Source: a virus. From it: a stretch of DNA of 64,000 nt. Position numbers and translations under genes: made by a program. Under the pieces are notes generated by a model, which saw only the letters and a list, made by a program, of their open reading frames with translations, had not been told where the DNA came from and did not search any database. The stretch lies in IMG/VR virus record IMGVR_UViG_3300050343_000122, positions 49,503 to 113,502 of that record, one strand, 5' to 3'. Shown here one piece after another: positions 1 through 64,000 of the stretch (the first letter of the stretch is position 1; each line of letters begins with the position of its first letter).

Positions 1-49
1 AAGGACCTGTGTCTGCACCTGCAAAACTTAATGTTATTATTATTGTCAT
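1..49 (-). CDS. 5' end of a gene running off the window (MTIIITLSFAGADTGP...)
   Basis: ATG at 49-47 after an A-rich leader, just downstream of the previous gene's stop; open to the window edge. Confidence 0.6.
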   Translation of the reverse strand, partial: MTIIITLSFAGADTGP

Positions 50-73
50 CTTTATCTACAATTTTTGATTTTA

Positions 74-1813
74 CTAAACTCCATATCCAAAGCTTATTAA
101 TGTATTTCTTATTTCATCATACCAGTACTGCTCTGGGTTAGCAGGATTATTATCTAGATCCGCTGACCATGCAAATCTTGCAGGACTTGCACTTGGGTAG
201 TTTACTAGATTATCTGTAGAACTGTTGTAAGCACTAGCAGGAGCATTACCAATACTTGCAACTACAGCTACACCATTATTTCCTGCATTAAGAAGTCCTT
301 CAGGTGAAACTAGAGGTTTTATTGTTGAGAATGTGTACTGACTTGTAGCTGCTGGATGGAAAAACTTAGCTCTATATACATTAGTGTTACCTTTTGCATT
401 TTCTACATTCGTAACAAAAGTTCTTACACTTGCTATATCATCTACTATTCTTGAATTTGTTTGACTCGCTCGAGTTGACCAGGAGGTCCTGAACTTGGGT
501 AATTACCATCCATATTATATCCTATACCTGACTCATCACCAAATGCCATAATTACTAAACTATCTGCATCAGGAAAATATCCTGTTGGGTCTATAGTGTC
601 CCCAAGACCTTTGTTTGAGAGCATTTGAATTTGTCTCTCTTGACCACTATGACACCAGTATACACGAGTTTCAAACTCATCACTACCATTGGTAGCTCTG
701 TCTGTATTTCCACTTGCTTCAGTTCCACCTGTTGCATAAAAATCTTGAAGTAAGTTTCTTAAATTAGATGTGTTTTGGTAATCAGCAGTTTTCTGAGCAT
801 CTGTTAGATTAAACGTGACAACACCATTAGCTCCCTGGATTAATATCTGCTGTTAATGCAACAGGGTCTCCATTACTGTCTACAAGATTAAATGTTAGAG
901 CATTTGATCCTACAGTAATAAAAGTTCCTGCAGGTATTGAAGGATGTATAGCTTCCATGCCAGGTACCACACATAAATACGCCCCACCTGTAGTGTTTCC
1001 ACTAGGTTGTTGCACGGTAACTTTATTAGCCTGATTACCATATGACAGTTGGATTTGTGTTGATCCTGCTGGTGCAGTTCCACCAACTAGAACTTTTACA
1101 CCTGTAACACTAGCTATTTTTGCTGTCACTGCAATTGTGCTATTCATAGAACCTGAAACATCACTCCAGAAAGTAAAGTATGAGTTTCCTGTGACTGGTA
1201 TTAGACTACTAGTAGTTGTAGTGGTAACAGGATCAGTAGTGGTAGTTGTTGTTGTGCTTGATGTACTTGTACTAGTTGTACTTGTACTAGTTGTACTTGT
1301 ACTTGTGCTAGTTGTACTTGTACTAGTACTAGTAGAACTAGTTGTGGTAGTAGTTGGTGTTGTAAAACATCCTTCCACTCTACAGTCTGGATAGATTGTA
1401 CTAGTTGTAGTAGTAGTTGATGATGTACTAGTTGTAGTAGTACTAGAGGTACTAGTTGTTGTTGTTGTTGGATTAGGACAAGGTTTGATTGCACATGTAG
1501 TTATTTCACATACAGTTGGTTCGTTACAGAATGGTACACAACCAGCTGTAAGACGTATTACCTTACTTGCAATGTCTTCTGTAGATACACTGTTGCAACC
1601 TTTTGCATAATGACTGTCACAAAATCTATGTTGTAATATACGTTTATAGACTAACAGTTCTGAAATCTCACTAACAGCTATGGGTCTGTTTAACATAAAT
1701 ACAACATTGTTGTATAAGTTATTCCCTAGCTCTGCAAGTTTACAGTCTATTTTTCGTAATAGATCAGGAATGTTTGCACACTCCTTACAATTCGTTAGTC
1801 TTGGTGAGATCAT
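74..1813 (-). pseudogene. Putative virion protein: Cys-rich N-terminus, long Thr/Ser tract, VWA-like domain; interrupted by two compensating indels (probably sequence error)
   Basis: Track ORF 827-1813 has a DVSGS (DxSxS MIDAS) motif. Removing one C from CCC at 833-835 continues the protein (ANGVVTFNLTDAQK...LVIMAFGDE). A second shift near 485 returns to the original frame, which ends ...LISFGYGV* at 74-76. Confidence 0.65.
1205..1470 (-). repeat. Low-complexity Thr/Ser tract (ACN/AGT codons)
   Basis: Two poly-T/S runs, each introduced by a Cys/Pro segment (CPNPTTTTTS..., CFTTPTTTTTS...). Confidence 0.95.
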
Positions 1814-1818
1814 ATGTC

Positions 1819-1929
1819 TTACTTTTTACCTTGCTGTTTTTCTAACTTAGCTTTACAGGTAGCACATAGACCATTTGAAAGTCTACAGCCACACCCCACT
1901 TTTGCTCCACATCCTGCACACTGTGCCAT
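1819..1929 (-). CDS. 36-aa Cys-rich metal-binding peptide
   Basis: Hand translation MAQCAGCGAKVGCGCRLSNGLCATCKAKLEKQQGKK; fills the gap between two co-directional genes. Confidence 0.8.
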   Translation of the reverse strand: MAQCAGCGAKVGCGCRLSNGLCATCKAKLEKQQGKK

Positions 1930-1931
1930 AA

Positions 1932-2498
1932 TTAAATAAAGTTTATTTGGTAGTTGTTTCCAGTACAACCACAATTTGATTTTATAAATGTATCAAGCAT
2001 ATTACTAGCTTGATTGTATAGTTTTAAAGCTTCTTTCTCAGCACAGTTATTAGCAGCAGCTAATGACCCTTGAATAAAGAAGTTAATTGTATTTAAAGTA
2101 ACGTTAGACTGTGTTCTCAGAGCACTGTCACACTCCATCATATTTAACTTTAAAAACGCATCGTCAAACTTTTGTTGAAGTTTATCAATACGCATTATAG
2201 TCTTTTCTACATAATTCTTGTAGGCAGGTGCCACAGAGTATTTCAGATAGTATATACCATCTGGAATAGGTTGTTTGCATCCAGCTTCAGTAATTCCTAA
2301 AGTATCTGACGCAAAAATATTTGTTTCTAAGGGTTTGAAAGGTAAGACTTTTGTTCCAAATCCAGGTATCTCTATTTCAATCGTAGGTGATGAGACCAAC
2401 GGTGGATCATCTGGATACACTGATGCATCAGTAACTGCTAGTAAATTAACACTATAACTAGGAGGAACAATAATATCTAACTGTAAAATAGCTGACAT
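1932..2498 (-). CDS. Hypothetical structural-module protein
   Basis: 188-aa ORF in the late operon. Confidence 0.6.
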   Translation of the reverse strand: MSAILQLDIIVPPSYSVNLLAVTDASVYPDDPPLVSSPTIEIEIPGFGTKVLPFKPLETNIFASDTLGITEAGCKQPIPDGIYYLKYSVAPAYKNYVEKTIMRIDKLQQKFDDAFLKLNMMECDSALRTQSNVTLNTINFFIQGSLAAANNCAEKEALKLYNQASNMLDTFIKSNCGCTGNNYQINFI

Positions 2499-2509
2499 AA
2501 GAATTATTT

Positions 2510-2558
2510 AAAAAAAAATACCAGAGGATTGAGTATTTAATCCTCTCACCTCTGGTAT
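2510..2558 (-). terminator. Intrinsic terminator after the auxiliary capsid candidate
   Basis: ATACCAGAGG (2518-2527) / CCTCTGGTAT (2549-2558) inverted repeat followed on the minus strand by a long T run. Confidence 0.75.
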
Positions 2559-2592
2559 TATAGGTTAGTATTGTTTTATGTAACTCTGTCTA

Positions 2593-3732
2593 TTAGGCAG
2601 CAGTAGTTGTAGTTGTAGTTGTAATACAAACATTATTATCAACAACATCTCCAAGAGCAGCCTCTAGGACAGCAGATACAGCTGTAGATAGTCCAGCAGA
2701 AGAATCTTCATTAGGTACAGCAACTATTACAATATTGTCCATGTGGATATAATCACCCCATTGGTAAGCAGCTTTGTCATATTCATTGAATCTGATTGTG
2801 TAGCTATCGTACACAGCTCCATCAGTTACATAAGACTCAAAGTTCTCATTGTAACCACCCATTCTATAAAGAGATTTTAAATACCCAGCTTGGTAGCTAT
2901 AGTAGTTAATTTCTGCTTGCTTCCATTCAGTAGATAATCCTGAAGGGTAAGTAGAATTTTGGATGATAGAAGAAGTTGCAACAATGTTACATGCATCAGC
3001 TACGATAAAGTCAGCAGTAGTAGCTGGTCCTTCGTATACAAATGCATTAAAATACATTCTGTCATATTCAAATGGGAATGCAGCGATATCACATGGTTGA
3101 CCATATTGTGTTAATGGTTTTCCGTGGATTCTAAGTTTAGTTCCACCTACATTTTCAAAAGTATAGAAACTGCTGAAAGAAATATTGTCTGGATTGTTAC
3201 CAGGAGCTTTCTTGTTAAAAGCAGCAATAAGTGAATTGATTAATGCATTAGTGTCAACATCAGTACATACATCACCACCACACTCACAACATGGAGCTTG
3301 GACAGTTACTGAACGTGTAAATCCGTTGAAGTATAACGTATTAATATAATTTGAAAAAGCTCTAAGCGTTACAGTTAGTATTTCACCACATTGTACTTTG
3401 AAGTCTGTGATGTCAGTAATCTGATTAGCTGCAGTTGCACAACCAGAAACTTTATACCATTCTGTTACGTTAGAGTTACAAGATGCACCAGCTGTTGGGC
3501 ATCCTTTAATTTTGTCAGATCTTTTAGATCCTTGCAAATAAGTATTTGCTCTACCTTGTGCGACATAGAAATATGGTGAATCAGCAATATCTGTAGCATC
3601 AACTGCTGCATATGTATTGCTAAAAAAACCAACTTCACCAGCGGTCAAGTCTTGGGTAGATTTCGAACCAGAGCTAGGTATTGTAGAACCTACTGGCACC
3701 ACGAATAACGTGGTTAATGCGAATGTACTCAT
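2593..3732 (-). CDS. Putative auxiliary capsid (decoration) protein with C-terminal poly-Thr tail
   Basis: Size and position three genes after MCP match the crAss-like conserved block; ends CITTTTTTAA. Confidence 0.55.
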   Translation of the reverse strand: MSTFALTTLFVVPVGSTIPSSGSKSTQDLTAGEVGFFSNTYAAVDATDIADSPYFYVAQGRANTYLQGSKRSDKIKGCPTAGASCNSNVTEWYKVSGCATAANQITDITDFKVQCGEILTVTLRAFSNYINTLYFNGFTRSVTVQAPCCECGGDVCTDVDTNALINSLIAAFNKKAPGNNPDNISFSSFYTFENVGGTKLRIHGKPLTQYGQPCDIAAFPFEYDRMYFNAFVYEGPATTADFIVADACNIVATSSIIQNSTYPSGLSTEWKQAEINYYSYQAGYLKSLYRMGGYNENFESYVTDGAVYDSYTIRFNEYDKAAYQWGDYIHMDNIVIVAVPNEDSSAGLSTAVSAVLEAALGDVVDNNVCITTTTTTTAA

Positions 3733-3760
3733 AATTTAATTTATATTTAAGGGTTAATAA

Positions 3761-4492
3761 TTATTCATTTGTTTGAATTCTAAATTGTGCACTTTGTACA
3801 GCAGCAGCATTCTCTGTGTACATAGCTAGATTCTGAACTGTTAAATCTACAACTTCATCCTCTAGATATTCTTCTAGTTCACAATTTACGTCTGTAGATG
3901 GTGTACCATCTAACATAATATATCCTGATTTATTTATATATACAGGATATCTCATATACATTATATATATCATTGTGGGGGTAAATGTACCGTCCGTATA
4001 GACACTTAGACTATTAGAAGACAATGAGTTCATTGTTTCCTGATACTCGAAGCTTGGTTTATAATGATCATTGTTAAGTAATAAGGAGATGTCTCCATGT
4101 TTACTTAGATCTTTATTAATCCAAATCTTACGATCTTTGCATCTTCCTTTATCAGCTAGCAAATAACTATCTACATAGAACATGTATTTAGGTTTGAGTT
4201 GTGTAAGGTCAGCATCCCACTGATGTAATTGTGTATTAGTTTCTACTAATTGTAATGGTTGGTTTGTAAAATCTACAACTAAGTTTTGTAAATCCTCATA
4301 CCTTTTTTTAAACGCATCAAAACCTAACCTGTTAGGAATTGGAAAACCATCAACTTTTTGTTTTATCAACTTAATCTGAGCCTCATTCAAACTCAAGATT
4401 TTGTCTTCTAGTGCAATTTGTTGATGCTCGTTAGTTGATAGTTTATTTAGTTTTTGATCAATCTTGTATAATAAACTATCGACTGGTATCAT
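3761..4492 (-). CDS. Putative tail ring / head-tail connector protein
   Basis: 243 aa, helical N-terminus (LNEAQ), YMRYP motif, position in the crAss-like block. Confidence 0.55.
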   Translation of the reverse strand: MIPVDSLLYKIDQKLNKLSTNEHQQIALEDKILSLNEAQIKLIKQKVDGFPIPNRLGFDAFKKRYEDLQNLVVDFTNQPLQLVETNTQLHQWDADLTQLKPKYMFYVDSYLLADKGRCKDRKIWINKDLSKHGDISLLLNNDHYKPSFEYQETMNSLSSNSLSVYTDGTFTPTMIYIMYMRYPVYINKSGYIMLDGTPSTDVNCELEEYLEDEVVDLTVQNLAMYTENAAAVQSAQFRIQTNE

Positions 4493-4522
4493 ATTTAACT
4501 AGTTTTATAAAAAACTAGCTAC

Positions 4523-5491
4523 TTATACTGCAGCTAGTTTCTTAGATTTTAATTTCTTTTCGAGTACTAGTAAGTCATCTTGGTGATCTTCATCAATTAG
4601 ATACTTAACTAATTCATCTTCATCCATTGCTACTTCATAATCTCCTTCGTATATCTTACCGCTCGGTTTGATTCTATAGATAGAATGTTGAATAGCTTGT
4701 TTAACTAAATCTTTAATATGTAGTAAATTATCTTTCATGTCTGCAAATCTGCCAAACACTTCTACAGGATTTAATCCTTTGAAAGAACCACTTTTAACTT
4801 CAGATTGTTTTAACATGTTATCAACTAAATTATAAACAACTTCCTCTTTGGAATCTGATGTAACTGGTAATCCGAGTAGTCTTGCAACTTTTCTCTTCTT
4901 CTCCATACTCATGCCATCGAACTTAATGATAGCTTTATTAATTTGTTGTTTCTTTTTATAAACTATTTGACTTTCAACCTCATCATTTACAACATAAAAC
5001 TGTGTATCTGCTGGAAACTCACCTCTTTCCCACGCTTGGTAAGAAGATGCAATGGTTGGATGTACCCTTAACCATGCAAAAGAAAGTTCTTGAATAGGTA
5101 CAGTTAAATCGTAAAGATTATCTCCATCTAAAAGTTTAATTGCTTTTACATGTAAGAGATCTTGTGATCCAGTTGATAGTCCGTAGTTCCAAAACTTTGA
5201 TCTTGGTCCTAAATCTATATCTCCTAGAGCAGCTTGAAGTTTATCTTTAAGCTCAGTAACTCTTTCTATCTCTAGTTCTTTTTCAAGAGGATCTTGAATC
5301 CTTTTAATATACCCAGCTTCAGGATCTAAACCTGTTCGGTACTTACCATCTAATTCCTTGTAAGGGTACTTAAATACCCCTGTTCCAGGAATCCTTGTCA
5401 TACCTTGTTTAGATAGACCACTTTGAAGGGTCTGTAGTTGACTGCTATTATACTCTTTCTTAATCGTAGAGATTTTTCCTAATTTACCCAT
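4523..5491 (-). CDS. Conserved crAss-like protein downstream of MCP
   Basis: 322-aa ORF directly after MCP; call rests on synteny. Confidence 0.55.
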   Translation of the reverse strand: MGKLGKISTIKKEYNSSQLQTLQSGLSKQGMTRIPGTGVFKYPYKELDGKYRTGLDPEAGYIKRIQDPLEKELEIERVTELKDKLQAALGDIDLGPRSKFWNYGLSTGSQDLLHVKAIKLLDGDNLYDLTVPIQELSFAWLRVHPTIASSYQAWERGEFPADTQFYVVNDEVESQIVYKKKQQINKAIIKFDGMSMEKKRKVARLLGLPVTSDSKEEVVYNLVDNMLKQSEVKSGSFKGLNPVEVFGRFADMKDNLLHIKDLVKQAIQHSIYRIKPSGKIYEGDYEVAMDEDELVKYLIDEDHQDDLLVLEKKLKSKKLAAV

Positions 5492-5682
5492 AATGTAGTT
5501 TAATTAATTATTCTTTTTGGTTTTATTTTACTTAGTAGAGTGATCCAATTGAATGGGTAGAAACTTAATTCGTCACTCTGATTGAGAAGCCTGTCCCCTC
5601 TGAGGAGGGACAGTGTGGGTGAGGGGACTACTTCTCTGTGAAGGGTGAGTATTACGCTAGCAATAATTCACCTATTCTGTTT

Positions 5683-7248
5683 TTAGAACTGTGGAATTTC
5701 TTCAATAAGTACAGTTCTTGATAAATCCTCGATAAATACATCGCATCTATCTTTCATCCAGATTTCGTATCCTGGGAATTTATTAGCAGACTGCATTCCT
5801 TGAGACTTAGCAAAGCCTAGGTGGGAACGAGTTCCGTCAATATAACCCCAAGTCATAGAAGGAGCACCCTTCATACGAACTTCTCGGATGTTGTTTACCA
5901 TTGCACCATCAGATAGTGGAGAAACATCAAACACCATAAATACTGGAGTAGATTTCATGTTTTGTCCAAACTCTAAATTAGTTTGTGGTAAATCAAGTTC
6001 TTTCAAGTGAATTAATTCAACTCGACCTGTCTCTCTTGTAACCATTGCATCGAATGCAAAGTTATAAGTGATATTTTGTCCTTCTCCTTGCATGTATCTG
6101 TTTCCAGAATCTGCAACGAAAGTAAGACCTGAATTAAGTGCATCGTCTTTAAGAGCTTGTTGGAATACATCGAATCCAGCCTCATTAGTATACATCTTAA
6201 CTCGTCTATCTTTAACATCCACTCGTCTATAGAACAAGTCTCCAAATACTGAACGAATCAGGTTTGCAGAGAACTCACCTCTATTGTATTGTACTAAGTT
6301 TCCGTTATTTCTCATTCTGTGGTATACACCAGCAGAAGTTCTTTTTAAGTTTTGTTGTGAACCATTAGTTTTAACAGTACCTGGAGAAGCCCAGATCATT
6401 CTTTTAACTTTTAGTTCTAGCATAGACTTACGCATCCAGAACTCAATAAATGGCTCCCACTTAACATCTTCTCTTCTTAAAGGAAGTTGATTACGTCTTT
6501 GTGGAGCATATACTAAGATATCCAGTGGCTTACCAGCAGAATCACGCAACATTTTGTCATCAGCCCATTCTGTAATTTTGTGCTCATATCCATATGCAGA
6601 ACCTAGTGATTCAAACATAGTGATTTCTTCACCTAATTTAGGAAGGCCTAATAGATCTTGATCAAATTCACCGATAGCAGCATCTACTAATTCTAATTCA
6701 ACACCTTGTGTTAAGAATGTAGGATTAACAAAGTCTACAATTGGATTATCACTTACTAGTGTGAATTTGTAAATCCATCCCATGTTCCATGGTTGTGGAT
6801 CTTTAATTACGTAGAAACGTGGTCCATATTGACGTGTTCCTACAGAGATGATAGCATTCTTGGAGAATTCGTTAGAACTTAAGATAAGCTCAAACTCTTG
6901 TCCATCAACACCAACTTTACCTCCAGCATCAATCACATCTTGTGTAGATTTTGGAATGTCAATAATTTTAGGGAATTTGTAAGGAACTGCGATATTCCAT
7001 TTCCATGCATCGCTGTTATTATCAATAAAGTAAGGTGTACTCTTATTGATCATGTCTAGAAAATCATTGCTATACAATGAAGATTGAGTATACAGACTGA
7101 TAATCTTTTTATCATAGTCTGCAGGCTCAGTAGAGTGAAAAGACTCTAGGTGGTTTGCATCTGTAAGTTTACCTACAGCACGTGCGTCCATAGACGCTAC
7201 ACGAGCATAAGTAAAACCAGTTAAACCTGGGATTGTTTGAATTGCCAT
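5683..7248 (-). CDS. Major capsid protein
   Basis: 521 aa; portal-scaffold-MCP order; crAss-like size; followed by a structured intergenic region. Confidence 0.8.
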   Translation of the reverse strand: MAIQTIPGLTGFTYARVASMDARAVGKLTDANHLESFHSTEPADYDKKIISLYTQSSLYSNDFLDMINKSTPYFIDNNSDAWKWNIAVPYKFPKIIDIPKSTQDVIDAGGKVGVDGQEFELILSSNEFSKNAIISVGTRQYGPRFYVIKDPQPWNMGWIYKFTLVSDNPIVDFVNPTFLTQGVELELVDAAIGEFDQDLLGLPKLGEEITMFESLGSAYGYEHKITEWADDKMLRDSAGKPLDILVYAPQRRNQLPLRREDVKWEPFIEFWMRKSMLELKVKRMIWASPGTVKTNGSQQNLKRTSAGVYHRMRNNGNLVQYNRGEFSANLIRSVFGDLFYRRVDVKDRRVKMYTNEAGFDVFQQALKDDALNSGLTFVADSGNRYMQGEGQNITYNFAFDAMVTRETGRVELIHLKELDLPQTNLEFGQNMKSTPVFMVFDVSPLSDGAMVNNIREVRMKGAPSMTWGYIDGTRSHLGFAKSQGMQSANKFPGYEIWMKDRCDVFIEDLSRTVLIEEIPQF

Positions 7249-7278
7249 TTTTATTTGTTTTTTATTATTAATTAAAAT

Positions 7279-8562
7279 TTACAAGAACCATGAATTAGGT
7301 TTCTTATTGTTACTACTTTGTTTTTTAGAAGCAACAGTTTTAGCTTTCGTAACTTGTCTTGCAACTTCTCCAAATAACTGGTTAGACTTTTTAGTCACAC
7401 CTGCTCTTTGTATCGTAGATAACGTTGGATCTTTTTCTAACACCTTTAGTAGTAATCCCACTTTTACTTTTAATTCATGATTCTCTGGTCTTTTCAAATC
7501 TAAGATAGAACGATCAAAATCTGTTAGGGTATCTCCACTTGGTGTTTTCCATTTATCCACTAGTAAGAAGTCTTGTAGTTCGTTTGCTAAATTAGAGTTG
7601 ATAGGTATACCATCGAACTCTTTTTCTTTTACTTTATCTGAAAGTATAGTCTGAACATTAGTAACATACTCTTGCTTAATAGCATTTTTTGTTTGTAACT
7701 CTTGTTGAGACTGTGCCTCTAGTTGTTGAAGCTTTTTAGCTTCCTTTTTTACTAGCACCTTATGGTGTCTAGTTGATACGGATTCTAGATCACCGTAATT
7801 TTGTAATCTTTCAATTTCTTTATCTATGTCTTCTGTTTCGAACCCTTGATCAGAAAGTGCTTGTTTCATCACTTGTTTTTGATTGTTTTCTTTGCTCAAG
7901 TCCATTTCAGAAAAGTTAACAATATTATTGTAAGTTCCGAAATATTCTTTTGGGTTTACACCTTTTACAAAGATTGATTCAAACGCTTGTTGATAATCTT
8001 CACCAAATTGACCTATGAATTGTTGAACTAAATCTTGTGCTCCCTTTTTCTTTTCAGATTCAAAACGAGCTAAGAAGTCTTCTGGTGATTCTATGTTTAC
8101 CTCTTCATCTTCTTCCTTGTTAAATACTCCTAGTTCAAATAGGTCATTTGCTAAAGCTTCAAAATTAGGGGCAGTTGCATCAGATTCCTCATCTTCCACC
8201 TTATCTAGAACATCAGGTTCTGGTTCTGGTTCAACCACTGGAGTTTCCTCTGTAGTTATTTCTTCCTCTTCTGTATCCGGACTATCACTTAAGAAGTCAG
8301 CAATTAGAGATTCTCCAGTTTGCTTTTCTTCTTCAGTCTTTCCGTCTACACTTTTAGGAGGAACAATATCTTTACCTTTGGGAGCTGTCTTTTCAGGGAC
8401 AGTATCTTCTACCTCTTTGACTATTGGCTCTACTGCTTCTGGATCTGCTTGAGCAGTCTCAGGAGCTAATAAATCGTTTAGTAACTGGGTATCACCAGCT
8501 CCACCAACAGACATGGTATCTTGTATGCCAAAGTTACCTTGTGCTTGCATATTATCAGACAT
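7279..8562 (-). CDS. Putative capsid scaffolding protein
   Basis: Very acidic disordered N-half, coiled-coil C-half, between portal and MCP. Confidence 0.6.
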   Translation of the reverse strand: MSDNMQAQGNFGIQDTMSVGGAGDTQLLNDLLAPETAQADPEAVEPIVKEVEDTVPEKTAPKGKDIVPPKSVDGKTEEEKQTGESLIADFLSDSPDTEEEEITTEETPVVEPEPEPDVLDKVEDEESDATAPNFEALANDLFELGVFNKEEDEEVNIESPEDFLARFESEKKKGAQDLVQQFIGQFGEDYQQAFESIFVKGVNPKEYFGTYNNIVNFSEMDLSKENNQKQVMKQALSDQGFETEDIDKEIERLQNYGDLESVSTRHHKVLVKKEAKKLQQLEAQSQQELQTKNAIKQEYVTNVQTILSDKVKEKEFDGIPINSNLANELQDFLLVDKWKTPSGDTLTDFDRSILDLKRPENHELKVKVGLLLKVLEKDPTLSTIQRAGVTKKSNQLFGEVARQVTKAKTVASKKQSSNNKKPNSWFL

Positions 8563-8609
8563 ATGTAGTTATTTTTATTATAAATTGGTTTTACTTCCGT
8601 ATTTTACTG

Positions 8610-8640
8610 TAAATTTAATTCAGTCAGTTCGAATTACAAA
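8610..8640 (-). promoter_or_regulatory. Bacteroidota-type promoter variant for scaffold/MCP
   Basis: Minus strand TTTG-N19-TAAATTTA. Confidence 0.5.
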
Positions 8641-8717
8641 ACTTTATTTATCTATTTTTGTAAATTCTTGAAATAATATAGCATTAATATTTTCTCTTCT
8701 ATAATGAAGATAATTAT

Positions 8718-11300
8718 TTAGCTTTTCTTTCTTCCTTTTGCGTTCTCTTTTGCTACAGCTAGATCATTTGCTTGATTGTCACGAGCTAGTTTTATTTTGT
8801 CTCGTTCAAGTTGTAGTTTCTGCTGTGATAAAGAGTTTCTATTGTTGATCTCTGCCATCTTTCCTTCAAACTCTTTATTTGCTTTGTTTGTTTCTGCTGA
8901 CAGTTTAGATAGTTCTATTATATCAGGAGCACCTGAGTTATCAATGTCAGCCCCTACACCTTGTGGATCTTTAGCCATAGCATTAATAAGAGCTATCTCT
9001 TTTTTATTAACTCTATCAAGTTCATTTTGTCTATCTGCATTAGCTTGATCTTGCAACTTCATTTGGGCAGCTTGTTGTAATGCAGCCTGGGCTTGTTGTT
9101 GTTGAGCCTCTTGCTGTTGTTGCTGCATTTGAAGTTGTTGTTGTTGTTGAGCATCCATCTTATCTCTGAGATCCTTAAATGTTTTCTTCATCTCTCTCAT
9201 TGATTTGGTGCTGTATAATTCTATTACATCATAAAGCGTACCACCGTTTTGAATAACTGCTTGTGATAATTGTCTAAGCTCATTAAACATTTGAGTGTCT
9301 TCAGGTCTATTAGTTAAGAATACTTGAAGATCACGTAATGATAGGTCTGTACCGTTAACTTGCACAAATGCAGACTCACCTTCATTAGTTATATATGATA
9401 ATGTAGATTGTGGTTTCTGACTTTCTATATATAGAGCTGAATCTACAATTGCTTGATATAATTGTCCTGTTACATACTCATGAGCAACGAATAGAGGCTC
9501 TGTCTGAGAGTAACTCTGTTGCATTGCTGTGTTTGTAGCTGTGGCTGTTTCTGATGCAGCTATAGATCCCATACGTTGTTTCGACATACCAATGAGCTCC
9601 CAACATTCTACTTTCATTTGTTGTGCTAGGGTATATCTTGATTGTATTTCCTGTGTACGTGTAAGATCTAGTGATGTGAACTGGTTAAATGAACTTGGAG
9701 CTTTTAAGTTCTCTGGACTATCATCTACAAATACTACACCCCTATTTCTTGCTTCCATTTCCCACATCTCTAATGCATCTTGTGAGTCTCCATCTTTAGG
9801 AATAGGAATGTGGCGTAAAGACATAAGCTGAACTTTACCCATCTCCTTCTCTAGTAACTTATATAATTGATTCATGCAAACATTATAGATAACCTGAAAA
9901 GGTTTCATTAAGTCTACTAAAGATTTAGCTTCTGTATTCTTCTGCTCATAAACTGTACCTATAATAGGACAGTAGTCTAGTAGTTTATAAGGTTTAACAT
10001 GATAGATGTCTGCACCTATTTTAATTCCTTGATACCATTGATTTACCCATCCCCACTCTAGTGAGATTTGTGTAGGCATCATACCATTCTTGTAATTTTC
10101 ATCTACAAGTGTAGATTGTTCATTACCTAGTTCGTCTAAATATATAAGTCTACCAATTTTCTTTTTAGAAACCCAATAGCTTCTGAGAACTACATACTTG
10201 TATCCAAACGCTGACACATTATTAGTTAGACCTAAAAAGTCTCTCAACCCATCATCGTTCTCCTTCATTTCAGACTCTATAATCATACGTGTCTGTAATA
10301 CTAAAGGATCATAAGTATCGTAAGTAATAGAATCAGCACCTGGTGTAACATCTGGATTAGTAAGGTTAGATTCTGAAACATTTAACAGTCCATAGTTTTC
10401 AAGAGATGATCTTAAGTGATCAATCTCTTCTTTAGTTAGTTCTGGAACTGCTTCAATTATTTCTGATAGCTCCATTACTTCTACTGTACCTGCAGCATAT
10501 GCTCCTTGTTTTCTACCTGTAGGATCAGATATATACTTCTTATTAGGTGTAGTTAAATACCAAGTATTTCTAGGATTACATACTTCTATGTTATATCCTG
10601 CCTTAGAGTTATCTTCATAAATGTGATAGAATTGACGTGCAGATATTAGAAGGTCTCTAAATGCTTCCTCTGACTTTTCTTTCATATTAAAGTCTGCTTT
10701 CTGTGCAGTAAGGACATGGTTGGCCCACTTTTCTGCTACAGAGGTGTAACTATCAAGTTGATCTTTTACTTGATCAAATGTAAGTTTCTCTAAATCTTCT
10801 TGACTTATTTCTTCTCCAGCAATGGATGCTTTTTGAACAACTTGTTCTTTTACTTTTCCTACAACGTACGCTTTTAATGTGTCTGTTTTAAATTGTAGCT
10901 CCTGAGCTTGACTGTCATCATCAAATGCCTTCACTCTAAATGAATCAGGACGTTTTGATATCTCACCTACAAGTTCGTTTACTGGAGTAGTTACAATAGA
11001 ATACATCTTTACATAAGCAGGTAAGTCTGCATCTGAAACTAATTGATCTGTAAAGCTTCTTACTTCTGGCTCCTGATAAAAATCTTCTCTACGAAGAATT
11101 CCTTTCATTAGATCATAGTTCTTTACAAACGTATCCCTATTTCTTATATACATTGCATATGCTTGATTTGCAAAGTAGTCCATTGTGTTCTTAACCCAAC
11201 TGTCATCTTGTTTCTGCTTCTCAGTTTTAAACTGATCAGGAAATATATTTAAGTACGCATACTTAACTGTTGAATCGTTTGAATATCTTATAATTGCCAT
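8718..11300 (-). CDS. Portal protein
   Basis: 860 aa directly after TerL; ELIGMSKQRMG...ETAT motif and Gln-rich coiled-coil C-terminus typical of P22/crAss-like portals. Confidence 0.85.
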   Translation of the reverse strand: MAIIRYSNDSTVKYAYLNIFPDQFKTEKQKQDDSWVKNTMDYFANQAYAMYIRNRDTFVKNYDLMKGILRREDFYQEPEVRSFTDQLVSDADLPAYVKMYSIVTTPVNELVGEISKRPDSFRVKAFDDDSQAQELQFKTDTLKAYVVGKVKEQVVQKASIAGEEISQEDLEKLTFDQVKDQLDSYTSVAEKWANHVLTAQKADFNMKEKSEEAFRDLLISARQFYHIYEDNSKAGYNIEVCNPRNTWYLTTPNKKYISDPTGRKQGAYAAGTVEVMELSEIIEAVPELTKEEIDHLRSSLENYGLLNVSESNLTNPDVTPGADSITYDTYDPLVLQTRMIIESEMKENDDGLRDFLGLTNNVSAFGYKYVVLRSYWVSKKKIGRLIYLDELGNEQSTLVDENYKNGMMPTQISLEWGWVNQWYQGIKIGADIYHVKPYKLLDYCPIIGTVYEQKNTEAKSLVDLMKPFQVIYNVCMNQLYKLLEKEMGKVQLMSLRHIPIPKDGDSQDALEMWEMEARNRGVVFVDDSPENLKAPSSFNQFTSLDLTRTQEIQSRYTLAQQMKVECWELIGMSKQRMGSIAASETATATNTAMQQSYSQTEPLFVAHEYVTGQLYQAIVDSALYIESQKPQSTLSYITNEGESAFVQVNGTDLSLRDLQVFLTNRPEDTQMFNELRQLSQAVIQNGGTLYDVIELYSTKSMREMKKTFKDLRDKMDAQQQQQLQMQQQQQEAQQQQAQAALQQAAQMKLQDQANADRQNELDRVNKKEIALINAMAKDPQGVGADIDNSGAPDIIELSKLSAETNKANKEFEGKMAEINNRNSLSQQKLQLERDKIKLARDNQANDLAVAKENAKGRKKS

Positions 11301-13321
11301 TATGAAAAAAGTTTATTTCTTTTTCTACCAAAGAGTCCCCTTGACTCTGTAAATAGAATATTTTTCTTATTTTGTTTACGGAATGATGAAAATCTTTCAT
11401 CTTCTTTTGCACCCACTTTACCTATCATTGGATCTAGTTTCATTGCTAGTCCTACGGCTAATTCAGCTGCAATAATTCGGTCAAAGTTACCTGACTCGTT
11501 ATATTGTATCATTTCTTCAAGCAGTACAGGGTCTAATATTTTAGACATACCTTTTACCTCTGATACTGTTTCTCCTTCTTCATTGGTTTCTGTGTGTACC
11601 ACTTCTTCAGTGTATTTCTTCAAACAACTATGTAAGAAGTCTCGTATCTTTTCTGAAGATCTATGTATACCGTAGTCACGTCTCACGGTAGTATTTGGTA
11701 CTATTTCTTTTAACCACTGTGGTTGTTTTTCTAAATAATGAGCATCTCCTTTGTTAATCATGTAGTCAATAAAGGATATCTCATCATTTTCACACAATGC
11801 TCTTGCATTGTAGTACTTTATTAGGTATCTAGCTTGTTCTTCCCAGGTTTCTTTCTTGTCTGGACGTGCACAATAGCTTGCAACAAACATATCTTGGTAC
11901 TTTTCTCCAGATATAGCATGCATACGCTTATATATGTATACAGAACCTAATGATGAGCTATATGCTGATTTACCCTGTCTATATGGGTCAATACCTGCAA
12001 CATATAAGCCATATGGAGGATTTTCTATAGGAAACTCGTATATAATCACCGGTGCATCCTTCATATCAGTCTGCTTTAGTGGAAAGTTAGTTATAGGAAG
12101 CTTATCTGTAAAATCATGCTTTACTCCTTCTCCATCATCGTATAATATAACAGGTGTACCTGTTTTTTCTTGTTCTGATATTCTGTACTTCTGACGCTTG
12201 GCTGCTTCTATGTCAAATATGTTTGTATCTTCATTCAAGAATATATCATCTACGTCTTGAGGATAATACATCTTTTCTTTTAAGTAAGCAACTCTATCAC
12301 CAGCCTTCTTTAATCTTTCTAGGATATCGTTTGTGATCTCTGTTGCCTTCTCTTCATTTGATACTAGCATAGGGATCTTAGAAAGGGAAGAAGACTTTTC
12401 TTTATTTAAGAAACTACCTAATGTAGATTCTTCTTTTGCCTCCATTCTATATTTATGTGATATGAATAATCCATGGATACGCTTCTCATCTTTTTGGTTA
12501 TTGTACGTAAGAAAGTTAAAATTATCTACGTCAAACATTAATGACTTTGCATCCATAAACATTTTCATGTCACCACCTGTACCTGTAAGAATGGGACTAC
12601 ATCCCCATCCAAAAGGTGTGGTAAATCCTGGTATTGCAGCTTGTAAGCCACGTAAGAAGTTACCTTTACCTATCTCATCAATAATAAGTCTACGAGGTTT
12701 TGTACCTGCAATAGCTTCTTCATTATTACCTCCATCCAAGTTACGAATAAGGATCTGTGAGAATGGTATTCTTGTACCAGATTTAGTTTTTATACCAAGT
12801 GTTACTTGATTTTTCCAGTTATCTTCTACTCTTTGCCATCTCCATTCTTTTGGTAAAAAGTTTAAACCTTTATCAATCTTATCTGTAATCAACTTTATAT
12901 CAGGTGCATTCAAACCTGCAATAATGTTTTGAGAGTTTTCATCAAAGGTAGCACCATGACCAATATAACTAGCTTCTATCACTGACTTAGCAAAACGTCT
13001 AATTCCTAATATCACTAGACCTTTCTTTTCTTTGTGAGCTCTATCTATCTCATTAGTTACCAACCACTCATTGTCACGTAATAATGGATTTGAATACTTT
13101 TGATTAATCCTACCGTACTCATCAATTATATCTACCTCTGTGTGCCAGAAGTTTAAGTGCCAATATAAGAATGGATTTATATATGTACCATCTACTGTAC
13201 ATCCATTCATACACACCTCCTTATGAAAATCAAAAAATGCTTTATGCTCTTCTGAGTCTGGATCTGGAATTCGTTTCTGATTTATAAACCACTCAGAGTA
13301 TTGCAAGTTTTGATAATCCAT
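11300..13321 (-). CDS. terL: Terminase large subunit
   Basis: RRFAKS Walker A variant, LIIDEIG Walker B, TGT coupling motif, RNase H nuclease AGIDPY and NFDR. Confidence 0.9.
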   Translation of the reverse strand: MDYQNLQYSEWFINQKRIPDPDSEEHKAFFDFHKEVCMNGCTVDGTYINPFLYWHLNFWHTEVDIIDEYGRINQKYSNPLLRDNEWLVTNEIDRAHKEKKGLVILGIRRFAKSVIEASYIGHGATFDENSQNIIAGLNAPDIKLITDKIDKGLNFLPKEWRWQRVEDNWKNQVTLGIKTKSGTRIPFSQILIRNLDGGNNEEAIAGTKPRRLIIDEIGKGNFLRGLQAAIPGFTTPFGWGCSPILTGTGGDMKMFMDAKSLMFDVDNFNFLTYNNQKDEKRIHGLFISHKYRMEAKEESTLGSFLNKEKSSSLSKIPMLVSNEEKATEITNDILERLKKAGDRVAYLKEKMYYPQDVDDIFLNEDTNIFDIEAAKRQKYRISEQEKTGTPVILYDDGEGVKHDFTDKLPITNFPLKQTDMKDAPVIIYEFPIENPPYGLYVAGIDPYRQGKSAYSSSLGSVYIYKRMHAISGEKYQDMFVASYCARPDKKETWEEQARYLIKYYNARALCENDEISFIDYMINKGDAHYLEKQPQWLKEIVPNTTVRRDYGIHRSSEKIRDFLHSCLKKYTEEVVHTETNEEGETVSEVKGMSKILDPVLLEEMIQYNESGNFDRIIAAELAVGLAMKLDPMIGKVGAKEDERFSSFRKQNKKNILFTESRGLFGRKRNKLFS

Positions 13322-13650
13322 TAATCTCTAGTTTTTAGAAAATCTTCAGCCATACTACCTAGTGCTGCACCTCCTCTTGTTTCCACTTTTTTAACTTCCT
13401 TCTCACGAAGATTGTCTACCTGACCTAATAAGGCTAAGTAGTTTTTCATGGTATCTTGTATAAATTTACCTTGTGATTCAATAGAAGCTACAACCATAGG
13501 TATAGATCCACCATTTGCAGTTTGCTTATACTCTATCCTGTCTTTTAAAGATGGAAGAGGGTTTGCATCTACATAAGCTTTCCATTGGACCAACTGTTGT
13601 TCAGCCCAATCTAATTCTGCATTTATGTATGTAGTTTTCTTTACTGGCAT
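13321..13650 (-). CDS. Small helical protein, possible terminase small subunit
   Basis: Translationally coupled to TerL; position only. Confidence 0.4.
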   Translation of the reverse strand: MPVKKTTYINAELDWAEQQLVQWKAYVDANPLPSLKDRIEYKQTANGGSIPMVVASIESQGKFIQDTMKNYLALLGQVDNLREKEVKKVETRGGAALGSMAEDFLKTRD

Positions 13651-13657
13651 TCATTTT

Positions 13658-13906
13658 TTATTTACCTATTGACATTCCGTCTTCTATAATTTTGTTTAAA
13701 TCAAAATTATCATCAAGTAACTCCACTGCATCCAGTTTAGCTTGGTAGTCATTTAGGAGATTATAAAACTTTTTATCTGAGATAGACCATACATCTTCTC
13801 CATCTAATGCTGTGGCAATATGTTTGCCTATGTTCATTTTAGGGTGAGTCTTTTTAAGCAGGTCTATAATATTAATTATCTTTTGTACGTACATTGGTTT
13901 AATCAA
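13658..13906 (-). CDS. Hypothetical protein
   Basis: 82-aa ORF overlapping its upstream neighbour. Confidence 0.6.
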   Translation of the reverse strand: MIKPMYVQKIINIIDLLKKTHPKMNIGKHIATALDGEDVWSISDKKFYNLLNDYQAKLDAVELLDDNFDLNKIIEDGMSIGK

Positions 13907-14189
13907 TTAGGTCATTTATATCTTCGTCTGATATAGGGGGTAAATTTTCTTCGTAATCTTGTTCAGTAACCATATACTCTGGATCAGTGTCATACATTTT
14001 GTTTTCTTCTGTTTCTTGATCGACATAGTACTCAGGTTTAACTGTAATCTTAATCATGTCTTGATCTGAGTCAGTTGGTTCACCTTCTATATCTATAAAG
14101 TCTGCACCATCATCATATATCTTCTTAAGCATATCTATTAATGCCATAATAGACACTTTTCTTAGTTTTGTAAATCTCTTTGCACTCAT
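13899..14189 (-). CDS. Acidic hypothetical protein
   Basis: 96-aa ORF, coupled overlaps. Confidence 0.6.
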   Translation of the reverse strand: MSAKRFTKLRKVSIMALIDMLKKIYDDGADFIDIEGEPTDSDQDMIKITVKPEYYVDQETEENKMYDTDPEYMVTEQDYEENLPPISDEDINDLID

Positions 14190-14488
14190 AACTCATATTC
14201 TTCAATTACATCTTGTTGTTCATCATTTAACACTGCCAACCATTTGTGTATAGGGCATTCGCAAGATAGGCATTTTGTTTTAGCTGACAAAGTACAACCG
14301 CAACTAACACAATGTGCATCCGGTCTAACCACTTTATGATTCTTTGAATGGTTAGGACAATCTTCACATATGGCCATGCGTTCTGCACTCACCAAGTCTA
14401 TCTGCTCCACCATATCGGCATCAGGGAGTAGCTTATTCTTCCATCCTTCGTATATCTGACCTACGTTGATTTTTAGATTTTTATACAT
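14186..14488 (-). CDS. Cys-rich Zn-binding protein
   Basis: R..ICEDCP...CVSCGC...KT.C.SCECP..KW. Confidence 0.7.
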   Translation of the reverse strand: MYKNLKINVGQIYEGWKNKLLPDADMVEQIDLVSAERMAICEDCPNHSKNHKVVRPDAHCVSCGCTLSAKTKCLSCECPIHKWLAVLNDEQQDVIEEYEL

Positions 14489-14841
14489 TAGTCCTGTAGT
14501 TTTGGTTTTATAGAATTCAATGTTAAGTTGAGATTGCTAAGTTTACTCTTTATCACATCTAACTTTTTTGTTGGCAATGTACCTTCGGCTAGTTGCTGTT
14601 CGTAAACTTTTTTTATTTTTTCTAACTTCTCAACATGCCTGTCGGCCTTGGATTTGTTAAATATGAACTTTCCAAATCCGGAAATTTCTACACTGTTGTT
14701 TGTCTTTGTAGCATCTTCAGCAGAATTAAACTGATGTGTAATCACTTGACTGATCACTCTTTCACTCACTACTAGACCCACTGCCATCTTCTTCACTATA
14801 TGTTCTCTCAGTGTCGTTACTGTCTTGTCTATCTTCTTCAT
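14488..14841 (-). CDS. HU/IHF-like DNA-binding protein
   Basis: SVEISGFGKF HU/IHF signature. Confidence 0.7.
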   Translation of the reverse strand: MKKIDKTVTTLREHIVKKMAVGLVVSERVISQVITHQFNSAEDATKTNNSVEISGFGKFIFNKSKADRHVEKLEKIKKVYEQQLAEGTLPTKKLDVIKSKLSNLNLTLNSIKPKLQD

Positions 14842-15190
14842 GCTCTAGTTGTATGAACAAATTAATATGCTTATCAAAGTCTAAAACTATTACAGGGTTT
14901 ACCTTCACCTTACTATCTTCTTTGATGAATATACCCACTTTCTTCAGCTTGCTCACTATATTATTGATCGTAGCTGTTGTTGTGTTATACATCTGACAAA
15001 ACTCTGTTCTAGCATTAGCATACGTGATTGTACCTTTTATAGCTGTATAAGCTACCAATTGTATCTCTCGCTCTGTAAGCTTTAAGTTGTTAAGTGCAGA
15101 TAGCAATGAATAGTACTTCTGTGCAAGCTTGTACTTATCACTGTGCTGCATTGCTAGTTTTTGAACTACCTTATTATTCTGTGCTTCCAT
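14762..15190 (-). CDS. Winged-helix DNA-binding protein
   Basis: LTEREIQL...TINNIVSKLKKVGIF..VNP pattern. Confidence 0.6.
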   Translation of the reverse strand: MEAQNNKVVQKLAMQHSDKYKLAQKYYSLLSALNNLKLTEREIQLVAYTAIKGTITYANARTEFCQMYNTTTATINNIVSKLKKVGIFIKEDSKVKVNPVIVLDFDKHINLFIQLEHEEDRQDSNDTERTYSEEDGSGSSSE

Positions 15191-15220
15191 TATTTAGTTA
15201 TATTGGCTTTATACTATATG

Positions 15221-15253
15221 CAAATATATAAAAAAAATATTTGACTTATCAAA
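15221..15253 (-). promoter_or_regulatory. Bacteroidota sigma-70-type promoter for the packaging operon
   Basis: Minus strand TTTG-N21-TATATTTG, 30 nt upstream of ATG 15190. Confidence 0.7.
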
Positions 15254-15538
15254 CTTATCTTTGTAGAAAAGCTATATTATGTATAAACATTCATCGATTC
15301 ACTGGTCCACAGGAGCATCGATAAGAGGAATGCTTAGAATCACTAAGCCCACCCACCCACCAAAGGTATAACATTATATCCCAAAGTTCCAAATTTTTAA
15401 ATGCCCTTTTTCTAAAACACCCTCCCCCCATCGTGTGTGTGCGATAGGAGACCCCTTCCCATTGAAACCCCACTAAAAAAAAGCGTGGTGGGGGTAGTCC
15501 CCCTTTGACAAAACACGTAACACTAAATACATAATACA

Positions 15539-15940
15539 ATGAGTAGTACATTATTAAACTGGAACACCTTTGTTCCAACAGAAAGAGAAGAAATCGGAAT
15601 GGTTGCAGAACTGTGTGGCCCAAATGGAACTTTAAACCTTGTTCCAAGCAACTTTGCTAACCCTGATAAGCGTGTTGTGGTTGTGCTTAAACGTGAGGAC
15701 GGTACATCAACAGCTATCACTTGTTCATCACGAGTTAGTGAGGGTGTTAGAGCCAAGGACATTACTATTAGCAATCTGTTTGGCTTTACTGTTTACAAGC
15801 AAATCAATAGCACAACAGGCGAAGAATACGCTATGATAGGAATGCCTTCAGGTAACTCAACTCTCATCAGCTTTAAGAACGAGGGTGTTGTTGACTATCA
15901 ACCAGAACTTGTTAACACCGATGACTTAGTAGCATTCTAA
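15539..15940 (+). CDS. First plus-strand gene; possible SSB-like beta protein
   Basis: 133 aa, beta-rich, acidic/aromatic tail (TDDLVAF), A-rich leader, followed by a hairpin. Confidence 0.5.
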   Translation: MSSTLLNWNTFVPTEREEIGMVAELCGPNGTLNLVPSNFANPDKRVVVVLKREDGTSTAITCSSRVSEGVRAKDITISNLFGFTVYKQINSTTGEEYAMIGMPSGNSTLISFKNEGVVDYQPELVNTDDLVAF

Positions 15941-15956
15941 TAACTAACCAATAAGA

Positions 15957-15990
15957 GCTTGGAGTGGGAGCAATCTCACTCTAAGTTACT
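15957..15990 (+). other. RNA hairpin with GCAA tetraloop
   Basis: GCTTGGAGTGGGA-GCAA-TCTCACTCTAAGT; 13 bp including G-U pairs that only work on the plus strand. Confidence 0.7.
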
Positions 15991-16168
15991 TATATATAGG
16001 GTGGGAAAGTTAGGGTTGGGCCTTATATAAGGAGAATAACAACAAACAAGGGTAAAGTTGTACATGTTTTACGTGTGTGTGAACACAGTAGTGTACTCAC
16101 TACCCACTTTAAGCCACTTTTTACCACCTTAGAATATATCACACCTATAATATACATATAGCATTAAC

Positions 16169-16309
16169 ATGACAAAAGAAGACAAACTATACAGACAAGG
16201 TAGATCAGAACAACAGTATGAATCTGCTATGATACTTACAACTATCTCCTATATAGGTTTGATAGTTTCCTTTATACTAATACTAATAATAAATACAATA
16301 AGATTATGA
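16169..16309 (+). CDS. 46-aa membrane peptide
   Basis: MTKEDKLYRQGRSEQQYESAMILTTISYIGLIVSFILILIINTIRL; ATGA overlap with the next ORF. Confidence 0.6.
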   Translation: MTKEDKLYRQGRSEQQYESAMILTTISYIGLIVSFILILIINTIRL

Positions 16310-16425
16310 AAACGAAACCAGTAGGAATGGTACATCTAAAAGGTATCAACGATAAAGAGTACGCTAAGTATAAAGCTAAGCTAGATACAAGTAAAGACAA
16401 TCACAACTTAAAGCTACAATTATGA
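16306..16425 (+). CDS. 39-aa basic peptide
   Basis: MKTKPVGMVHLKGINDKEY...; ATGA overlaps at both ends. Confidence 0.55.
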   Translation: MKTKPVGMVHLKGINDKEYAKYKAKLDTSKDNHNLKLQL

Positions 16426-16571
16426 ACCGCAAGATTAAACTACTACCTACAGCATTTCATAAGTTCAGACAGGTTGCATTTGCAGCTGGTCTGTTCTTTA
16501 TATGCAGTATACAAAACTCAGAGTACACTGTTGAAGCAGATGACTCTCAATTAGAACAATTAGGATATTAA
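16422..16571 (+). CDS. 49-aa hypothetical protein
   Basis: MNRKIKLLPTAFHKF...LEQLGY; ATGA-coupled. Confidence 0.6.
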   Translation: MNRKIKLLPTAFHKFRQVAFAAGLFFICSIQNSEYTVEADDSQLEQLGY

Positions 16572-16572
16572 C

Positions 16573-16845
16573 AATAAGGGCTGGACTAACAATCGTGGAT
16601 TCTAGATAACTATAAGTGTAGGTAGTCTAACATGCCAAGTCACTTACCTCAACGCTGCAGGAGAGCAGATGAAAGGTCCTTTATTGAAACAAGCTTAGAG
16701 CAATGAGTCAAGCAATACCACTGACTATTCTGAGATAGTGTCAGCCATTGGACAACTAAAGCATGAGACACATGTATAGTTAGTCAACATTAGATCTACT
16801 AGCGGATCTATAATAAGATGGATAAGCACTCTAAGTTATTTGTTT
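16573..16845 (+). ncRNA. Candidate structured non-coding RNA(s)
   Basis: About 290-nt ORF-free gap with two multi-stem units, each with its own closing stem. Confidence 0.4.
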
Positions 16846-16866
16846 AACTACTAAAAAATCGGAAAG

Positions 16867-17214
16867 ATGAAAACATTACTAATACTACTAATGGTCGTTG
16901 ATGTGTCAGTTACAGCAACGATATATCATGCAGTGCCAGATCAGACAGACAGCACACCATTCATCACAGCATCCAACAAGGTTATCAATAAGGATAATCC
17001 TGGTGCACATAGATGGATTGCAGTGTCTAGAGACTTAGAAGCTTTGGGTTATACATTTGGCACAAGAGTATGTGTTGACAATGCAGGCCCAATGAATGGA
17101 TATTGGGTGGTGCAAGACAGAATGAATAAGAGATGGAAACACAGAATAGACTTTCTAGTTGATGAGTCTATGAAAGGTGGCAAGTGGGAAGACGTAAAAA
17201 TATACATAGAATGA
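16867..17214 (+). CDS. 3D-domain (MltA-B-like) lytic transglycosylase
   Basis: TAT.Y...QTD.TP.ITAS, IAVSRDL, V.DRM, IDF motifs; hydrophobic N-terminus. Confidence 0.8.
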   Translation: MKTLLILLMVVDVSVTATIYHAVPDQTDSTPFITASNKVINKDNPGAHRWIAVSRDLEALGYTFGTRVCVDNAGPMNGYWVVQDRMNKRWKHRIDFLVDESMKGGKWEDVKIYIE

Positions 17215-17444
17215 GATTCAAAAAGACAAGACAAACTATCAAATACAATGGGATCTATTTAGATTGTGTGGGGTACTACGAACCAGGTGAAGCAATGACA
17301 TACGAATATCCAGGTAGCTCAGCTAACTTTGATGTTCATGAGGTGTTTGTTGATTCAACAGATATCATGGATTTACTTGATGATACACAGCTAGAAGAGA
17401 TAGAAGTAGAAGTATTGGATGCTATTGATGATAATGATTGGTAG
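17211..17444 (+). CDS. Acidic hypothetical protein
   Basis: ATGA-coupled start MRFKK; YPG motif. Confidence 0.65.
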   Translation: MRFKKTRQTIKYNGIYLDCVGYYEPGEAMTYEYPGSSANFDVHEVFVDSTDIMDLLDDTQLEEIEVEVLDAIDDNDW

Positions 17445-17554
17445 TTTAATCAGTGAGTGGTGGAGGTCAAGCGTGGAAAAGAAGCGTGCAGGGTTACCGA
17501 GTCCCAACCTCCACTTACTCTTAATAATAAATAAGAACTTTTAAAATAAATACA

Positions 17555-17725
17555 ATGAACAAGCAATACCCAGAAGAAATGACAAGCAACAAGCAGCCAC
17601 ACATAATGTGTCCGGAATGCTTTAAAGGAACTGTAGTGATGAGCTACGCACGTAAAGAGGGAAGCTGTGACAACTGTGGCACAGAGTTTCACCTATTAGC
17701 AGGTAACACATTAAGATATAAATAG
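17555..17725 (+). CDS. Zn-ribbon protein (56 aa)
   Basis: CPEC...CDNCG; hand translated, below the track cutoff. Confidence 0.7.
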   Translation: MNKQYPEEMTSNKQPHIMCPECFKGTVVMSYARKEGSCDNCGTEFHLLAGNTLRYK

Positions 17726-17726
17726 C

Positions 17727-18206
17727 ATGGGAAAAGAAAGAAACTTAGTGTGGATAGCAATAGAGCTTGTTCTTCACCATGACTACGATGAAAAGATACT
17801 ACCAGAAACGTTGTTTATGAACATTCACTATCCTGGTAGTGACAAAGAGTTTGTAGAGGTTTATCCTTTAGGCTCTGCAGCATATAAAGTTTTTGAGAAA
17901 GGTATGATATTACCAGATTCATTTGGATACCCTGTTAAGCCACATATTATTGATGACAATGGAATAACAGTTGTTCATCCTGATGAGATAGGTTATTTTG
18001 ATAACCCAAGAACTGATGATGAGTATGAAATGTTTACAAGTAAGCAGATGAACATCATTTTACAAGACTTTGATGGTATATGTGAATTACTTGTTTATGA
18101 AGATGAACTAGAAGATAACTTTATACAACCTGTATACATAGGTGATGATAGTTTGGTTGTAATAAGAGGACTAACGCCCAATGAAGATGATGATGAGGCG
18201 GACTAA
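17727..18206 (+). CDS. Acidic hypothetical protein
   Basis: 159-aa ORF. Confidence 0.65.
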   Translation: MGKERNLVWIAIELVLHHDYDEKILPETLFMNIHYPGSDKEFVEVYPLGSAAYKVFEKGMILPDSFGYPVKPHIIDDNGITVVHPDEIGYFDNPRTDDEYEMFTSKQMNIILQDFDGICELLVYEDELEDNFIQPVYIGDDSLVVIRGLTPNEDDDEAD

Positions 18207-18216
18207 AAACAATATT

Positions 18217-18456
18217 ATGAGTAAGAAAGAAGAGTTTTATGACTATGTTTGTAACTCGTGTGATGCAAATTATACGAGCAATGAACATGAAACTGAATGT
18301 TTCTATTGTGGTGAAAAGACAATAGTGATTCAGGTTAAAAGGCCAAGTATAATTAGAGTTAGAAAGAAAACAGCACGTCAGGAGCTTGATGAAGCTCTTG
18401 ATGCTATGTCTAGCCCTGATTTTGATTGGGATTACGCAATAAATAAACACAAATGA
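18217..18456 (+). CDS. Zn-ribbon protein
   Basis: CNSC...CFYCG; start refined to MSKKEE. Confidence 0.65.
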   Translation: MSKKEEFYDYVCNSCDANYTSNEHETECFYCGEKTIVIQVKRPSIIRVRKKTARQELDEALDAMSSPDFDWDYAINKHK

Positions 18457-18700
18457 CAAAAGAAATGTTATTAAATAGAATTGAAAAAATAGTAAAAAGA
18501 GTTAGAAACGAAAAAGGACATACAAATGGGCTTTACGTTGCAAGCGAAATACTTAGAGAGATTAACAAACTTAGATAAATATGGGACTACAAGAAAGATC
18601 AAAGAGAAGACAAGCATTTCAGAGATGGATGCTTATGATTAATAATAAATACATTAAAGACGAGAAACAGATGCTAGCAGCATACAAAAAAATCAAATAA
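18453..18700 (+). CDS. Two small basic ORFs (18453-18578 and 18581-18700)
   Basis: MTKEMLLNRIEK... and MGLQERSKRRQAF...; tightly packed. Confidence 0.5.
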
Positions 18701-18702
18701 TT

Positions 18703-19269
18703 ATGGGAGTAGATATATACGGTAGAAAAACAGAATGGAAAGGTGAAAAACCAGAGATAAACTGGAGTGAAGACCACACAGAAGAAGCTAAAGACGAATT
18801 CTTTAAACTATTACATGAGTTTGAAGAGGACAATCCTGGATACTATTTCAGGAGTAACTGGTGGGGCTGGAGACCAATAGTCATGCTAAGTGAGATAGCA
18901 TCAGCAAACGAAGGACTAGAGATAGACTTTGAGTATTGGGGCTCTAATGATGGTAATGGACTAGAGACACAAGAACAATGTAACAAACTTGCTGATGCAA
19001 TTGAGAAGCTTATGGCAACAGATGGTGGATTTGTAGAAGACTTTGACACATTGTATGTTAATATGGGATCATGGACCAATTCACAAGGAGGATTTGTAGA
19101 CCAAGCTACAAGAGAAGAGCTAAACAAGACACTACCTGAAGGTAGAGTTGCATTTACAGGAGTTGTACATGATGAAGGTGTATTCTATCCAGCACATAGT
19201 GCAGATAAAAGACACATAGATAATTTTATCGAGTTTTTACGTGATTGTAATGGCTTTACTATTTGGTAA
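18703..19269 (+). CDS. Phage hypothetical protein
   Basis: MGVDIYG...YFRSNWWGWRP...FIEFLRDCNGFTIW. Confidence 0.75.
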   Translation: MGVDIYGRKTEWKGEKPEINWSEDHTEEAKDEFFKLLHEFEEDNPGYYFRSNWWGWRPIVMLSEIASANEGLEIDFEYWGSNDGNGLETQEQCNKLADAIEKLMATDGGFVEDFDTLYVNMGSWTNSQGGFVDQATREELNKTLPEGRVAFTGVVHDEGVFYPAHSADKRHIDNFIEFLRDCNGFTIW

Positions 19270-19292
19270 TATAACTAAATTTGTTATTTTTG
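19262..19292 (+). promoter_or_regulatory. Bacteroidota-type promoter heading the replication operon
   Basis: TTTG-N19-TATTTTTG. Confidence 0.65.
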
Positions 19293-19314
19293 TAAAACAA
19301 TTCACACACACATA

Positions 19315-19512
19315 ATGAAATTCATAACCTTTCTAATTAGATGGATAAGTCAACAGCTGGCTATACCATTCTGGATAGTTGGACACATACATTTGTCTAT
19401 TCATAACTTGCATGACCTATACGAAATACTAAGTAGTGTAGGTCTGCATATAATTGTAGGCATTGGGTTCTATTTAGACTATAAAGACTATAAAGACCAA
19501 CCGGATGTGTAG
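19315..19512 (+). CDS. Small two-helix membrane protein, His-rich
   Basis: 65 aa; PFWIVGHIHLS. Confidence 0.65.
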   Translation: MKFITFLIRWISQQLAIPFWIVGHIHLSIHNLHDLYEILSSVGLHIIVGIGFYLDYKDYKDQPDV

Positions 19513-19648
19513 ACCTATTATCAAATGTAGTAGATGTGATGAAACATTCTGTACAGGTTTAGATTACAGATGGCATTACGATAAGCATTTAGATGAGTGG
19601 TGGAAAGCAGAAGATAAAGATAAATACATAAAACAAACAACACAATGA
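19505..19648 (+). CDS. 47-aa C2H2 zinc-finger protein
   Basis: CSRC-DETF-CTGLD-Y-RW-HYDKH; ATGA overlap with polB. Confidence 0.7.
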   Translation: MCRPIIKCSRCDETFCTGLDYRWHYDKHLDEWWKAEDKDKYIKQTTQ

Positions 19649-21609
19649 TTGAAGACATAATTATTTATGATATAGAAACCATGCAAGAGTGTTTTATAGT
19701 TGTATGTATGCAACCAGGTAAGACACCTAAGAGCTTCACTGTCAGCAATTGGCAGAATCAACTAGATGCATTTGTTAAATATACAGATGAACACAAGGAT
19801 GCACATTGGGTGGGTTACAACAACTTACGCTTTGATGCTCAGGTAGTTGAATGGATACTTAGGAACTATGAGCACTGGCATGATTGTACAGGACTAGAGA
19901 TATGTGCTAAGATTGCACAGAAGGCTCAGGATGTTATACATGATGCTAACTATGATGTGTTTCCAGAGTATAGAGAATGGGAACTATCGCTTAAGCAACT
20001 GGATCTGTTTAAGATACATCACTATGATAACAAGAACAGGCGTGTTAGTCTGAAGAGGTTAGAGTTTGAGATGGACTTAGAGAACATAGAGGAGATGCCT
20101 ATACATCACACCAAGACAAACATGACTAAGGATGAAGTATTTCAGACACTGCAGTATTGTTTTAATGATGTAGATGCAACCTATGAATTCTATAAGGTAA
20201 CAATAGGTGAGACGGACCACCCATTATACAAGGGTAACAACCAGATACAACTAAGGCTTGATATACAAGATGAGTTTGGTATAGATTGTTTAAACTACTC
20301 AGACAGTAAGATTGGTGATGAGATTATCAAGAAGTATTACTGTCATGAGAAGAACATTGATATCAAAGAGTTACCAAGAAAAGGCTTCTTTAGGAAGAGC
20401 ATTGCATTGAAGAACTGCGTTGCACACTATGTTAAGTTTGAAACAAAACAGCTGAAGACATTCCTTAAGAACATTAAATCAATAACACTTGGACTTCAGG
20501 ATGACTTTAAAGAACACATAAACTTCTACGATAATGTATATTCGTTTATGCGTGGTGGTTTGCATACAGAAAACAAACCAGCAATATTTGAGGCTGATGA
20601 AGATTACGAAATCATTGACTGGGATGTAGCTAGTTACTATCCTGCTATTATTATTAACAACGGTAAGTATCCTGCACACTTGGGTAAGCAATTCTTATTC
20701 GGATATAAAGAAATGTACGAGAAGAGACTAGCTTTAAAACAAAGTGGGACCAAGGATGCTAAGACAATGGGTATTATAGGTGCACTTAAGCTTGCAGTTA
20801 ACTCTGTATACGGTAAGTCATCTGACATGCTTTCATGGATCTACGATAGGCAGTTAACTATGTTCACTACAATTACTGGTGAGCTTAGCTTGATGATGCT
20901 TATAGAACAGTACGAACTGAATGGCATACATGTGATATCTGCTAACACAGACGGTGTAACTGTAAAGGTTAAGAAAGATCTTATACCTAAGATGTACGAA
21001 GTTAATAAGGAGTGGGAAGAGACTACTCAATACATACTAGAGAGAACTGATTACAGTAAAATTATATTCTCTACGGTTAATGACTATATAGCTATCACAC
21101 CAGATGGTTATATCAAGAAGAAAGGGGACTTCCTAACAGACTTTGAACTTCATAAGAACAAATCTGCTAGGATTGTACCTCTTGCTCTTGAACAGTATTA
21201 TGTAAACGGTACTAATGTAAGAGATACTATTAAACAGCACAAGAATCTATTTGACTTCTGTATAAGAAAGAAAGCCTCAAAGGACTTCTTCTTTGAAGGG
21301 GTACATAGAACTACAGGTGACAACACTAAGTATAACAAACTAATTAGGTATTATGTATCACAGTCAGGTGAGAAGATATACAAGGTTAGAAAAGAGGAGT
21401 CTACTAGTAAAGCTGTTAAGAGATCTCAAGCAGAAGCTGGTGATTGGTTATGTACTGTTTGTAATTATCTTCCTGATAACTCAGTTTTAGATAACGTCAA
21501 CTATACATATTATATACATAAGGCTGAGAAGCTAATAAGTAAGATTAAAAGTGGTGGTAAGAGAATAAAAGTAAAAGTAGCACCTAACCAATTAGATTTA
21601 TTCGCATGA
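19645..21609 (+). CDS. polB: DNA polymerase family B
   Basis: Exonuclease YDIET, YNNLRFD, YCFND; polymerase DVASYYP, KLAVNSVYG, ANTDG. Confidence 0.92.
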   Translation: MIEDIIIYDIETMQECFIVVCMQPGKTPKSFTVSNWQNQLDAFVKYTDEHKDAHWVGYNNLRFDAQVVEWILRNYEHWHDCTGLEICAKIAQKAQDVIHDANYDVFPEYREWELSLKQLDLFKIHHYDNKNRRVSLKRLEFEMDLENIEEMPIHHTKTNMTKDEVFQTLQYCFNDVDATYEFYKVTIGETDHPLYKGNNQIQLRLDIQDEFGIDCLNYSDSKIGDEIIKKYYCHEKNIDIKELPRKGFFRKSIALKNCVAHYVKFETKQLKTFLKNIKSITLGLQDDFKEHINFYDNVYSFMRGGLHTENKPAIFEADEDYEIIDWDVASYYPAIIINNGKYPAHLGKQFLFGYKEMYEKRLALKQSGTKDAKTMGIIGALKLAVNSVYGKSSDMLSWIYDRQLTMFTTITGELSLMMLIEQYELNGIHVISANTDGVTVKVKKDLIPKMYEVNKEWEETTQYILERTDYSKIIFSTVNDYIAITPDGYIKKKGDFLTDFELHKNKSARIVPLALEQYYVNGTNVRDTIKQHKNLFDFCIRKKASKDFFFEGVHRTTGDNTKYNKLIRYYVSQSGEKIYKVRKEESTSKAVKRSQAEAGDWLCTVCNYLPDNSVLDNVNYTYYIHKAEKLISKIKSGGKRIKVKVAPNQLDLFA

Positions 21610-21863
21610 AAAAGAAAGTAAATAGAAGTAATGTCATGAGACATTTGATTGAGTATCAATTAGATATGGTCGGTAAACGATTAGTTGATACTCTTGATGA
21701 TGACAAGTGGTATTTTAACTGGACAATGACTAGTGCTCAACGTATAGAGTTTAATAAATACGCAATTCAAACTATGAAGAAAGTCTTTAAGTTTAATACA
21801 AACAAAGCTAAGGACTCTCTTGCATGGTTTCATCAACAATTCGGATTAAGAATCAAAGATTAA
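21606..21863 (+). CDS. Hypothetical protein
   Basis: 85 aa, coupled to polB. Confidence 0.65.
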   Translation: MKKKVNRSNVMRHLIEYQLDMVGKRLVDTLDDDKWYFNWTMTSAQRIEFNKYAIQTMKKVFKFNTNKAKDSLAWFHQQFGLRIKD

Positions 21864-21888
21864 TATTAATAATTAAAATCAAGTAAAA

Positions 21889-22131
21889 ATGGAAATTTCA
21901 ACAATTCAAGTAGTAATCGCAATCGTAGCAATAGTTGCTATATTTGCAGGAGTAAGAGGAGTAAACAAGACTCCAAAGAAGATCGTAGCACCTAAAGCTA
22001 CAAAACCTCGAAGAGGTAGACCAAAAGGTAGTAAGAATAATACTGCTAAAGTGGTAGTTAGTAAACCAAAGCGTGGAAGAGGTAGACCTAAAGGTTCTAA
22101 AAACAAGCCAAAGGGTGTCAAAGTTAATTAA
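21889..22131 (+). CDS. Membrane-anchored AT-hook protein
   Basis: N-terminal hydrophobic helix plus two RGRPKGSKN repeats. Confidence 0.7.
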   Translation: MEISTIQVVIAIVAIVAIFAGVRGVNKTPKKIVAPKATKPRRGRPKGSKNNTAKVVVSKPKRGRGRPKGSKNKPKGVKVN

Positions 22132-22339
22132 CGAAGACTGGGAACATGCAGCATATGCTAATGATGAAGTGTATGCTGCAGAACGCCAGTACCTGATGGA
22201 ACTAGAACATCAGCAGTGGGAGCACGAGCAAGCTAAGAAGAAACAGAAGCCTGCAATTATTAAACTATCAAAACCAATTAAAGATGAAGCTACACATAAC
22301 CCCAGAAAAGTTCGAGGAGCTCATCAAGAAAAGCTATAG
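22073..22339 (+). CDS. Hypothetical protein (start uncertain, perhaps GTG near 22115)
   Basis: ORF filling the gap. Confidence 0.5.
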   Translation: MEEVDLKVLKTSQRVSKLINEDWEHAAYANDEVYAAERQYLMELEHQQWEHEQAKKKQKPAIIKLSKPIKDEATHNPRKVRGAHQEKL

Positions 22340-22913
22340 TTTAGATATTATCTATTTACTTAAGTTGATTGAGGCAGAGTATGACGTAGAACCTCTCTAT
22401 GAGAATAGTATGCGTATCTCTGCCATCTATCAATCACTTAGACGAAAAGGACTAATAGCTGAAGATGAGAACAAACTAACTACAGTGGGACAAGACTTGC
22501 TTAAGTACTTACATCCAGAAGAAACTAAAAGAAAGTTCGTAAAGAGAAAACCTCAGGCCACAGCATTTGAAGAGTGGTGGAAAACATATCCTGGTACTGA
22601 TACATTTACTTATGAAGGTAAGAAGTTCAGGGGAACAAGGGCTCTGCGTAAAGACAAGCAGGCCTGTAAGATTAAGTTCGATGCAATATTATTAGAGGGA
22701 GATTATACATCTGATCAACTAGTACAAGCTCTAAGATACGAACTTGAGCAAAAAGTATTGATGTCAATGAAAACTAAACAAAACAGACTTACGTTTATGC
22801 AGAACAGTCTAACTTATCTGAATCAGAGAACCTATGAGGCTTTTATAGAACTTATAGATGAACAAGGTTCAGACCAAGGAGGCAGTGTACCAAGTGGGTC
22901 TACAGATATATAA
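22284..22913 (+). CDS. Replication initiator-like protein
   Basis: wHTH-like N-terminus; FEEWWKTYP and TYLNQ motifs seen in phage replisome organisers. Confidence 0.55.
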   Translation: MKLHITPEKFEELIKKSYSLDIIYLLKLIEAEYDVEPLYENSMRISAIYQSLRRKGLIAEDENKLTTVGQDLLKYLHPEETKRKFVKRKPQATAFEEWWKTYPGTDTFTYEGKKFRGTRALRKDKQACKIKFDAILLEGDYTSDQLVQALRYELEQKVLMSMKTKQNRLTFMQNSLTYLNQRTYEAFIELIDEQGSDQGGSVPSGSTDI

Positions 22914-22922
22914 ATTATAATT

Positions 22923-23234
22923 ATGGGAAAGAAGAAGAGTTTGTGGAGGAAAAATAGATACGGAAAGTGGTATAAACTTAAGGAACCTGAAGGTAAAACA
23001 GTTAAGTTTATACCTTGTGACGAAGATAAACAAGTATATAACTGGAGTAGAACTAACAAGAAGGCTACAGAGAACTTCAACGGTGGACCAACAGGTGCAG
23101 TTTGGAGGAAAGAAAGAGGGCCTGTACATGAGTATTTAAACAGAGATAAAGAATTCCTTATCTCAGATAAGGAAGATAAAGAGGAACAAGCAGAACAAAA
23201 GGGACCAGACTTAAAGGATGACTACCCTTTCTAA
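22923..23234 (+). CDS. Hypothetical protein
   Basis: 103-aa ORF. Confidence 0.55.
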   Translation: MGKKKSLWRKNRYGKWYKLKEPEGKTVKFIPCDEDKQVYNWSRTNKKATENFNGGPTGAVWRKERGPVHEYLNRDKEFLISDKEDKEEQAEQKGPDLKDDYPF

Positions 23235-23361
23235 AAATAAATAAATGGAAGCAATTAAATTAATAGTCAGTATTATAATATTACTCTTTTTGATAAAGTG
23301 GGTCGGTAAGTTTATATGGCCAGAGGATGATGATGATTGGCATAACCTGCAATATTGAATC

Positions 23362-23667
23362 ATGAGCTATAAACCACTACCTGAGTCTTTAACTATCAAA
23401 GACTCTAAAGTGCACGGACTAGGTCTGTTTGCTAAACAAGACATTGTAAAAGGTATAAGTCTAGGAACAACACACGTATACAATGAGAATTTTGACAACA
23501 ACTACATTAGAACACCACTGGGAGGTTTTATAAACCATAGTGATAACGCTAATGCACAGTTGATAAAGCTAAACGATACTTTAATGTTAGCTACAACTCG
23601 TTTTATAAAGAAGGGAGAGGAGATCTTCACAACTTACAAACTATATAATATAAAAGATGGGATTTAA
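23362..23667 (+). CDS. SET-domain protein-lysine methyltransferase
   Basis: S.VHGLGLFA..DI, FINHS..AN, I.KGEEI...Y. Confidence 0.88.
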   Translation: MSYKPLPESLTIKDSKVHGLGLFAKQDIVKGISLGTTHVYNENFDNNYIRTPLGGFINHSDNANAQLIKLNDTLMLATTRFIKKGEEIFTTYKLYNIKDGI

Positions 23668-24721
23668 ACTATTAAAAGAAGAGGTAGACAAGGGTCTGGC
23701 TGGTAGAAACGGTGGTATACCTATGGGATTCGACAGACTAAATAGGTATGTTGGTATCCGTAGGTCTATGTATTACTTAATAGGTGGACTAACCGGTTCA
23801 GGTAAGACTAGCTTTATCGATGATGCATTTGTACTGAACCCAGTAGACTGGGCCCTATCTAAAGAAGGACGTGAGTCTGGTATTAAGGTGAAGGTGTGGT
23901 ACAGATCTATGGAGCGTAGTCAGACATACAAACTAGCTAAGTGGACCTGCAGGAAGATCTTTCAAGAAGAAGGAGTTATCATTCCTGTTAACAAACTACT
24001 GGGCTGGACAAGCAAGATGACAAAGGATGAACATGACTTATTCCTTAAGTATGAGGACTATATGAATGAGCTTATGGAAATAGTTACTATTATAGATGGG
24101 CCAGAGAATCCGGTTGGTATTGCTAAAGAGCTAAAAGCTTATGCACTAGAACGTGGTGAGATAAAACAGTTAGATACATACAACAAGATATACGTTCCTA
24201 ATGATCCTAACGAGATAACACTAGTTGTGTTAGATCACATAGGTCTACTGAAGACTACCAGTGCACAGCCCACAAAGAAGCAGGCTATTGACAAGATGAG
24301 TGATGAGCTAAGATACGCTCGTGACTTCTATGGTTATTCACCAGTTGTTGTTAGTCAGTTCAACCGGTCTATATCTAATCCTATCAGGATAAAGAATGGT
24401 GATGTTGAGCCACAGATGGAAGACTTTGCTGATAGTTCTACAACACAGAATGACTCAGACATATGTATGGCCCTATTTGACCCTATGAGGTACAAGGTAG
24501 AAGATCCATCAGGCTATGACCTCAACAAACTGAAGGATGAGTTCGGTGGTAAATACTTTAGGAGTCTACGTGTAATAAAGAATAGCTATGGTGAAGATGA
24601 TATCAGGATTGGTCTTGGTTTCCTTGGCCAGATAGGTATGTTCAAAGAGTTACCTAGACGTAGAGATATAACAGAATCAGACTATCAGTCTGTAATTAAT
24701 AAATCATTCTTTTTATCATGA
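23657..24721 (+). CDS. dnaB: DnaB-like replicative helicase
   Basis: GLTGSGKT, SME, LDHIGL, SQFNR, KNSYG. Confidence 0.85.
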   Translation: MGFKLLKEEVDKGLAGRNGGIPMGFDRLNRYVGIRRSMYYLIGGLTGSGKTSFIDDAFVLNPVDWALSKEGRESGIKVKVWYRSMERSQTYKLAKWTCRKIFQEEGVIIPVNKLLGWTSKMTKDEHDLFLKYEDYMNELMEIVTIIDGPENPVGIAKELKAYALERGEIKQLDTYNKIYVPNDPNEITLVVLDHIGLLKTTSAQPTKKQAIDKMSDELRYARDFYGYSPVVVSQFNRSISNPIRIKNGDVEPQMEDFADSSTTQNDSDICMALFDPMRYKVEDPSGYDLNKLKDEFGGKYFRSLRVIKNSYGEDDIRIGLGFLGQIGMFKELPRRRDITESDYQSVINKSFFLS

Positions 24722-25161
24722 TAACAGGATTCACTGCAGGTAACTTTGACTTGCTACACCCAGGATACATATACACATTTGAAGAAGCTAAGAAGCATTG
24801 CGATAGATTCGTAGTGCTACTACAGCGTGATCCTTCATTGCATAGGAAATCAAAGTATAAACCTGTGCTGTCATTACACGAGCGTTACAAAGCCTTAATG
24901 GCTATACGTTACATTGATGAGGTGTATACATACCAGACAGAAGAGGAGCTTTATCATCTTATACAATGGCTTCAGCCTGATGTAAGAATACTAGGAGAAG
25001 ACTATGTATGGGAAGGAGAAAATGGTAAACCTAAAAGATTTACAGGAGATGACCTGAACATTAAAGTTATATATACTACTAGATCTCATGACTGGTCCAC
25101 TACTAAGATAAAGGATTTAATAACAGAACAAACTAATAAACAAAATGACAATAAGAGATAA
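24718..25161 (+). CDS. Cytidylyl/adenylyltransferase (TagD / RfaE domain II family)
   Basis: AGNFDLLHPGY, KP, ER, GEDY, STTKIK. Confidence 0.85.
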   Translation: MITGFTAGNFDLLHPGYIYTFEEAKKHCDRFVVLLQRDPSLHRKSKYKPVLSLHERYKALMAIRYIDEVYTYQTEEELYHLIQWLQPDVRILGEDYVWEGENGKPKRFTGDDLNIKVIYTTRSHDWSTTKIKDLITEQTNKQNDNKR

Positions 25162-26224
25162 AAGACAAAAAGAGTTTGCACAGGTGTGGATAAACCACGG
25201 TAGGTTTGGTATCCTTAACTTGTGTCCAAGGTTTGGTAAGATCAGAACCACTATACATATATTGAATGAGTTACAGTCAGATCAAATACTTATAGCATAT
25301 CCAGATAATAAGATTAAACAGTCCTGGATTGATGAGTTCGAGCTAATGGGTTACAAGAATGATAATATAACTTATACAACACACAGATCAATAAACAAAT
25401 ACATAGACGTTTATGATCTTGTAATTATAGATGAGATACACTTGTTATCACCTAACCAACGAAGAACATGTGAAGAGTTGATTCTATCAAACAGTAATGT
25501 TCTTGGCCTCACTGGTACATTATCTAAGTGGACCAAGAAAGACTTACAGATGGAACTAGGTCTGCAGGTTATGGCTGAGTATCCAATAGAGAAAGCAATT
25601 GAGGAGGGAGTTATAGCAGACTATGAGATAACTGTAATACAGGTGCCATTAGATAACACTGTGGTGCAAACTTACACCAAGAAGAACATTCGTAAGACAG
25701 AGCTACAGCAATTCCAGTTCTTAAGTGGCATGATTAATAAAATGATGTACTCTGGAGCTAACACTATGTTTCATAGACTAGCACGTATGAGAATTATACA
25801 GAACAGTCTAGCTAAGCTTAACAAAACAAAACAGATACTTCAGGATAATCCTGATGAGCGTATCCTTGTATTCTGTGGTATAACTAAAGTGGCTGATTCA
25901 TTGGGAATACCTTCCTATCATAGTAAATCAAAGGATAAGGAAGCGTTGCAGCGTTTTGCTGAAGGTGAAGGTAACCACATGGCTGTTGTCAAGATAGGTA
26001 ACACAGGTGTGACATATAAACCACTCAATAAGGTAATCATAAACTACTTTGATAGTAACGCAGAGAATCTAGCTCAGAAGATCAATAGATGTATGGCCAT
26101 GGAGTATAACACTCCTGATAAAAAGTCTCACATAACTATTATATCATCTAAGCAAAATGTCGAAGAGAAATGGCTTAATAAAGCTCTTGAATTCTTTGAT
26201 AAAAGTAAGATTAAATACGCATAA
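25145..26224 (+). CDS. Superfamily 2 helicase
   Basis: PRFGK, DEIH, TGT, QKINR. Confidence 0.8.
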   Translation: MTIRDKRQKEFAQVWINHGRFGILNLCPRFGKIRTTIHILNELQSDQILIAYPDNKIKQSWIDEFELMGYKNDNITYTTHRSINKYIDVYDLVIIDEIHLLSPNQRRTCEELILSNSNVLGLTGTLSKWTKKDLQMELGLQVMAEYPIEKAIEEGVIADYEITVIQVPLDNTVVQTYTKKNIRKTELQQFQFLSGMINKMMYSGANTMFHRLARMRIIQNSLAKLNKTKQILQDNPDERILVFCGITKVADSLGIPSYHSKSKDKEALQRFAEGEGNHMAVVKIGNTGVTYKPLNKVIINYFDSNAENLAQKINRCMAMEYNTPDKKSHITIISSKQNVEEKWLNKALEFFDKSKIKYA

Positions 26225-26270
26225 ATATCGTATATTTGTAAACCTAATATTAATAAATAAATACATAAAA

Positions 26271-26942
26271 ATGAGTTCAAAATTAATTGGAGTTGTTGGC
26301 GAAACAGGGACAGGTAAGTCAACAGCAATAAAGCACTTAAACCCTGAAGAAACTTACATTATTAACGTTGCAAAGAAAGAGTTACCATTTAGAGGTTCTC
26401 AAAAACTTTACAACACAGACAACAAAAACTACAAAGAGGTAGATGATCCGGTAGAAGTAACTAGACTTTTAAAAGTTATTTCTGAGAAAGCACCACACAT
26501 AAAAACTATTGTTATTGAAGATAGTAATTATCTTATGGGCTTTAGAATGGTAGAGAAAGCTACTGAGACAGGATTCACAAAGTTCAGCATAATGGCTAAA
26601 GACATGGTTGACATGTTTAGATCAGCTAGAGCACTACGTGATGACTTAGTTGTATTCTATTACTCCCACCCTGAAACTATTGAGGATGCAGGAGAGATAG
26701 TAGGATACAAGATTAAAACAGCCGGTAAATTAATTGACAACCAAGTTTTGTTGGAGGGATTATTAACCGTATGTTTGTACACTAATATAGAAGAAGGTAA
26801 GGATGGTAATGTTACGTACAGCTTTCTTACTAATCGATATAGAAAAAGACCAGCTAAGAGTCCTGATGGAATGTTTGAAACAACAAAGGTCCCAAATAAC
26901 TTGCAGCTAGTTAGAGACACAGTAATGGAATATTATAACTAA
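26271..26942 (+). CDS. AAA ATPase (Sak4/AAA_24-like)
   Basis: GETGTGKS, AKSP.GMF, NNL; start refined to MSSKL. Confidence 0.8.
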   Translation: MSSKLIGVVGETGTGKSTAIKHLNPEETYIINVAKKELPFRGSQKLYNTDNKNYKEVDDPVEVTRLLKVISEKAPHIKTIVIEDSNYLMGFRMVEKATETGFTKFSIMAKDMVDMFRSARALRDDLVVFYYSHPETIEDAGEIVGYKIKTAGKLIDNQVLLEGLLTVCLYTNIEEGKDGNVTYSFLTNRYRKRPAKSPDGMFETTKVPNNLQLVRDTVMEYYN

Positions 26943-26956
26943 ATAAATAAATAAAT

Positions 26957-27832
26957 ATGAGTACAATAGGTGGAGTAAAAAGAGAATCTACAAACACAGA
27001 AAGTAAATTTAACAAGAAAGTAGGCCTGTTTGAGGCTAACGTTGTTGCTATCAACCCAACAAATGAAGAGTACAAAGATGTGCTTGGAATAGAATTGAGT
27101 GAAGATAGCAAAGCAACTAATTATCTAGGAGAAACAAGAGATGGTAATACATATCTCCGTGTAGATGTATGGTTGCAGGAGGTAAAGAATCAAGAGAACT
27201 TTAAAGTATCATTCTTTCTAGAAGATAGAGAGCGTGAGAATAGGGACCAAACTAAGAAACAATATCTAAACAGTGTAGGTATGACATCTTGGGCTGATGA
27301 TGAGAACAATTTATTTGACTGGTTCAAAGAGAACCGTGAGTATAGAGTTGCATTCATTGGTGAGGAAGACTTATATGATTTCTTACGTACTTGGTTGGGA
27401 CAACTAGACTATAGAAGTGCAGAAACTACACTAACCCTTGACTGGAGTAAGCTTATGCGTGGTAACGTAAAAGATCTTAAGGACCAGGTAGATGGTGAGT
27501 GGTGTAACAGCATTGTAGCACTAGCTACCGTAGTTACTAAAGAGCGTGATGGTGATACAGTAGAATATCAAGGTGTCTACAACAAGGCATTCTTGTCTGG
27601 ATACACTATGCGTCAGTTTAGACTAGTAGATTACACAGAAAGCAGAATTGTAAATCAATTGAAGTCACGTAAACCTAGAGAGCTGAAGCCACATGAAAGA
27701 TTTGTAGTGAAAGTTACTGGTGAATATGGTTGTAAAGATTACTATCAACTTAAAGAGATAGAAGATTACAATCCTGATGAGAACTTAGTAGCTTCTGATG
27801 ATTATATATCTGAGGACGGAGGAGATTACTAA
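26957..27832 (+). CDS. Putative single-stranded DNA-binding protein
   Basis: Follows the Sak4-like gene; acidic tail ending in Y; followed by a terminator. Confidence 0.55.
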   Translation: MSTIGGVKRESTNTESKFNKKVGLFEANVVAINPTNEEYKDVLGIELSEDSKATNYLGETRDGNTYLRVDVWLQEVKNQENFKVSFFLEDRERENRDQTKKQYLNSVGMTSWADDENNLFDWFKENREYRVAFIGEEDLYDFLRTWLGQLDYRSAETTLTLDWSKLMRGNVKDLKDQVDGEWCNSIVALATVVTKERDGDTVEYQGVYNKAFLSGYTMRQFRLVDYTESRIVNQLKSRKPRELKPHERFVVKVTGEYGCKDYYQLKEIEDYNPDENLVASDDYISEDGGDY

Positions 27833-27852
27833 CTAAGTATTTAACTTTAAAC

Positions 27853-27883
27853 AAAAGCTCTGCAGAAATGTAGGGCTTTTTTT
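27853..27883 (+). terminator. Intrinsic terminator
   Basis: AGCTCTGCA-GAAA-TGTAGGGCT then T run. Confidence 0.85.
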
Positions 27884-27895
27884 AACTAATAAATT

Positions 27896-28903
27896 ATGGC
27901 AATAGGAGGAATAAAAAGAACAAAACTGAACAAACAGTCTATACTTGATAAGATATCTGAATATGATGTATTTAGATACTATATGCCAAATACTAACTGG
28001 AAACTGAATGTTAAAACCCATTCACCGTTTAGAGAAGAACGTACACCATCATTTATTATTAGTCAAGGTCACAATGGAGTTAGCTTCTATGACTTTGGGG
28101 ACACTAGTAAGAAAGGAGACTGCTTTGCATTTGTAAAGATGCTATATATGTGTAGTAACTATGATGATGTTCTTAAAAAGATAGATTATGATTTTGGACT
28201 AGGTATCTCTGGTAGTAAGATTAAAGACTACAAGAGAATAGTTGCTCAATACAAACAGCCTGAGAAGGTTGTTAAGTCATACTCTTTTATACAGGTGAAG
28301 ACCAAACCTTTTACTACTGAAGAGTTAGATTACTGGAATCAGTATTATCAGGATGAGGATGACCTTCGAGCAAACAACATATATTCAATTCAAGAACTAT
28401 TTCTAAATAAGAAGAGGTGGGTAGTAGATCCTACTGTGCTAACCTTTGGTTATTTATATGATGGGCACTGGAAGATATATAAACCGTTTGCAGACAAGAA
28501 ATACAAATGGGTACCTAATAATGTTCCTATCACAGCTATGGATGGTAAAGATGACATAAAGAACTGTCACACAGCATTCATAACTAAGAGCAAGAAAGAT
28601 TATATGGTAATGAAGAAGATCTTCCCTACATGTTGTGCAGTGCAGAACGAAGGGATAGGCTGCTTTGATGATGATAACGTAGAATACATCAAGGCTAATT
28701 CAGATATACAGATACTATCATTTGATTCTGACACTACAGGTGTAGAGAATTCAAAAGCAATTACAGATAAGTTTGGATTTGATTACTGTAATGTTCCAAG
28801 GAAATACCTGGCAGAAGGAATAAACGACTGGGCAGACTTGGCTAAACATTACGGATTAAAAGTTATAGAAGATTACTTAATAAATAAAAACATAATAAAA
28901 TGA
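27896..28903 (+). CDS. DNA primase (crAss type)
   Basis: SPFREERTPSF, YDFG..GDCF, TOPRIM-like FDSD..G, DWAD. Confidence 0.8.
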   Translation: MAIGGIKRTKLNKQSILDKISEYDVFRYYMPNTNWKLNVKTHSPFREERTPSFIISQGHNGVSFYDFGDTSKKGDCFAFVKMLYMCSNYDDVLKKIDYDFGLGISGSKIKDYKRIVAQYKQPEKVVKSYSFIQVKTKPFTTEELDYWNQYYQDEDDLRANNIYSIQELFLNKKRWVVDPTVLTFGYLYDGHWKIYKPFADKKYKWVPNNVPITAMDGKDDIKNCHTAFITKSKKDYMVMKKIFPTCCAVQNEGIGCFDDDNVEYIKANSDIQILSFDSDTTGVENSKAITDKFGFDYCNVPRKYLAEGINDWADLAKHYGLKVIEDYLINKNIIK

Positions 28904-29679
28904 TTACAGAAACAGTAAAAACATATGAGTCCGCTGAGGACATAATGTTAAAAGCACAGGTTCCTATAGAAACTAGGACATACAAACCAATTAGTCACAG
29001 ACAATTAGTTGACTTAACTCTAGAGAGTGTACTACAGTCAGGATTCACAGTTGATAAACAAAAGTATTCAGTTGGGAGCAATGGTAATGTAGCATCCGGT
29101 AGATACACCATTTCTAATGTAAAGGATGAAGACATGCAACTACAGATTGCTTGGCAGAATAGTTATGATAGAACTACAACCTTAAAGTTTGCTATCGGTG
29201 TACAAGTATTTATATGTAGCAACGGTATGGTATCAGGAGATCATGGATCTTTCGCAGAGAAGCACATGGGAGGTATACAGCAGTTCGCAGCTAGTACTAT
29301 CACTGAGTATATCAAAAGATCAGGTGATGCGTTCACTAAAATGCAACAGGACAAAGAAGCTTTCAAAGCCCATGAGATATCTAAGGAACGCAGGGCTGAA
29401 CTATTGGGACTTATGTTCGCACATGATAAGTTTCTAAAGTCAACTCAATTGAATGCGATTCAGAGAGAGTTTACTAATCCAACACATGATTATAAATCTC
29501 CTAATACATTGTGGGAGCTCTATAACTATACAACTTTTGCAATGAAAGAGATTCATCCAACACTATGGATGAAGAATCACATTAAGTGTCATGACTTCTT
29601 TGCAGCTCAGGCTGATCTAGAACACGAGAAGATCATACACCAGATTCAACCAGCTAACCAATTAATAATGGAAATATGA
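28900..29679 (+). CDS. DUF932-like protein
   Basis: NSYD, FICSNG, LW.LYN..T. Confidence 0.7.
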   Translation: MITETVKTYESAEDIMLKAQVPIETRTYKPISHRQLVDLTLESVLQSGFTVDKQKYSVGSNGNVASGRYTISNVKDEDMQLQIAWQNSYDRTTTLKFAIGVQVFICSNGMVSGDHGSFAEKHMGGIQQFAASTITEYIKRSGDAFTKMQQDKEAFKAHEISKERRAELLGLMFAHDKFLKSTQLNAIQREFTNPTHDYKSPNTLWELYNYTTFAMKEIHPTLWMKNHIKCHDFFAAQADLEHEKIIHQIQPANQLIMEI

Positions 29680-29900
29680 CAGTTAGAAACTATATAAATA
29701 CCCTCGTAGAGATGGTAAAGAAGAATCCAGAGATAGAGCACTATGAAGTGATATATTCTGCAGACGATGAAGGCAACACCTTTCAGAAGGTAAACTTTAC
29801 ACCAACAGTAATGATAGCTGATGGTCTAGATAACGCCTATATAGAAGTTGAGTCAATAATGAATGTTGACGAAAATGCTAATGTTTTATGTATTAACTGA
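29676..29900 (+). CDS. Hypothetical protein
   Basis: 74 aa, DDEGN motif. Confidence 0.65.
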   Translation: MTVRNYINTLVEMVKKNPEIEHYEVIYSADDEGNTFQKVNFTPTVMIADGLDNAYIEVESIMNVDENANVLCIN

Positions 29901-30772
29901 TGAGAGCACTTGTAACAGGAGGAGCAGGTTTCATAGGAGGTCACGTAGTTAGAGACCTACTAGATAGAGGCCATGAGGTTATTATATTAGACAATTTCTC
30001 TACCGGTAGTATAGCTAATGTTGCTACCGGTATAGAATCCTTACACGTTTATACAATAGGGAGTGATGATCCATTTCCTGATTGTTTAAACTTTGACACA
30101 CTTATACATTTAGCAGCACCTGTGTCTGTTGAAGAGAGTATTAAAGAGCCAGTTAAGTACTATAACGAAATAGCATATGGAACAGAAAAACTATTTAAGT
30201 GGGCTACAGATTGTGGGTGTGACAAGTTTGTAGTGGCCTCAACTGCTGCAGTGTATGGTAGTACTGACAATGTACCTATTAAAGAGGAAGCTAATATATA
30301 TCCTGAGTCACCTTACGCATCAGCTAAAGCACTTATGGAATTAATGATAAGTGGTTCTTACAAAGCTGACGTAGCAATACTTAGGTTCTTTAATGTGTAT
30401 GGTGAAGGCCAAAGAAGCACTGGTGGATATTTATCAGCTATACCTATATTCAAAAAACAATATGAAAGTGGTAAATCTATAACAGTTACAGGAGATGGCG
30501 AACAAAGCAGAGACTTTGTTTATGTTGGTGATGTAGTATCAGCAATCTTTGCAGCTATTGGTAGTAACGGTACATGGAATATTGCTTCTGGTATAGAGGT
30601 TAAGATAATAAATATAGCAAAGGCTTTTGGTGATGATATAAAATTTATCAAAGCTAGAAGAGAAGTTAAAAGGTCATTAGCTAGCATAGAATCTGCTAAG
30701 TACTGGCTTAATTGGAAACCAAAAACAAAACTAGGAAACTGGATAAAATCAATAAAAGATGAATTGGGATAA
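29900..30772 (+). CDS. NAD-dependent nucleotide-sugar epimerase/dehydratase
   Basis: TGGAGFIG, HLAA, YASAK, RFFNVYG, RDFVYV.D. Confidence 0.92.
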   Translation: MRALVTGGAGFIGGHVVRDLLDRGHEVIILDNFSTGSIANVATGIESLHVYTIGSDDPFPDCLNFDTLIHLAAPVSVEESIKEPVKYYNEIAYGTEKLFKWATDCGCDKFVVASTAAVYGSTDNVPIKEEANIYPESPYASAKALMELMISGSYKADVAILRFFNVYGEGQRSTGGYLSAIPIFKKQYESGKSITVTGDGEQSRDFVYVGDVVSAIFAAIGSNGTWNIASGIEVKIINIAKAFGDDIKFIKARREVKRSLASIESAKYWLNWKPKTKLGNWIKSIKDELG

Positions 30773-31481
30773 ATTTAAACAAAACTTTCATCCTTCTTGG
30801 CATGCAAAGATGAAGCCCTTCGTAGAGAGCGAAGAGTGTGACTTGTTGTATGCACACCTGAAGAAAGAAAGTAAGAGAGGGAAGCAGGTAGCTCCTCTCT
30901 CTAGTAATGTGTGGAAAGCATTTATGCTTACACCTATGGACGATCTTAAGTTTGTGATGATGGGAATGTCTCCATATCATACGTTTAAGAATGGGTTACC
31001 GGTAGCTGATGGACTCATGATGAGCTGTTCAGTTACTGAATACCTTCAACCTTCACTGAAGCAATTGTATAAAGCTTTTGAAACTGAGTTTCACAAAGGT
31101 CTTAACCTTAGTTATGATCCTACACCTGACCTTAGTTATCTAGCTGAGCAAGGAGTGCTACTACTAAATGCTTCTTTGACTGTAGAAAAGAATAAAGCTG
31201 GTTCTCACATAGAGATATGGGAACCATTTATTAAATACTTGTTTGAGAATGTAATTGTACCACTAGGTATTCCTGTTGTGTTTCTAGGTAAAGACGCAGG
31301 CAAGTACCAAAAGTATATGGGAATATTCTCACACTCCTTTGTTGTATCGCACCCAGCCAGTGCATCATACAAAGGTATAGATTGGGACTCTGAAGGAGTA
31401 TTTAGTAAAATAGATCAATTATTAATGCAAAACAATGGATTTAGTATTGAATGGCTTAAAGATGCTGAACCACCATTTTAA
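30759..31481 (+). CDS. ung: Uracil-DNA glycosylase (family 1-like)
   Basis: GMSPYH, PSL, QGVLLLN.SLTV, GSH..W, SHPA. Confidence 0.85.
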   Translation: MNWDKFKQNFHPSWHAKMKPFVESEECDLLYAHLKKESKRGKQVAPLSSNVWKAFMLTPMDDLKFVMMGMSPYHTFKNGLPVADGLMMSCSVTEYLQPSLKQLYKAFETEFHKGLNLSYDPTPDLSYLAEQGVLLLNASLTVEKNKAGSHIEIWEPFIKYLFENVIVPLGIPVVFLGKDAGKYQKYMGIFSHSFVVSHPASASYKGIDWDSEGVFSKIDQLLMQNNGFSIEWLKDAEPPF

Positions 31482-31491
31482 AACAACAATT

Positions 31492-31845
31492 ATGAATATA
31501 GAACAGGATTTAATTACAGATTTTAGTCAACTCAAAAAAGATGATGTTGTGCTAACTAACAAAGGAGCAGAATTAGTAGTATTTAAACTTATGGAAACAC
31601 CTAGATTAAGTGCTACGAAACATCAGTACTCAGCAAATGGCTGGAACAGTAAACTGCCTAACGGTCAACCAAGAAATAGATATATTGCAGTAAGATGTAA
31701 GGTTCCTACAAGAACCAGAACCTCTACTAATGCTTCCTATACCTGGAAAGAGTACGAGTTTAGAATGCCTAGAGAAGATGATCAAGTAGAGAAGATGGAC
31801 TTTAACTATAAAAATGTTTACAGAATAAAAACAATTAATAATTAA
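31492..31845 (+). CDS. Hypothetical protein
   Basis: Start refined to MNIEQ. Confidence 0.6.
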   Translation: MNIEQDLITDFSQLKKDDVVLTNKGAELVVFKLMETPRLSATKHQYSANGWNSKLPNGQPRNRYIAVRCKVPTRTRTSTNASYTWKEYEFRMPREDDQVEKMDFNYKNVYRIKTINN

Positions 31846-31857
31846 TAAATAAGTAAA

Positions 31858-34218
31858 ATGATAATTAAAAAACAAAAGGAAGCGAAAGTTCTCCAGGTTG
31901 GAGAAACAGAAAGCAGTACTAAGATGTCGTTAGACATGGAGTCAGCTCAGATCTTAATGCAGATGTTGAGTAAGAATCTATATTCTGATGAGATTGGTTC
32001 TGCAGTGCGTGAGTGTGCAAGTAACGCACTAGACAGCCATAGAAGAGCTGGTGTAACAGATCCTATCGTAGTATCTCTACGTGTAGTAGATACAGGATGG
32101 GAGTTTAGTGTTGAAGATTTCGGAATAGGTCTGAACCATCAAGATGTAGAGAACATCATTAGTAAATATGGTAAGTCAACCAAGCGTGACAGTGCAAATG
32201 AGCTTGGTATGATGGGTCTAGGATTCAAAGCACCACTAGCCTACTGTTCTAGCTTTTATTTTATAGCTAGAAAACATGGTATGGAGCGTAAATACATGAT
32301 GTACGAAGGAGAGGAAGTAAATACTATTGACCTTTTGTACTCTAAGCCAACTTCTGAGCGTAATGGTGTTAAAGTTATTATACCTGTTAAATCTTGGGAC
32401 CAGCATGACTTCAAGACTAAAATTAAAGAGCAACTATGTTACTTTGAAAACGTGTACTTTGATGTAGAGGATATAGATAACAATTTTGTTATACATAGAA
32501 GTGAATACTATCAGTTCTCAGAGCTATGTAATGAAACTGAGATGCATGCTTGTTTAGATAATGTTTATTATCCTATTGATTGGTCTAAGTTAGACATGGA
32601 TAGAATCAGAATGCCTCTTGGTCTTCGGTTTAGTCTTACTGATAATTTATTCCCAACACCAAATAGAGAAGCTCTTAGATATACACCTGAGGCCAAAGAG
32701 GTTATTAAGTCAAGAATTCAGGACGTAGCTAATCACTTTGTAGACAAGTATAACGAAAGTGTTGAAACAGGGACAGACCTGAAGTCTTTATATGAATATT
32801 ATAACAATAAAGAAAGATACATTAAACACCTAGGTTCAAATTTGAACATCAGTGAGTTAATTAAGTATTCTAACAAGACAATTGTAAAACCAGATATGGT
32901 TGGTCTTAATTCTATGACGTTTGAAGATTTGTATAACGTTAAAGACCATTGGCTCAACTGCTTCAATGTGAAGTTTACGATGAAAAATAGTAAATTACAT
33001 AATGCTGATAAAACATATGTAAGTAACTGGAGCATAGGTAGACTTATTGGAGCTGCAAGTAGATATAATTCATCACCTCAGCCTTTGACAGTTTATTACT
33101 ATGCAGATCGAGTTGGTGGTGTAATGAAAGACTATTTAAGGTCTCAACATTCCAATGATGTGATGCTTGTTAAAATTAAGACAGACGAGATTCCTATGTT
33201 TGCTTCATCGACTCTTGACCCTATAACCTGGGAAAGGGTTCTTAAATTAACTAGCGAACCAAAAGATCAATGGCCTCTTAAGATAGCTGACTTTAAGACT
33301 CTTATTAATCTAATTACTGAAGATTGGATAGATCTAGACTCTATGGTAGTCCCTCAAGACTTTTTAGATGCTAGAAAGAAGAAAAAGATACAGAACAAAT
33401 CAAATAAGCCTGGATTAAAAGGTGACTCTGGAAGACGTAAAGTATCAGGTGAGATGAGTTGTAAACAAGCCGTTGATCTTCTTAGATATAACGATGGTAG
33501 AAACTGTAAGTTTGAGTCTAATATATATGACCTAAAGAGACTAATGAAAGGTGGTAAGTATTTTATTTATACTGAACATGAGAACTTTCTTGATTTAGAT
33601 GCATTATACAAACATATAAATCACGACACTACCAAACTTATTACTTTATCTCCTAGAGAAAAAGGTCAAATAGAAAAACTAGAAATACATAATTTAATAT
33701 CATATGAAGAATTCATGAAAGGGAAAACTAAAACGTTCAAGAGGATTGTAACCTCAGCAAAGATAGATACGTTTATTAATAAGTATTCAGATATCTTTGA
33801 GCATAGGAACACAACAATAAAGAAAGCTTCTAGCGATCTTTCTATTAAGTTGAACAACTTGGCGATCTATAGAGACAAACATTACAGAAGCCATGGATGG
33901 GGTGACCGTGAGAAAAGACTCTATGAAGCTATGTATGCTGTTGCAGATAAACATGATCTATATGATATGAAAATTTATCCAGAGTTCTTAGCTATGGAAG
34001 AATTAATAACTAATACTATACCTTGGTTAGATATTCTACTCCGTAGATTTCATACAGCGAATAATGATGAAGATAACAAGATGCAGGTGTCTGTACTTGT
34101 AGACATGATGAAATATTACAAACAGAAAGTAGAACTTGAGCACTATATTACTATAACAGATGAAACAGAAGATTTAGAACCTGTTACTGATGAGCTAGTA
34201 AGAGAATCAATATTTTAA
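31858..34218 (+). CDS. rIIA: rIIA-like GHKL ATPase
   Basis: RE..SNA.D, D.G.G, STK, G..GLG.K, PNRE.L.Y. Confidence 0.8.
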   Translation: MIIKKQKEAKVLQVGETESSTKMSLDMESAQILMQMLSKNLYSDEIGSAVRECASNALDSHRRAGVTDPIVVSLRVVDTGWEFSVEDFGIGLNHQDVENIISKYGKSTKRDSANELGMMGLGFKAPLAYCSSFYFIARKHGMERKYMMYEGEEVNTIDLLYSKPTSERNGVKVIIPVKSWDQHDFKTKIKEQLCYFENVYFDVEDIDNNFVIHRSEYYQFSELCNETEMHACLDNVYYPIDWSKLDMDRIRMPLGLRFSLTDNLFPTPNREALRYTPEAKEVIKSRIQDVANHFVDKYNESVETGTDLKSLYEYYNNKERYIKHLGSNLNISELIKYSNKTIVKPDMVGLNSMTFEDLYNVKDHWLNCFNVKFTMKNSKLHNADKTYVSNWSIGRLIGAASRYNSSPQPLTVYYYADRVGGVMKDYLRSQHSNDVMLVKIKTDEIPMFASSTLDPITWERVLKLTSEPKDQWPLKIADFKTLINLITEDWIDLDSMVVPQDFLDARKKKKIQNKSNKPGLKGDSGRRKVSGEMSCKQAVDLLRYNDGRNCKFESNIYDLKRLMKGGKYFIYTEHENFLDLDALYKHINHDTTKLITLSPREKGQIEKLEIHNLISYEEFMKGKTKTFKRIVTSAKIDTFINKYSDIFEHRNTTIKKASSDLSIKLNNLAIYRDKHYRSHGWGDREKRLYEAMYAVADKHDLYDMKIYPEFLAMEELITNTIPWLDILLRRFHTANNDEDNKMQVSVLVDMMKYYKQKVELEHYITITDETEDLEPVTDELVRESIF

Positions 34219-34245
34219 TAATTAATAATAAATAAATAAATAAGT

Positions 34246-35697
34246 ATGAGCAGTAAATTTATGTCTCTTGATTGGTTCAAGGGAAGGGTAGAAAATTCTA
34301 TCGACAGAGTAATAGCTAAAAAGCTAGATGATGTTATGGGTGAAGATAATTCTTCATCCATAGACATTCGTAAGATTAAGTTAGTTAACGATCAGCTAAC
34401 TGTAGTACTAAGTGATGGTAAAATGTTTACTAAAACTGACGCTAATGAGTGTGACTTTGATTCTGCACAGAATGCAACAACAGAACAACAACTGGAATGC
34501 ATTATGATGACTAGCGAAGTTGCTGACCAGAAAGAACAACAACGTAGAGATATCGAAAGAAATAAAGCTATGCAAATAGGTATCGATGCACTAGTTGAAC
34601 TTGATGACTTTAGAAGAGAAGGTGACAGTTGTTATCTATCAGGCACTAACAGAACTCTACCTGGTTTGTTAGTAGAGAAGTTTATTGAAGTGGTATATAG
34701 AATCAAGCAGAACCGCAGTGAATACAATTCACTACAAGAGCTTTGTGATAAAGATGATGAGTATCAATCTCTAAAGAACTTCTTTATGTGGTGTTGTCTG
34801 AATCCAAGAGCTGAGGTAGCTAATGAACTATATAGGTTCCTGCATGAAAACAGTTTCAGAATAACTAAGCAAGGGTTCTTTGTAGCATTGCGTAATGTAG
34901 TAACGTTACACGGTAGTCCAGAGCTTGTACACTTTATATCTAATACATATAATAAGGTGAAAGCTGTATGGGGTAATGATCCGGATGACTACACTGTCTT
35001 TATGGAGGAAGGTGAATACAAGATTGTTCACAAGAACGGTCTGTATGAAACCAAAACCGAGTTAATTGAAGAAGAGTGGGATGATTATGAAGAGTGCTAT
35101 ATAGAGTGCGAACCATATGAGAATAGTTACGAAGTTCCTATTGAGTATGGTGAGAAGATAGGTAATCTTACAGAGTTGTATCTTGATTTACCTAATAGAC
35201 ATGAGAACAGATTCACTGATGATTGGACTAAGACGTTTGACATCAGAATTGGTAAGCCTGTTAACATGCCTAAGGAAGAGTGTAACTGGTCAACACAGGA
35301 TTGTGCTGCAGCTGGTTTACACTTTACTTCTGATCAAATACACTATGTAGGATGTGGTGATCAATCTGTTCTAGTTCTAATTAATCCAATGAAAGTTGTT
35401 GGTATTGGTGAACATAAAGGTAGATGCTATGAGTATCTTCCAATTATGACTGTACCAAGAGAAGAGGCCACAAGTATATTACATGACTTGAGGTTTGATA
35501 CTCTACAATTGGATGAAGGTTACGCTATTAGAGAGCTTGATAATCTAGAGGAGAAAGCCAAAGAAGGCTTTACTACTGAGGTAAGTAAACATGAGTTTAA
35601 TATACCTCATACAACTTATACTGAAATTAAAGATGTTGTTGCTAGTCTTAGCAAAATGAAAGACACAATTAGTGACAGAGTAAGTGCAATAGAGTAG
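34246..35697 (+). CDS. rIIB: rIIB-like protein
   Basis: IT.QG.F, C..GLH, INP..VV.I, KGRC.EY; follows rIIA. Confidence 0.75.
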   Translation: MSSKFMSLDWFKGRVENSIDRVIAKKLDDVMGEDNSSSIDIRKIKLVNDQLTVVLSDGKMFTKTDANECDFDSAQNATTEQQLECIMMTSEVADQKEQQRRDIERNKAMQIGIDALVELDDFRREGDSCYLSGTNRTLPGLLVEKFIEVVYRIKQNRSEYNSLQELCDKDDEYQSLKNFFMWCCLNPRAEVANELYRFLHENSFRITKQGFFVALRNVVTLHGSPELVHFISNTYNKVKAVWGNDPDDYTVFMEEGEYKIVHKNGLYETKTELIEEEWDDYEECYIECEPYENSYEVPIEYGEKIGNLTELYLDLPNRHENRFTDDWTKTFDIRIGKPVNMPKEECNWSTQDCAAAGLHFTSDQIHYVGCGDQSVLVLINPMKVVGIGEHKGRCYEYLPIMTVPREEATSILHDLRFDTLQLDEGYAIRELDNLEEKAKEGFTTEVSKHEFNIPHTTYTEIKDVVASLSKMKDTISDRVSAIE

Positions 35698-35708
35698 TTT
35701 TAATTAAG

Positions 35709-35745
35709 GTGATGTCTCATTTATTTATTATATTTGGGACATCAC
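35709..35745 (+). promoter_or_regulatory. -7 promoter box inside an inverted repeat
   Basis: GTGATGTC...TATATTTG...GACATCAC. Confidence 0.5.
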
Positions 35746-35762
35746 TAATTAAAAACAACAAC

Positions 35763-36158
35763 ATGGCAGTTAAAAAACCAAGAGTACCACGCACACGAAA
35801 TGCTGGTACTATGACAGAAGCAGCTTTCTGGTCTATGATCAGAAGTGCTTTAAGACAGAAGAGTAGATGGTGGAAACCTATTGCTGAATGTAAAAAACTT
35901 GCTAGAAGGATTAGTAAATCCAAGAACAAGCGACAAAAGTGGGAGTATCAATGCAAAAAATGCAGTAAATGGTACAAAAGTGATCAAGTTAATGTTGATC
36001 ATATCGAACAAGCAGGAAGCCTAAGATCATATGACGACTTACCGGGATTTGTAGAAACATTATTCTGTGAACAGGATAATCTACAGGTGCTTTGTAAATC
36101 ATGTCATGATGAGAAAACCAAACTCGAAATACAATTAAAGAAATTTAAACAGAAATAA
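35763..36158 (+). CDS. HNH / endonuclease VII-like nuclease
   Basis: CKKC...VDH...NLQVLCKSCH. Confidence 0.85.
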   Translation: MAVKKPRVPRTRNAGTMTEAAFWSMIRSALRQKSRWWKPIAECKKLARRISKSKNKRQKWEYQCKKCSKWYKSDQVNVDHIEQAGSLRSYDDLPGFVETLFCEQDNLQVLCKSCHDEKTKLEIQLKKFKQK

Positions 36159-37195
36159 TGATACAAGGGACAACAAAAACAGAAGAACTATACAGAGCTG
36201 TGATGCTGGATAGTTCTAGCTCATTGAAGGACTTTTCAATGGACAGAAAGAAATATCACAGAAAACATATATTAAATGAAGACGTTAAAGAGAAAGACTC
36301 TGTAGCTGCAAACTTAGGTAGACTAGTAGAAACTATGCTATGGGAGCCAGAGCTATTTGATGACAAGTTCTTTATGTCAACAGTTGCATACATTCCTACA
36401 GGACTTATGTTAGAGTTTGTGGAGCGTTTATATGAAGTAACACTAGATTCTACAGATGAGTCAGGTAACATATCTCGTAGCTTTACAGAGCTAGCAGAGG
36501 AAGCATACACACTATCATCTTTTAAGATTAAGTTTGAGCAAGTGCTCAAGAAGTTTATAGGTTCTGATGCAGAGTTGTACTACAATGAGATACGCCAGGT
36601 ACGTTCTAAGAACTTAACTGTGGTGGACACACAACAAGTAGCTACAGCTGAGAGAATTATAGAGACACTAAAGACTGACCCTAACGTTAAGCATGTAGTT
36701 AACTGTGTAACAAGTCAAAGATATGATGTCAAAGATCAAATGCAGGTAGAAGACTATGCTGTGGATGGCCATCAGTTTAAATCTATGATGGACCGTGTTA
36801 TAGTAGATCATGAAGAAATGACAATTCAAGTGTATGATTTAAAATGTACGTGGAATGTTGAGAACTTCTATGAGGAATACTATTTGTATAGAAGAGCTTA
36901 TATTCAAGCCTATCTTTATATGAGAGCAGCAGAGTGGATGTTTAGAGAACATGTTGATTACACTGTCTTAGAACCTATATTCTTGGTTTGTGATAGTGCA
37001 AACTACTTTAGACCATTGCTTTATGAAGTTAGTAGTGCTAATTTATATGATGCATATAATGGATTTGAACACAAGGGTAGAAAGTATCCTGGTGTGAAAG
37101 ATCTTATAGAGGATCTTAAATGGGCTCATGAAAATAATATATGGAATATTTCAAAAGAAAACTTAAATAATAATGGAACAGCAATTTTAAGATGA
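36158..37195 (+). CDS. PD-(D/E)xK exonuclease
   Basis: SSSSLK, KSMMD, DLK, Q...Y. Confidence 0.75.
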   Translation: MIQGTTKTEELYRAVMLDSSSSLKDFSMDRKKYHRKHILNEDVKEKDSVAANLGRLVETMLWEPELFDDKFFMSTVAYIPTGLMLEFVERLYEVTLDSTDESGNISRSFTELAEEAYTLSSFKIKFEQVLKKFIGSDAELYYNEIRQVRSKNLTVVDTQQVATAERIIETLKTDPNVKHVVNCVTSQRYDVKDQMQVEDYAVDGHQFKSMMDRVIVDHEEMTIQVYDLKCTWNVENFYEEYYLYRRAYIQAYLYMRAAEWMFREHVDYTVLEPIFLVCDSANYFRPLLYEVSSANLYDAYNGFEHKGRKYPGVKDLIEDLKWAHENNIWNISKENLNNNGTAILR

Positions 37196-37761
37196 AAAAA
37201 ACAATAACCACTATCTTTATGGTTCCAACATTGAATATACCTAAGGGGGCACTACGCCTTCTTGGGTTTATTAATGCATACCAACTGGACATGGACCGAG
37301 AGTTAGATTATGGTGAAAATAATGTAATTTACCTTCTCTTTAAGCCGGAAGACATGAGTTACTTCAGGGAGTTTCTAGATGCTGAGTATCAAAGGACCAG
37401 CAAAATTATAGAAGACTATGATTATCCTGAAGGCTATGTGATTCTGATTTATAAGCTTGATGACAAGTGGAAGAGAGATTTTAAATTAATTAAAGCCGGT
37501 AAATATTCTACTACATCTCCTGGTTTTCAAAAGATGTTTCCTAAAGTAATCAAGATAATGAAGAACGGCTTACACAAAGATGAGATCAGTCTTCAGTATA
37601 GAGTGTTTAATAAAACACCGGATCTTGTAGAGTTTTGGGAAAAGAAACTAGGAATAGAATGGTCAGATGACATGGAGGTTTGGAGTGGATGGGACGAAGC
37701 CACAGAGATATTAAACATGATGGAAATTAAAAACAAAGAAAATGAAACAGCAAATAATTAA
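37192..37761 (+). CDS. Hypothetical protein
   Basis: 189-aa coupled ORF. Confidence 0.65.
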   Translation: MKKTITTIFMVPTLNIPKGALRLLGFINAYQLDMDRELDYGENNVIYLLFKPEDMSYFREFLDAEYQRTSKIIEDYDYPEGYVILIYKLDDKWKRDFKLIKAGKYSTTSPGFQKMFPKVIKIMKNGLHKDEISLQYRVFNKTPDLVEFWEKKLGIEWSDDMEVWSGWDEATEILNMMEIKNKENETANN

Positions 37762-38152
37762 ATTATTAAACAAGAACCCCCACTCAACTAAAGAGGTGCA
37801 GGCTTGGTTCTTGAACAATCTACTAAAGACAGTAGATGATGATATGCCAGAGGAGTTCAAAGAGTTTGTTAAAGCTCAACAGATAGACGATGATAAGTTA
37901 GCTACAATGATCAAAGAATCCCCACGAGGTTTACTAGATGTATTTGACGAGCATGAGATTTATATAAACGTTGTGTATCAAGATGAAGTAGGTTTTGTTT
38001 GGCACCTGGGACACCCATACAGTGAGGGTGGAGCTAGCGTTCCTTACAACACACGTAAGAAGGCTGAGCATAAAGCTATATTTAAGGCCATTGAAATTCT
38101 TGATAACAAATTAAAACCTAAGAAAGATGAAAAAACCAAAGAAAAAAGTTAG
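37742..38152 (+). CDS. Hypothetical protein
   Basis: 136-aa ORF. Confidence 0.65.
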   Translation: MKQQIIKLLNKNPHSTKEVQAWFLNNLLKTVDDDMPEEFKEFVKAQQIDDDKLATMIKESPRGLLDVFDEHEIYINVVYQDEVGFVWHLGHPYSEGGASVPYNTRKKAEHKAIFKAIEILDNKLKPKKDEKTKEKS

Positions 38153-38309
38153 GTCATTAGCTAAAATTGTTTTAGATTTGCTAGCCGCAGAATTGATTAA
38201 TAAAGATGAGGCTTTGACTCTTCTTAATCAAGGCGATCCTATTCGATCTCCAGGTGGGTGGTGTACAACTTGCACACACGATATAAACATCCACTATGAG
38301 AACAATTGA
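38127..38309 (+). CDS. Hypothetical protein
   Basis: 60 aa, overlaps both neighbours. Confidence 0.5.
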   Translation: MKKPKKKVRSLAKIVLDLLAAELINKDEALTLLNQGDPIRSPGGWCTTCTHDINIHYENN

Positions 38310-38628
38310 AGAATTTAACGGAGTATGGCATCTCATCATTGATGGGCCAGGACTAGGTATTGATGTACCTCAAGTTGTTGCGTTTATGAATAACGTAATG
38401 GATGACCTTTCTACTATAGAAGGATTTAGACTTAAAGAAGTTTCTACAGTACGTGGAATTCCTAGAGTGCAGAGCAATTTGTCTGACATTATGCCTTGGG
38501 TAGCTAGAGTTATTCATGCAGAGATCGAAGAAAAACTTATGATGATACTGAAAGTAGAGTTTGAGTTGGAACAAAGATTACAATCAATTGGATTAAATAT
38601 TAATGGTAAACCCCTACAACATGAATAA
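38296..38628 (+). CDS. Hypothetical protein
   Basis: 110-aa ORF. Confidence 0.6.
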   Translation: MRTIEEFNGVWHLIIDGPGLGIDVPQVVAFMNNVMDDLSTIEGFRLKEVSTVRGIPRVQSNLSDIMPWVARVIHAEIEEKLMMILKVEFELEQRLQSIGLNINGKPLQHE

Positions 38629-39601
38629 GAACATTTTCAAACCTAGAGTAAATATACTTCCCTACGAATACCCACAGCTGTTAGCTTATAAGGATGCAAT
38701 TAGACATTCTTATTGGATTGACACAGAGTTTAACTTTACTGAAGATATACAAGACTTCAAGATTACAATTAGTGATCAAGAACGTGATGTTATCAAAAAA
38801 ACTATGCTTGCTATAGCACAGATAGAAGTAAACGTTAAAACATTTTGGGGTGATTTGTATAAACGTATGCCAATTACAGAGATAGGTGATGTAGGATTTA
38901 CATTTGCAGAGTCTGAGGTTAGACATAAAGATGCATATGCAAGACTGTTGCGTATACTTGGTTTAGAGAAGGAGTTCGAGAATGTAGTAGAGGTGCCAGC
39001 TATAGCTAATAGAATTAAGTACTTAAAGAAGTATCTAAATGGTGCACGCTCTAAAGACGACAAAATGTATACTAAGTCTGTTTTACTGTTCTCTTTATTT
39101 ATAGAACACGTAAGTCTGTTTAGTCAGTTTCTAATTATGATGAGCTTTAACAAAGATCGGAATGTACTTAAGGGTATATCTAATGTTGTTGAGGCGACTA
39201 GTAAAGAAGAAGAAATACATGGTAACTTTGGAGCTGAGATCATTAACATTATAAAGAAAGAGAACCCAGATTGGTTCAATGATGAGTTTAAGGAACTAAT
39301 ATATTCTGCGTGTAAGAAAGCTTATATAGCAGAGTGTGGTATACTTGACTGGATATTTGAGAAGGGTGAACTATGGTTTCTTCCAAAGGAAACTATACAA
39401 CATTTTATAATGAACAGATTTAACAATTCACTGAGAAAGATTGGTATGGACCCATTGTTTGAAGTTGATGACAATTTATTAGAGTCAACAAAATGGTTTG
39501 ATATAGAAATAACTTCTACTAAGGAGGGAGATTTCTTTTACAAGAAGTCCGTGGATTACAATAAGAAAAGCAAAAGTATAACAGAAGACGATTTATTTTA
39601 A
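38621..39601 (+). CDS. nrdB: Ribonucleotide reductase class Ia beta subunit
   Basis: EVRH..AY, EEIH, DFF.K...DY.K. Confidence 0.92.
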   Translation: MNKNIFKPRVNILPYEYPQLLAYKDAIRHSYWIDTEFNFTEDIQDFKITISDQERDVIKKTMLAIAQIEVNVKTFWGDLYKRMPITEIGDVGFTFAESEVRHKDAYARLLRILGLEKEFENVVEVPAIANRIKYLKKYLNGARSKDDKMYTKSVLLFSLFIEHVSLFSQFLIMMSFNKDRNVLKGISNVVEATSKEEEIHGNFGAEIINIIKKENPDWFNDEFKELIYSACKKAYIAECGILDWIFEKGELWFLPKETIQHFIMNRFNNSLRKIGMDPLFEVDDNLLESTKWFDIEITSTKEGDFFYKKSVDYNKKSKSITEDDLF

Positions 39602-39603
39602 TT

Positions 39604-41229
39604 ATGGAATATACAAGATATTACTGGCTTAATAAAGACAGTAGACAGTTCTTATCCAGAGGGTATATAGATGAGGAGCCGGAGCAAAGAATCAGGGACA
39701 TAGCTAACGTAGCTGAAAAGTATTTAAAGATGCCTGGTTTTGCTGCTAAGTTTGAAAGCTACATGGCAAGAGGTTTCTATAGTCTATCTACACCAGTTTG
39801 GATAAACTTTGGTAAGAGAAAGGGACTACCGATCAGTTGTTATGGATCTAATGTAGATGATACACTAGATAGCATATTAAATGCTGGACGTGAAGTGGGT
39901 ATGATGTCTAAATATGGAGGAGGTACAAGTGCATTCCTTGGTAACATCAGACCAAGAGGAACAAGTATTAGTACTGGAGGATTGGCAGATGGTCCTATAC
40001 ACTATGCAAGAATATATAACACAGTGGTGGATGTTTGTAAACAATCTGAAGCTAGACGTGGTGCCTGTGCAGTTTATCTACCAGTAGAGCACAAGGACAT
40101 AGATGAGTTTCTAGACATAGGTACTGAAGGTAACCCTATACAGAATCTACAATATGGTGTTACTGTTACAGATGCATGGTTAAAATCCATGAAAGCAGGA
40201 AGTAAAGACAAACGTAAGACATGGGCCAAGATCATTCAACACAGGAATGAGTTTGGATTTCCATATATTATGTTCTATGACAATTCAAACAACAACACAC
40301 CGTATAAGAACTTAGGATACAAGATCACAGCATCTAATCTATGCTCAGAGATACAACTACCAACAGACAGCTTTAATAGTTTTGTTTGTTGTTTAGGATC
40401 TATCAACTTATTACATTGGGATGAGATAGTAGAGACAGATGCAATAGAGGTGTACACACATTTCTTAAATGCAGTGATGGATGAATTCATACAGAAAGCT
40501 GAGTACATGGCCGGTATGAAGAGAGCCTGGAGATTTGCTTCACAACATAGAGCAATTGGTGTAGGGGCACTAGGATATCATTCCTATTTACAATCAAAGT
40601 TGATAGAGTTTGAATCCATGGAGGCCAAGATGATTAACACTAAGATCTTTAAAACTATTAAAGAGCGAACGGAAGAAGCATCTCGATGGTTACACGATGC
40701 AAAAGGATATAAATCAATTAGAGAAGGTTATGCTAACACCACATTAATGGCTATAGCACCAACTAAGTCTAGTTCATTTATACACGGTGCAGTATCTATG
40801 GGTATTGAGCCTATCAAATCTAACTACTTCGTTAAGGATCTTGCAAAGTCTAAGACTGTATATAAGAATCCATTCCTTATAGAAGAGTTAGAGAAGTATC
40901 AGTTGAATAACAAAGAGACCTGGGAAAGTATATTAAAGAAGGACGGTTCAGTGCAACATCTAAACTTCCCTACTAAGAAAGTTTTCAAGTCTTTTATAGA
41001 AATTAGTCCAAAGGAGATAGTGATCCAAGCTGCTTCACGTCAGAAGTTCATAGATCAGTCACAGAGTTTAAACTTGATGATTGATCCTAGTGTACCAGCA
41101 AAAGATATCAATCAATTGTATCTATTTGCTCACGAACAGGGAGTTAAAACACTATATTATCAGTTCAGTCAGAGTTCAGCTCAAGCGTTTGCACGTGACA
41201 TTTTAGAGTGTGCAAGCTGCGAAGGCTAA
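39604..41229 (+). CDS. nrdA: Ribonucleotide reductase class Ia alpha subunit (no ATP cone)
   Basis: PISC, SNLCSEI, AIAPT.SS, DQ.QS.N, KTLYY, C-terminal CASCEG. Confidence 0.95.
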   Translation: MEYTRYYWLNKDSRQFLSRGYIDEEPEQRIRDIANVAEKYLKMPGFAAKFESYMARGFYSLSTPVWINFGKRKGLPISCYGSNVDDTLDSILNAGREVGMMSKYGGGTSAFLGNIRPRGTSISTGGLADGPIHYARIYNTVVDVCKQSEARRGACAVYLPVEHKDIDEFLDIGTEGNPIQNLQYGVTVTDAWLKSMKAGSKDKRKTWAKIIQHRNEFGFPYIMFYDNSNNNTPYKNLGYKITASNLCSEIQLPTDSFNSFVCCLGSINLLHWDEIVETDAIEVYTHFLNAVMDEFIQKAEYMAGMKRAWRFASQHRAIGVGALGYHSYLQSKLIEFESMEAKMINTKIFKTIKERTEEASRWLHDAKGYKSIREGYANTTLMAIAPTKSSSFIHGAVSMGIEPIKSNYFVKDLAKSKTVYKNPFLIEELEKYQLNNKETWESILKKDGSVQHLNFPTKKVFKSFIEISPKEIVIQAASRQKFIDQSQSLNLMIDPSVPAKDINQLYLFAHEQGVKTLYYQFSQSSAQAFARDILECASCEG

Positions 41230-41302
41230 CTAACTTAGTTAAAAAAGTTCATCGATAAGGTTAGAATTGTTTAGGTTTGTCCGTATACTAATTGTATATT
41301 TG

Positions 41303-41455
41303 GATCTGAAAGAGGTGGAAGGGTCCACTTTAAAAACAATCAACCCTAGAAAGAGGACCCTTTGTGGTTTCTCATGATTATTTGAATTAAGTATTTCTGT
41401 TCTGTTTTTTTAATTGTTGAAGAAGAGCCTTGGATGTAAATCCAGGGCTTTTTTT
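41303..41455 (+). ncRNA. Candidate small RNA between nrdA and recA
   Basis: TATATTTG box at 41295-41302, AAGGGTCC/GGACCCTT stem, U-rich stretch, terminator. Confidence 0.45.
41426..41455 (+). terminator. Intrinsic terminator
   Basis: AGCCTTGGAT-GTAA-ATCCAGGGCT then T run. Confidence 0.85.
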
Positions 41456-41511
41456 ATCAGCAATATCACATAAATTTCGTATATTTACACATAACATTTA
41501 AACAATTAAAT

Positions 41512-42630
41512 ATGGCAAAGAAGTCACAAAAAGCGACAGATGGTGCAAACACTTTTGAAGATGCACTAGAAAGATTAAACAAACAATACGGTAAGGGAAC
41601 TGTATTATCATTAGAAGGTAAATCTGAGGGGACGTATGATACATTCAGTACAGGATCAATTGGTTTTGACTGGAAGACATTAGGCGTAGGAGGATTTGTG
41701 AGAGGTAAGATGTATGAACTCATGGGCTGGGAAGGTACAGGTAAGTCTACTATATGTGGACATGCTGTAGCTAGTTGTCAAGCACAAGGAGGTAAGGTGG
41801 TATATATTGATGGCGAGCATGCTGTTGATACAAATTACTTTAAAGCTCTAGGTGTAGACACAGAGACTATGATGATTGCACAACCATCCTGCGGTGAAGA
41901 AGGTTTCAACATTGCAGTAGAACTAATGCAAACCGGTGAGGTAGATCTAATCATTATCGATTCAGACTCATCACTTATACCTAAAGCAGTACTAGATGGA
42001 GCTGTAGGAGAACATGCAATTGGTAAAAAAGCAAGACTAAACAGTAGTGCATACCCTAAGATTAAGTCTATGTGTCATAACACTAACACTTGTGTCATTG
42101 TAGTGTCTCAGTACAGAGAAAAGATAGGAGTTATGTTTGGTAACCCTACAACTACTCAGGGTGGACATGCACTTAAGTTCTATTCAGATGCAAGAATAGA
42201 AGTTAGTAGATCACTAGCTAAAGATGCTGGTCAGGTGTATGGTAACATTACTAAGGTTAGAGCTATCAAGAACAAGATGACTCCTCCTTACATACTATCA
42301 GACTTTGAGGTCCTATATGGTGTAGGTATTGATAAGGTTGGTGAGATGATGCAGCTACTTAATGACTATGAGTTAGGTAGAAAGTATGGTAAGACTATGA
42401 CAGTCGATGGTGTTAAGCATGATCTTGAAGAGTTTAAAGACATGGTACGTAATGATCAAAAGTTCTACAATGAGCTACGTATGAAGATCATTACAGCTAT
42501 CAAAGGTGAAGAGATGCCTGAAGAAGAAGAAGAGTCTCCCATAGTAGAGATGACAGATATGATTAGTCAGATAGAAGTGGTAAAACCACAAGAAGTAACA
42601 CCACAACTTTTTGATACTGATGAACTGTAA
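41512..42630 (+). CDS. recA: RecA recombinase
   Basis: STGS..D..LG.GG, GWEGTGKS, IDGEHA, QP..GE, GVMFGNP.TT.GG.ALKFY, KNK. Confidence 0.95.
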   Translation: MAKKSQKATDGANTFEDALERLNKQYGKGTVLSLEGKSEGTYDTFSTGSIGFDWKTLGVGGFVRGKMYELMGWEGTGKSTICGHAVASCQAQGGKVVYIDGEHAVDTNYFKALGVDTETMMIAQPSCGEEGFNIAVELMQTGEVDLIIIDSDSSLIPKAVLDGAVGEHAIGKKARLNSSAYPKIKSMCHNTNTCVIVVSQYREKIGVMFGNPTTTQGGHALKFYSDARIEVSRSLAKDAGQVYGNITKVRAIKNKMTPPYILSDFEVLYGVGIDKVGEMMQLLNDYELGRKYGKTMTVDGVKHDLEEFKDMVRNDQKFYNELRMKIITAIKGEEMPEEEEESPIVEMTDMISQIEVVKPQEVTPQLFDTDEL

Positions 42631-43033
42631 AGTTTGTGGTGCAAAAAGTGAAAGTGAATATTGTTTTAGGCACAAGCCAAGAAAACCATTAGCTGGTACT
42701 ACTACTCAACCAGCTATGAGGAGGAGAACCCTTAGATCTAATAAGTCTAAGGGGAAACCTTCACCTAATGAAGATCATTTATTTTTTACAAAGATATGGA
42801 AAAAGAGACCACACCGGTCTGAGATCAGTGGTACGTATCTAGGAAAAGAAGCATCAAGTGCTTTCTTCCATCATATACTACCTAAAAATAAATATCCCAA
42901 GATTAGGATGGATGAGGAAAATATTATACTTTTGACGTTAGATGAACATGCTGATGTTGAATCAGATATGTACAAATATGATATAATAAACCAACGTAGA
43001 ACCAAACTATTAAAAAAATATGAGTTATACTAG
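42620..43033 (+). CDS. HNH/Ref-like nuclease with N-terminal C3H finger
   Basis: CKVC...CFRH; HHILPK...NI.LL...H. Confidence 0.65.
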   Translation: MNCKVCGAKSESEYCFRHKPRKPLAGTTTQPAMRRRTLRSNKSKGKPSPNEDHLFFTKIWKKRPHRSEISGTYLGKEASSAFFHHILPKNKYPKIRMDEENIILLTLDEHADVESDMYKYDIINQRRTKLLKKYELY

Positions 43034-43331
43034 AAACCAATTCTTTTATAAAAGAAAAGAAGCAGTGGAGGGAACAGACCCACAAGAATTTACTGAGTTC
43101 ACAGACAGCATTAACCTTGATAAGGTTATAAGATCTGTACAGATGTCTACTGATACTATTGTAGTGTTGTTAGATGATATGCATGAACGTATACAAGAGG
43201 TACCTAACATTAATCCTAAGAACAATAAGGTGATTGGGACAAAGAAGAAGACACAGGTATTTCAAACTGAGGCATATTTATCAGGAGATGATAAAGAAAG
43301 ATTTGAGAAACTAACTAATATAGAATTATGA
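43020..43331 (+). CDS. Hypothetical protein
   Basis: 103-aa ORF. Confidence 0.65.
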   Translation: MSYTRNQFFYKRKEAVEGTDPQEFTEFTDSINLDKVIRSVQMSTDTIVVLLDDMHERIQEVPNINPKNNKVIGTKKKTQVFQTEAYLSGDDKERFEKLTNIEL

Positions 43332-43624
43332 GTAAGAAACCATATAAAAGACTCTTAGGTAATCGTGTATATGTACACGTACCTGAAAGAAAGAAAAGTA
43401 AACTTGAAGTAGATGCTAACACTAAAGAAGCTCTACAGAGAGAAATGTTAAAAAAGATGTCTAAGCTTTTAGTTTATGATGTCGGAGATTTAGTAACACA
43501 TTTCAAACCAGGAGATGAGGTCTTAGTAGATCCAGGTAAATTAAAAGATGCACACTTGATACCTCTTACCGATGATCAAGAAGTTTTACTCTTATCTCCA
43601 TTTGATGTAATACATGTTTGGTAA
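43328..43624 (+). CDS. GroES-like co-chaperonin
   Basis: LGNRVYV, V.DVG, KPGDEVL, LL...DV. Confidence 0.65.
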   Translation: MSKKPYKRLLGNRVYVHVPERKKSKLEVDANTKEALQREMLKKMSKLLVYDVGDLVTHFKPGDEVLVDPGKLKDAHLIPLTDDQEVLLLSPFDVIHVW

Positions 43625-44421
43625 TGGCTTACGATATAATATCAGGAACAGAAGCAGCTTATGTCATAGAAGACAACGATCTGCCTTTCATTTCCTGCAA
43701 GTGTATAACTTACGGAAGAACAGATTTATTAGTAGAAGCCTTACATAGCTTCCTTATTCAGGACTATCCAAAAGATAAGTGTGAACTAGTAATAGTTAAT
43801 GACTATCCTCTTCAAAAGTTACACTACTCTCACCCACAAGTAAAGATATACAATCTTGATACCACATTTCCTCTAATAGGAGAGAAAGAGAACTATGCTA
43901 TTGAAAGATGTCAAGGTCCTCTCATTGCTGTTTGGGATGATGATGATGTGGCCTTACCTAATCACCTCAACAATATAGCTAGACACTGGAAGGATGATAC
44001 TAATATTATTCACTGGAGAACAGGTATATACTATAACGAACCATCTATCACTTCTATAAGTGGTGTAGGTAACTCCGGTATTGTGTATAGTAAAGATGTA
44101 TGGGAAAGAATAGGTAAGAGTCCATTAGAAAATGCTGGTGGTGACATGACATTAACTGGAAAGATACACAAGTTAGGTGGTGTAGTAGAAGCTATATTAC
44201 CAGACAGTGAAGCTTCGTGGTTTTATATGTGGGGAGGTAGAGGTTATCATCAATCCGGTATGGGTACAGATGATGGATCAAGACCTGATATCATTAAACG
44301 TCACAGTGCTCATGTAGAATCACAGCGTAAAGCTGGTAAAGTACCTACAGGTGATATACATTTAGTGCCTGCATGGAAACAGGATTATAAACAAATGTTA
44401 AAAGACTATCTTAAAAAATGA
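43624..44421 (+). CDS. Glycosyltransferase family 2
   Basis: TYGR, S.L.QDY, ELVIVND, IG.K.N, WDDDD. Confidence 0.85.
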   Translation: MAYDIISGTEAAYVIEDNDLPFISCKCITYGRTDLLVEALHSFLIQDYPKDKCELVIVNDYPLQKLHYSHPQVKIYNLDTTFPLIGEKENYAIERCQGPLIAVWDDDDVALPNHLNNIARHWKDDTNIIHWRTGIYYNEPSITSISGVGNSGIVYSKDVWERIGKSPLENAGGDMTLTGKIHKLGGVVEAILPDSEASWFYMWGGRGYHQSGMGTDDGSRPDIIKRHSAHVESQRKAGKVPTGDIHLVPAWKQDYKQMLKDYLKK

Positions 44422-45071
44422 AGGTTTTAGTAACAAGTGCAAATTTTCCAGGCCAATTATGGAGTAAATGGATAGATCAGCAATCTTCTAAGTACGAGAT
44501 AGTATTTAATAGAATAGATGAGACCACACACTCTGCTAGAGAGTTAGCAATGCATCCTAGATTACGTGCTAAGATTCCTAAAATGTTAGCATGGGAAGAC
44601 AACCCAGGGTATGATTACTATATATGGATGGACTCTAATCAGTCACTAACCTCTCCTAAAGCTATTGAGAAGATGGTAGATCAATGTATAGGTAATGATG
44701 CATGTTTCTTTAAACACTCAGGTAGGTCCTCTGTACAACAAGAGGTTACATTTGTTTTAGAACAGATGCTAAAGGAAGATGAGTACTTACTGGATAGATA
44801 TAAAGGAGAATTAATGGCAGAACAGTTAAGTCATTATCTTCAGGATGAGAAGTGGAATGACAATCTTCTTATAGAGTGTACTGTTTTTATATACTCTAAA
44901 AATATTGTAAAGAATAGAGAGTATAATTTAATGAAAGAGTGGTTTTATCATAATTGTATATGGTCAGTTCAAGATCAAATAAGTCTACCGTACTTACTTA
45001 ATAGGTTCAGGACTAAATATAAGATCTGGGATCAAAATGTATGGAGTAATGATTACACCTACTATAGTTAA
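44418..45071 (+). CDS. DUF616-like GT-A glycosyltransferase
   Basis: PKM, IW.D.N, F.H..R, DQ.SLPY. Confidence 0.7.
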   Translation: MKVLVTSANFPGQLWSKWIDQQSSKYEIVFNRIDETTHSARELAMHPRLRAKIPKMLAWEDNPGYDYYIWMDSNQSLTSPKAIEKMVDQCIGNDACFFKHSGRSSVQQEVTFVLEQMLKEDEYLLDRYKGELMAEQLSHYLQDEKWNDNLLIECTVFIYSKNIVKNREYNLMKEWFYHNCIWSVQDQISLPYLLNRFRTKYKIWDQNVWSNDYTYYS

Positions 45072-45074
45072 AAG

Positions 45075-45452
45075 ATGAAAATAGAAGTATCAAACGGAGA
45101 AATATTAGATAAGCTTACTATATTAAATCTAAAGCTAGACTTTATCAATGATCCAAATAAGTTAGCTAATATTAGAAAAGAAGCTGCAGAACTTAATCCT
45201 ATAGCAACTGACATGTTTCAGAATTATGGAGAGGAATTAAGGGACCTTTACGAAGATTTGTCAACAATAAATACCAAACTTTGGTATATAGAAGACTGGA
45301 TAAGAGATTTTGAGAAAGAAGAATCCTTTGGTCAAGACTTTATAGACTTAGCCAGGTCAGTGTATATTACAAATGACAAAAGGAGTGAAGTTAAAAAGAA
45401 AATAAATATACTAACAGATTCAGAATTCATAGAAGAAAAGTCTTATGAATAA
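45075..45452 (+). CDS. DUF6165-like protein
   Basis: S.GE..DKLTIL..K, N..LW.IED.IR, F..LAR.VY.TND.R...K..IN, EEKSY. Confidence 0.75.
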   Translation: MKIEVSNGEILDKLTILNLKLDFINDPNKLANIRKEAAELNPIATDMFQNYGEELRDLYEDLSTINTKLWYIEDWIRDFEKEESFGQDFIDLARSVYITNDKRSEVKKKINILTDSEFIEEKSYE

Positions 45453-45815
45453 ACTATTTAACATTATAAAATACACTATAATATCTTCACTTCTTTTGCT
45501 TGCAGTGAGTGGAATATTGTTTTGTATAATACAAGTTATTATTGACCCTGCATTTAGAATTGACTAATGAGCATAGAAGACATAGTATATAGTGCTGAAG
45601 AACACGGTAGAAGAAATCTTCTATTCAATGAAGTGAGCATATTAAGAAAAAAAACTCCTAATAGAGATCTAACAGAGATATATGAAGAGGCTTATAGAAC
45701 AGTGATGAATACCTAAGATATGAAAGAGAAATATATGAAGATTATAGCTTGGACTATAGTAATAGCGATCACAATAGTTATATGGAGCAGTTTATATAAC
45801 TTAATAATGGGATAA
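45445..45815 (+). CDS. Three small ORFs, two of them hydrophobic
   Basis: MNKLFNIIKY..., MSIEDIVYSAEEHG..., MKEKYMKIIAW...; boundaries near 45567 and 45716-45720. Confidence 0.5.
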
Positions 45816-46085
45816 TGAAAAAGATAAAAGCTACATGGAGACCACTACTTAGAGCAATGGTTAGAGACAGAAGATTATCTCCTATAGAAAGACTAGCCAC
45901 AAGATTTGGTTACATGGGTGTGGGCTTTCTTATAGCAGGTCAGTGGACCATCAATCCTGTATTGTATATGCTGGGATTCTACCTGTGTACTTATACAGGT
46001 TTCAACTAGAAGACAGTGGAATCTAGTGATACTACAACTTAATGGACTACTAGCGTGGACCATTCACTTCATAAACTCTATGTAA
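45815..46085 (+). pseudogene. Small 3-helix membrane protein with a +1 frameshift near 45980
   Basis: ...YMLGF continues one base later as TCVLIQVSTRRQWNLVILQLNGLLAWTIHFINSM*. Confidence 0.6.
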
Positions 46086-46111
46086 TAAAAAAGCCTCAAT
46101 TAAGAGGCTTT
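46086..46111. terminator. Bidirectional terminator at the convergence point
   Basis: AAAAAAGCCTC-AATTAA-GAGGCTTTT between opposing operons. Confidence 0.85.
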
Positions 46112-46117
46112 ACTATA

Positions 46118-46402
46118 TTACTTACATCCCATTTTGCACTTACGTGTTGAGCCACCTTTTTTCATATAGGCTTTACGTGCAGTCTTTCTAACCATACCTT
46201 TCTTGGTACCTGACTTTGCATAGCCCATTTTATTACGTACAGCTGTAGCTAGTTTCTTAAGTCCTTTCTGTGAAGGTTTAGGTGTCTTTAATCCAGCTTT
46301 CATTGTTTTACCTTTTTTAGCTTTCATAGATTTACCGTATCCAGCTTTTTTTACATAAGCTTTACGAGCTGTTTTACGTACCATTCCTTTTTTTGTTCCC
46401 AT
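46118..46402 (-). CDS. Lys-rich basic protein with internal repeat
   Basis: GTKKGMVRKTARKAY occurs twice. Confidence 0.7.
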   Translation of the reverse strand: MGTKKGMVRKTARKAYVKKAGYGKSMKAKKGKTMKAGLKTPKPSQKGLKKLATAVRNKMGYAKSGTKKGMVRKTARKAYMKKGGSTRKCKMGCK

Positions 46403-46423
46403 TTTATTTAGATTATTTGAGGT

Positions 46424-46720
46424 TTAACATTTCCACCTGCGTCTAGCTTGTCTTATTCTAGAATTAGGATCATTTTTAGTTTTTGCACTGCTGCGTTTTA
46501 ACTGCCCCAAACTTCTAGCACAGTAAGATTTGCGTCTCTTAGCTGATTTAGATCCCTTTTTTACTTTACCAGTAACGGCTGTCTTTAGCTTACTACCAGG
46601 ATTAGCACGCCTGTATGCTGCTACTCCTTTCTTAGTCATACCAGCTCCAGACTTAGTCTTCCGATAGTTACCACCTTTTCCGGTAGTCTTACGAATTGCT
46701 TTTGCTCTTTTTCTAGCCAT
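46424..46720 (-). CDS. Arg/Lys-rich protein (DUF6321-like)
   Basis: RRKSYCARS...DPNSR...ARRRWKC. Confidence 0.75.
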   Translation of the reverse strand: MARKRAKAIRKTTGKGGNYRKTKSGAGMTKKGVAAYRRANPGSKLKTAVTGKVKKGSKSAKRRKSYCARSLGQLKRSSAKTKNDPNSRIRQARRRWKC

Positions 46721-46986
46721 TACTTTTTCTTTTTACGTTTAGCACCCATCTTTTTAAAAGTCTTTGCAAGTGCTTTAGCTCTCCCTGTACAACCTTTCTT
46801 GGTTATAGGAGTGCACTTACCTTTGGTGCCTCGTTTTTTGATAGACTTATTTACTGACTGTATCCAGTTTTTCTTCTTAGCCTTACCACCTTTTTTAAGT
46901 TTCTTAGCTCCTTGTTGCATGTTAGATCCATACTGAGCCTTTTTCTTTCCATACTTTGTGTATGTAGCTTTTTTACGTATAGGCAT
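46720..46986 (-). CDS. Lys-rich basic protein
   Basis: KKNWIQ...RAKALAKTFKKM. Confidence 0.7.
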   Translation of the reverse strand: MPIRKKATYTKYGKKKAQYGSNMQQGAKKLKKGGKAKKKNWIQSVNKSIKKRGTKGKCTPITKKGCTGRAKALAKTFKKMGAKRKKKK

Positions 46987-47252
46987 TACTTTTTCTTTTT
47001 AGATTTACGTTTACGAAGAGCACTTGTTCTTCTACCCATACCCACTCTTTTCTTCTCAGCTACAACTGCAGCCTTACGCTTGCCCACACCTTTCCAGGTT
47101 ACTGGTGTCTTCTTGCTAACTTTTTTACTAGGACGACATTTCTTAACGCCTTTATTTTTGGAAGATCCACAGGCATTACCTTTTTCATCTTTCCATTTCT
47201 CTTTAAACCAACGTTTAAGAGCAGCACCTTTCTTTGTCTTTCTAACTGCCAT
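46986..47252 (-). CDS. Basic protein (DUF5872-like C-part)
   Basis: LKRWFKEKW.D...CG...CRP..KV..KTP.T; start refined to MAVRK. Confidence 0.7.
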   Translation of the reverse strand: MAVRKTKKGAALKRWFKEKWKDEKGNACGSSKNKGVKKCRPSKKVSKKTPVTWKGVGKRKAAVVAEKKRVGMGRRTSALRKRKSKKKK

Positions 47253-47256
47253 GATA

Positions 47257-47451
47257 CTATTTCTTTCCAGCTTTACGCTTTCTACATTTAGCAATAGCAC
47301 CACTAGCATAAGCAGAAGGGAAGACTCTATACCTAGCCTTGACACTGTGATAGCACGCATCATGATTAGGTTTAGAAGACTTCCCTTTTTTAGCCTTGAC
47401 TACCTTTTTACGTACTCTCCCTCCTACTTTAGATTTCCGTTTAACAGCCAT
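47257..47451 (-). CDS. Basic protein (DUF5872-like N-part)
   Basis: DACY..VKARY.VFPSAYASGA..KCRK. Confidence 0.7.
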   Translation of the reverse strand: MAVKRKSKVGGRVRKKVVKAKKGKSSKPNHDACYHSVKARYRVFPSAYASGAIAKCRKRKAGKK

Positions 47452-47463
47452 AATTTGTTTTGT

Positions 47464-47733
47464 TTATTCCACAGCCTGTAAAGTTGGTTGTGGTTGTTCA
47501 GAGTTTTCTTCTTGTGCTTCTTTAATCACACCGCCTTCAACTCCTTGTTTCATTATCTTTTCGATTACATCATTAGTTTGCATCATCAACTGGTATTTAC
47601 CAGCTTCTTCTGTTGCTAAATATGATCTAACCATGTTCAGTATTAAACCGAACTCTTGTCCTGAAATTTCAAACTTATCCTCAGGTTTCCAAGTGTACCT
47701 GCTGTTAGGATTGTACTGTGCATTATCTGCCAT
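47464..47733 (-). CDS. Hypothetical protein
   Basis: 89-aa ORF. Confidence 0.65.
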   Translation of the reverse strand: MADNAQYNPNSRYTWKPEDKFEISGQEFGLILNMVRSYLATEEAGKYQLMMQTNDVIEKIMKQGVEGGVIKEAQEENSEQPQPTLQAVE

Positions 47734-47779
47734 TTTATTTGATTTTAAAAGTTAATATAGAAACAAATGTACTACATTT

Positions 47780-48070
47780 TTACTCTCCAAGCAAGTTTAT
47801 TCTAAAAACTATCGTTCCGGAAGACTTGATACTCTTAGACAGATCTAACCTAATTTTAAATAGGTTATGTAGTTTAAGTATTTCTTGTAATAAAGACTCT
47901 CCATACCTGGGCATGCTAGGTGCAATTCTAAATATGTAGGACTCACCACTCTTAGTAATTTGCATACTAGAGTATTCATCAATAGAGTCGATCACTCCTT
48001 CTAAGTGAGCAAAGTAAACTTTGTCATTCTCACGCATTATTTCTGGAAAGAATTTTCTGTGTATCTCCAT
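47780..48070 (-). CDS. Hypothetical protein
   Basis: 96-aa ORF. Confidence 0.65.
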   Translation of the reverse strand: MEIHRKFFPEIMRENDKVYFAHLEGVIDSIDEYSSMQITKSGESYIFRIAPSMPRYGESLLQEILKLHNLFKIRLDLSKSIKSSGTIVFRINLLGE

Positions 48071-48128
48071 CGATTAGTATATAAACCCAGGGACACTGGG
48101 TCCCTGAGCTATATAGTTTGTAGTTAAT

Positions 48129-48572
48129 TTACGCACATAGATTTACTGCAGTTACAATTCCGTCAACTGCTACTTGTACATTCCAATCTTGTCCATCTGT
48201 ACTTGCAACTCTGTGATATGCTCCGTCTCCATCATATGGATTTTGTCCAGATGCATCTCTGTAGATTATGTCACCAATAGCTATAGCAGGACCTGCTGCT
48301 AATTTAAGATAGACAGTAGTGTCTAGTGTTAACGCACATGCATCAGCTCCATCAGAGGCTTCAGAAATTTGTCCTCCTGGATATACGATTGCTGCTGTTG
48401 TAGTTGATGTTGTAGTAGGATAACAGCACTCGTATGCTATATCTTGTGGTAATTGCTTCCAATTTCCCACTTTAGGTATCTTGCGTCTTAAGACAAGAGA
48501 ACCAGCTACTACACGTCCAGATCCATCATATCTGACGTACGCATTCAAAGGTCTTTTGTTAATGCTTCCCAT
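48129..48572 (-). CDS. Two-domain putative virion protein with Thr linker
   Basis: AYVRYDGSGR domain, CCYPTTTSTTTAA linker, small beta domain. Confidence 0.7.
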   Translation of the reverse strand: MGSINKRPLNAYVRYDGSGRVVAGSLVLRRKIPKVGNWKQLPQDIAYECCYPTTTSTTTAAIVYPGGQISEASDGADACALTLDTTVYLKLAAGPAIAIGDIIYRDASGQNPYDGDGAYHRVASTDGQDWNVQVAVDGIVTAVNLCA

Positions 48573-48591
48573 TTTAATTTGTTTTAAAGGG

Positions 48592-49611
48592 TTAGTAATT
48601 TAGGTTATATTTAGTTTTTAACTCATGTAATTTCATTGCATAAAAACCAGTGCAATGTTTCATACTTTTCTCGTTGTTTAAAACAACGTCTAAGTGAGGG
48701 TCTGCCATAGGATCTGATCCTGAATGGTACTTCCCTTTGTAAAAACACGGATACCCACCTTGCTCAGTGGATACAATACCAGCATTGTGGTATATAGGGT
48801 GTGTCTTTAGTTTAGTTACTGGGTCTGGTCCCCAGGAGAATCCCATTTCTGGAATCACTTTAACTTCTTTTTCTCTTACCCAAAGGTTCCATAACACGGC
48901 CCACATGTCTGCACACCATGATTGAAATCCAGCATTTTCATCTTTAAAGAACTCTCTGTTTACTTGCTGTAGATAAGTTCTAATCAGTATACAATCATTC
49001 ATAACCTTGCTCCAGAAAGATGCATCTATACCTTTAATTAGATATTGTGCACCGCCAGAATGATCTTTGTTTTCTTCAGCTAATTCTCTGCTTATACCAA
49101 CTACGCTTCCTATCTCTGCTAAGATGTCTCTGTTCTTATACTCTTCAACCTTGTCCGGTAGTACTTGGTTCACCTTACTGTCAAAGTAGAAGGAATTGAT
49201 ATAACTGTTTGTATCTGATACATAACATACATCATCTTCAATGAAATCATCTACGTTAAAGTCTTCTGTCCAAAGGATATCAGAGTCACAATAAAAAACA
49301 GTAGCGTCCTTCATCTCTGGGTTTTCTGACCAGTACTTCCACAATAACCAAGGTCGTAAGACAGGTATGTATATACTAATAAGATTATTAAGAGCACCTT
49401 CTTCATCTTTATAAAAGTTGAATTCAGCTTCTGGATATAGATCAACAATCTTTTTCCACTTTTCGTTAAAAGGTCTAACTTTAGGTGTATAGACTAAAAC
49501 AATTGCGTTGTGCACTTGTCCCATTTCTTTTAAACTTTCCAGCCACATGTGAACTTGCCATGTGTAGTACGTATCATCCGGTTGAGCACAGATGTATTTC
49601 ATTTGTTCCAT
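48592..49611 (-). CDS. GT-A glycosyltransferase resembling peptidyl-Ser galactosyltransferase / Hyp arabinosyltransferase (GT96/GT95)
   Basis: YYTWQ, Y...LRP.L...W, CDSDI (DxD), WCADMWA, H.A; same motif order as recalled for plant SGT1/HPAT. Confidence 0.6.
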   Translation of the reverse strand: MEQMKYICAQPDDTYYTWQVHMWLESLKEMGQVHNAIVLVYTPKVRPFNEKWKKIVDLYPEAEFNFYKDEEGALNNLISIYIPVLRPWLLWKYWSENPEMKDATVFYCDSDILWTEDFNVDDFIEDDVCYVSDTNSYINSFYFDSKVNQVLPDKVEEYKNRDILAEIGSVVGISRELAEENKDHSGGAQYLIKGIDASFWSKVMNDCILIRTYLQQVNREFFKDENAGFQSWCADMWAVLWNLWVREKEVKVIPEMGFSWGPDPVTKLKTHPIYHNAGIVSTEQGGYPCFYKGKYHSGSDPMADPHLDVVLNNEKSMKHCTGFYAMKLHELKTKYNLNY

Positions 49612-49637
49612 TATGTAGTTATTGGTTTTAGTTTATG

Positions 49638-49772
49638 TTACGGTGCAGTGGTAGTGGTAGTTGTTGTGTTAACTTTTCCTGTAACATTGATTAGTCTTTC
49701 TAGCTGCTTGGATATTCTCCAAAGCATTTGATCTGTGTAGCCTGAATTGACAGGTCTTGGAGGTATTGCCAT
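49638..49772 (-). CDS. 44-aa peptide with C-terminal hepta-Thr
   Basis: MAIPPRPVNSGYTDQMLWRISKQLERLINVTGKVNTTTTTTTAP; A-rich leader and promoter upstream. Confidence 0.8.
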   Translation of the reverse strand: MAIPPRPVNSGYTDQMLWRISKQLERLINVTGKVNTTTTTTTAP

Positions 49773-49788
49773 GATGTTTCTTTTTTAA

Positions 49789-49821
49789 CAAATTTATTAA
49801 TATTTTACAAATTATTTCAAC
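49789..49821 (-). promoter_or_regulatory. Promoter for the Thr-peptide/GT operon
   Basis: Minus strand GTTG-N21-TAAATTTG. Confidence 0.55.
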
Positions 49822-49850
49822 ATTTTATCAAATTAAAATAATCACTTTAA

Positions 49851-50315
49851 TTAGAATATCTTATATCTCACTACAATACCATAACCGCCTGGGTTATTAG
49901 GCTGTACAAAAATTCTAGCACCGATATCTATTTTAGATAGGCCCACGGTAACTTCCCCAAATAGTATGGGATTGGTGAGTGTAATTTGATCTGTCTGGAC
50001 ACCTAGATAGCCTCCGAAGTTTAGCTTCTTTTTAGCATCAATGATATCCTGCTGTGTTGATATGTACTCTTCCTGGGACATGATTATCTTATCCTTGTTC
50101 TCCAGGCGTTTAAGAAAGTCTATCTCTTTATTCTGCAAGAGTGATATCCTATCTTCTAACTTTTTAGTTATTAGTTTTAGGTTGTCGTACTTAATTAGAT
50201 CCTTTATTATCTGTCTAGCCTGAGTTTCATTCAGTACTACGACTGGGGTATCTGTCTGTGAAAAACTCTTGAAGCTCACTAATAGGCATAGAATCAACCA
50301 CTTTAATTTGTACAT
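49851..50315 (-). CDS. Putative outer-membrane spanin-like protein
   Basis: Signal peptide (SFS|Q), coiled coil, C-terminal amphipathic strands ending YKIF; overlaps the upstream gene. Confidence 0.5.
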   Translation of the reverse strand: MYKLKWLILCLLVSFKSFSQTDTPVVVLNETQARQIIKDLIKYDNLKLITKKLEDRISLLQNKEIDFLKRLENKDKIIMSQEEYISTQQDIIDAKKKLNFGGYLGVQTDQITLTNPILFGEVTVGLSKIDIGARIFVQPNNPGGYGIVVRYKIF

Positions 50316-50559
50316 ATTCCTTTTCTTTGATGGTTTGTATTTCTTTCACTACAACAGCATCAGCTGTGTTCAGAGAATCTATTTTCTTCTGGAGCTTTCT
50401 GTCCTTCTCTTTATAGATTTCAATCTGATTTTCTATCTTCTCTAGTTTTAACTTATAAAGTTCAACTTCTTTTGAAGATTCATAACTTGTCCATAACAGA
50501 ACAAGAATTATAAAAATGCCAAACCATTGGTTTCTTATAAAATTTATCACTTGCATCAT
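50227..50559 (-). CDS. Putative inner-membrane spanin
   Basis: N-terminal TM helix plus coiled coil, directly after the endolysin candidate. Confidence 0.55.
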   Translation of the reverse strand: MMQVINFIRNQWFGIFIILVLLWTSYESSKEVELYKLKLEKIENQIEIYKEKDRKLQKKIDSLNTADAVVVKEIQTIKEKEYVQIKVVDSMPISELQEFFTDRYPSRSTE

Positions 50560-51164
50560 ACGATATCGTTTGATTCTAGTAAGGTGTATGAAAACTTATT
50601 ACCCCATATATCCGCAGCTTTCTTGCAGATACCTAGGAATTCGTTCCAGTCTTCGTTAGAAGCAATCACTTGACACCCTGCAGACCATTTGTCTACACGC
50701 CAAGATCTACCACCTTTTTTAGCTGTAGCCCTGTGTATGTTTATACCGAACATTCCTTCGTGTACATGTTCTTCTGTAAGATCATACACGTGGTCTTTGT
50801 TCTTGTCTCTATACACCTTAACAGGGGCTCTTTGACATAGAGCATCATATTTACCTTGATGCTTGTTAATCTTGTATGCACCTCTGTATTGCCCAGGCTT
50901 GAGCACAGCTACACCTTTTTCATTAAGAAGGTTGGCCATCCAATGTGTACCTGGATCTGTTGTACTTTTATAACAGTGCATCTTCCATTCACCTTCTTCT
51001 TTATAAGAGATGGTGATGCAATCATCAAAAGCATTTGTCACTCTGTTCTTTGTTGCAGAGTTTCTTACGCCTACAATATTCACATCATAATCACCACCAT
51101 CGAAATACTTGTATCCGCAGGTAATCATTGCATCTTCTATTTGTTGTCTGGTGTAACAAGACAT
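50556..51164 (-). CDS. Putative endolysin with YkuD/L,D-peptidase-like motif
   Basis: GINIH-x16-SAGCQV; lies between holin-like and spanin-like genes. Confidence 0.6.
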   Translation of the reverse strand: MSCYTRQQIEDAMITCGYKYFDGGDYDVNIVGVRNSATKNRVTNAFDDCITISYKEEGEWKMHCYKSTTDPGTHWMANLLNEKGVAVLKPGQYRGAYKINKHQGKYDALCQRAPVKVYRDKNKDHVYDLTEEHVHEGMFGINIHRATAKKGGRSWRVDKWSAGCQVIASNEDWNEFLGICKKAADIWGNKFSYTLLESNDIV

Positions 51165-51183
51165 AGGCTACAATATAATGTTT

Positions 51184-51414
51184 TTAATTCTTATTGCCAA
51201 ATGTTTTTTCTATTCCGGATATACCGAAACATCCGAGCGTAACAATTACAAAGGCATCATAAACAAATTCATTTATAACCAGGTCTCTCCCAATCACACC
51301 ACTGACTAAATCAGCAATCATAACAATACACATAATAAGGAACGAGATAAAGCCTACTATAGACTTCTCATTCCATGTATTGTCATCTTTGAATATGTTC
51401 TTCCAGCTGTTCAT
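51184..51414 (-). CDS. Putative holin (2 TM)
   Basis: Two hydrophobic helices, charged tail, upstream of the endolysin. Confidence 0.55.
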   Translation of the reverse strand: MNSWKNIFKDDNTWNEKSIVGFISFLIMCIVMIADLVSGVIGRDLVINEFVYDAFVIVTLGCFGISGIEKTFGNKN

Positions 51415-51522
51415 TTAACACTGTTCTAAATGCGAACCATCACAGTTTCCTTCAGGATCTTGTGTGTGTCCGCATGTGCATGTTCCAACTTTACCTGTTA
51501 ATATATCTTCTATTGTTTTCAT
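51415..51522 (-). CDS. 35-aa CDGSH iron-sulfur peptide
   Basis: MKTIEDILTGKVGTCTCGHTQDPEGNCDGSHLEQC; ATGA overlap upstream, stop abuts the next ATG. Confidence 0.8.
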   Translation of the reverse strand: MKTIEDILTGKVGTCTCGHTQDPEGNCDGSHLEQC

Positions 51523-51713
51523 ATTTTTGATTTTATTGCAGACTTCAATAAGTCCCAATTTTTATGTGCAAAAATTCCGAAGGCTACGCCAGCCCAAATC
51601 TTAAAGCCGAATATCCAAAGACCAATACCGACCAATAGGCCAGCAGCTCCTTCAATACCGTTTCCGATTATCCAATCTTTTATTGTGTTTACTACTTTTT
51701 TTATTTTACTCAT
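51519..51713 (-). CDS. Small Gly-rich membrane protein
   Basis: 64 aa with a hydrophobic hairpin. Confidence 0.65.
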   Translation of the reverse strand: MSKIKKVVNTIKDWIIGNGIEGAAGLLVGIGLWIFGFKIWAGVAFGIFAHKNWDLLKSAIKSKI

Positions 51714-51994
51714 CTTTCTATTGTTAGTTCGTAAATACGTTGTTCTAGCTGCTCCACTTTCTTAAGAATAAGTTCTACATCCCCTTGGGTATCCATTATA
51801 GCTGCTCGAAGCAGTTCATCTTTAAGATCATACTCCACTTGAGTTATGATGGGTTTTGGTTCCTGCATAGCAACTGCTATTTCAGACTTTAAAGATATGT
51901 ACACTGTTGTTAGTGATACTGCAAATGATATAAGGATTCCTATTGTTTTGAAATCTGTTGTGACCTTAGTGGTTTCACTTATGTTTTTACTCAT
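51710..51994 (-). CDS. Single-TM coiled-coil protein (holin/antiholin-like)
   Basis: Start refined to MSKNISE; TM helix then coiled coil. Confidence 0.6.
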   Translation of the reverse strand: MSKNISETTKVTTDFKTIGILISFAVSLTTVYISLKSEIAVAMQEPKPIITQVEYDLKDELLRAAIMDTQGDVELILKKVEQLEQRIYELTIER

Positions 51995-52108
51995 GATTTT
52001 CCTTTTTAGGGATAAGAGGTTAATGATACAATTGGATGTTTGTACCCTTCTTAGAATTATTTGAATTGAAGTTGGTTTATAACGCCTGTAGTATGTGTAG
52101 CGTATAAA

Positions 52109-52139
52109 CAAATATACAAAAGGTATCTCAATCACCAAA
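52109..52139 (-). promoter_or_regulatory. Promoter of the lysis cassette
   Basis: Minus strand TTTG-N19-TATATTTG. Confidence 0.75.
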
Positions 52140-52155
52140 CATTTGATTCAAATAA

Positions 52156-52187
52156 TTTGCTTAATATAGCATAAAACTTTACTTTTG
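52156..52187 (+). promoter_or_regulatory. Promoter of the multidomain glycosyltransferase
   Basis: TTTG-N20-TACTTTTG, 17 nt before the ATG. Confidence 0.75.
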
Positions 52188-52204
52188 AACTAAAATCAAC
52201 AGAT

Positions 52205-55200
52205 ATGCCACATAGTTACGACTTCTTTAAACAACAAGTAAAGGATTGGATCATACAACATGTTCCTAAACATAAAAGAATTCTAGATGTTGGACCTGGT
52301 ATAGGTACATATTCTAAACTAATTAGAGATCATGGATACAGAATCGATGCTGTAGAAATCTTTGCACCATATATAGAAAAGTATGACTTGATCAGTCAGT
52401 ATGATAATGTATTTGTAGGTGATATCTGTAAGTTTGACTTCAAAGATTATGACTTTATTATCTTAGGAGATGTTCTAGAACACTTACATGTAGAAGACGC
52501 TGTTGATCTATACAATAGGATGATAGAACAAGATAAAGAAGTATTAGTTGCGGTACCATGGGAAATGGAACAGGGTGAACATGAAGGTAATATTTATGAA
52601 ACACACCATCAAACAGATCTTACTCCACCGGTATTAAGAAGCAGATATCCAAAATTGAAACTATTATTTAAGAATGAATATTATGGTTACTATTATAAAT
52701 TAAATCGTAAGTGGGAAAAAGCATATGTGCTCTATGCAAATTCTGCATACTACGATACAGTATGTGCAGCTGTTAAATCAATTAAAGCTTTTAGTAACAT
52801 ACCGATAATCGTTTACTTACTAAATGATGAAAGAACTGTACCAGGTGCTATTGTAGAGAATTGGAAGCATGAGGAGTTAAGTGTAGAACAAAGTGAGTAC
52901 ATAGATAGAAACAACAGTGATATATATAAGTTACTTATACAAAGACCATCTATAGTTAAGCACGCACTAAACAAGTACGCAAAGACAATAGCATATATTG
53001 ATTCAGACAGTGTAGTAACTTCATATATAGATAACATATTTAACTACATGCCTGAAGATTCTTCTTATCCCTATTTTACAAAAGGTATATATGACTACCT
53101 GTTTATAAATGGTAGAGGTGGTGTAGAAACTAGAGAGGAGTTACATAAAAGTTTAGAACATCCAGCTTGTGAATTATTTGGTGTAGACCAGTCTGTTCGA
53201 TCGAAATATCATCAAACAGGATTTTTTACAGCAGGACAATCATGTTTTGATTTCCTTGATGAGTGGGAGTGGATGTGTAACCATCCTAAGGTTTTAAGTA
53301 ATCCACAGTACTATGCTCCTTACCATGAAGAAACTATAGCTAACGTTCTTTTGTGGAAGAATGATGTACATGAGGGTTTACCTTATATGTATATAAACTA
53401 CACAGGACATATAGATGTTGATGACTTACCTTTTACTGGTGAGGATAATTATTTATCAGAGTGGGTGAGATTACCTAAGGTTAAAGAAGAACTACTTGTA
53501 CTACATGGAGAGAAGAGACCTGAGTACATGTTAGAGGTTCTAAACTCTAGAAAGAAAAAGATATTATTTTTAGCTCCACACCTGTCTACAGGAGGTATGC
53601 CTGCATTCTTACTTAAGAGAATAGTTGCATTGAAAGAAACCTATGAAATATATGTAGTGGAGTTTCAGAATTATAGTAATGAGTATGTAGTTCAGAAGAA
53701 CAAAATAAAAGAGCTGGCAGATCACTTCTATACATTAGAAGAAGATAAGCACGAACTAATGAGAATCATTAGAGGGAATCGTATTGATTTAGTACACATA
53801 GATGAAATGTCTGAACACATGGGTGATGACACTGTAATAAAGGACTTATATTGTAACTGTAGATCTTGGAGAATAATAGAAACATGTCACAACATATCAT
53901 TTAAACCAGAAGAAAAAGTTTATAATCCTGATGCTTATGCATTTTGCACACCTTATCATATGTCTACATTTAAAGATACTCCAACACCTATTAAAAAGGT
54001 ATTGGAATTTCCTATAGATGAGTTGTCTGCAAATAAACTAAGTGCTATGACACAGCTAGGTTTAGATCCTATCAAGAAGCATGTGGTTAATATAGGGTTA
54101 TGGACACGTGGTAAAAACCAAGGAGAAGGTGTAGAGTTAGCTAGACAGTTACCAGGAGTACATTTTCACTTTGTTGGTAATCAAGCTGTTAACTTTAAAG
54201 ACTATTGGGAACCAATCATGGAAGATATTCCTAACAATGTATTTGTTCACGGTGAAAGAAATGATACACACTTATGGTTAGAAGCAGCTGATGTTTTTAT
54301 GTTCAATTCTACATGGGAGTGCAACCCTCTTGTACTTAGAGAGGCTATTAGTTATGGGCTACCTATACTTGCTAGGAACTTACCGCAGTATGAAGACATG
54401 TTCACTTCGTATATCACTGATTTAGATCCTATTAAAATGAAAGATCAGTTAAAGACTTTATTAAAAGATGCGTGTAATTACATTGTACCTACCGACAATA
54501 CATTACAAGACTTTGCCTCTAATCATGTTGAACTGTATACAGAAACATTAAGTACACCTAAATTTAAAAACTCTTCTCCATCAGATTTTACTATCTATCG
54601 TGACTTTGCTCTAGGACCCTATATAGATATACGAGGAAATAGCAAAAGTGAATTCAAAGTGGAAATATATGATGAGGAGAAACTGGTATATAACAGTGTA
54701 CTGGGAGTAAATAACTGGTGCAAACTTGACAAAAGCTACTATGTTAATTGGAGAACTTCAATATATAAAGATGATCTACTTATATTAGATGACAAGTTAA
54801 ATCTAGAAGGACGAAGAGTTTATATTGCATTTGAAAGTTCTTCTCTCGGAGATACAATTGCATGGATTCCTTATGCTTTAGAGTTTCAAAAGAAACACAA
54901 CTGTAATGTAGTAGTTAGTACATTTAAAAACTTTTTATTTGAAGATGTGTATCCTGAGCTTGAGTTTATAAAACCTGGAGAAAGTCCTGGAGATATCTAT
55001 GCTAGGTATAACATAGGCTGGTTCTATGATTCTAATAAAGAACCTGTTCTTCCTAATACAATACCTCTGCAACAAGCTGCATCTAATATATTAGGATTGG
55101 AGTATGAAGAAATTGTGCCGAGAATAAAAAAAGATTTTGGGAACCCTTGTGGAATGAAAGATAATTATCAAGTTCCAGGAAAGTATGTAACTATAGCTAC

Positions 55201-55654
55201 TAACTCTACAGCTGGTTGTAAATTTTGGACTAGAGAAGGATGGCAGGAAGTTATAGACTTTCTCTACTCTCAAGGATATAAAGTAATTAATACATCTATA
55301 GAAGATAACCCTTTCAATAATTGTGAGAAAATAGTAGACACTAATATAGAGTATACAATTGATTGTATAAGACAGAGTGAGTTCTTTATAGGACTATCTA
55401 GTGGGCTTAGTTGGTTAGCGTGGGCTTTAGGTAAACCTGTTGTAATGATATCAAACTTTACAGAAGCTAATCATGAGTTTTCATGTATACGAGTAACAAA
55501 TACCAATGTCTGCCATGGTTGTTGGAACGATCCACAATACACATTTGATAAAGGTGATTGGAATTGGTGTCCTGTACACAAGGGTACTGATAGACAATTT
55601 GAATGTCACAAATCTATTACTCCAAAAGATGTTATAAATGTATTACCTGTTTAA
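52205..55654 (+). CDS. Four-domain enzyme: SAM methyltransferase + GT-A + GT4-like GT-B + Aah/TibC-like O-heptosyltransferase
   Basis: LDVGPGIG and GDVLEH; YIDSD; HLSTGGMP, KNQ, E.NP.V.REA; SLGDTIAW.PY, FFIGLSSGLSWLAW, CHGCWND, WCP.HK...QFEC. Confidence 0.85.
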   Translation: MPHSYDFFKQQVKDWIIQHVPKHKRILDVGPGIGTYSKLIRDHGYRIDAVEIFAPYIEKYDLISQYDNVFVGDICKFDFKDYDFIILGDVLEHLHVEDAVDLYNRMIEQDKEVLVAVPWEMEQGEHEGNIYETHHQTDLTPPVLRSRYPKLKLLFKNEYYGYYYKLNRKWEKAYVLYANSAYYDTVCAAVKSIKAFSNIPIIVYLLNDERTVPGAIVENWKHEELSVEQSEYIDRNNSDIYKLLIQRPSIVKHALNKYAKTIAYIDSDSVVTSYIDNIFNYMPEDSSYPYFTKGIYDYLFINGRGGVETREELHKSLEHPACELFGVDQSVRSKYHQTGFFTAGQSCFDFLDEWEWMCNHPKVLSNPQYYAPYHEETIANVLLWKNDVHEGLPYMYINYTGHIDVDDLPFTGEDNYLSEWVRLPKVKEELLVLHGEKRPEYMLEVLNSRKKKILFLAPHLSTGGMPAFLLKRIVALKETYEIYVVEFQNYSNEYVVQKNKIKELADHFYTLEEDKHELMRIIRGNRIDLVHIDEMSEHMGDDTVIKDLYCNCRSWRIIETCHNISFKPEEKVYNPDAYAFCTPYHMSTFKDTPTPIKKVLEFPIDELSANKLSAMTQLGLDPIKKHVVNIGLWTRGKNQGEGVELARQLPGVHFHFVGNQAVNFKDYWEPIMEDIPNNVFVHGERNDTHLWLEAADVFMFNSTWECNPLVLREAISYGLPILARNLPQYEDMFTSYITDLDPIKMKDQLKTLLKDACNYIVPTDNTLQDFASNHVELYTETLSTPKFKNSSPSDFTIYRDFALGPYIDIRGNSKSEFKVEIYDEEKLVYNSVLGVNNWCKLDKSYYVNWRTSIYKDDLLILDDKLNLEGRRVYIAFESSSLGDTIAWIPYALEFQKKHNCNVVVSTFKNFLFEDVYPELEFIKPGESPGDIYARYNIGWFYDSNKEPVLPNTIPLQQAASNILGLEYEEIVPRIKKDFGNPCGMKDNYQVPGKYVTIATNSTAGCKFWTREGWQEVIDFLYSQGYKVINTSIEDNPFNNCEKIVDTNIEYTIDCIRQSEFFIGLSSGLSWLAWALGKPVVMISNFTEANHEFSCIRVTNTNVCHGCWNDPQYTFDKGDWNWCPVHKGTDRQFECHKSITPKDVINVLPV

Positions 55655-58600
55655 GTATAAAAACAAGGAATAGCTCTAGATGTCTTTATATCATTAGTAA
55701 ACGTGGCTGTATAAGAACCGTCTTTTGTATACTCAAAGTTTTGCCCAGATCTTCTAAATCTATATGTACCTGTTGATAAATTAGCAGGTGAAGTAAGTGA
55801 AGTGTTACTATATAACTGAGTTACATATTTAGGCATCCACTCTTTAGCATATACTGTTGTAGGCATAGCAGATCCACAACCTGCTCCAACAAGAGAAATT
55901 TTATATTCATAGAATGCTGCAGTAGGTGCTGCATCATCAGTGTCTAGACCAAAGACATCATTAGTTGTCTGTGGAGTAGTACATGATGAATAGGCAAGAA
56001 TAGGCCCATACAATGCACCCATTGTTATTCTATATTCTCCTGGATTATCAAATATAAAATATTGAGTTCCAATTTGGCCAGTTCCTGTAGGGAAATTTGC
56101 TGCATTAAATACACGAAGTAATCCATTACCACTAGTGTTTTCTGATGTCATACCACCGTAAACAGCATTCCATGTAGCTCCTGGTCTACATATGTCTCCA
56201 AAAATATCTACAGCTCTATTCCAATTTTGAGTATTGTTTGCTCTATACATTACAGCACAGTTTTGATCTATGTACTGTTGAGCACCTCCTGTTTGTCCTT
56301 TCTCCATACTAAATGCAACATAGAAAGATCCTTGGGTTAGTCTTCCTACACCTGAATCTTGAAGTAATTCTCTACCAAATGTAAACTGCTGATATTGATT
56401 AGGTGGGTTGTTAACTGTACATTTTAAATCAGATCTAGAACCATTATCAGATGTAGTTAAAGAACTTCCATATATATAAGCATTAGGTATACCATAATTA
56501 TTAGCCCCATCTAGATTTGTTAAAGAGTCTGCAAAGTATATTCTTTGTCCATCTCCATCAAAGTTACCATTACTACTATATGTAAATCTTGTACCTGGAC
56601 TTGGATTTAAAACTGTCGTACTAGTGGTTGTAGTTGTAGGATCAGGACACTCAGTAATTCTTATCTTCATATCACCATTATCGTGATATAATCCATATAA
56701 TGGTATCCCAGCTTGAGCAGCTGCACAGTCATTAGCATAGTTATGATGTTCACCAACTTCAGGTAATATAACACAACTCTCTACATTTGATACTGCACCC
56801 ACATTTGGAATTCCTCCTATGGTTCCTCTCTTTGTAACAATGATAGCATTTCTTCGAGCATTAGCAAAGTTACCATAACCTGCACCTAACATAAATGTAG
56901 CAGGCATATAGTTAGAAGTATAGTTTACATTATCTCTATCATTATATGAGCCTACTAAAACTATATCAGATGATGTAGTAGTAGTATCGGAAGCTCCTTG
57001 TGTACTGTTCGGATTTACTTTTAGGTTTCTTCCTATTCCGACTGATTCCGATTTAAAAATATCTATAAGTCTTCCTAGTCCTCCGGAATTGGAAACCGCT
57101 GAAGAAGTGGTGGCTCCTATAACAACATCTCTACCAATTGCAAAATTATTATTACTACTAGAATTTGAAATCTCATTACTTGTTCCTGAAGTTATATGAT
57201 TAGTTCCTTGTATGCTATTACTGGTACCTACTACTAGAGATCTAGTGGTTGTAGAATTCACAGTATTGGTTCTTCCTGATATAATAGTCTCGCTAGCACC
57301 TCCAGTATTTCCATATCCACTAATTATATTATGTGAACCACCAACTGCGTTGTTGTAACCTCCAATAATATTACCAGCGTTGTTGAGTGATGCAGTTGTG
57401 GTTGTTTTATTTAGTTCTCCTACTACTAAACTATTATTTACATTTAGTCCTCCCCAACCACCAGCAGAAGTTCTACCATTTCTTCTTCCTCCAATGATAT
57501 TATTAATTCCATTTATAAAGTAGAAGTTAGTTCCCACCCCTGGAACGATCTCATCTAAAGCATGTAAATCTCCTACCACTAAACTATGTTCCATGTTTAT
57601 GTTGGACTCGTTTGATGATATTATATTATAATCTGAATATATAGTTACTCCAGAATTTTCTGTATCACCTACGAAGTTCTTGAACCCATTGATGATTCCA
57701 CCTTCCATACCAGTTCCAAGACCCACAAAGTTTTGTCTACCTCCGACTGTAACATAGCTTACATCTCCATTAATACCGTTGTCTCTACCACCTATAAGGT
57801 TAGCAAATCCCATTGCAGTAGTATTAGAGGCACCAAAGTCATTACCGTATCCATAAATAAGAGTACCGTAACTATTAGAATTACTACCACTCTTTTTAAT
57901 AGTGTTATTAAATCCTCCAATACTAACAGTGTTAACATTTGATATGACGTTACCAGCACCCCACATTATATTGTTATTACCGTCTAATTTGTTATTACTA
58001 CCACTAACAAGAGCATTAGCTGCATCTCCATCTGTTGTATGAGCAATTCCTCCAATCATAGATCTTACGATCTTATGAGTTATAATGTTGTTTTGTCCTG
58101 ATAGAACAGTATTTATAATTGTACCAGTGTTAGGACTTGTTTTATTAACAGTGTTGGTTGTACCCACTACAAGTGAGGCTGTGTTTACAAAGTTAGTTTG
58201 TGTACCATTTACCTCATTACCTTGTCCTACAACAAGCATTTTATCTCCTGTAAGATTGTTGTTAAATCCAACAATACCTAAGTTACTTGATGTTGCATCT
58301 CCTACTACATTTTCACTACCACAGATCAATGCTGATCCGTCATACGTTGTAGCATATATATTAGATACATATGTAGTTGAATCTTCGTAAGGAGACACTT
58401 CAAGTCTTGGTGTAATTCGCGTTACGTAATGTGTACCGTTACCTGGTTGTGTGATTCTTATACCCTCTGTTATATATGTAAAGTTAGTAGTAGTATAAGT
58501 TGCACCTATCTTTATTATATCATTATCTAAAACTTCTAATGCAAAATTAGTGTTAGTTAAAGCAGATGCTTGATCAGGGTACAAATAACTTTCACCGACT

Positions 58601-61600
58601 ACATGTAATCTATAGTTAGGAATCTTTGTACCTACACCTAAATAACTATTGTCATTATCCCACCAGTGATTATTATTTCCAGCTATTACTGTTGTTACAG
58701 CATCATCATCACCAGTCCAGAATGCAACTTGTCCATCTGCAATACCAGAACCAGAAACTTGAAGGGCAGGAGTAGAGCCAGATGTACCATCAGCACCACT
58801 TGAGCCACTTGAACCACTTGAACCAGATGTACCAGAGGTACCTGATGTACCAGAGGTACCAGAAGTTCCTGAAGTTCCGTTATTTGTAAATATAAATGCA
58901 CACAGATCACCATCTACAATCACCCCACTACTGTTGTTTTCAGATGCAGTGGTAGTACAACTAAGAATCCTTGTATTGAGACCATAAGGACTATTACCAG
59001 TAACATTAAGTGTTATAAACTCTTCTACATCTGCAAGGTTTGTAATTCTTAATTGTGCATCTCCTCCTGCACTTTGAATATCTTCCAGTAGGTTAAGAAT
59101 AGTTGCTCCATTTGAATCTGTCGTACTAACAGTTAAATATGTTATATTACCAGCTAGACTATTGCTTGATCCTAATTGAAACTCACCTGAAGCTTGACTA
59201 TTTGGTGAACCTGTAATGTATCCATCAAACTCTGAAGTAAATAAGAAACCGGTAGATATACCTGAGGTACCAGGACTACCTGGACTACCACTATTACCAG
59301 AGGTTCCACTACTACCAGAGGTTCCACTTGTACCAGATGTACCACTTGTACCGCTCGTACCAGATGTTCCTGTTGTACCGCTAGTACCAGACGTACCATC
59401 ATTACCAGAAGAACCACTTGTTCCTGAAGTTCCATCTATCCCAGTAGTACCACTACTACCAGAGGTACCGGACGTACCAGATGTGCCATCATCACCACTG
59501 GATCCAGATGTACCTGACGTTCCAGTATTACCTGAAGTTCCTGACGTTCCAGTTGTTCCTGATGTACCACTTGTACCATCGTCACCAGAACTACCTGATG
59601 TACCAGCTGTTCCTGATGTACCAGTGGTACCACTCGTTCCGCTTGTTCCATTTTCTCCATCTTCTCCTGAAGTTCCACTTGTACCTGACGATCCAGCTGT
59701 TCCACTTGTACCACTAGTACCACTATCTCCACTGCTACCAGATGTTCCTGAGGTTCCATCTTCACCAGTTGTACCAGAGGTACCACTAGTTCCACTTGTA
59801 CCATCATCACCACTCGTGCCTGATGTTCCATCATCACCACTAGTACCTGACGTACCGGTTGTTCCTGAAGAGCCACTACTTCCAGCTGTACCAGAAGAGC
59901 CACTACTTCCATCACCACCAGAGCTTCCACTTGTTCCACTTGTACCTGATGAGCCACTTTCTCCACTAGTTCCAGAAGTTCCACTGGTACCACTTGTACC
60001 AGATGTACCATCTTCACCTGTTGTTCCGCTAGTTCCTGATGTTCCAGTTGTTCCAGAACTTCCACTAGTTCCGGATGTACCAGAGGTACCAGTTTCTCCA
60101 CTTGTTCCACTGGTTCCAGATGTACCTGATGTACCACTCGATCCACTATTACCAGAGCTTCCTGAAGTACCAGAGGTTCCGGATGTACCAGAACTACCGT
60201 CAACACCAGGATCTCCTTTATCACCTGTAGTTGCAAAGCACATCAATACATCATCACCATTGCTAAATATTACTCCTGTTCCTTGTGATGATGCTACAGC
60301 ACTTATATTTATTGTCCACCAACCAGAATTATTAGTTAAATCTGATATAGCAAATAATATAAAGTCAGCAGTGTTGAATTTTTCTGATATTCTAACATGT
60401 CCTTTTACAGCTGAAGTTGAACTGTCAATTGCTTGTAAGAAGGAATTAATAGAGTCTCCATTATCATCTAAGACGTCTATATACATAGCACTAGCACCTG
60501 CTTGGTCTTGGTTATTACTTAACCTTACCTTACCTGTTCCTGGATCACTAGAGCCAGTTGAGATATCAAATGTATAGTCAAAACATGCACCACCAAAGTT
60601 ACCATCTGAACCAGATGTACCTGCACTACCAGAACTACCTGACGTTCCAGATGTTCCACTACTACCACTGTCTCCACTAGAACCACTAGTTCCAGATGTA
60701 CCGCTGGTTCCTGAACTACCAGAGTCTCCTGAAGATCCACTACTTCCTGATGTACCACTTGTACCTGAGCTTCCACTGTTTCCACTAGATCCGCTAGATC
60801 CACTTGTACCGTCTATACCACTTGTACCTGTAGTTCCTGCAGTACCACTAGTCCCTGAAGTACCATCCTCTCCACTAGAGCCACTACTTCCTGCAGTACC
60901 ACTACTTCCACTTGTACCATCTTCTCCGCTAGAACCACTTGTTCCAGATGTTCCACTAGTTCCGTCTATACCACTAGACCCTGAAGTACCTGTTGTTCCA
61001 GATGTACCACTAGTTCCATCTTCACCGGTTGTTCCTGATGTTCCTGATGATCCACTAGTTCCACTAGTTCCATTTTCTCCATCAGTTCCTGAACTACCAC
61101 TAGTACCGGATGTTCCACTAGTACCACTAGTTGCACTGGTTCCTGAAGTTCCTGTTGTACCTGATGTTCCATTACTACCATCTTCACCACTTGTTCCACT
61201 TGTACCGGTAGTACCGCTAGTTCCTGATGTACCATCTTCTCCAGATGTTCCACTCGTGCCACTTGTAGCAGATGTTCCAGAGGTACCACTGCTTCCGTCT
61301 GCTGCAGATGTACCAGAGCTACCTGAACTTCCGGATGTACCAGAAGTTCCAGAGGTACCAGATGTTCCACTGCTACCAGAACATAATCCATTAATCCCTA
61401 CAGATCCACTAGCGTCAAATCTAGGTAAATCTTTAGAACACACATCGATTGCATTTCCTTCGGATATAGTAATAGATTGAGATACGTTTGCACAGTCTGT
61501 ATATGATGCATCACAATCACCTCCACCATTTGGACATGATAGGTTATAGCTTATACAGCTACCACCAGATGAACCGGAAGTACCACTTGTACCACCTGAT

Positions 61601-63528
61601 CCACTAGTACCACTAGTGCCAGAGGTACCAGAAGTAGCAGATGTACCTGATGTTCCATCAATAGCTGATGTTCCACTAGTTCCAGAAGTTGCGGATGTAC
61701 CAGATGTACCAGAGGTTCCAGTAGTACCGGACGTTCCTGTAGTACCTGATGTTGATCCTACAGACACTCCCACTTGTACTGTATTAAATACTACGGAAGG
61801 TGCAGCAGGTGCTGGGTAAGGAGCAGTTTTACTTGCAAGGGCATCTATTTGAACTGTTGGATTATCAGATGCAAAGTATAGTTCTAAATAATCTTGCTCT
61901 TCTAACTCTACTATATAAGATATGTATGGACTGTTAATCGCATCTTGGTGATGTATAGAATGTACTCTATCCTTTCTTATAAAATCTGTACCGTTCTTTC
62001 TTAACCATATGTCAACACTAGTGTGACCTCCACCACCTTGAGAACCTGTTCGCTCAAATTGTATAGAGTATCCCACTTCATATATACCAGCATGTGGATA
62101 TCTTACCTGCTGATTGAAGTCTAAAATAATACCATTAGAAAGTTCTGTAGTACTGAACGTTACTGCTGTTGGTACATTTGTACCATTAACTGGTTGTATT
62201 GTATTATCTGAAAAACTAGCATACCAGTTTGCTATTGCAGCACCAGATGATCCATCTATACCGCTTGTTCCTGCAGAGCCTGATGTACCTGTTGTACCTG
62301 ATGTCCCTGTTGTACCAGCTGTACCAGAACTACCGCTTGTTCCAGAAGTACCTGGTGTACCACTAGTACCTGTTGTTCCACTGGTACCAGATGTTCCACT
62401 TGTTCCTCGTGTTCCAGATGTCCCACTTGTTCCTGTAGTTCCACTGGTTCCTGTACTACCTGAGCTTCCAGAAGTTCCAGATGTGCCACTTGATCCAGTG
62501 TCACCACTTGATCCACTAGTTCCTGTTGTACCAGATGTCCCAGCTGTGCCAGAACTACCAGATGTACCAGTCGTACCACTTGTCCCAGTCGTACCACTTG
62601 TACCACTTGTGCCTGTTGTACCACTTGTGCCAGATGTACCTGTTGTTCCACTAGTACCGCTGGTACCAGAAGATCCATCTCCACCAGTTGCTCCATCAAG
62701 ATTGATACACCATGAAGTATATGTACCAGATCCTACTACCTTAAAAGGTGGGGTGAAACATAACTGTCCTGTTACTGGATCATAGGATACTACATCGCAT
62801 TCTTGGTAATTATTTACATCATGAGCAATAACAATAGATTGACCTGCAGTGTATGCAAGTCCAGTGTCTACAGTTAAACATTCATTAATAGTATTACCTA
62901 AAGTAAATGATGTTCCTGTAATACATGTTTTATACTTATCTCCTTGATCTCCAGACGTTCCACTAGTTCCAGACGTTGCACTAGTTCCACTAGAGCCTGA
63001 TGTACCACTCGTACCAGTTGTACCACTTGTACCGGTGGTCCCTGAAGTTCCAGATGTGCCACTAGTACCTGATGTGCCACTAGTACCTGATGTACCAGAA
63101 GTACCAACCGAACCAGATGAACCGGATGAACCACTAGTTCCACTTGTTCCACTTGTCCCAGTGGTACCAGATGTACCTGTAGTTCCTGAAGTTCCAGCAG
63201 TTGCTGAGGTACCGGAAGTACCTGTTGTTCCTGAGGTACCAGATGTACCACTAGTGCCGGAAGTCCCAGCTGTTCCAGATGTAGCAGAAGTACCAGATGA
63301 TCCTGATGTGCCTGAAGTACCGGAAGTACCTGATGTACCACTGGTACCATCAAGTCCAGCTCCAGAACATAGAAGTTTATCTATATTCTTAAGAGCGTCT
63401 TCTACAGTCATATTTGTTCTGACTCCAGAGCATACTAAATTTGGCCCCTCATAAAATACACAAGCTGCACTTAGTGTAATAGGGCAAGGATCAGCTGCAC
63501 AAACTAGGTTGTTACTACTTTTACTCAT
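55651..63528 (-). CDS. Giant fibre/adhesin: (Gly-Thr-Ser)n collagen-like blocks, C1q/BclA-like domain, beta-solenoid region
   Basis: 2625 aa; six G-X-Y blocks separated by globular domains; G..N repeats in the C-terminal third; CPDPTTTTTSTT linker. Confidence 0.8.
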   Translation of the reverse strand: MSKSSNNLVCAADPCPITLSAACVFYEGPNLVCSGVRTNMTVEDALKNIDKLLCSGAGLDGTSGTSGTSGTSGTSGSSGTSATSGTAGTSGTSGTSGTSGTTGTSGTSATAGTSGTTGTSGTTGTSGTSGTSGSSGSSGSVGTSGTSGTSGTSGTSGTSGTSGTTGTSGTTGTSGTSGSSGTSATSGTSGTSGDQGDKYKTCITGTSFTLGNTINECLTVDTGLAYTAGQSIVIAHDVNNYQECDVVSYDPVTGQLCFTPPFKVVGSGTYTSWCINLDGATGGDGSSGTSGTSGTTGTSGTSGTTGTSGTSGTTGTSGTTGTSGSSGTAGTSGTTGTSGSSGDTGSSGTSGTSGSSGSTGTSGTTGTSGTSGTRGTSGTSGTSGTTGTSGTPGTSGTSGSSGTAGTTGTSGTTGTSGSAGTSGIDGSSGAAIANWYASFSDNTIQPVNGTNVPTAVTFSTTELSNGIILDFNQQVRYPHAGIYEVGYSIQFERTGSQGGGGHTSVDIWLRKNGTDFIRKDRVHSIHHQDAINSPYISYIVELEEQDYLELYFASDNPTVQIDALASKTAPYPAPAAPSVVFNTVQVGVSVGSTSGTTGTSGTTGTSGTSGTSATSGTSGTSAIDGTSGTSATSGTSGTSGTSGSGGTSGTSGSSGGSCISYNLSCPNGGGDCDASYTDCANVSQSITISEGNAIDVCSKDLPRFDASGSVGINGLCSGSSGTSGTSGTSGTSGSSGSSGTSAADGSSGTSGTSATSGTSGTSGEDGTSGTSGTTGTSGTSGEDGSNGTSGTTGTSGTSATSGTSGTSGTSGSSGTDGENGTSGTSGSSGTSGTTGEDGTSGTSGTTGTSGSSGIDGTSGTSGTSGSSGEDGTSGSSGTAGSSGSSGEDGTSGTSGTAGTTGTSGIDGTSGSSGSSGNSGSSGTSGTSGSSGSSGDSGSSGTSGTSGTSGSSGDSGSSGTSGTSGSSGSAGTSGSDGNFGGACFDYTFDISTGSSDPGTGKVRLSNNQDQAGASAMYIDVLDDNGDSINSFLQAIDSSTSAVKGHVRISEKFNTADFILFAISDLTNNSGWWTINISAVASSQGTGVIFSNGDDVLMCFATTGDKGDPGVDGSSGTSGTSGTSGSSGNSGSSGTSGTSGTSGTSGETGTSGTSGTSGSSGTTGTSGTSGTTGEDGTSGTSGTSGTSGTSGESGSSGTSGTSGSSGGDGSSGSSGTAGSSGSSGTTGTSGTSGDDGTSGTSGDDGTSGTSGTSGTTGEDGTSGTSGSSGDSGTSGTSGTAGSSGTSGTSGEDGENGTSGTSGTTGTSGTAGTSGSSGDDGTSGTSGTTGTSGTSGNTGTSGTSGSSGDDGTSGTSGTSGSSGTTGIDGTSGTSGSSGNDGTSGTSGTTGTSGTSGTSGTSGTSGTSGSSGTSGNSGSPGSPGTSGISTGFLFTSEFDGYITGSPNSQASGEFQLGSSNSLAGNITYLTVSTTDSNGATILNLLEDIQSAGGDAQLRITNLADVEEFITLNVTGNSPYGLNTRILSCTTTASENNSSGVIVDGDLCAFIFTNNGTSGTSGTSGTSGTSGTSGSSGSSGSSGADGTSGSTPALQVSGSGIADGQVAFWTGDDDAVTTVIAGNNNHWWDNDNSYLGVGTKIPNYRLHVVGESYLYPDQASALTNTNFALEVLDNDIIKIGATYTTTNFTYITEGIRITQPGNGTHYVTRITPRLEVSPYEDSTTYVSNIYATTYDGSALICGSENVVGDATSSNLGIVGFNNNLTGDKMLVVGQGNEVNGTQTNFVNTASLVVGTTNTVNKTSPNTGTIINTVLSGQNNIITHKIVRSMIGGIAHTTDGDAANALVSGSNNKLDGNNNIMWGAGNVISNVNTVSIGGFNNTIKKSGSNSNSYGTLIYGYGNDFGASNTTAMGFANLIGGRDNGINGDVSYVTVGGRQNFVGLGTGMEGGIINGFKNFVGDTENSGVTIYSDYNIISSNESNINMEHSLVVGDLHALDEIVPGVGTNFYFINGINNIIGGRRNGRTSAGGWGGLNVNNSLVVGELNKTTTTASLNNAGNIIGGYNNAVGGSHNIISGYGNTGGASETIISGRTNTVNSTTTRSLVVGTSNSIQGTNHITSGTSNEISNSSSNNNFAIGRDVVIGATTSSAVSNSGGLGRLIDIFKSESVGIGRNLKVNPNSTQGASDTTTTSSDIVLVGSYNDRDNVNYTSNYMPATFMLGAGYGNFANARRNAIIVTKRGTIGGIPNVGAVSNVESCVILPEVGEHHNYANDCAAAQAGIPLYGLYHDNGDMKIRITECPDPTTTTTSTTVLNPSPGTRFTYSSNGNFDGDGQRIYFADSLTNLDGANNYGIPNAYIYGSSLTTSDNGSRSDLKCTVNNPPNQYQQFTFGRELLQDSGVGRLTQGSFYVAFSMEKGQTGGAQQYIDQNCAVMYRANNTQNWNRAVDIFGDICRPGATWNAVYGGMTSENTSGNGLLRVFNAANFPTGTGQIGTQYFIFDNPGEYRITMGALYGPILAYSSCTTPQTTNDVFGLDTDDAAPTAAFYEYKISLVGAGCGSAMPTTVYAKEWMPKYVTQLYSNTSLTSPANLSTGTYRFRRSGQNFEYTKDGSYTATFTNDIKTSRAIPCFYT
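58775..63345 (-). repeat. Six blocks of degenerate 9-bp repeats encoding GTS/GSS/GTT/GED
   Basis: Approximate blocks 63345-62950, 62680-62240, 61750-61560, 61380-60600, 60210-59260, 58880-58775. Confidence 0.95.
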
Positions 63529-63546
63529 CTGAATGGATATATGTTA

Positions 63547-63942
63547 TTAATGTACTATCTTAAGAAAGTCTCCTGTACGGTATACGTCACCCACAGTTAA
63601 GCCAGCAAACACAGCAGCTGAATTATTAGGATACTCAGGAGCACCTGTTATAGGTACAGTTAAGAGTACTTCCCAATCAGACGCTGTTCCAGCAAGATTA
63701 GCAATGTAGACTTTCCCACTTGTTGCACTTTGATCAATGTGTATTTTTCCTACATAAGGTGCAGGACTTACAGGCGTAGATGTGTTAAACGAAGGAACCA
63801 AGTTCAAATTAATGTTACCTAGTATCGTTTGTAGGTCATCGCCAGGATTTATAACAGCATTACCTAAGTATCTACCATTATAAATAATACATTCTGCATT
63901 TTGATACACAGCACATGTGGGACAAATTTCAGCGGTTCTCAT
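63547..63942 (-). CDS. Short fibre-family protein sharing modules with the giant gene
   Basis: C..Y.G..L N-module and YPNNSAA..AGL..G.VY..G..LKI C-module. Confidence 0.7.
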   Translation of the reverse strand: MRTAEICPTCAVYQNAECIIYNGRYLGNAVINPGDDLQTILGNINLNLVPSFNTSTPVSPAPYVGKIHIDQSATSGKVYIANLAGTASDWEVLLTVPITGAPEYPNNSAAVFAGLTVGDVYRTGDFLKIVH

Positions 63943-64000
63943 ATTATTACAAATTTATGTTATTATTTTTTATTTTTAATCATTACTAGTAAAATACCTT

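Follow-up and report, generated by a model that had tools for sequence, protein, structure and literature searches.

The closest described relatives of the system analysed here are the TibC-TibA and Aah-AIDA-I pairs of E. coli (TIGR04414; 4RAP/4RB4; PMC4358343), whose glycosyltransferases belong to the same family as the C-terminal (BAHT) domain of a phage protein, P0001, as judged by a curated HMM and by fold. In TibC, Asp110 is the catalytic base, Thr226 and Lys230 are ligands of the beta-phosphate, and Trp305 contacts the sugar. Arg286 contacts N1 of the adenine and gives ADP-sugar specificity; the R286A mutation abolishes or largely diminishes the activity. Cys339, Cys342, Cys358 and Cys370 form a four-Cys 1Fe-0S iron finger, which also binds substrate. 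A beta-hairpin thumb with a hydrophobic tip (Phe265/Val266) builds the dodecamer, and mutation of the tip results in inactive dimers. The acceptor residue of TibC is Ser, not Thr (PMC4358343). The LPS heptosyltransferases WaaC and WaaF (GT9) have a distantly related GT-B fold, but they possess neither the iron finger nor the beta-barrel.

Virion O-glycosylation has been described in mycobacteriophages, in which phage-encoded glycosyltransferases act on structural proteins of the phage itself (Freeman et al. 2023, PMC10527164, as cited in PMC12619734). As summarised in PMC12619734, the acceptors there are the C-termini of capsid and tail-tube subunits, which distinguishes that system from the TibC-type enzyme and collagen-like fibre reported here. 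A preliminary description of the locus stated that no phage system of this design had been described; this agrees with our literature searches as regards the design, whereas O-glycosylation of phage virions is itself already known from the mycobacteriophages (PMC12619734). Our literature search on TibC or heptosyltransferases in combination with collagen-like proteins and phages found no paper on such a pairing. Glycosylated collagen-like proteins are found in Bacillus (BclA, on Thr of GPT repeats), in Riftia (cuticle collagen, Thr-O-Gal at the Y position) and in mimivirus. Their G-X-Y repeats are poor in hydroxyproline and carry O-glycans on Thr or Ser, and in the Riftia cuticle collagen the sugar stabilises the triple helix. 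To our knowledge, these systems use other enzymes, none of them of the BAHT type, and none is a bacteriophage fibre. The phage protein also differs from them in its repeat pattern, in which X is Thr, Y is Ser, and Pro is nearly absent.

The locus was identified in a phage genome of about 113 kb, and the window analysed is a stretch of 64,000 nucleotides of its IMG/VR record. The enzyme gene P0001 and the fibre gene P0002 are arranged tail-to-tail, and their features are listed in Table 1. The two stop codons overlap, with the plus-strand TAA at 55652-55654 and the minus-strand TAA (reading TTA) at 55651-55653. All neighbouring ORFs of at least 80 aa (47780-52138 and 55651-63942) lie on the minus strand, and by its genome position P0002 is the final gene of a long minus-strand structural block. 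The Bacteroidota-type promoter motif (TTTG ... TAnnTTTG) upstream of P0001 has 10 matches in the window compared with 3.2 expected, a number reached in none of 100 shuffles. Phages of this group probably infect Bacteroidota. Thus, the isolated plus-strand gene, its own promoter and the shared stop overlap, all noted in the preliminary description, were found as described, and its other sequence-level statements likewise hold. A 339-aa gene at 48592-49611 was considered as a peptide glycosyltransferase and rejected, because neither Pfam nor PDB sequence searches support this, and its only match is a PHROG of unknown function.

Table 1. Features of the enzyme and fibre genes (window positions; domain and fold assignments are predictions)
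Feature	Position	Strand	Basis
Bacteroidota-type promoter motif TTTG-N20-TAcTTTTG	52156..52187	+	motif scan; 17 nt 5' of P0001 ATG
Four-domain enzyme gene P0001, 1149 aa	52205..55654	+	ORF list, domain profile searches
Class I SAM-dependent methyltransferase domain, aa 1-165	52205..52699	+	Pfam, PDB matches
GT-A fold glycosyltransferase domain, aa 166-460	52700..53584	+	AlphaFold, Foldseek, DxD motif AYIDSDSV
GT4-type GT-B glycosyltransferase domain, aa ~461-796	53585..54592	+	Pfam
BAHT domain, aa 797-1149	54593..55651	+	TIGR04414, TibC 4RAP match, AlphaFold model
TTAA overlap, both convergent stop codons	55651..55654	.	sequence read directly
Collagen-like fibre gene P0002, 2625 aa	55651..63528	-	ORF list, Pfam, PHROG, repeat count
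Gly-Thr-Ser collagen-like tract 1, aa 58-183	62980..63357	-	triplet count
Gly-Thr-Ser collagen-like tract 2, aa 279-431	62236..62694	-	triplet count
Globular domain, aa 432-594, common to fibres of related phages	61747..62235	-	tblastn, IMG/VR
Collagen-like tracts with short interruptions, aa 595-981	60586..61746	-	triplet count
Longest collagen-like tract, 108 triplets, aa 1102-1425	59254..60225	-	triplet count
Non-collagen C-terminal 1039 aa	55654..58770	-	Asn/Gly/Ser-rich, beta-roll-like repeats and distal domain

The BAHT domain scored 279.5 bits on TIGR04414 (curated cut-off 200) but only 25 bits on the LPS heptosyltransferase I model TIGR02193. In a whole-genome search with TIGR04414 the phage gave 281 bits, and no control genome exceeded the cut-off. 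The domain matched TibC (4RAP) with E = 2.3e-54, at only about 32-37 % identity. Its AlphaFold model (pLDDT 87.9) has eight N-terminal strands and superimposes on 4RAP_A with a TM of 0.86, an rmsd of 3.0 and E = 4e-32, in contrast to a TM of 0.36-0.50 with WaaC, WaaF and other GT9 enzymes; the distant relation to GT9 is visible in Pfam (Glyco_transf_9, E = 1.5e-7). The TibC protomer fold, consisting of a flattened N-terminal beta-barrel and a GT-B catalytic domain, is present in the model. The motifs SLGDTIAW, FIGLSSGLSWLAW and CHGCWN...WCP...FEC, on which the preliminary description had based its Aah/TibC assignment, are all found in P0001, and the HMM search it had suggested placed the domain with TibC and not with the LPS GT9 enzymes. 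By profile and predicted fold, the C-terminal domain is a true but altered relative of TibC.

The residues that carry out catalysis in TibC are retained. Conservation was scored over 70 phage-type BAHT sequences, with three plasmid BAHTs, which adjoin AIDA-I-type genes, as controls. Asp883 corresponds to Asp110 of TibC, and Thr1002, Lys1006 and Trp1070 correspond to Thr226, Lys230 and Trp305; all are invariant (70/70). Cys1103, Cys1106, Cys1122 and Cys1134 match the iron-finger cysteines and are likewise invariant in the 70 sequences. The four-Cys finger is therefore conserved in the alignment, although there are no iron-binding data. Thus, P0001 has kept the N-terminal beta-barrel, the GT-B core, the catalytic Asp, the Thr/Lys/Trp contacts and the four-Cys finger of TibC.

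Two features of TibC are missing. P0001 has a 10-residue deletion precisely at the beta-hairpin thumb. The thumb region is 31-32 residues long in 69 of the 70 phage-type sequences and 37 in that of Microcystis phage Mel-JY01, compared with 41 in BAHTs, and the phage clade is, as read from these alignments, thumbless in all 70 relatives. The adenine-reading Arg286 is replaced by Thr1051. Thr occupies this column in 63 of the 70 phage-type sequences and Arg in only two, while Arg is present in all three plasmid BAHTs. Without the thumb and Arg286, a dodecameric ring and an ADP-heptose donor are doubtful, a dimer or monomer being predicted in place of the 12-mer, and the chemistry may differ in the phage clade because the R286A mutation impairs TibC. 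Heptose remains possible as the donor sugar, although the identity of the sugar can only be inferred. A heptose pathway encoded by the phage was rejected: GmhA (SIS_2) is lacking in this genome and in 35 of the 36 BAHT-bearing phage records, no NTP_transferase was found in this genome, an ambiguous 147-aa nucleotidyltransferase (24718-25161) reached only 68 bits on rfaE_dom_II (cut-off 181), and it and an SDR epimerase are both below threshold for any specific pathway.

TibC and Aah are stand-alone enzymes, whereas the phage BAHT domain is fused to a GT4 domain, with or without GT-A and methyltransferase domains. In P0001 the order is methyltransferase, GT-A, GT4 and BAHT. The methyltransferase assignment of the preliminary description is borne out by Pfam (Methyltransf_23, E = 2.9e-8; Methyltransf_11, E = 3.4e-6) and PDB (3cc8, E = 1.6e-7), and that of GT4 by Glycos_transf_1 (aa 625-737, E = 6.4e-11, 42.5 bits against a gathering cut-off of 26.4) and Glyco_trans_1_4 (E = 7.6e-10). 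The GT-A domain had no match in a Pfam search. Its AlphaFold model (pLDDT 89.7) found GT6 ABO transferases, alpha-3-GalT and the catalytic domain of UGGT (GT24) as the best Foldseek matches (probability 1.00, E ~2e-7, TM ~0.5), and the DxD motif is invariant (D101, D103). On the basis of the model, aa 166-460 are a GT-A fold DxD glycosyltransferase with no assigned CAZy family, in agreement with the earlier call. Of 80 related loci, 78 encode GT4 and BAHT as a fusion, and methyltransferases recur in BAHT loci either as a fused domain or as a neighbouring gene. P0001 has no transmembrane segment (highest 19-residue hydropathy 1.39) and is hence predicted to be soluble.

In TibC and Aah systems the enzyme gene adjoins one that encodes a long, repetitive surface fibre rich in Ser, the presumed target of cytoplasmic hyper-glycosylation, and the phage locus resembles them in this respect. 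However, the partners differ: those of TibC and Aah are beta-helical autotransporters, whereas P0002 is a collagen-like G-T-S protein, and no autotransporter domain (PF03797) was found in this phage genome. P0002 contains 307 G-X-Y triplets with 11 runs of at least six. Thr (204) and Ser (61) predominate at X, and Ser (224) and Thr (35) at Y. The runs hold 524 Ser/Thr and only four Pro, so that the several hundred Ser/Thr in register and the almost Pro-free repeat reported in the preliminary description are both real. Pfam Collagen (PF01391) matches 14 stretches (E = 7.8e-116). The DNA repeats are degenerate (60-80 % matches), indicating that the G-X-Y repeat is kept at the protein level. PHROG tail-fibre families match P0002, mainly through the repeat. 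With its long uninterrupted tracts between globular domains, and its gene in the structural module, P0002 is identified from its sequence alone as a collagen-like phage fibre; the triple helix and the presence in the virion are inferred.

What P0002 has in common with the partner fibres is limited to the collagen tracts and small inner domains. The globular domain at aa 432-594 has tblastn matches in six BAHT loci and 88 IMG/VR relatives; the BclA_C match (E = 0.063) falls below threshold and hints only weakly at a BclA_C/C1q-like identity. The C-terminal 1039 aa carry a poly-Thr tag, CPDPTTTTTSTT, at aa 2298-2310 (about 56599-56637). This part had no match in Pfam, gave only weak YadA-head/beta-roll leads in an Atlas search (0.83) and has no relatives in the other BAHT loci compared (L001-L086), being unique to this phage. 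By analogy with the beta-helical TibA, it was considered as the conserved acceptor, but this was rejected because it has no relatives in those loci, whereas the collagen tracts and inner domains do.

The genomic linkage between the BAHT gene and Ser/Thr-rich collagen-like genes is strong, and the co-occurrence that the preliminary description had proposed as a check was observed. Among 80 IMG/VR BAHT loci, 51 have a collagen-like ORF (at least 15 triplets), which is Ser/Thr-rich in every case. None of 65 control loci, which have fibre domains and no BAHT gene, contains a Ser/Thr-rich one, although 16 have Ser/Thr-poor ones. Where the flank is at least 6 kb, 36 of 49 BAHT loci have the collagen-like ORF in a downstream, convergent position, and one of 59 has it upstream. 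Close relatives of the P0002 internal domain are accompanied by a BAHT gene in 12 of 15 loci, and the remaining three end before its expected position. In this reciprocal comparison the Ser/Thr fraction is 0.66-0.93 with BAHT and 0.13-0.41 without. The linked loci are phylogenetically related, so that the counts do not represent independent events; the linkage is seen in about 19 of 22 informative clusters at 70 % identity. The pairing is kept despite rearrangement in Mel-JY01, a 735-kb phage and three MAG contigs, which are unrelated carriers.

Relatives are present in 263 contigs of IMG/VR and in 4220 protein clusters; the phages range from about 60 kb to 735 kb. Among named phages, a DNA-level search of a phage collection returned two megaphage records only, and a protein-level search four. 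The possibility that BAHT is a normal host gene was rejected, since none of 400 other genomes from the phylum of a Saprospirales MAG passed the TIGR04414 cut-off, and a single-sequence scan of genome contigs found BAHT in only three MAG contigs.

The same enzyme-fibre pairing across many unrelated phages suggests that the phage most likely coats its own fibre with sugar. We consider it likely that P0001 is a cytoplasmic multi-domain protein O-glycosyltransferase and that the P0002 repeats, whose role is inferred, are its main acceptor; no sugar has been observed. In the proposed mechanism, the BAHT domain would add the first sugar to side-chain hydroxyls of the repeat, with Asp883 as the base and the nucleotide-sugar held by Thr1002, Lys1006 and Trp1070. 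The fused GT4 and GT-A domains would lengthen the glycan, the methyltransferase would modify it, and the glycosylated chains would form the virion fibre. The order of priming, extending and capping is only an inference. TibC acts on Ser but not on Thr, and by this analogy the likeliest sites, again inferred, would be about 285 Ser, most of them at Y. What the phage gains is inferred as well: the sugars may lend stability, hydration or shielding to a triple helix nearly without proline. The Aah/TibC-type enzyme and Gly-Thr-Ser fibre of the preliminary description are accordingly supported by the domain identities and the cross-phage linkage, while heptose and the dodecamer are not assured.

We also judge it improbable, though deserving attention, that the true acceptors are poly-Thr or (Ser-Thr)n mucin-like linkers on late proteins, with the Gly-Thr-Ser tracts unmodified or incidental. 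Thr/Ser runs such as CPNPTTTTTSTSS and TTTTTSSSTSTSTSTS occur on ten minus-strand late ORFs, P0002 included, so the tracts on the other nine proteins mean that the collagen repeat need not be the sole or main acceptor. One clade of nine BAHT sequences has a Thr/Pro neighbour, a mucin-like TPTxTPT protein of about 1000 aa, and a collagen-like gene in none of eight loci with full flanks. The genome also encodes a GT2 enzyme (43618-44421) and a TOD1/MUCI70-like protein (44418-45071). However, it is a Ser/Thr-rich G-X-Y gene that is conserved beside BAHT across phages, found at 51 of 80 BAHT loci and at none of the 65 control loci, and the tags consist mostly of Thr, which TibC does not modify (PMC4358343). 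The two readings are only partly exclusive, because both kinds of tract could be acceptors.

It is very improbable, in our opinion, that P0001 alters glycans of the host envelope (LPS core, capsule or S-layer) during infection, for example for superinfection exclusion or release, and that the adjacency to the fibre gene is inherited synteny. GT9, GT4, GT-A and methyltransferase domains are usual in the synthesis of envelope polysaccharides, and P0001 has its own promoter and is transcribed opposite to the late block. Nevertheless, the domain is of the TibC type, with an iron finger and an N-terminal beta-barrel that the LPS enzymes lack, and P0001 has no membrane segment. Moreover, the linkage to a Ser/Thr-rich fibre outlasts changes of gene order across unrelated phage lineages whose genomes span 60 kb to 735 kb, and the presence of BAHT follows the Ser/Thr content of the collagen repeat. 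The suggestion that the phage BAHT-like domain has no transferase activity and serves as a fibre-binding chaperone or assembly scaffold can scarcely be credited: the thumb and Arg286, whose mutation impairs TibC, are gone, and the iron finger of TibC also binds substrate, but the invariant catalytic Asp, beta-phosphate ligands and sugar-contact Trp are not expected of a dead enzyme, and fusion to other glycosyltransferases is a constant feature of the domain.

A more specific version of fibre glycosylation by P0001 remains tentative, and we would rather doubt it at present. It supposes a widespread thumbless phage branch of the TibC family that no longer forms a dodecamer or reads adenine and uses another nucleotide-sugar. 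Together with the fused GT4, GT-A and methyltransferase domains, it would build methylated oligosaccharides on the Ser of proline-free Gly-Thr-Ser triple helices, with sugars replacing hydroxyproline as stabiliser. If true, it would define a new glyco-collagen class as well as a new way of glycosylating virions.

Should the fibre prove to be glycosylated, bacteriophages would have a second mechanism for glycosylating their virions, different from that of the mycobacteriophages and relying on an enzyme family that has so far been known only from pathogen adhesins. Thousands of metagenomic proteins automatically called "autotransporter O-heptosyltransferase" would then bear a name that misleads as to the substrate and perhaps the sugar. 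The single polypeptide would be a compact glycan assembly line usable for the glyco-engineering of Ser-rich repeats. Judging by the spread of its relatives, the system appears to be common, and it would explain the stability of long collagen-like fibres without proline or hydroxyproline.

The C-terminal domain of P0001, the four-domain enzyme gene, belongs to the bacterial autotransporter heptosyltransferase (BAHT) family of TibC and Aah. It scored 279.5 bits against TIGR04414 (cut-off 200) versus 25 bits against the LPS heptosyltransferase I model, and matched the TibC sequence with E = 2.3e-54. Its AlphaFold model (pLDDT 87.9) superimposed on TibC (PDB 4RAP) with a TM of 0.86, compared with 0.36-0.50 for GT9 structures including WaaC and WaaF. 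The clustering with LPS GT9 enzymes that would have refuted the Aah/TibC assignment of the preliminary description was therefore not observed. The three other domains proposed there were also recovered, the methyltransferase and GT4 domains by Pfam and the GT-A domain by its predicted fold. The GT-A region has no match in Pfam. Its AlphaFold model, built from an alignment of 26 relatives (pLDDT 89.7), resembles retaining GT-A enzymes, namely GT6 ABO transferases, alpha-1,3-galactosyltransferase, and the UGGT catalytic domain (Foldseek, E ~2e-7, TM ~0.5), and its D-x-D motif does not vary across the aligned relatives. No membrane segment was found in P0001.

P0001 lies between minus-strand genes and is preceded by its own promoter motif. 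It ends convergently in the stop codons of P0002, the Gly-Thr-Ser collagen-like fibre gene. This layout, including the shared TTAA, and the extent of both ORFs are as originally described. P0002 contains 307 G-X-Y triplets spread over 11 runs, with Thr (204) or Ser (61) at X and Ser (224) or Thr (35) at Y. The runs hold 524 Ser/Thr and four Pro, which bears out the several hundred Ser/Thr noted earlier. The underlying DNA repeats are degenerate; therefore, the repeat is kept at the protein level. Among the other BAHT loci, relatives of P0002 are confined to its collagen tracts and small inner domains. At the C-terminus, the final 1039 residues have none there, returned nothing from Pfam, and gave only weak leads to YadA-head/beta-roll proteins. 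That this region is not common to the partner fibres and is without a Pfam match argues against a TibA-type, beta-helix-like acceptor.

Features of the enzyme and fibre locus and of the Thr-rich tracts (window positions unless marked)
Feature	Position	Strand	Remarks
P0001 ORF	52205-55654	+	1149 aa
P0002 ORF	55651-63528	-	2625 aa
Promoter motif copy	52156-52187	+	17 nt 5' of P0001 ATG
Overlapping stop codons, TTAA	55651-55654		P0001/P0002 convergent ends
Class I SAM methyltransferase	P0001 aa 1-165	+	Pfam Methyltransf_23/11
GT-A fold domain	P0001 aa 166-460	+	AlphaFold and Foldseek, invariant D-x-D
GT4 domain	P0001 aa ~461-796	+	Glycos_transf_1
BAHT (TibC/Aah) domain	P0001 aa 797-1149	+	TIGR04414, TibC match, fold
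ORFs/sites with poly-Thr or (Ser-Thr)n tracts	827-1813, 2593-3732, 48129-48572, 49638-49772, 56599-56637; genome C1 28474-49551	-	

Relatives of the BAHT domain were found in 263 IMG/VR contigs and 4220 protein clusters, but among named or deposited phages in no more than four records. Among the best 80 BAHT loci of the IMG/VR relatives, a GT4-BAHT fusion forms the invariant core (78/80). To this core, 47 loci add the GT-A domain, and a methyltransferase occurs in 16, in one of them unfused and encoded beside the enzyme gene. A collagen-like ORF (at least 15 triplets) is present in 51 of the 80 loci and is Ser/Thr-rich in every one. Where the flank reached at least 6 kb, it lay downstream and convergent in 36 of 49 loci, as in the present window, and upstream in 1 of 59. 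The linkage, which the preliminary description had proposed to check across phage genomes, was seen in ~19 of 22 informative clusters (70 % identity). The BAHT-bearing records range from ~60 kb to 735 kb; therefore, several phage lineages are involved. The pairing occurs with other gene orders in Microcystis phage Mel-JY01, a 735-kb phage, and three MAG contigs. In Mel-JY01 (PP395634.1), 635-3052 (+) encodes an unannotated 805-aa Gly-Thr-Ser collagen-like protein at a site where the record places a minus-strand hypothetical protein (739-2298). It is found 1.7 kb upstream of a GT4...TibC-like fusion of 1226 aa, which the record names 'methyltransferase FkbM'. A clade of nine BAHT sequences forms an exception, with no collagen-like gene in its eight loci with full flanks. 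Its neighbours are, immediately upstream, a ~1000-1100-aa TPTxTPT mucin-like gene and, on the downstream side, an FkbM methyltransferase. The mucin-like product, encoded at 2954-6157 (-) in locus L028 and likewise in L029, L030, L035, and L052, has long Thr/Pro arrays and Cys-rich domains.

The reciprocal search used an inner globular domain of P0002 (aa 432-594) against IMG/VR. All 15 close relatives (identity at least 45 %) lie within Ser/Thr-rich collagen-like genes, and 12 of these loci include a BAHT gene; the remaining three are cut by the contig end or have a flank filled by the fibre gene. Among 65 more distant relatives, 12 lie within collagen-like genes, all Ser/Thr-poor (Ser/Thr fraction 0.13-0.41 versus 0.66-0.93 in the close relatives), and no BAHT gene was found in any of the 65 loci. 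When all ORFs of these control loci were considered, 16 loci had a collagen-like gene and none a Ser/Thr-rich one. In these sequence comparisons, the presence of the enzyme therefore tracks the Ser/Thr content of the repeat rather than collagen-likeness per se. The loci are related to one another, so the counts are not independent events.

We aligned 70 phage-type sequences and three plasmid BAHTs adjoining AIDA-I-type autotransporter genes and compared them with the residue roles reported for TibC (PMC4358343). Invariant positions comprise the catalytic base Asp883 (TibC Asp110), the beta-phosphate ligands Thr1002 and Lys1006 (Thr226 and Lys230), the sugar contact Trp1070 (Trp305), and the four cysteines of the iron finger. 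In TibC, Arg286 contacts adenine N1 and is held to explain ADP specificity, and its Ala mutant is impaired; Phe265 and Val266 at the tip of a beta-hairpin thumb build the dodecamer and are required for activity on TibA (PMC4358343). The Arg286 position is Thr in 63 of the 70 phage-type sequences. A 10-residue deletion removes the thumb from P0001, and this element is shortened in all 70. Lacking both features, the phage enzymes form a separate, thumbless branch within the family, and ring assembly is probably absent. Heptose is possible as the transferred sugar, but the donor-site residues give no support.

Neither GmhA nor NTP_transferase was found in this genome. Among 36 related BAHT-bearing phage records, one has a bona fide gmhA (LR756504.1, a 636-kb phage; 430182-430640, 251 bits), ~27 kb away from a stand-alone BAHT gene without a collagen-like gene within 12 kb. 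Two genes within the replication module of the present phage could supply an activated sugar or else serve DNA modification. One encodes a 147-aa cytidylyl/adenylyl-transferase family protein (24718-25161, +; rfaE_dom_II, 68 bits, far under cut-off), equally like glycerol-3-P cytidylyltransferase, and the other a GalE-like SDR epimerase/dehydratase (29900-30772, +; 149 bits, under cut-off). Both are sub-threshold for every specific pathway.

The viral record is complete (113,502 bp, 461-bp terminal repeat), and the window is its final 64 kb. For the large terminase, portal, and major head protein of this virus, similar proteins occur in Cellulophaga phages phi17:2 and phi4:1, Flavobacterium phages, and Leptolyngbya phage Lbo-JY46, with a remoter likeness to crAss-like phages. 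Together with a GC content of ~35 % and enrichment of a Bacteroidota-type promoter motif (TTTG-N17-23-TAnnTTTG; 10 in the window versus 3.2 expected), these relatives make a Bacteroidota host likely by inference. P0002 is the final gene of a ~70-kb minus-strand block, read across the terminal repeat, which starts with terminase, portal, and capsid genes and continues with giant proteins. The giant ORFs after P0002 across the repeat, before the window (genome C1 482-35259, -; 1615, 4176, 918, 1255, 1042, and 2261 aa), are reminiscent of virion-associated giant proteins of crAss-like phages.

Poly-Thr or (Ser-Thr)n mucin-like tracts, often preceded by Cys-Pro, occur in ten late ORFs of the minus strand, among them P0002 (at aa 2298), and offer candidate sites for O-glycosylation on many proteins of the virion module. 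Between two small genes with poly-Thr ends lies a 339-aa protein (48592-49611, -; phrog_4417, function unknown), for which Pfam and PDB sequence searches gave no support as a glycosyltransferase. A GT2 glycosyltransferase (43618-44421, +; Pfam 42.5 bits), a TOD1/MUCI70-like, glycosyltransferase-like protein (21.8 bits, barely above cut-off), and a DUF6165 protein are encoded in a row at 43618-45452 (+) and may form a second glycosylation module. Several virion proteins may be glycosylated by the phage; sequence alone does not assign the enzymes to individual tracts.

We consider it likely that cytoplasmic P0001 primes, extends, and methyl-modifies a glycan on P0002 chains before fibre assembly. 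The TibC-type domain would prime Ser on newly made chains, as TibC modifies Ser and not Thr (PMC4358343); the GT4 and GT-A domains would extend the glycan, the methyltransferase would modify it, and the coated chains would then assemble into the virion fibre. The main rival, considered less likely, is that the poly-Thr tags are the true acceptors: they recur across the late ORFs, P0002 itself included, while enzyme presence follows the Ser/Thr content of the collagen repeat. It is unlikely that P0001 instead remodels the host envelope; against this stand its lack of a membrane segment and the pairing of BAHT genes with Ser/Thr-rich fibre genes in most surveyed loci. A non-catalytic chaperone role is also unlikely, given the invariant catalytic base. 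The O-glycosylation reading of the preliminary description is supported, with qualifications on which sugar is transferred, on oligomerisation, and on the fibre as exclusive acceptor.

The nearest known systems are TibC-TibA and Aah-AIDA-I. P0001 is like TibC in HMM, fold, catalytic residues, and iron finger; however, it has no thumb, Arg286, or autotransporter partner, and is therefore a BAHT variant rather than a plain member. Virion glycosylation is known in mycobacteriophages, where the acceptors are the C-termini of capsid and tail-tube subunits (as summarised in PMC12619734). Literature searches turned up no paper that connects BAHT enzymes to phages or collagen-like proteins, and the enzyme-fibre pairing is, as far as we searched, unpublished. 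The BAHT-collagen pairing is widespread and open to direct testing.
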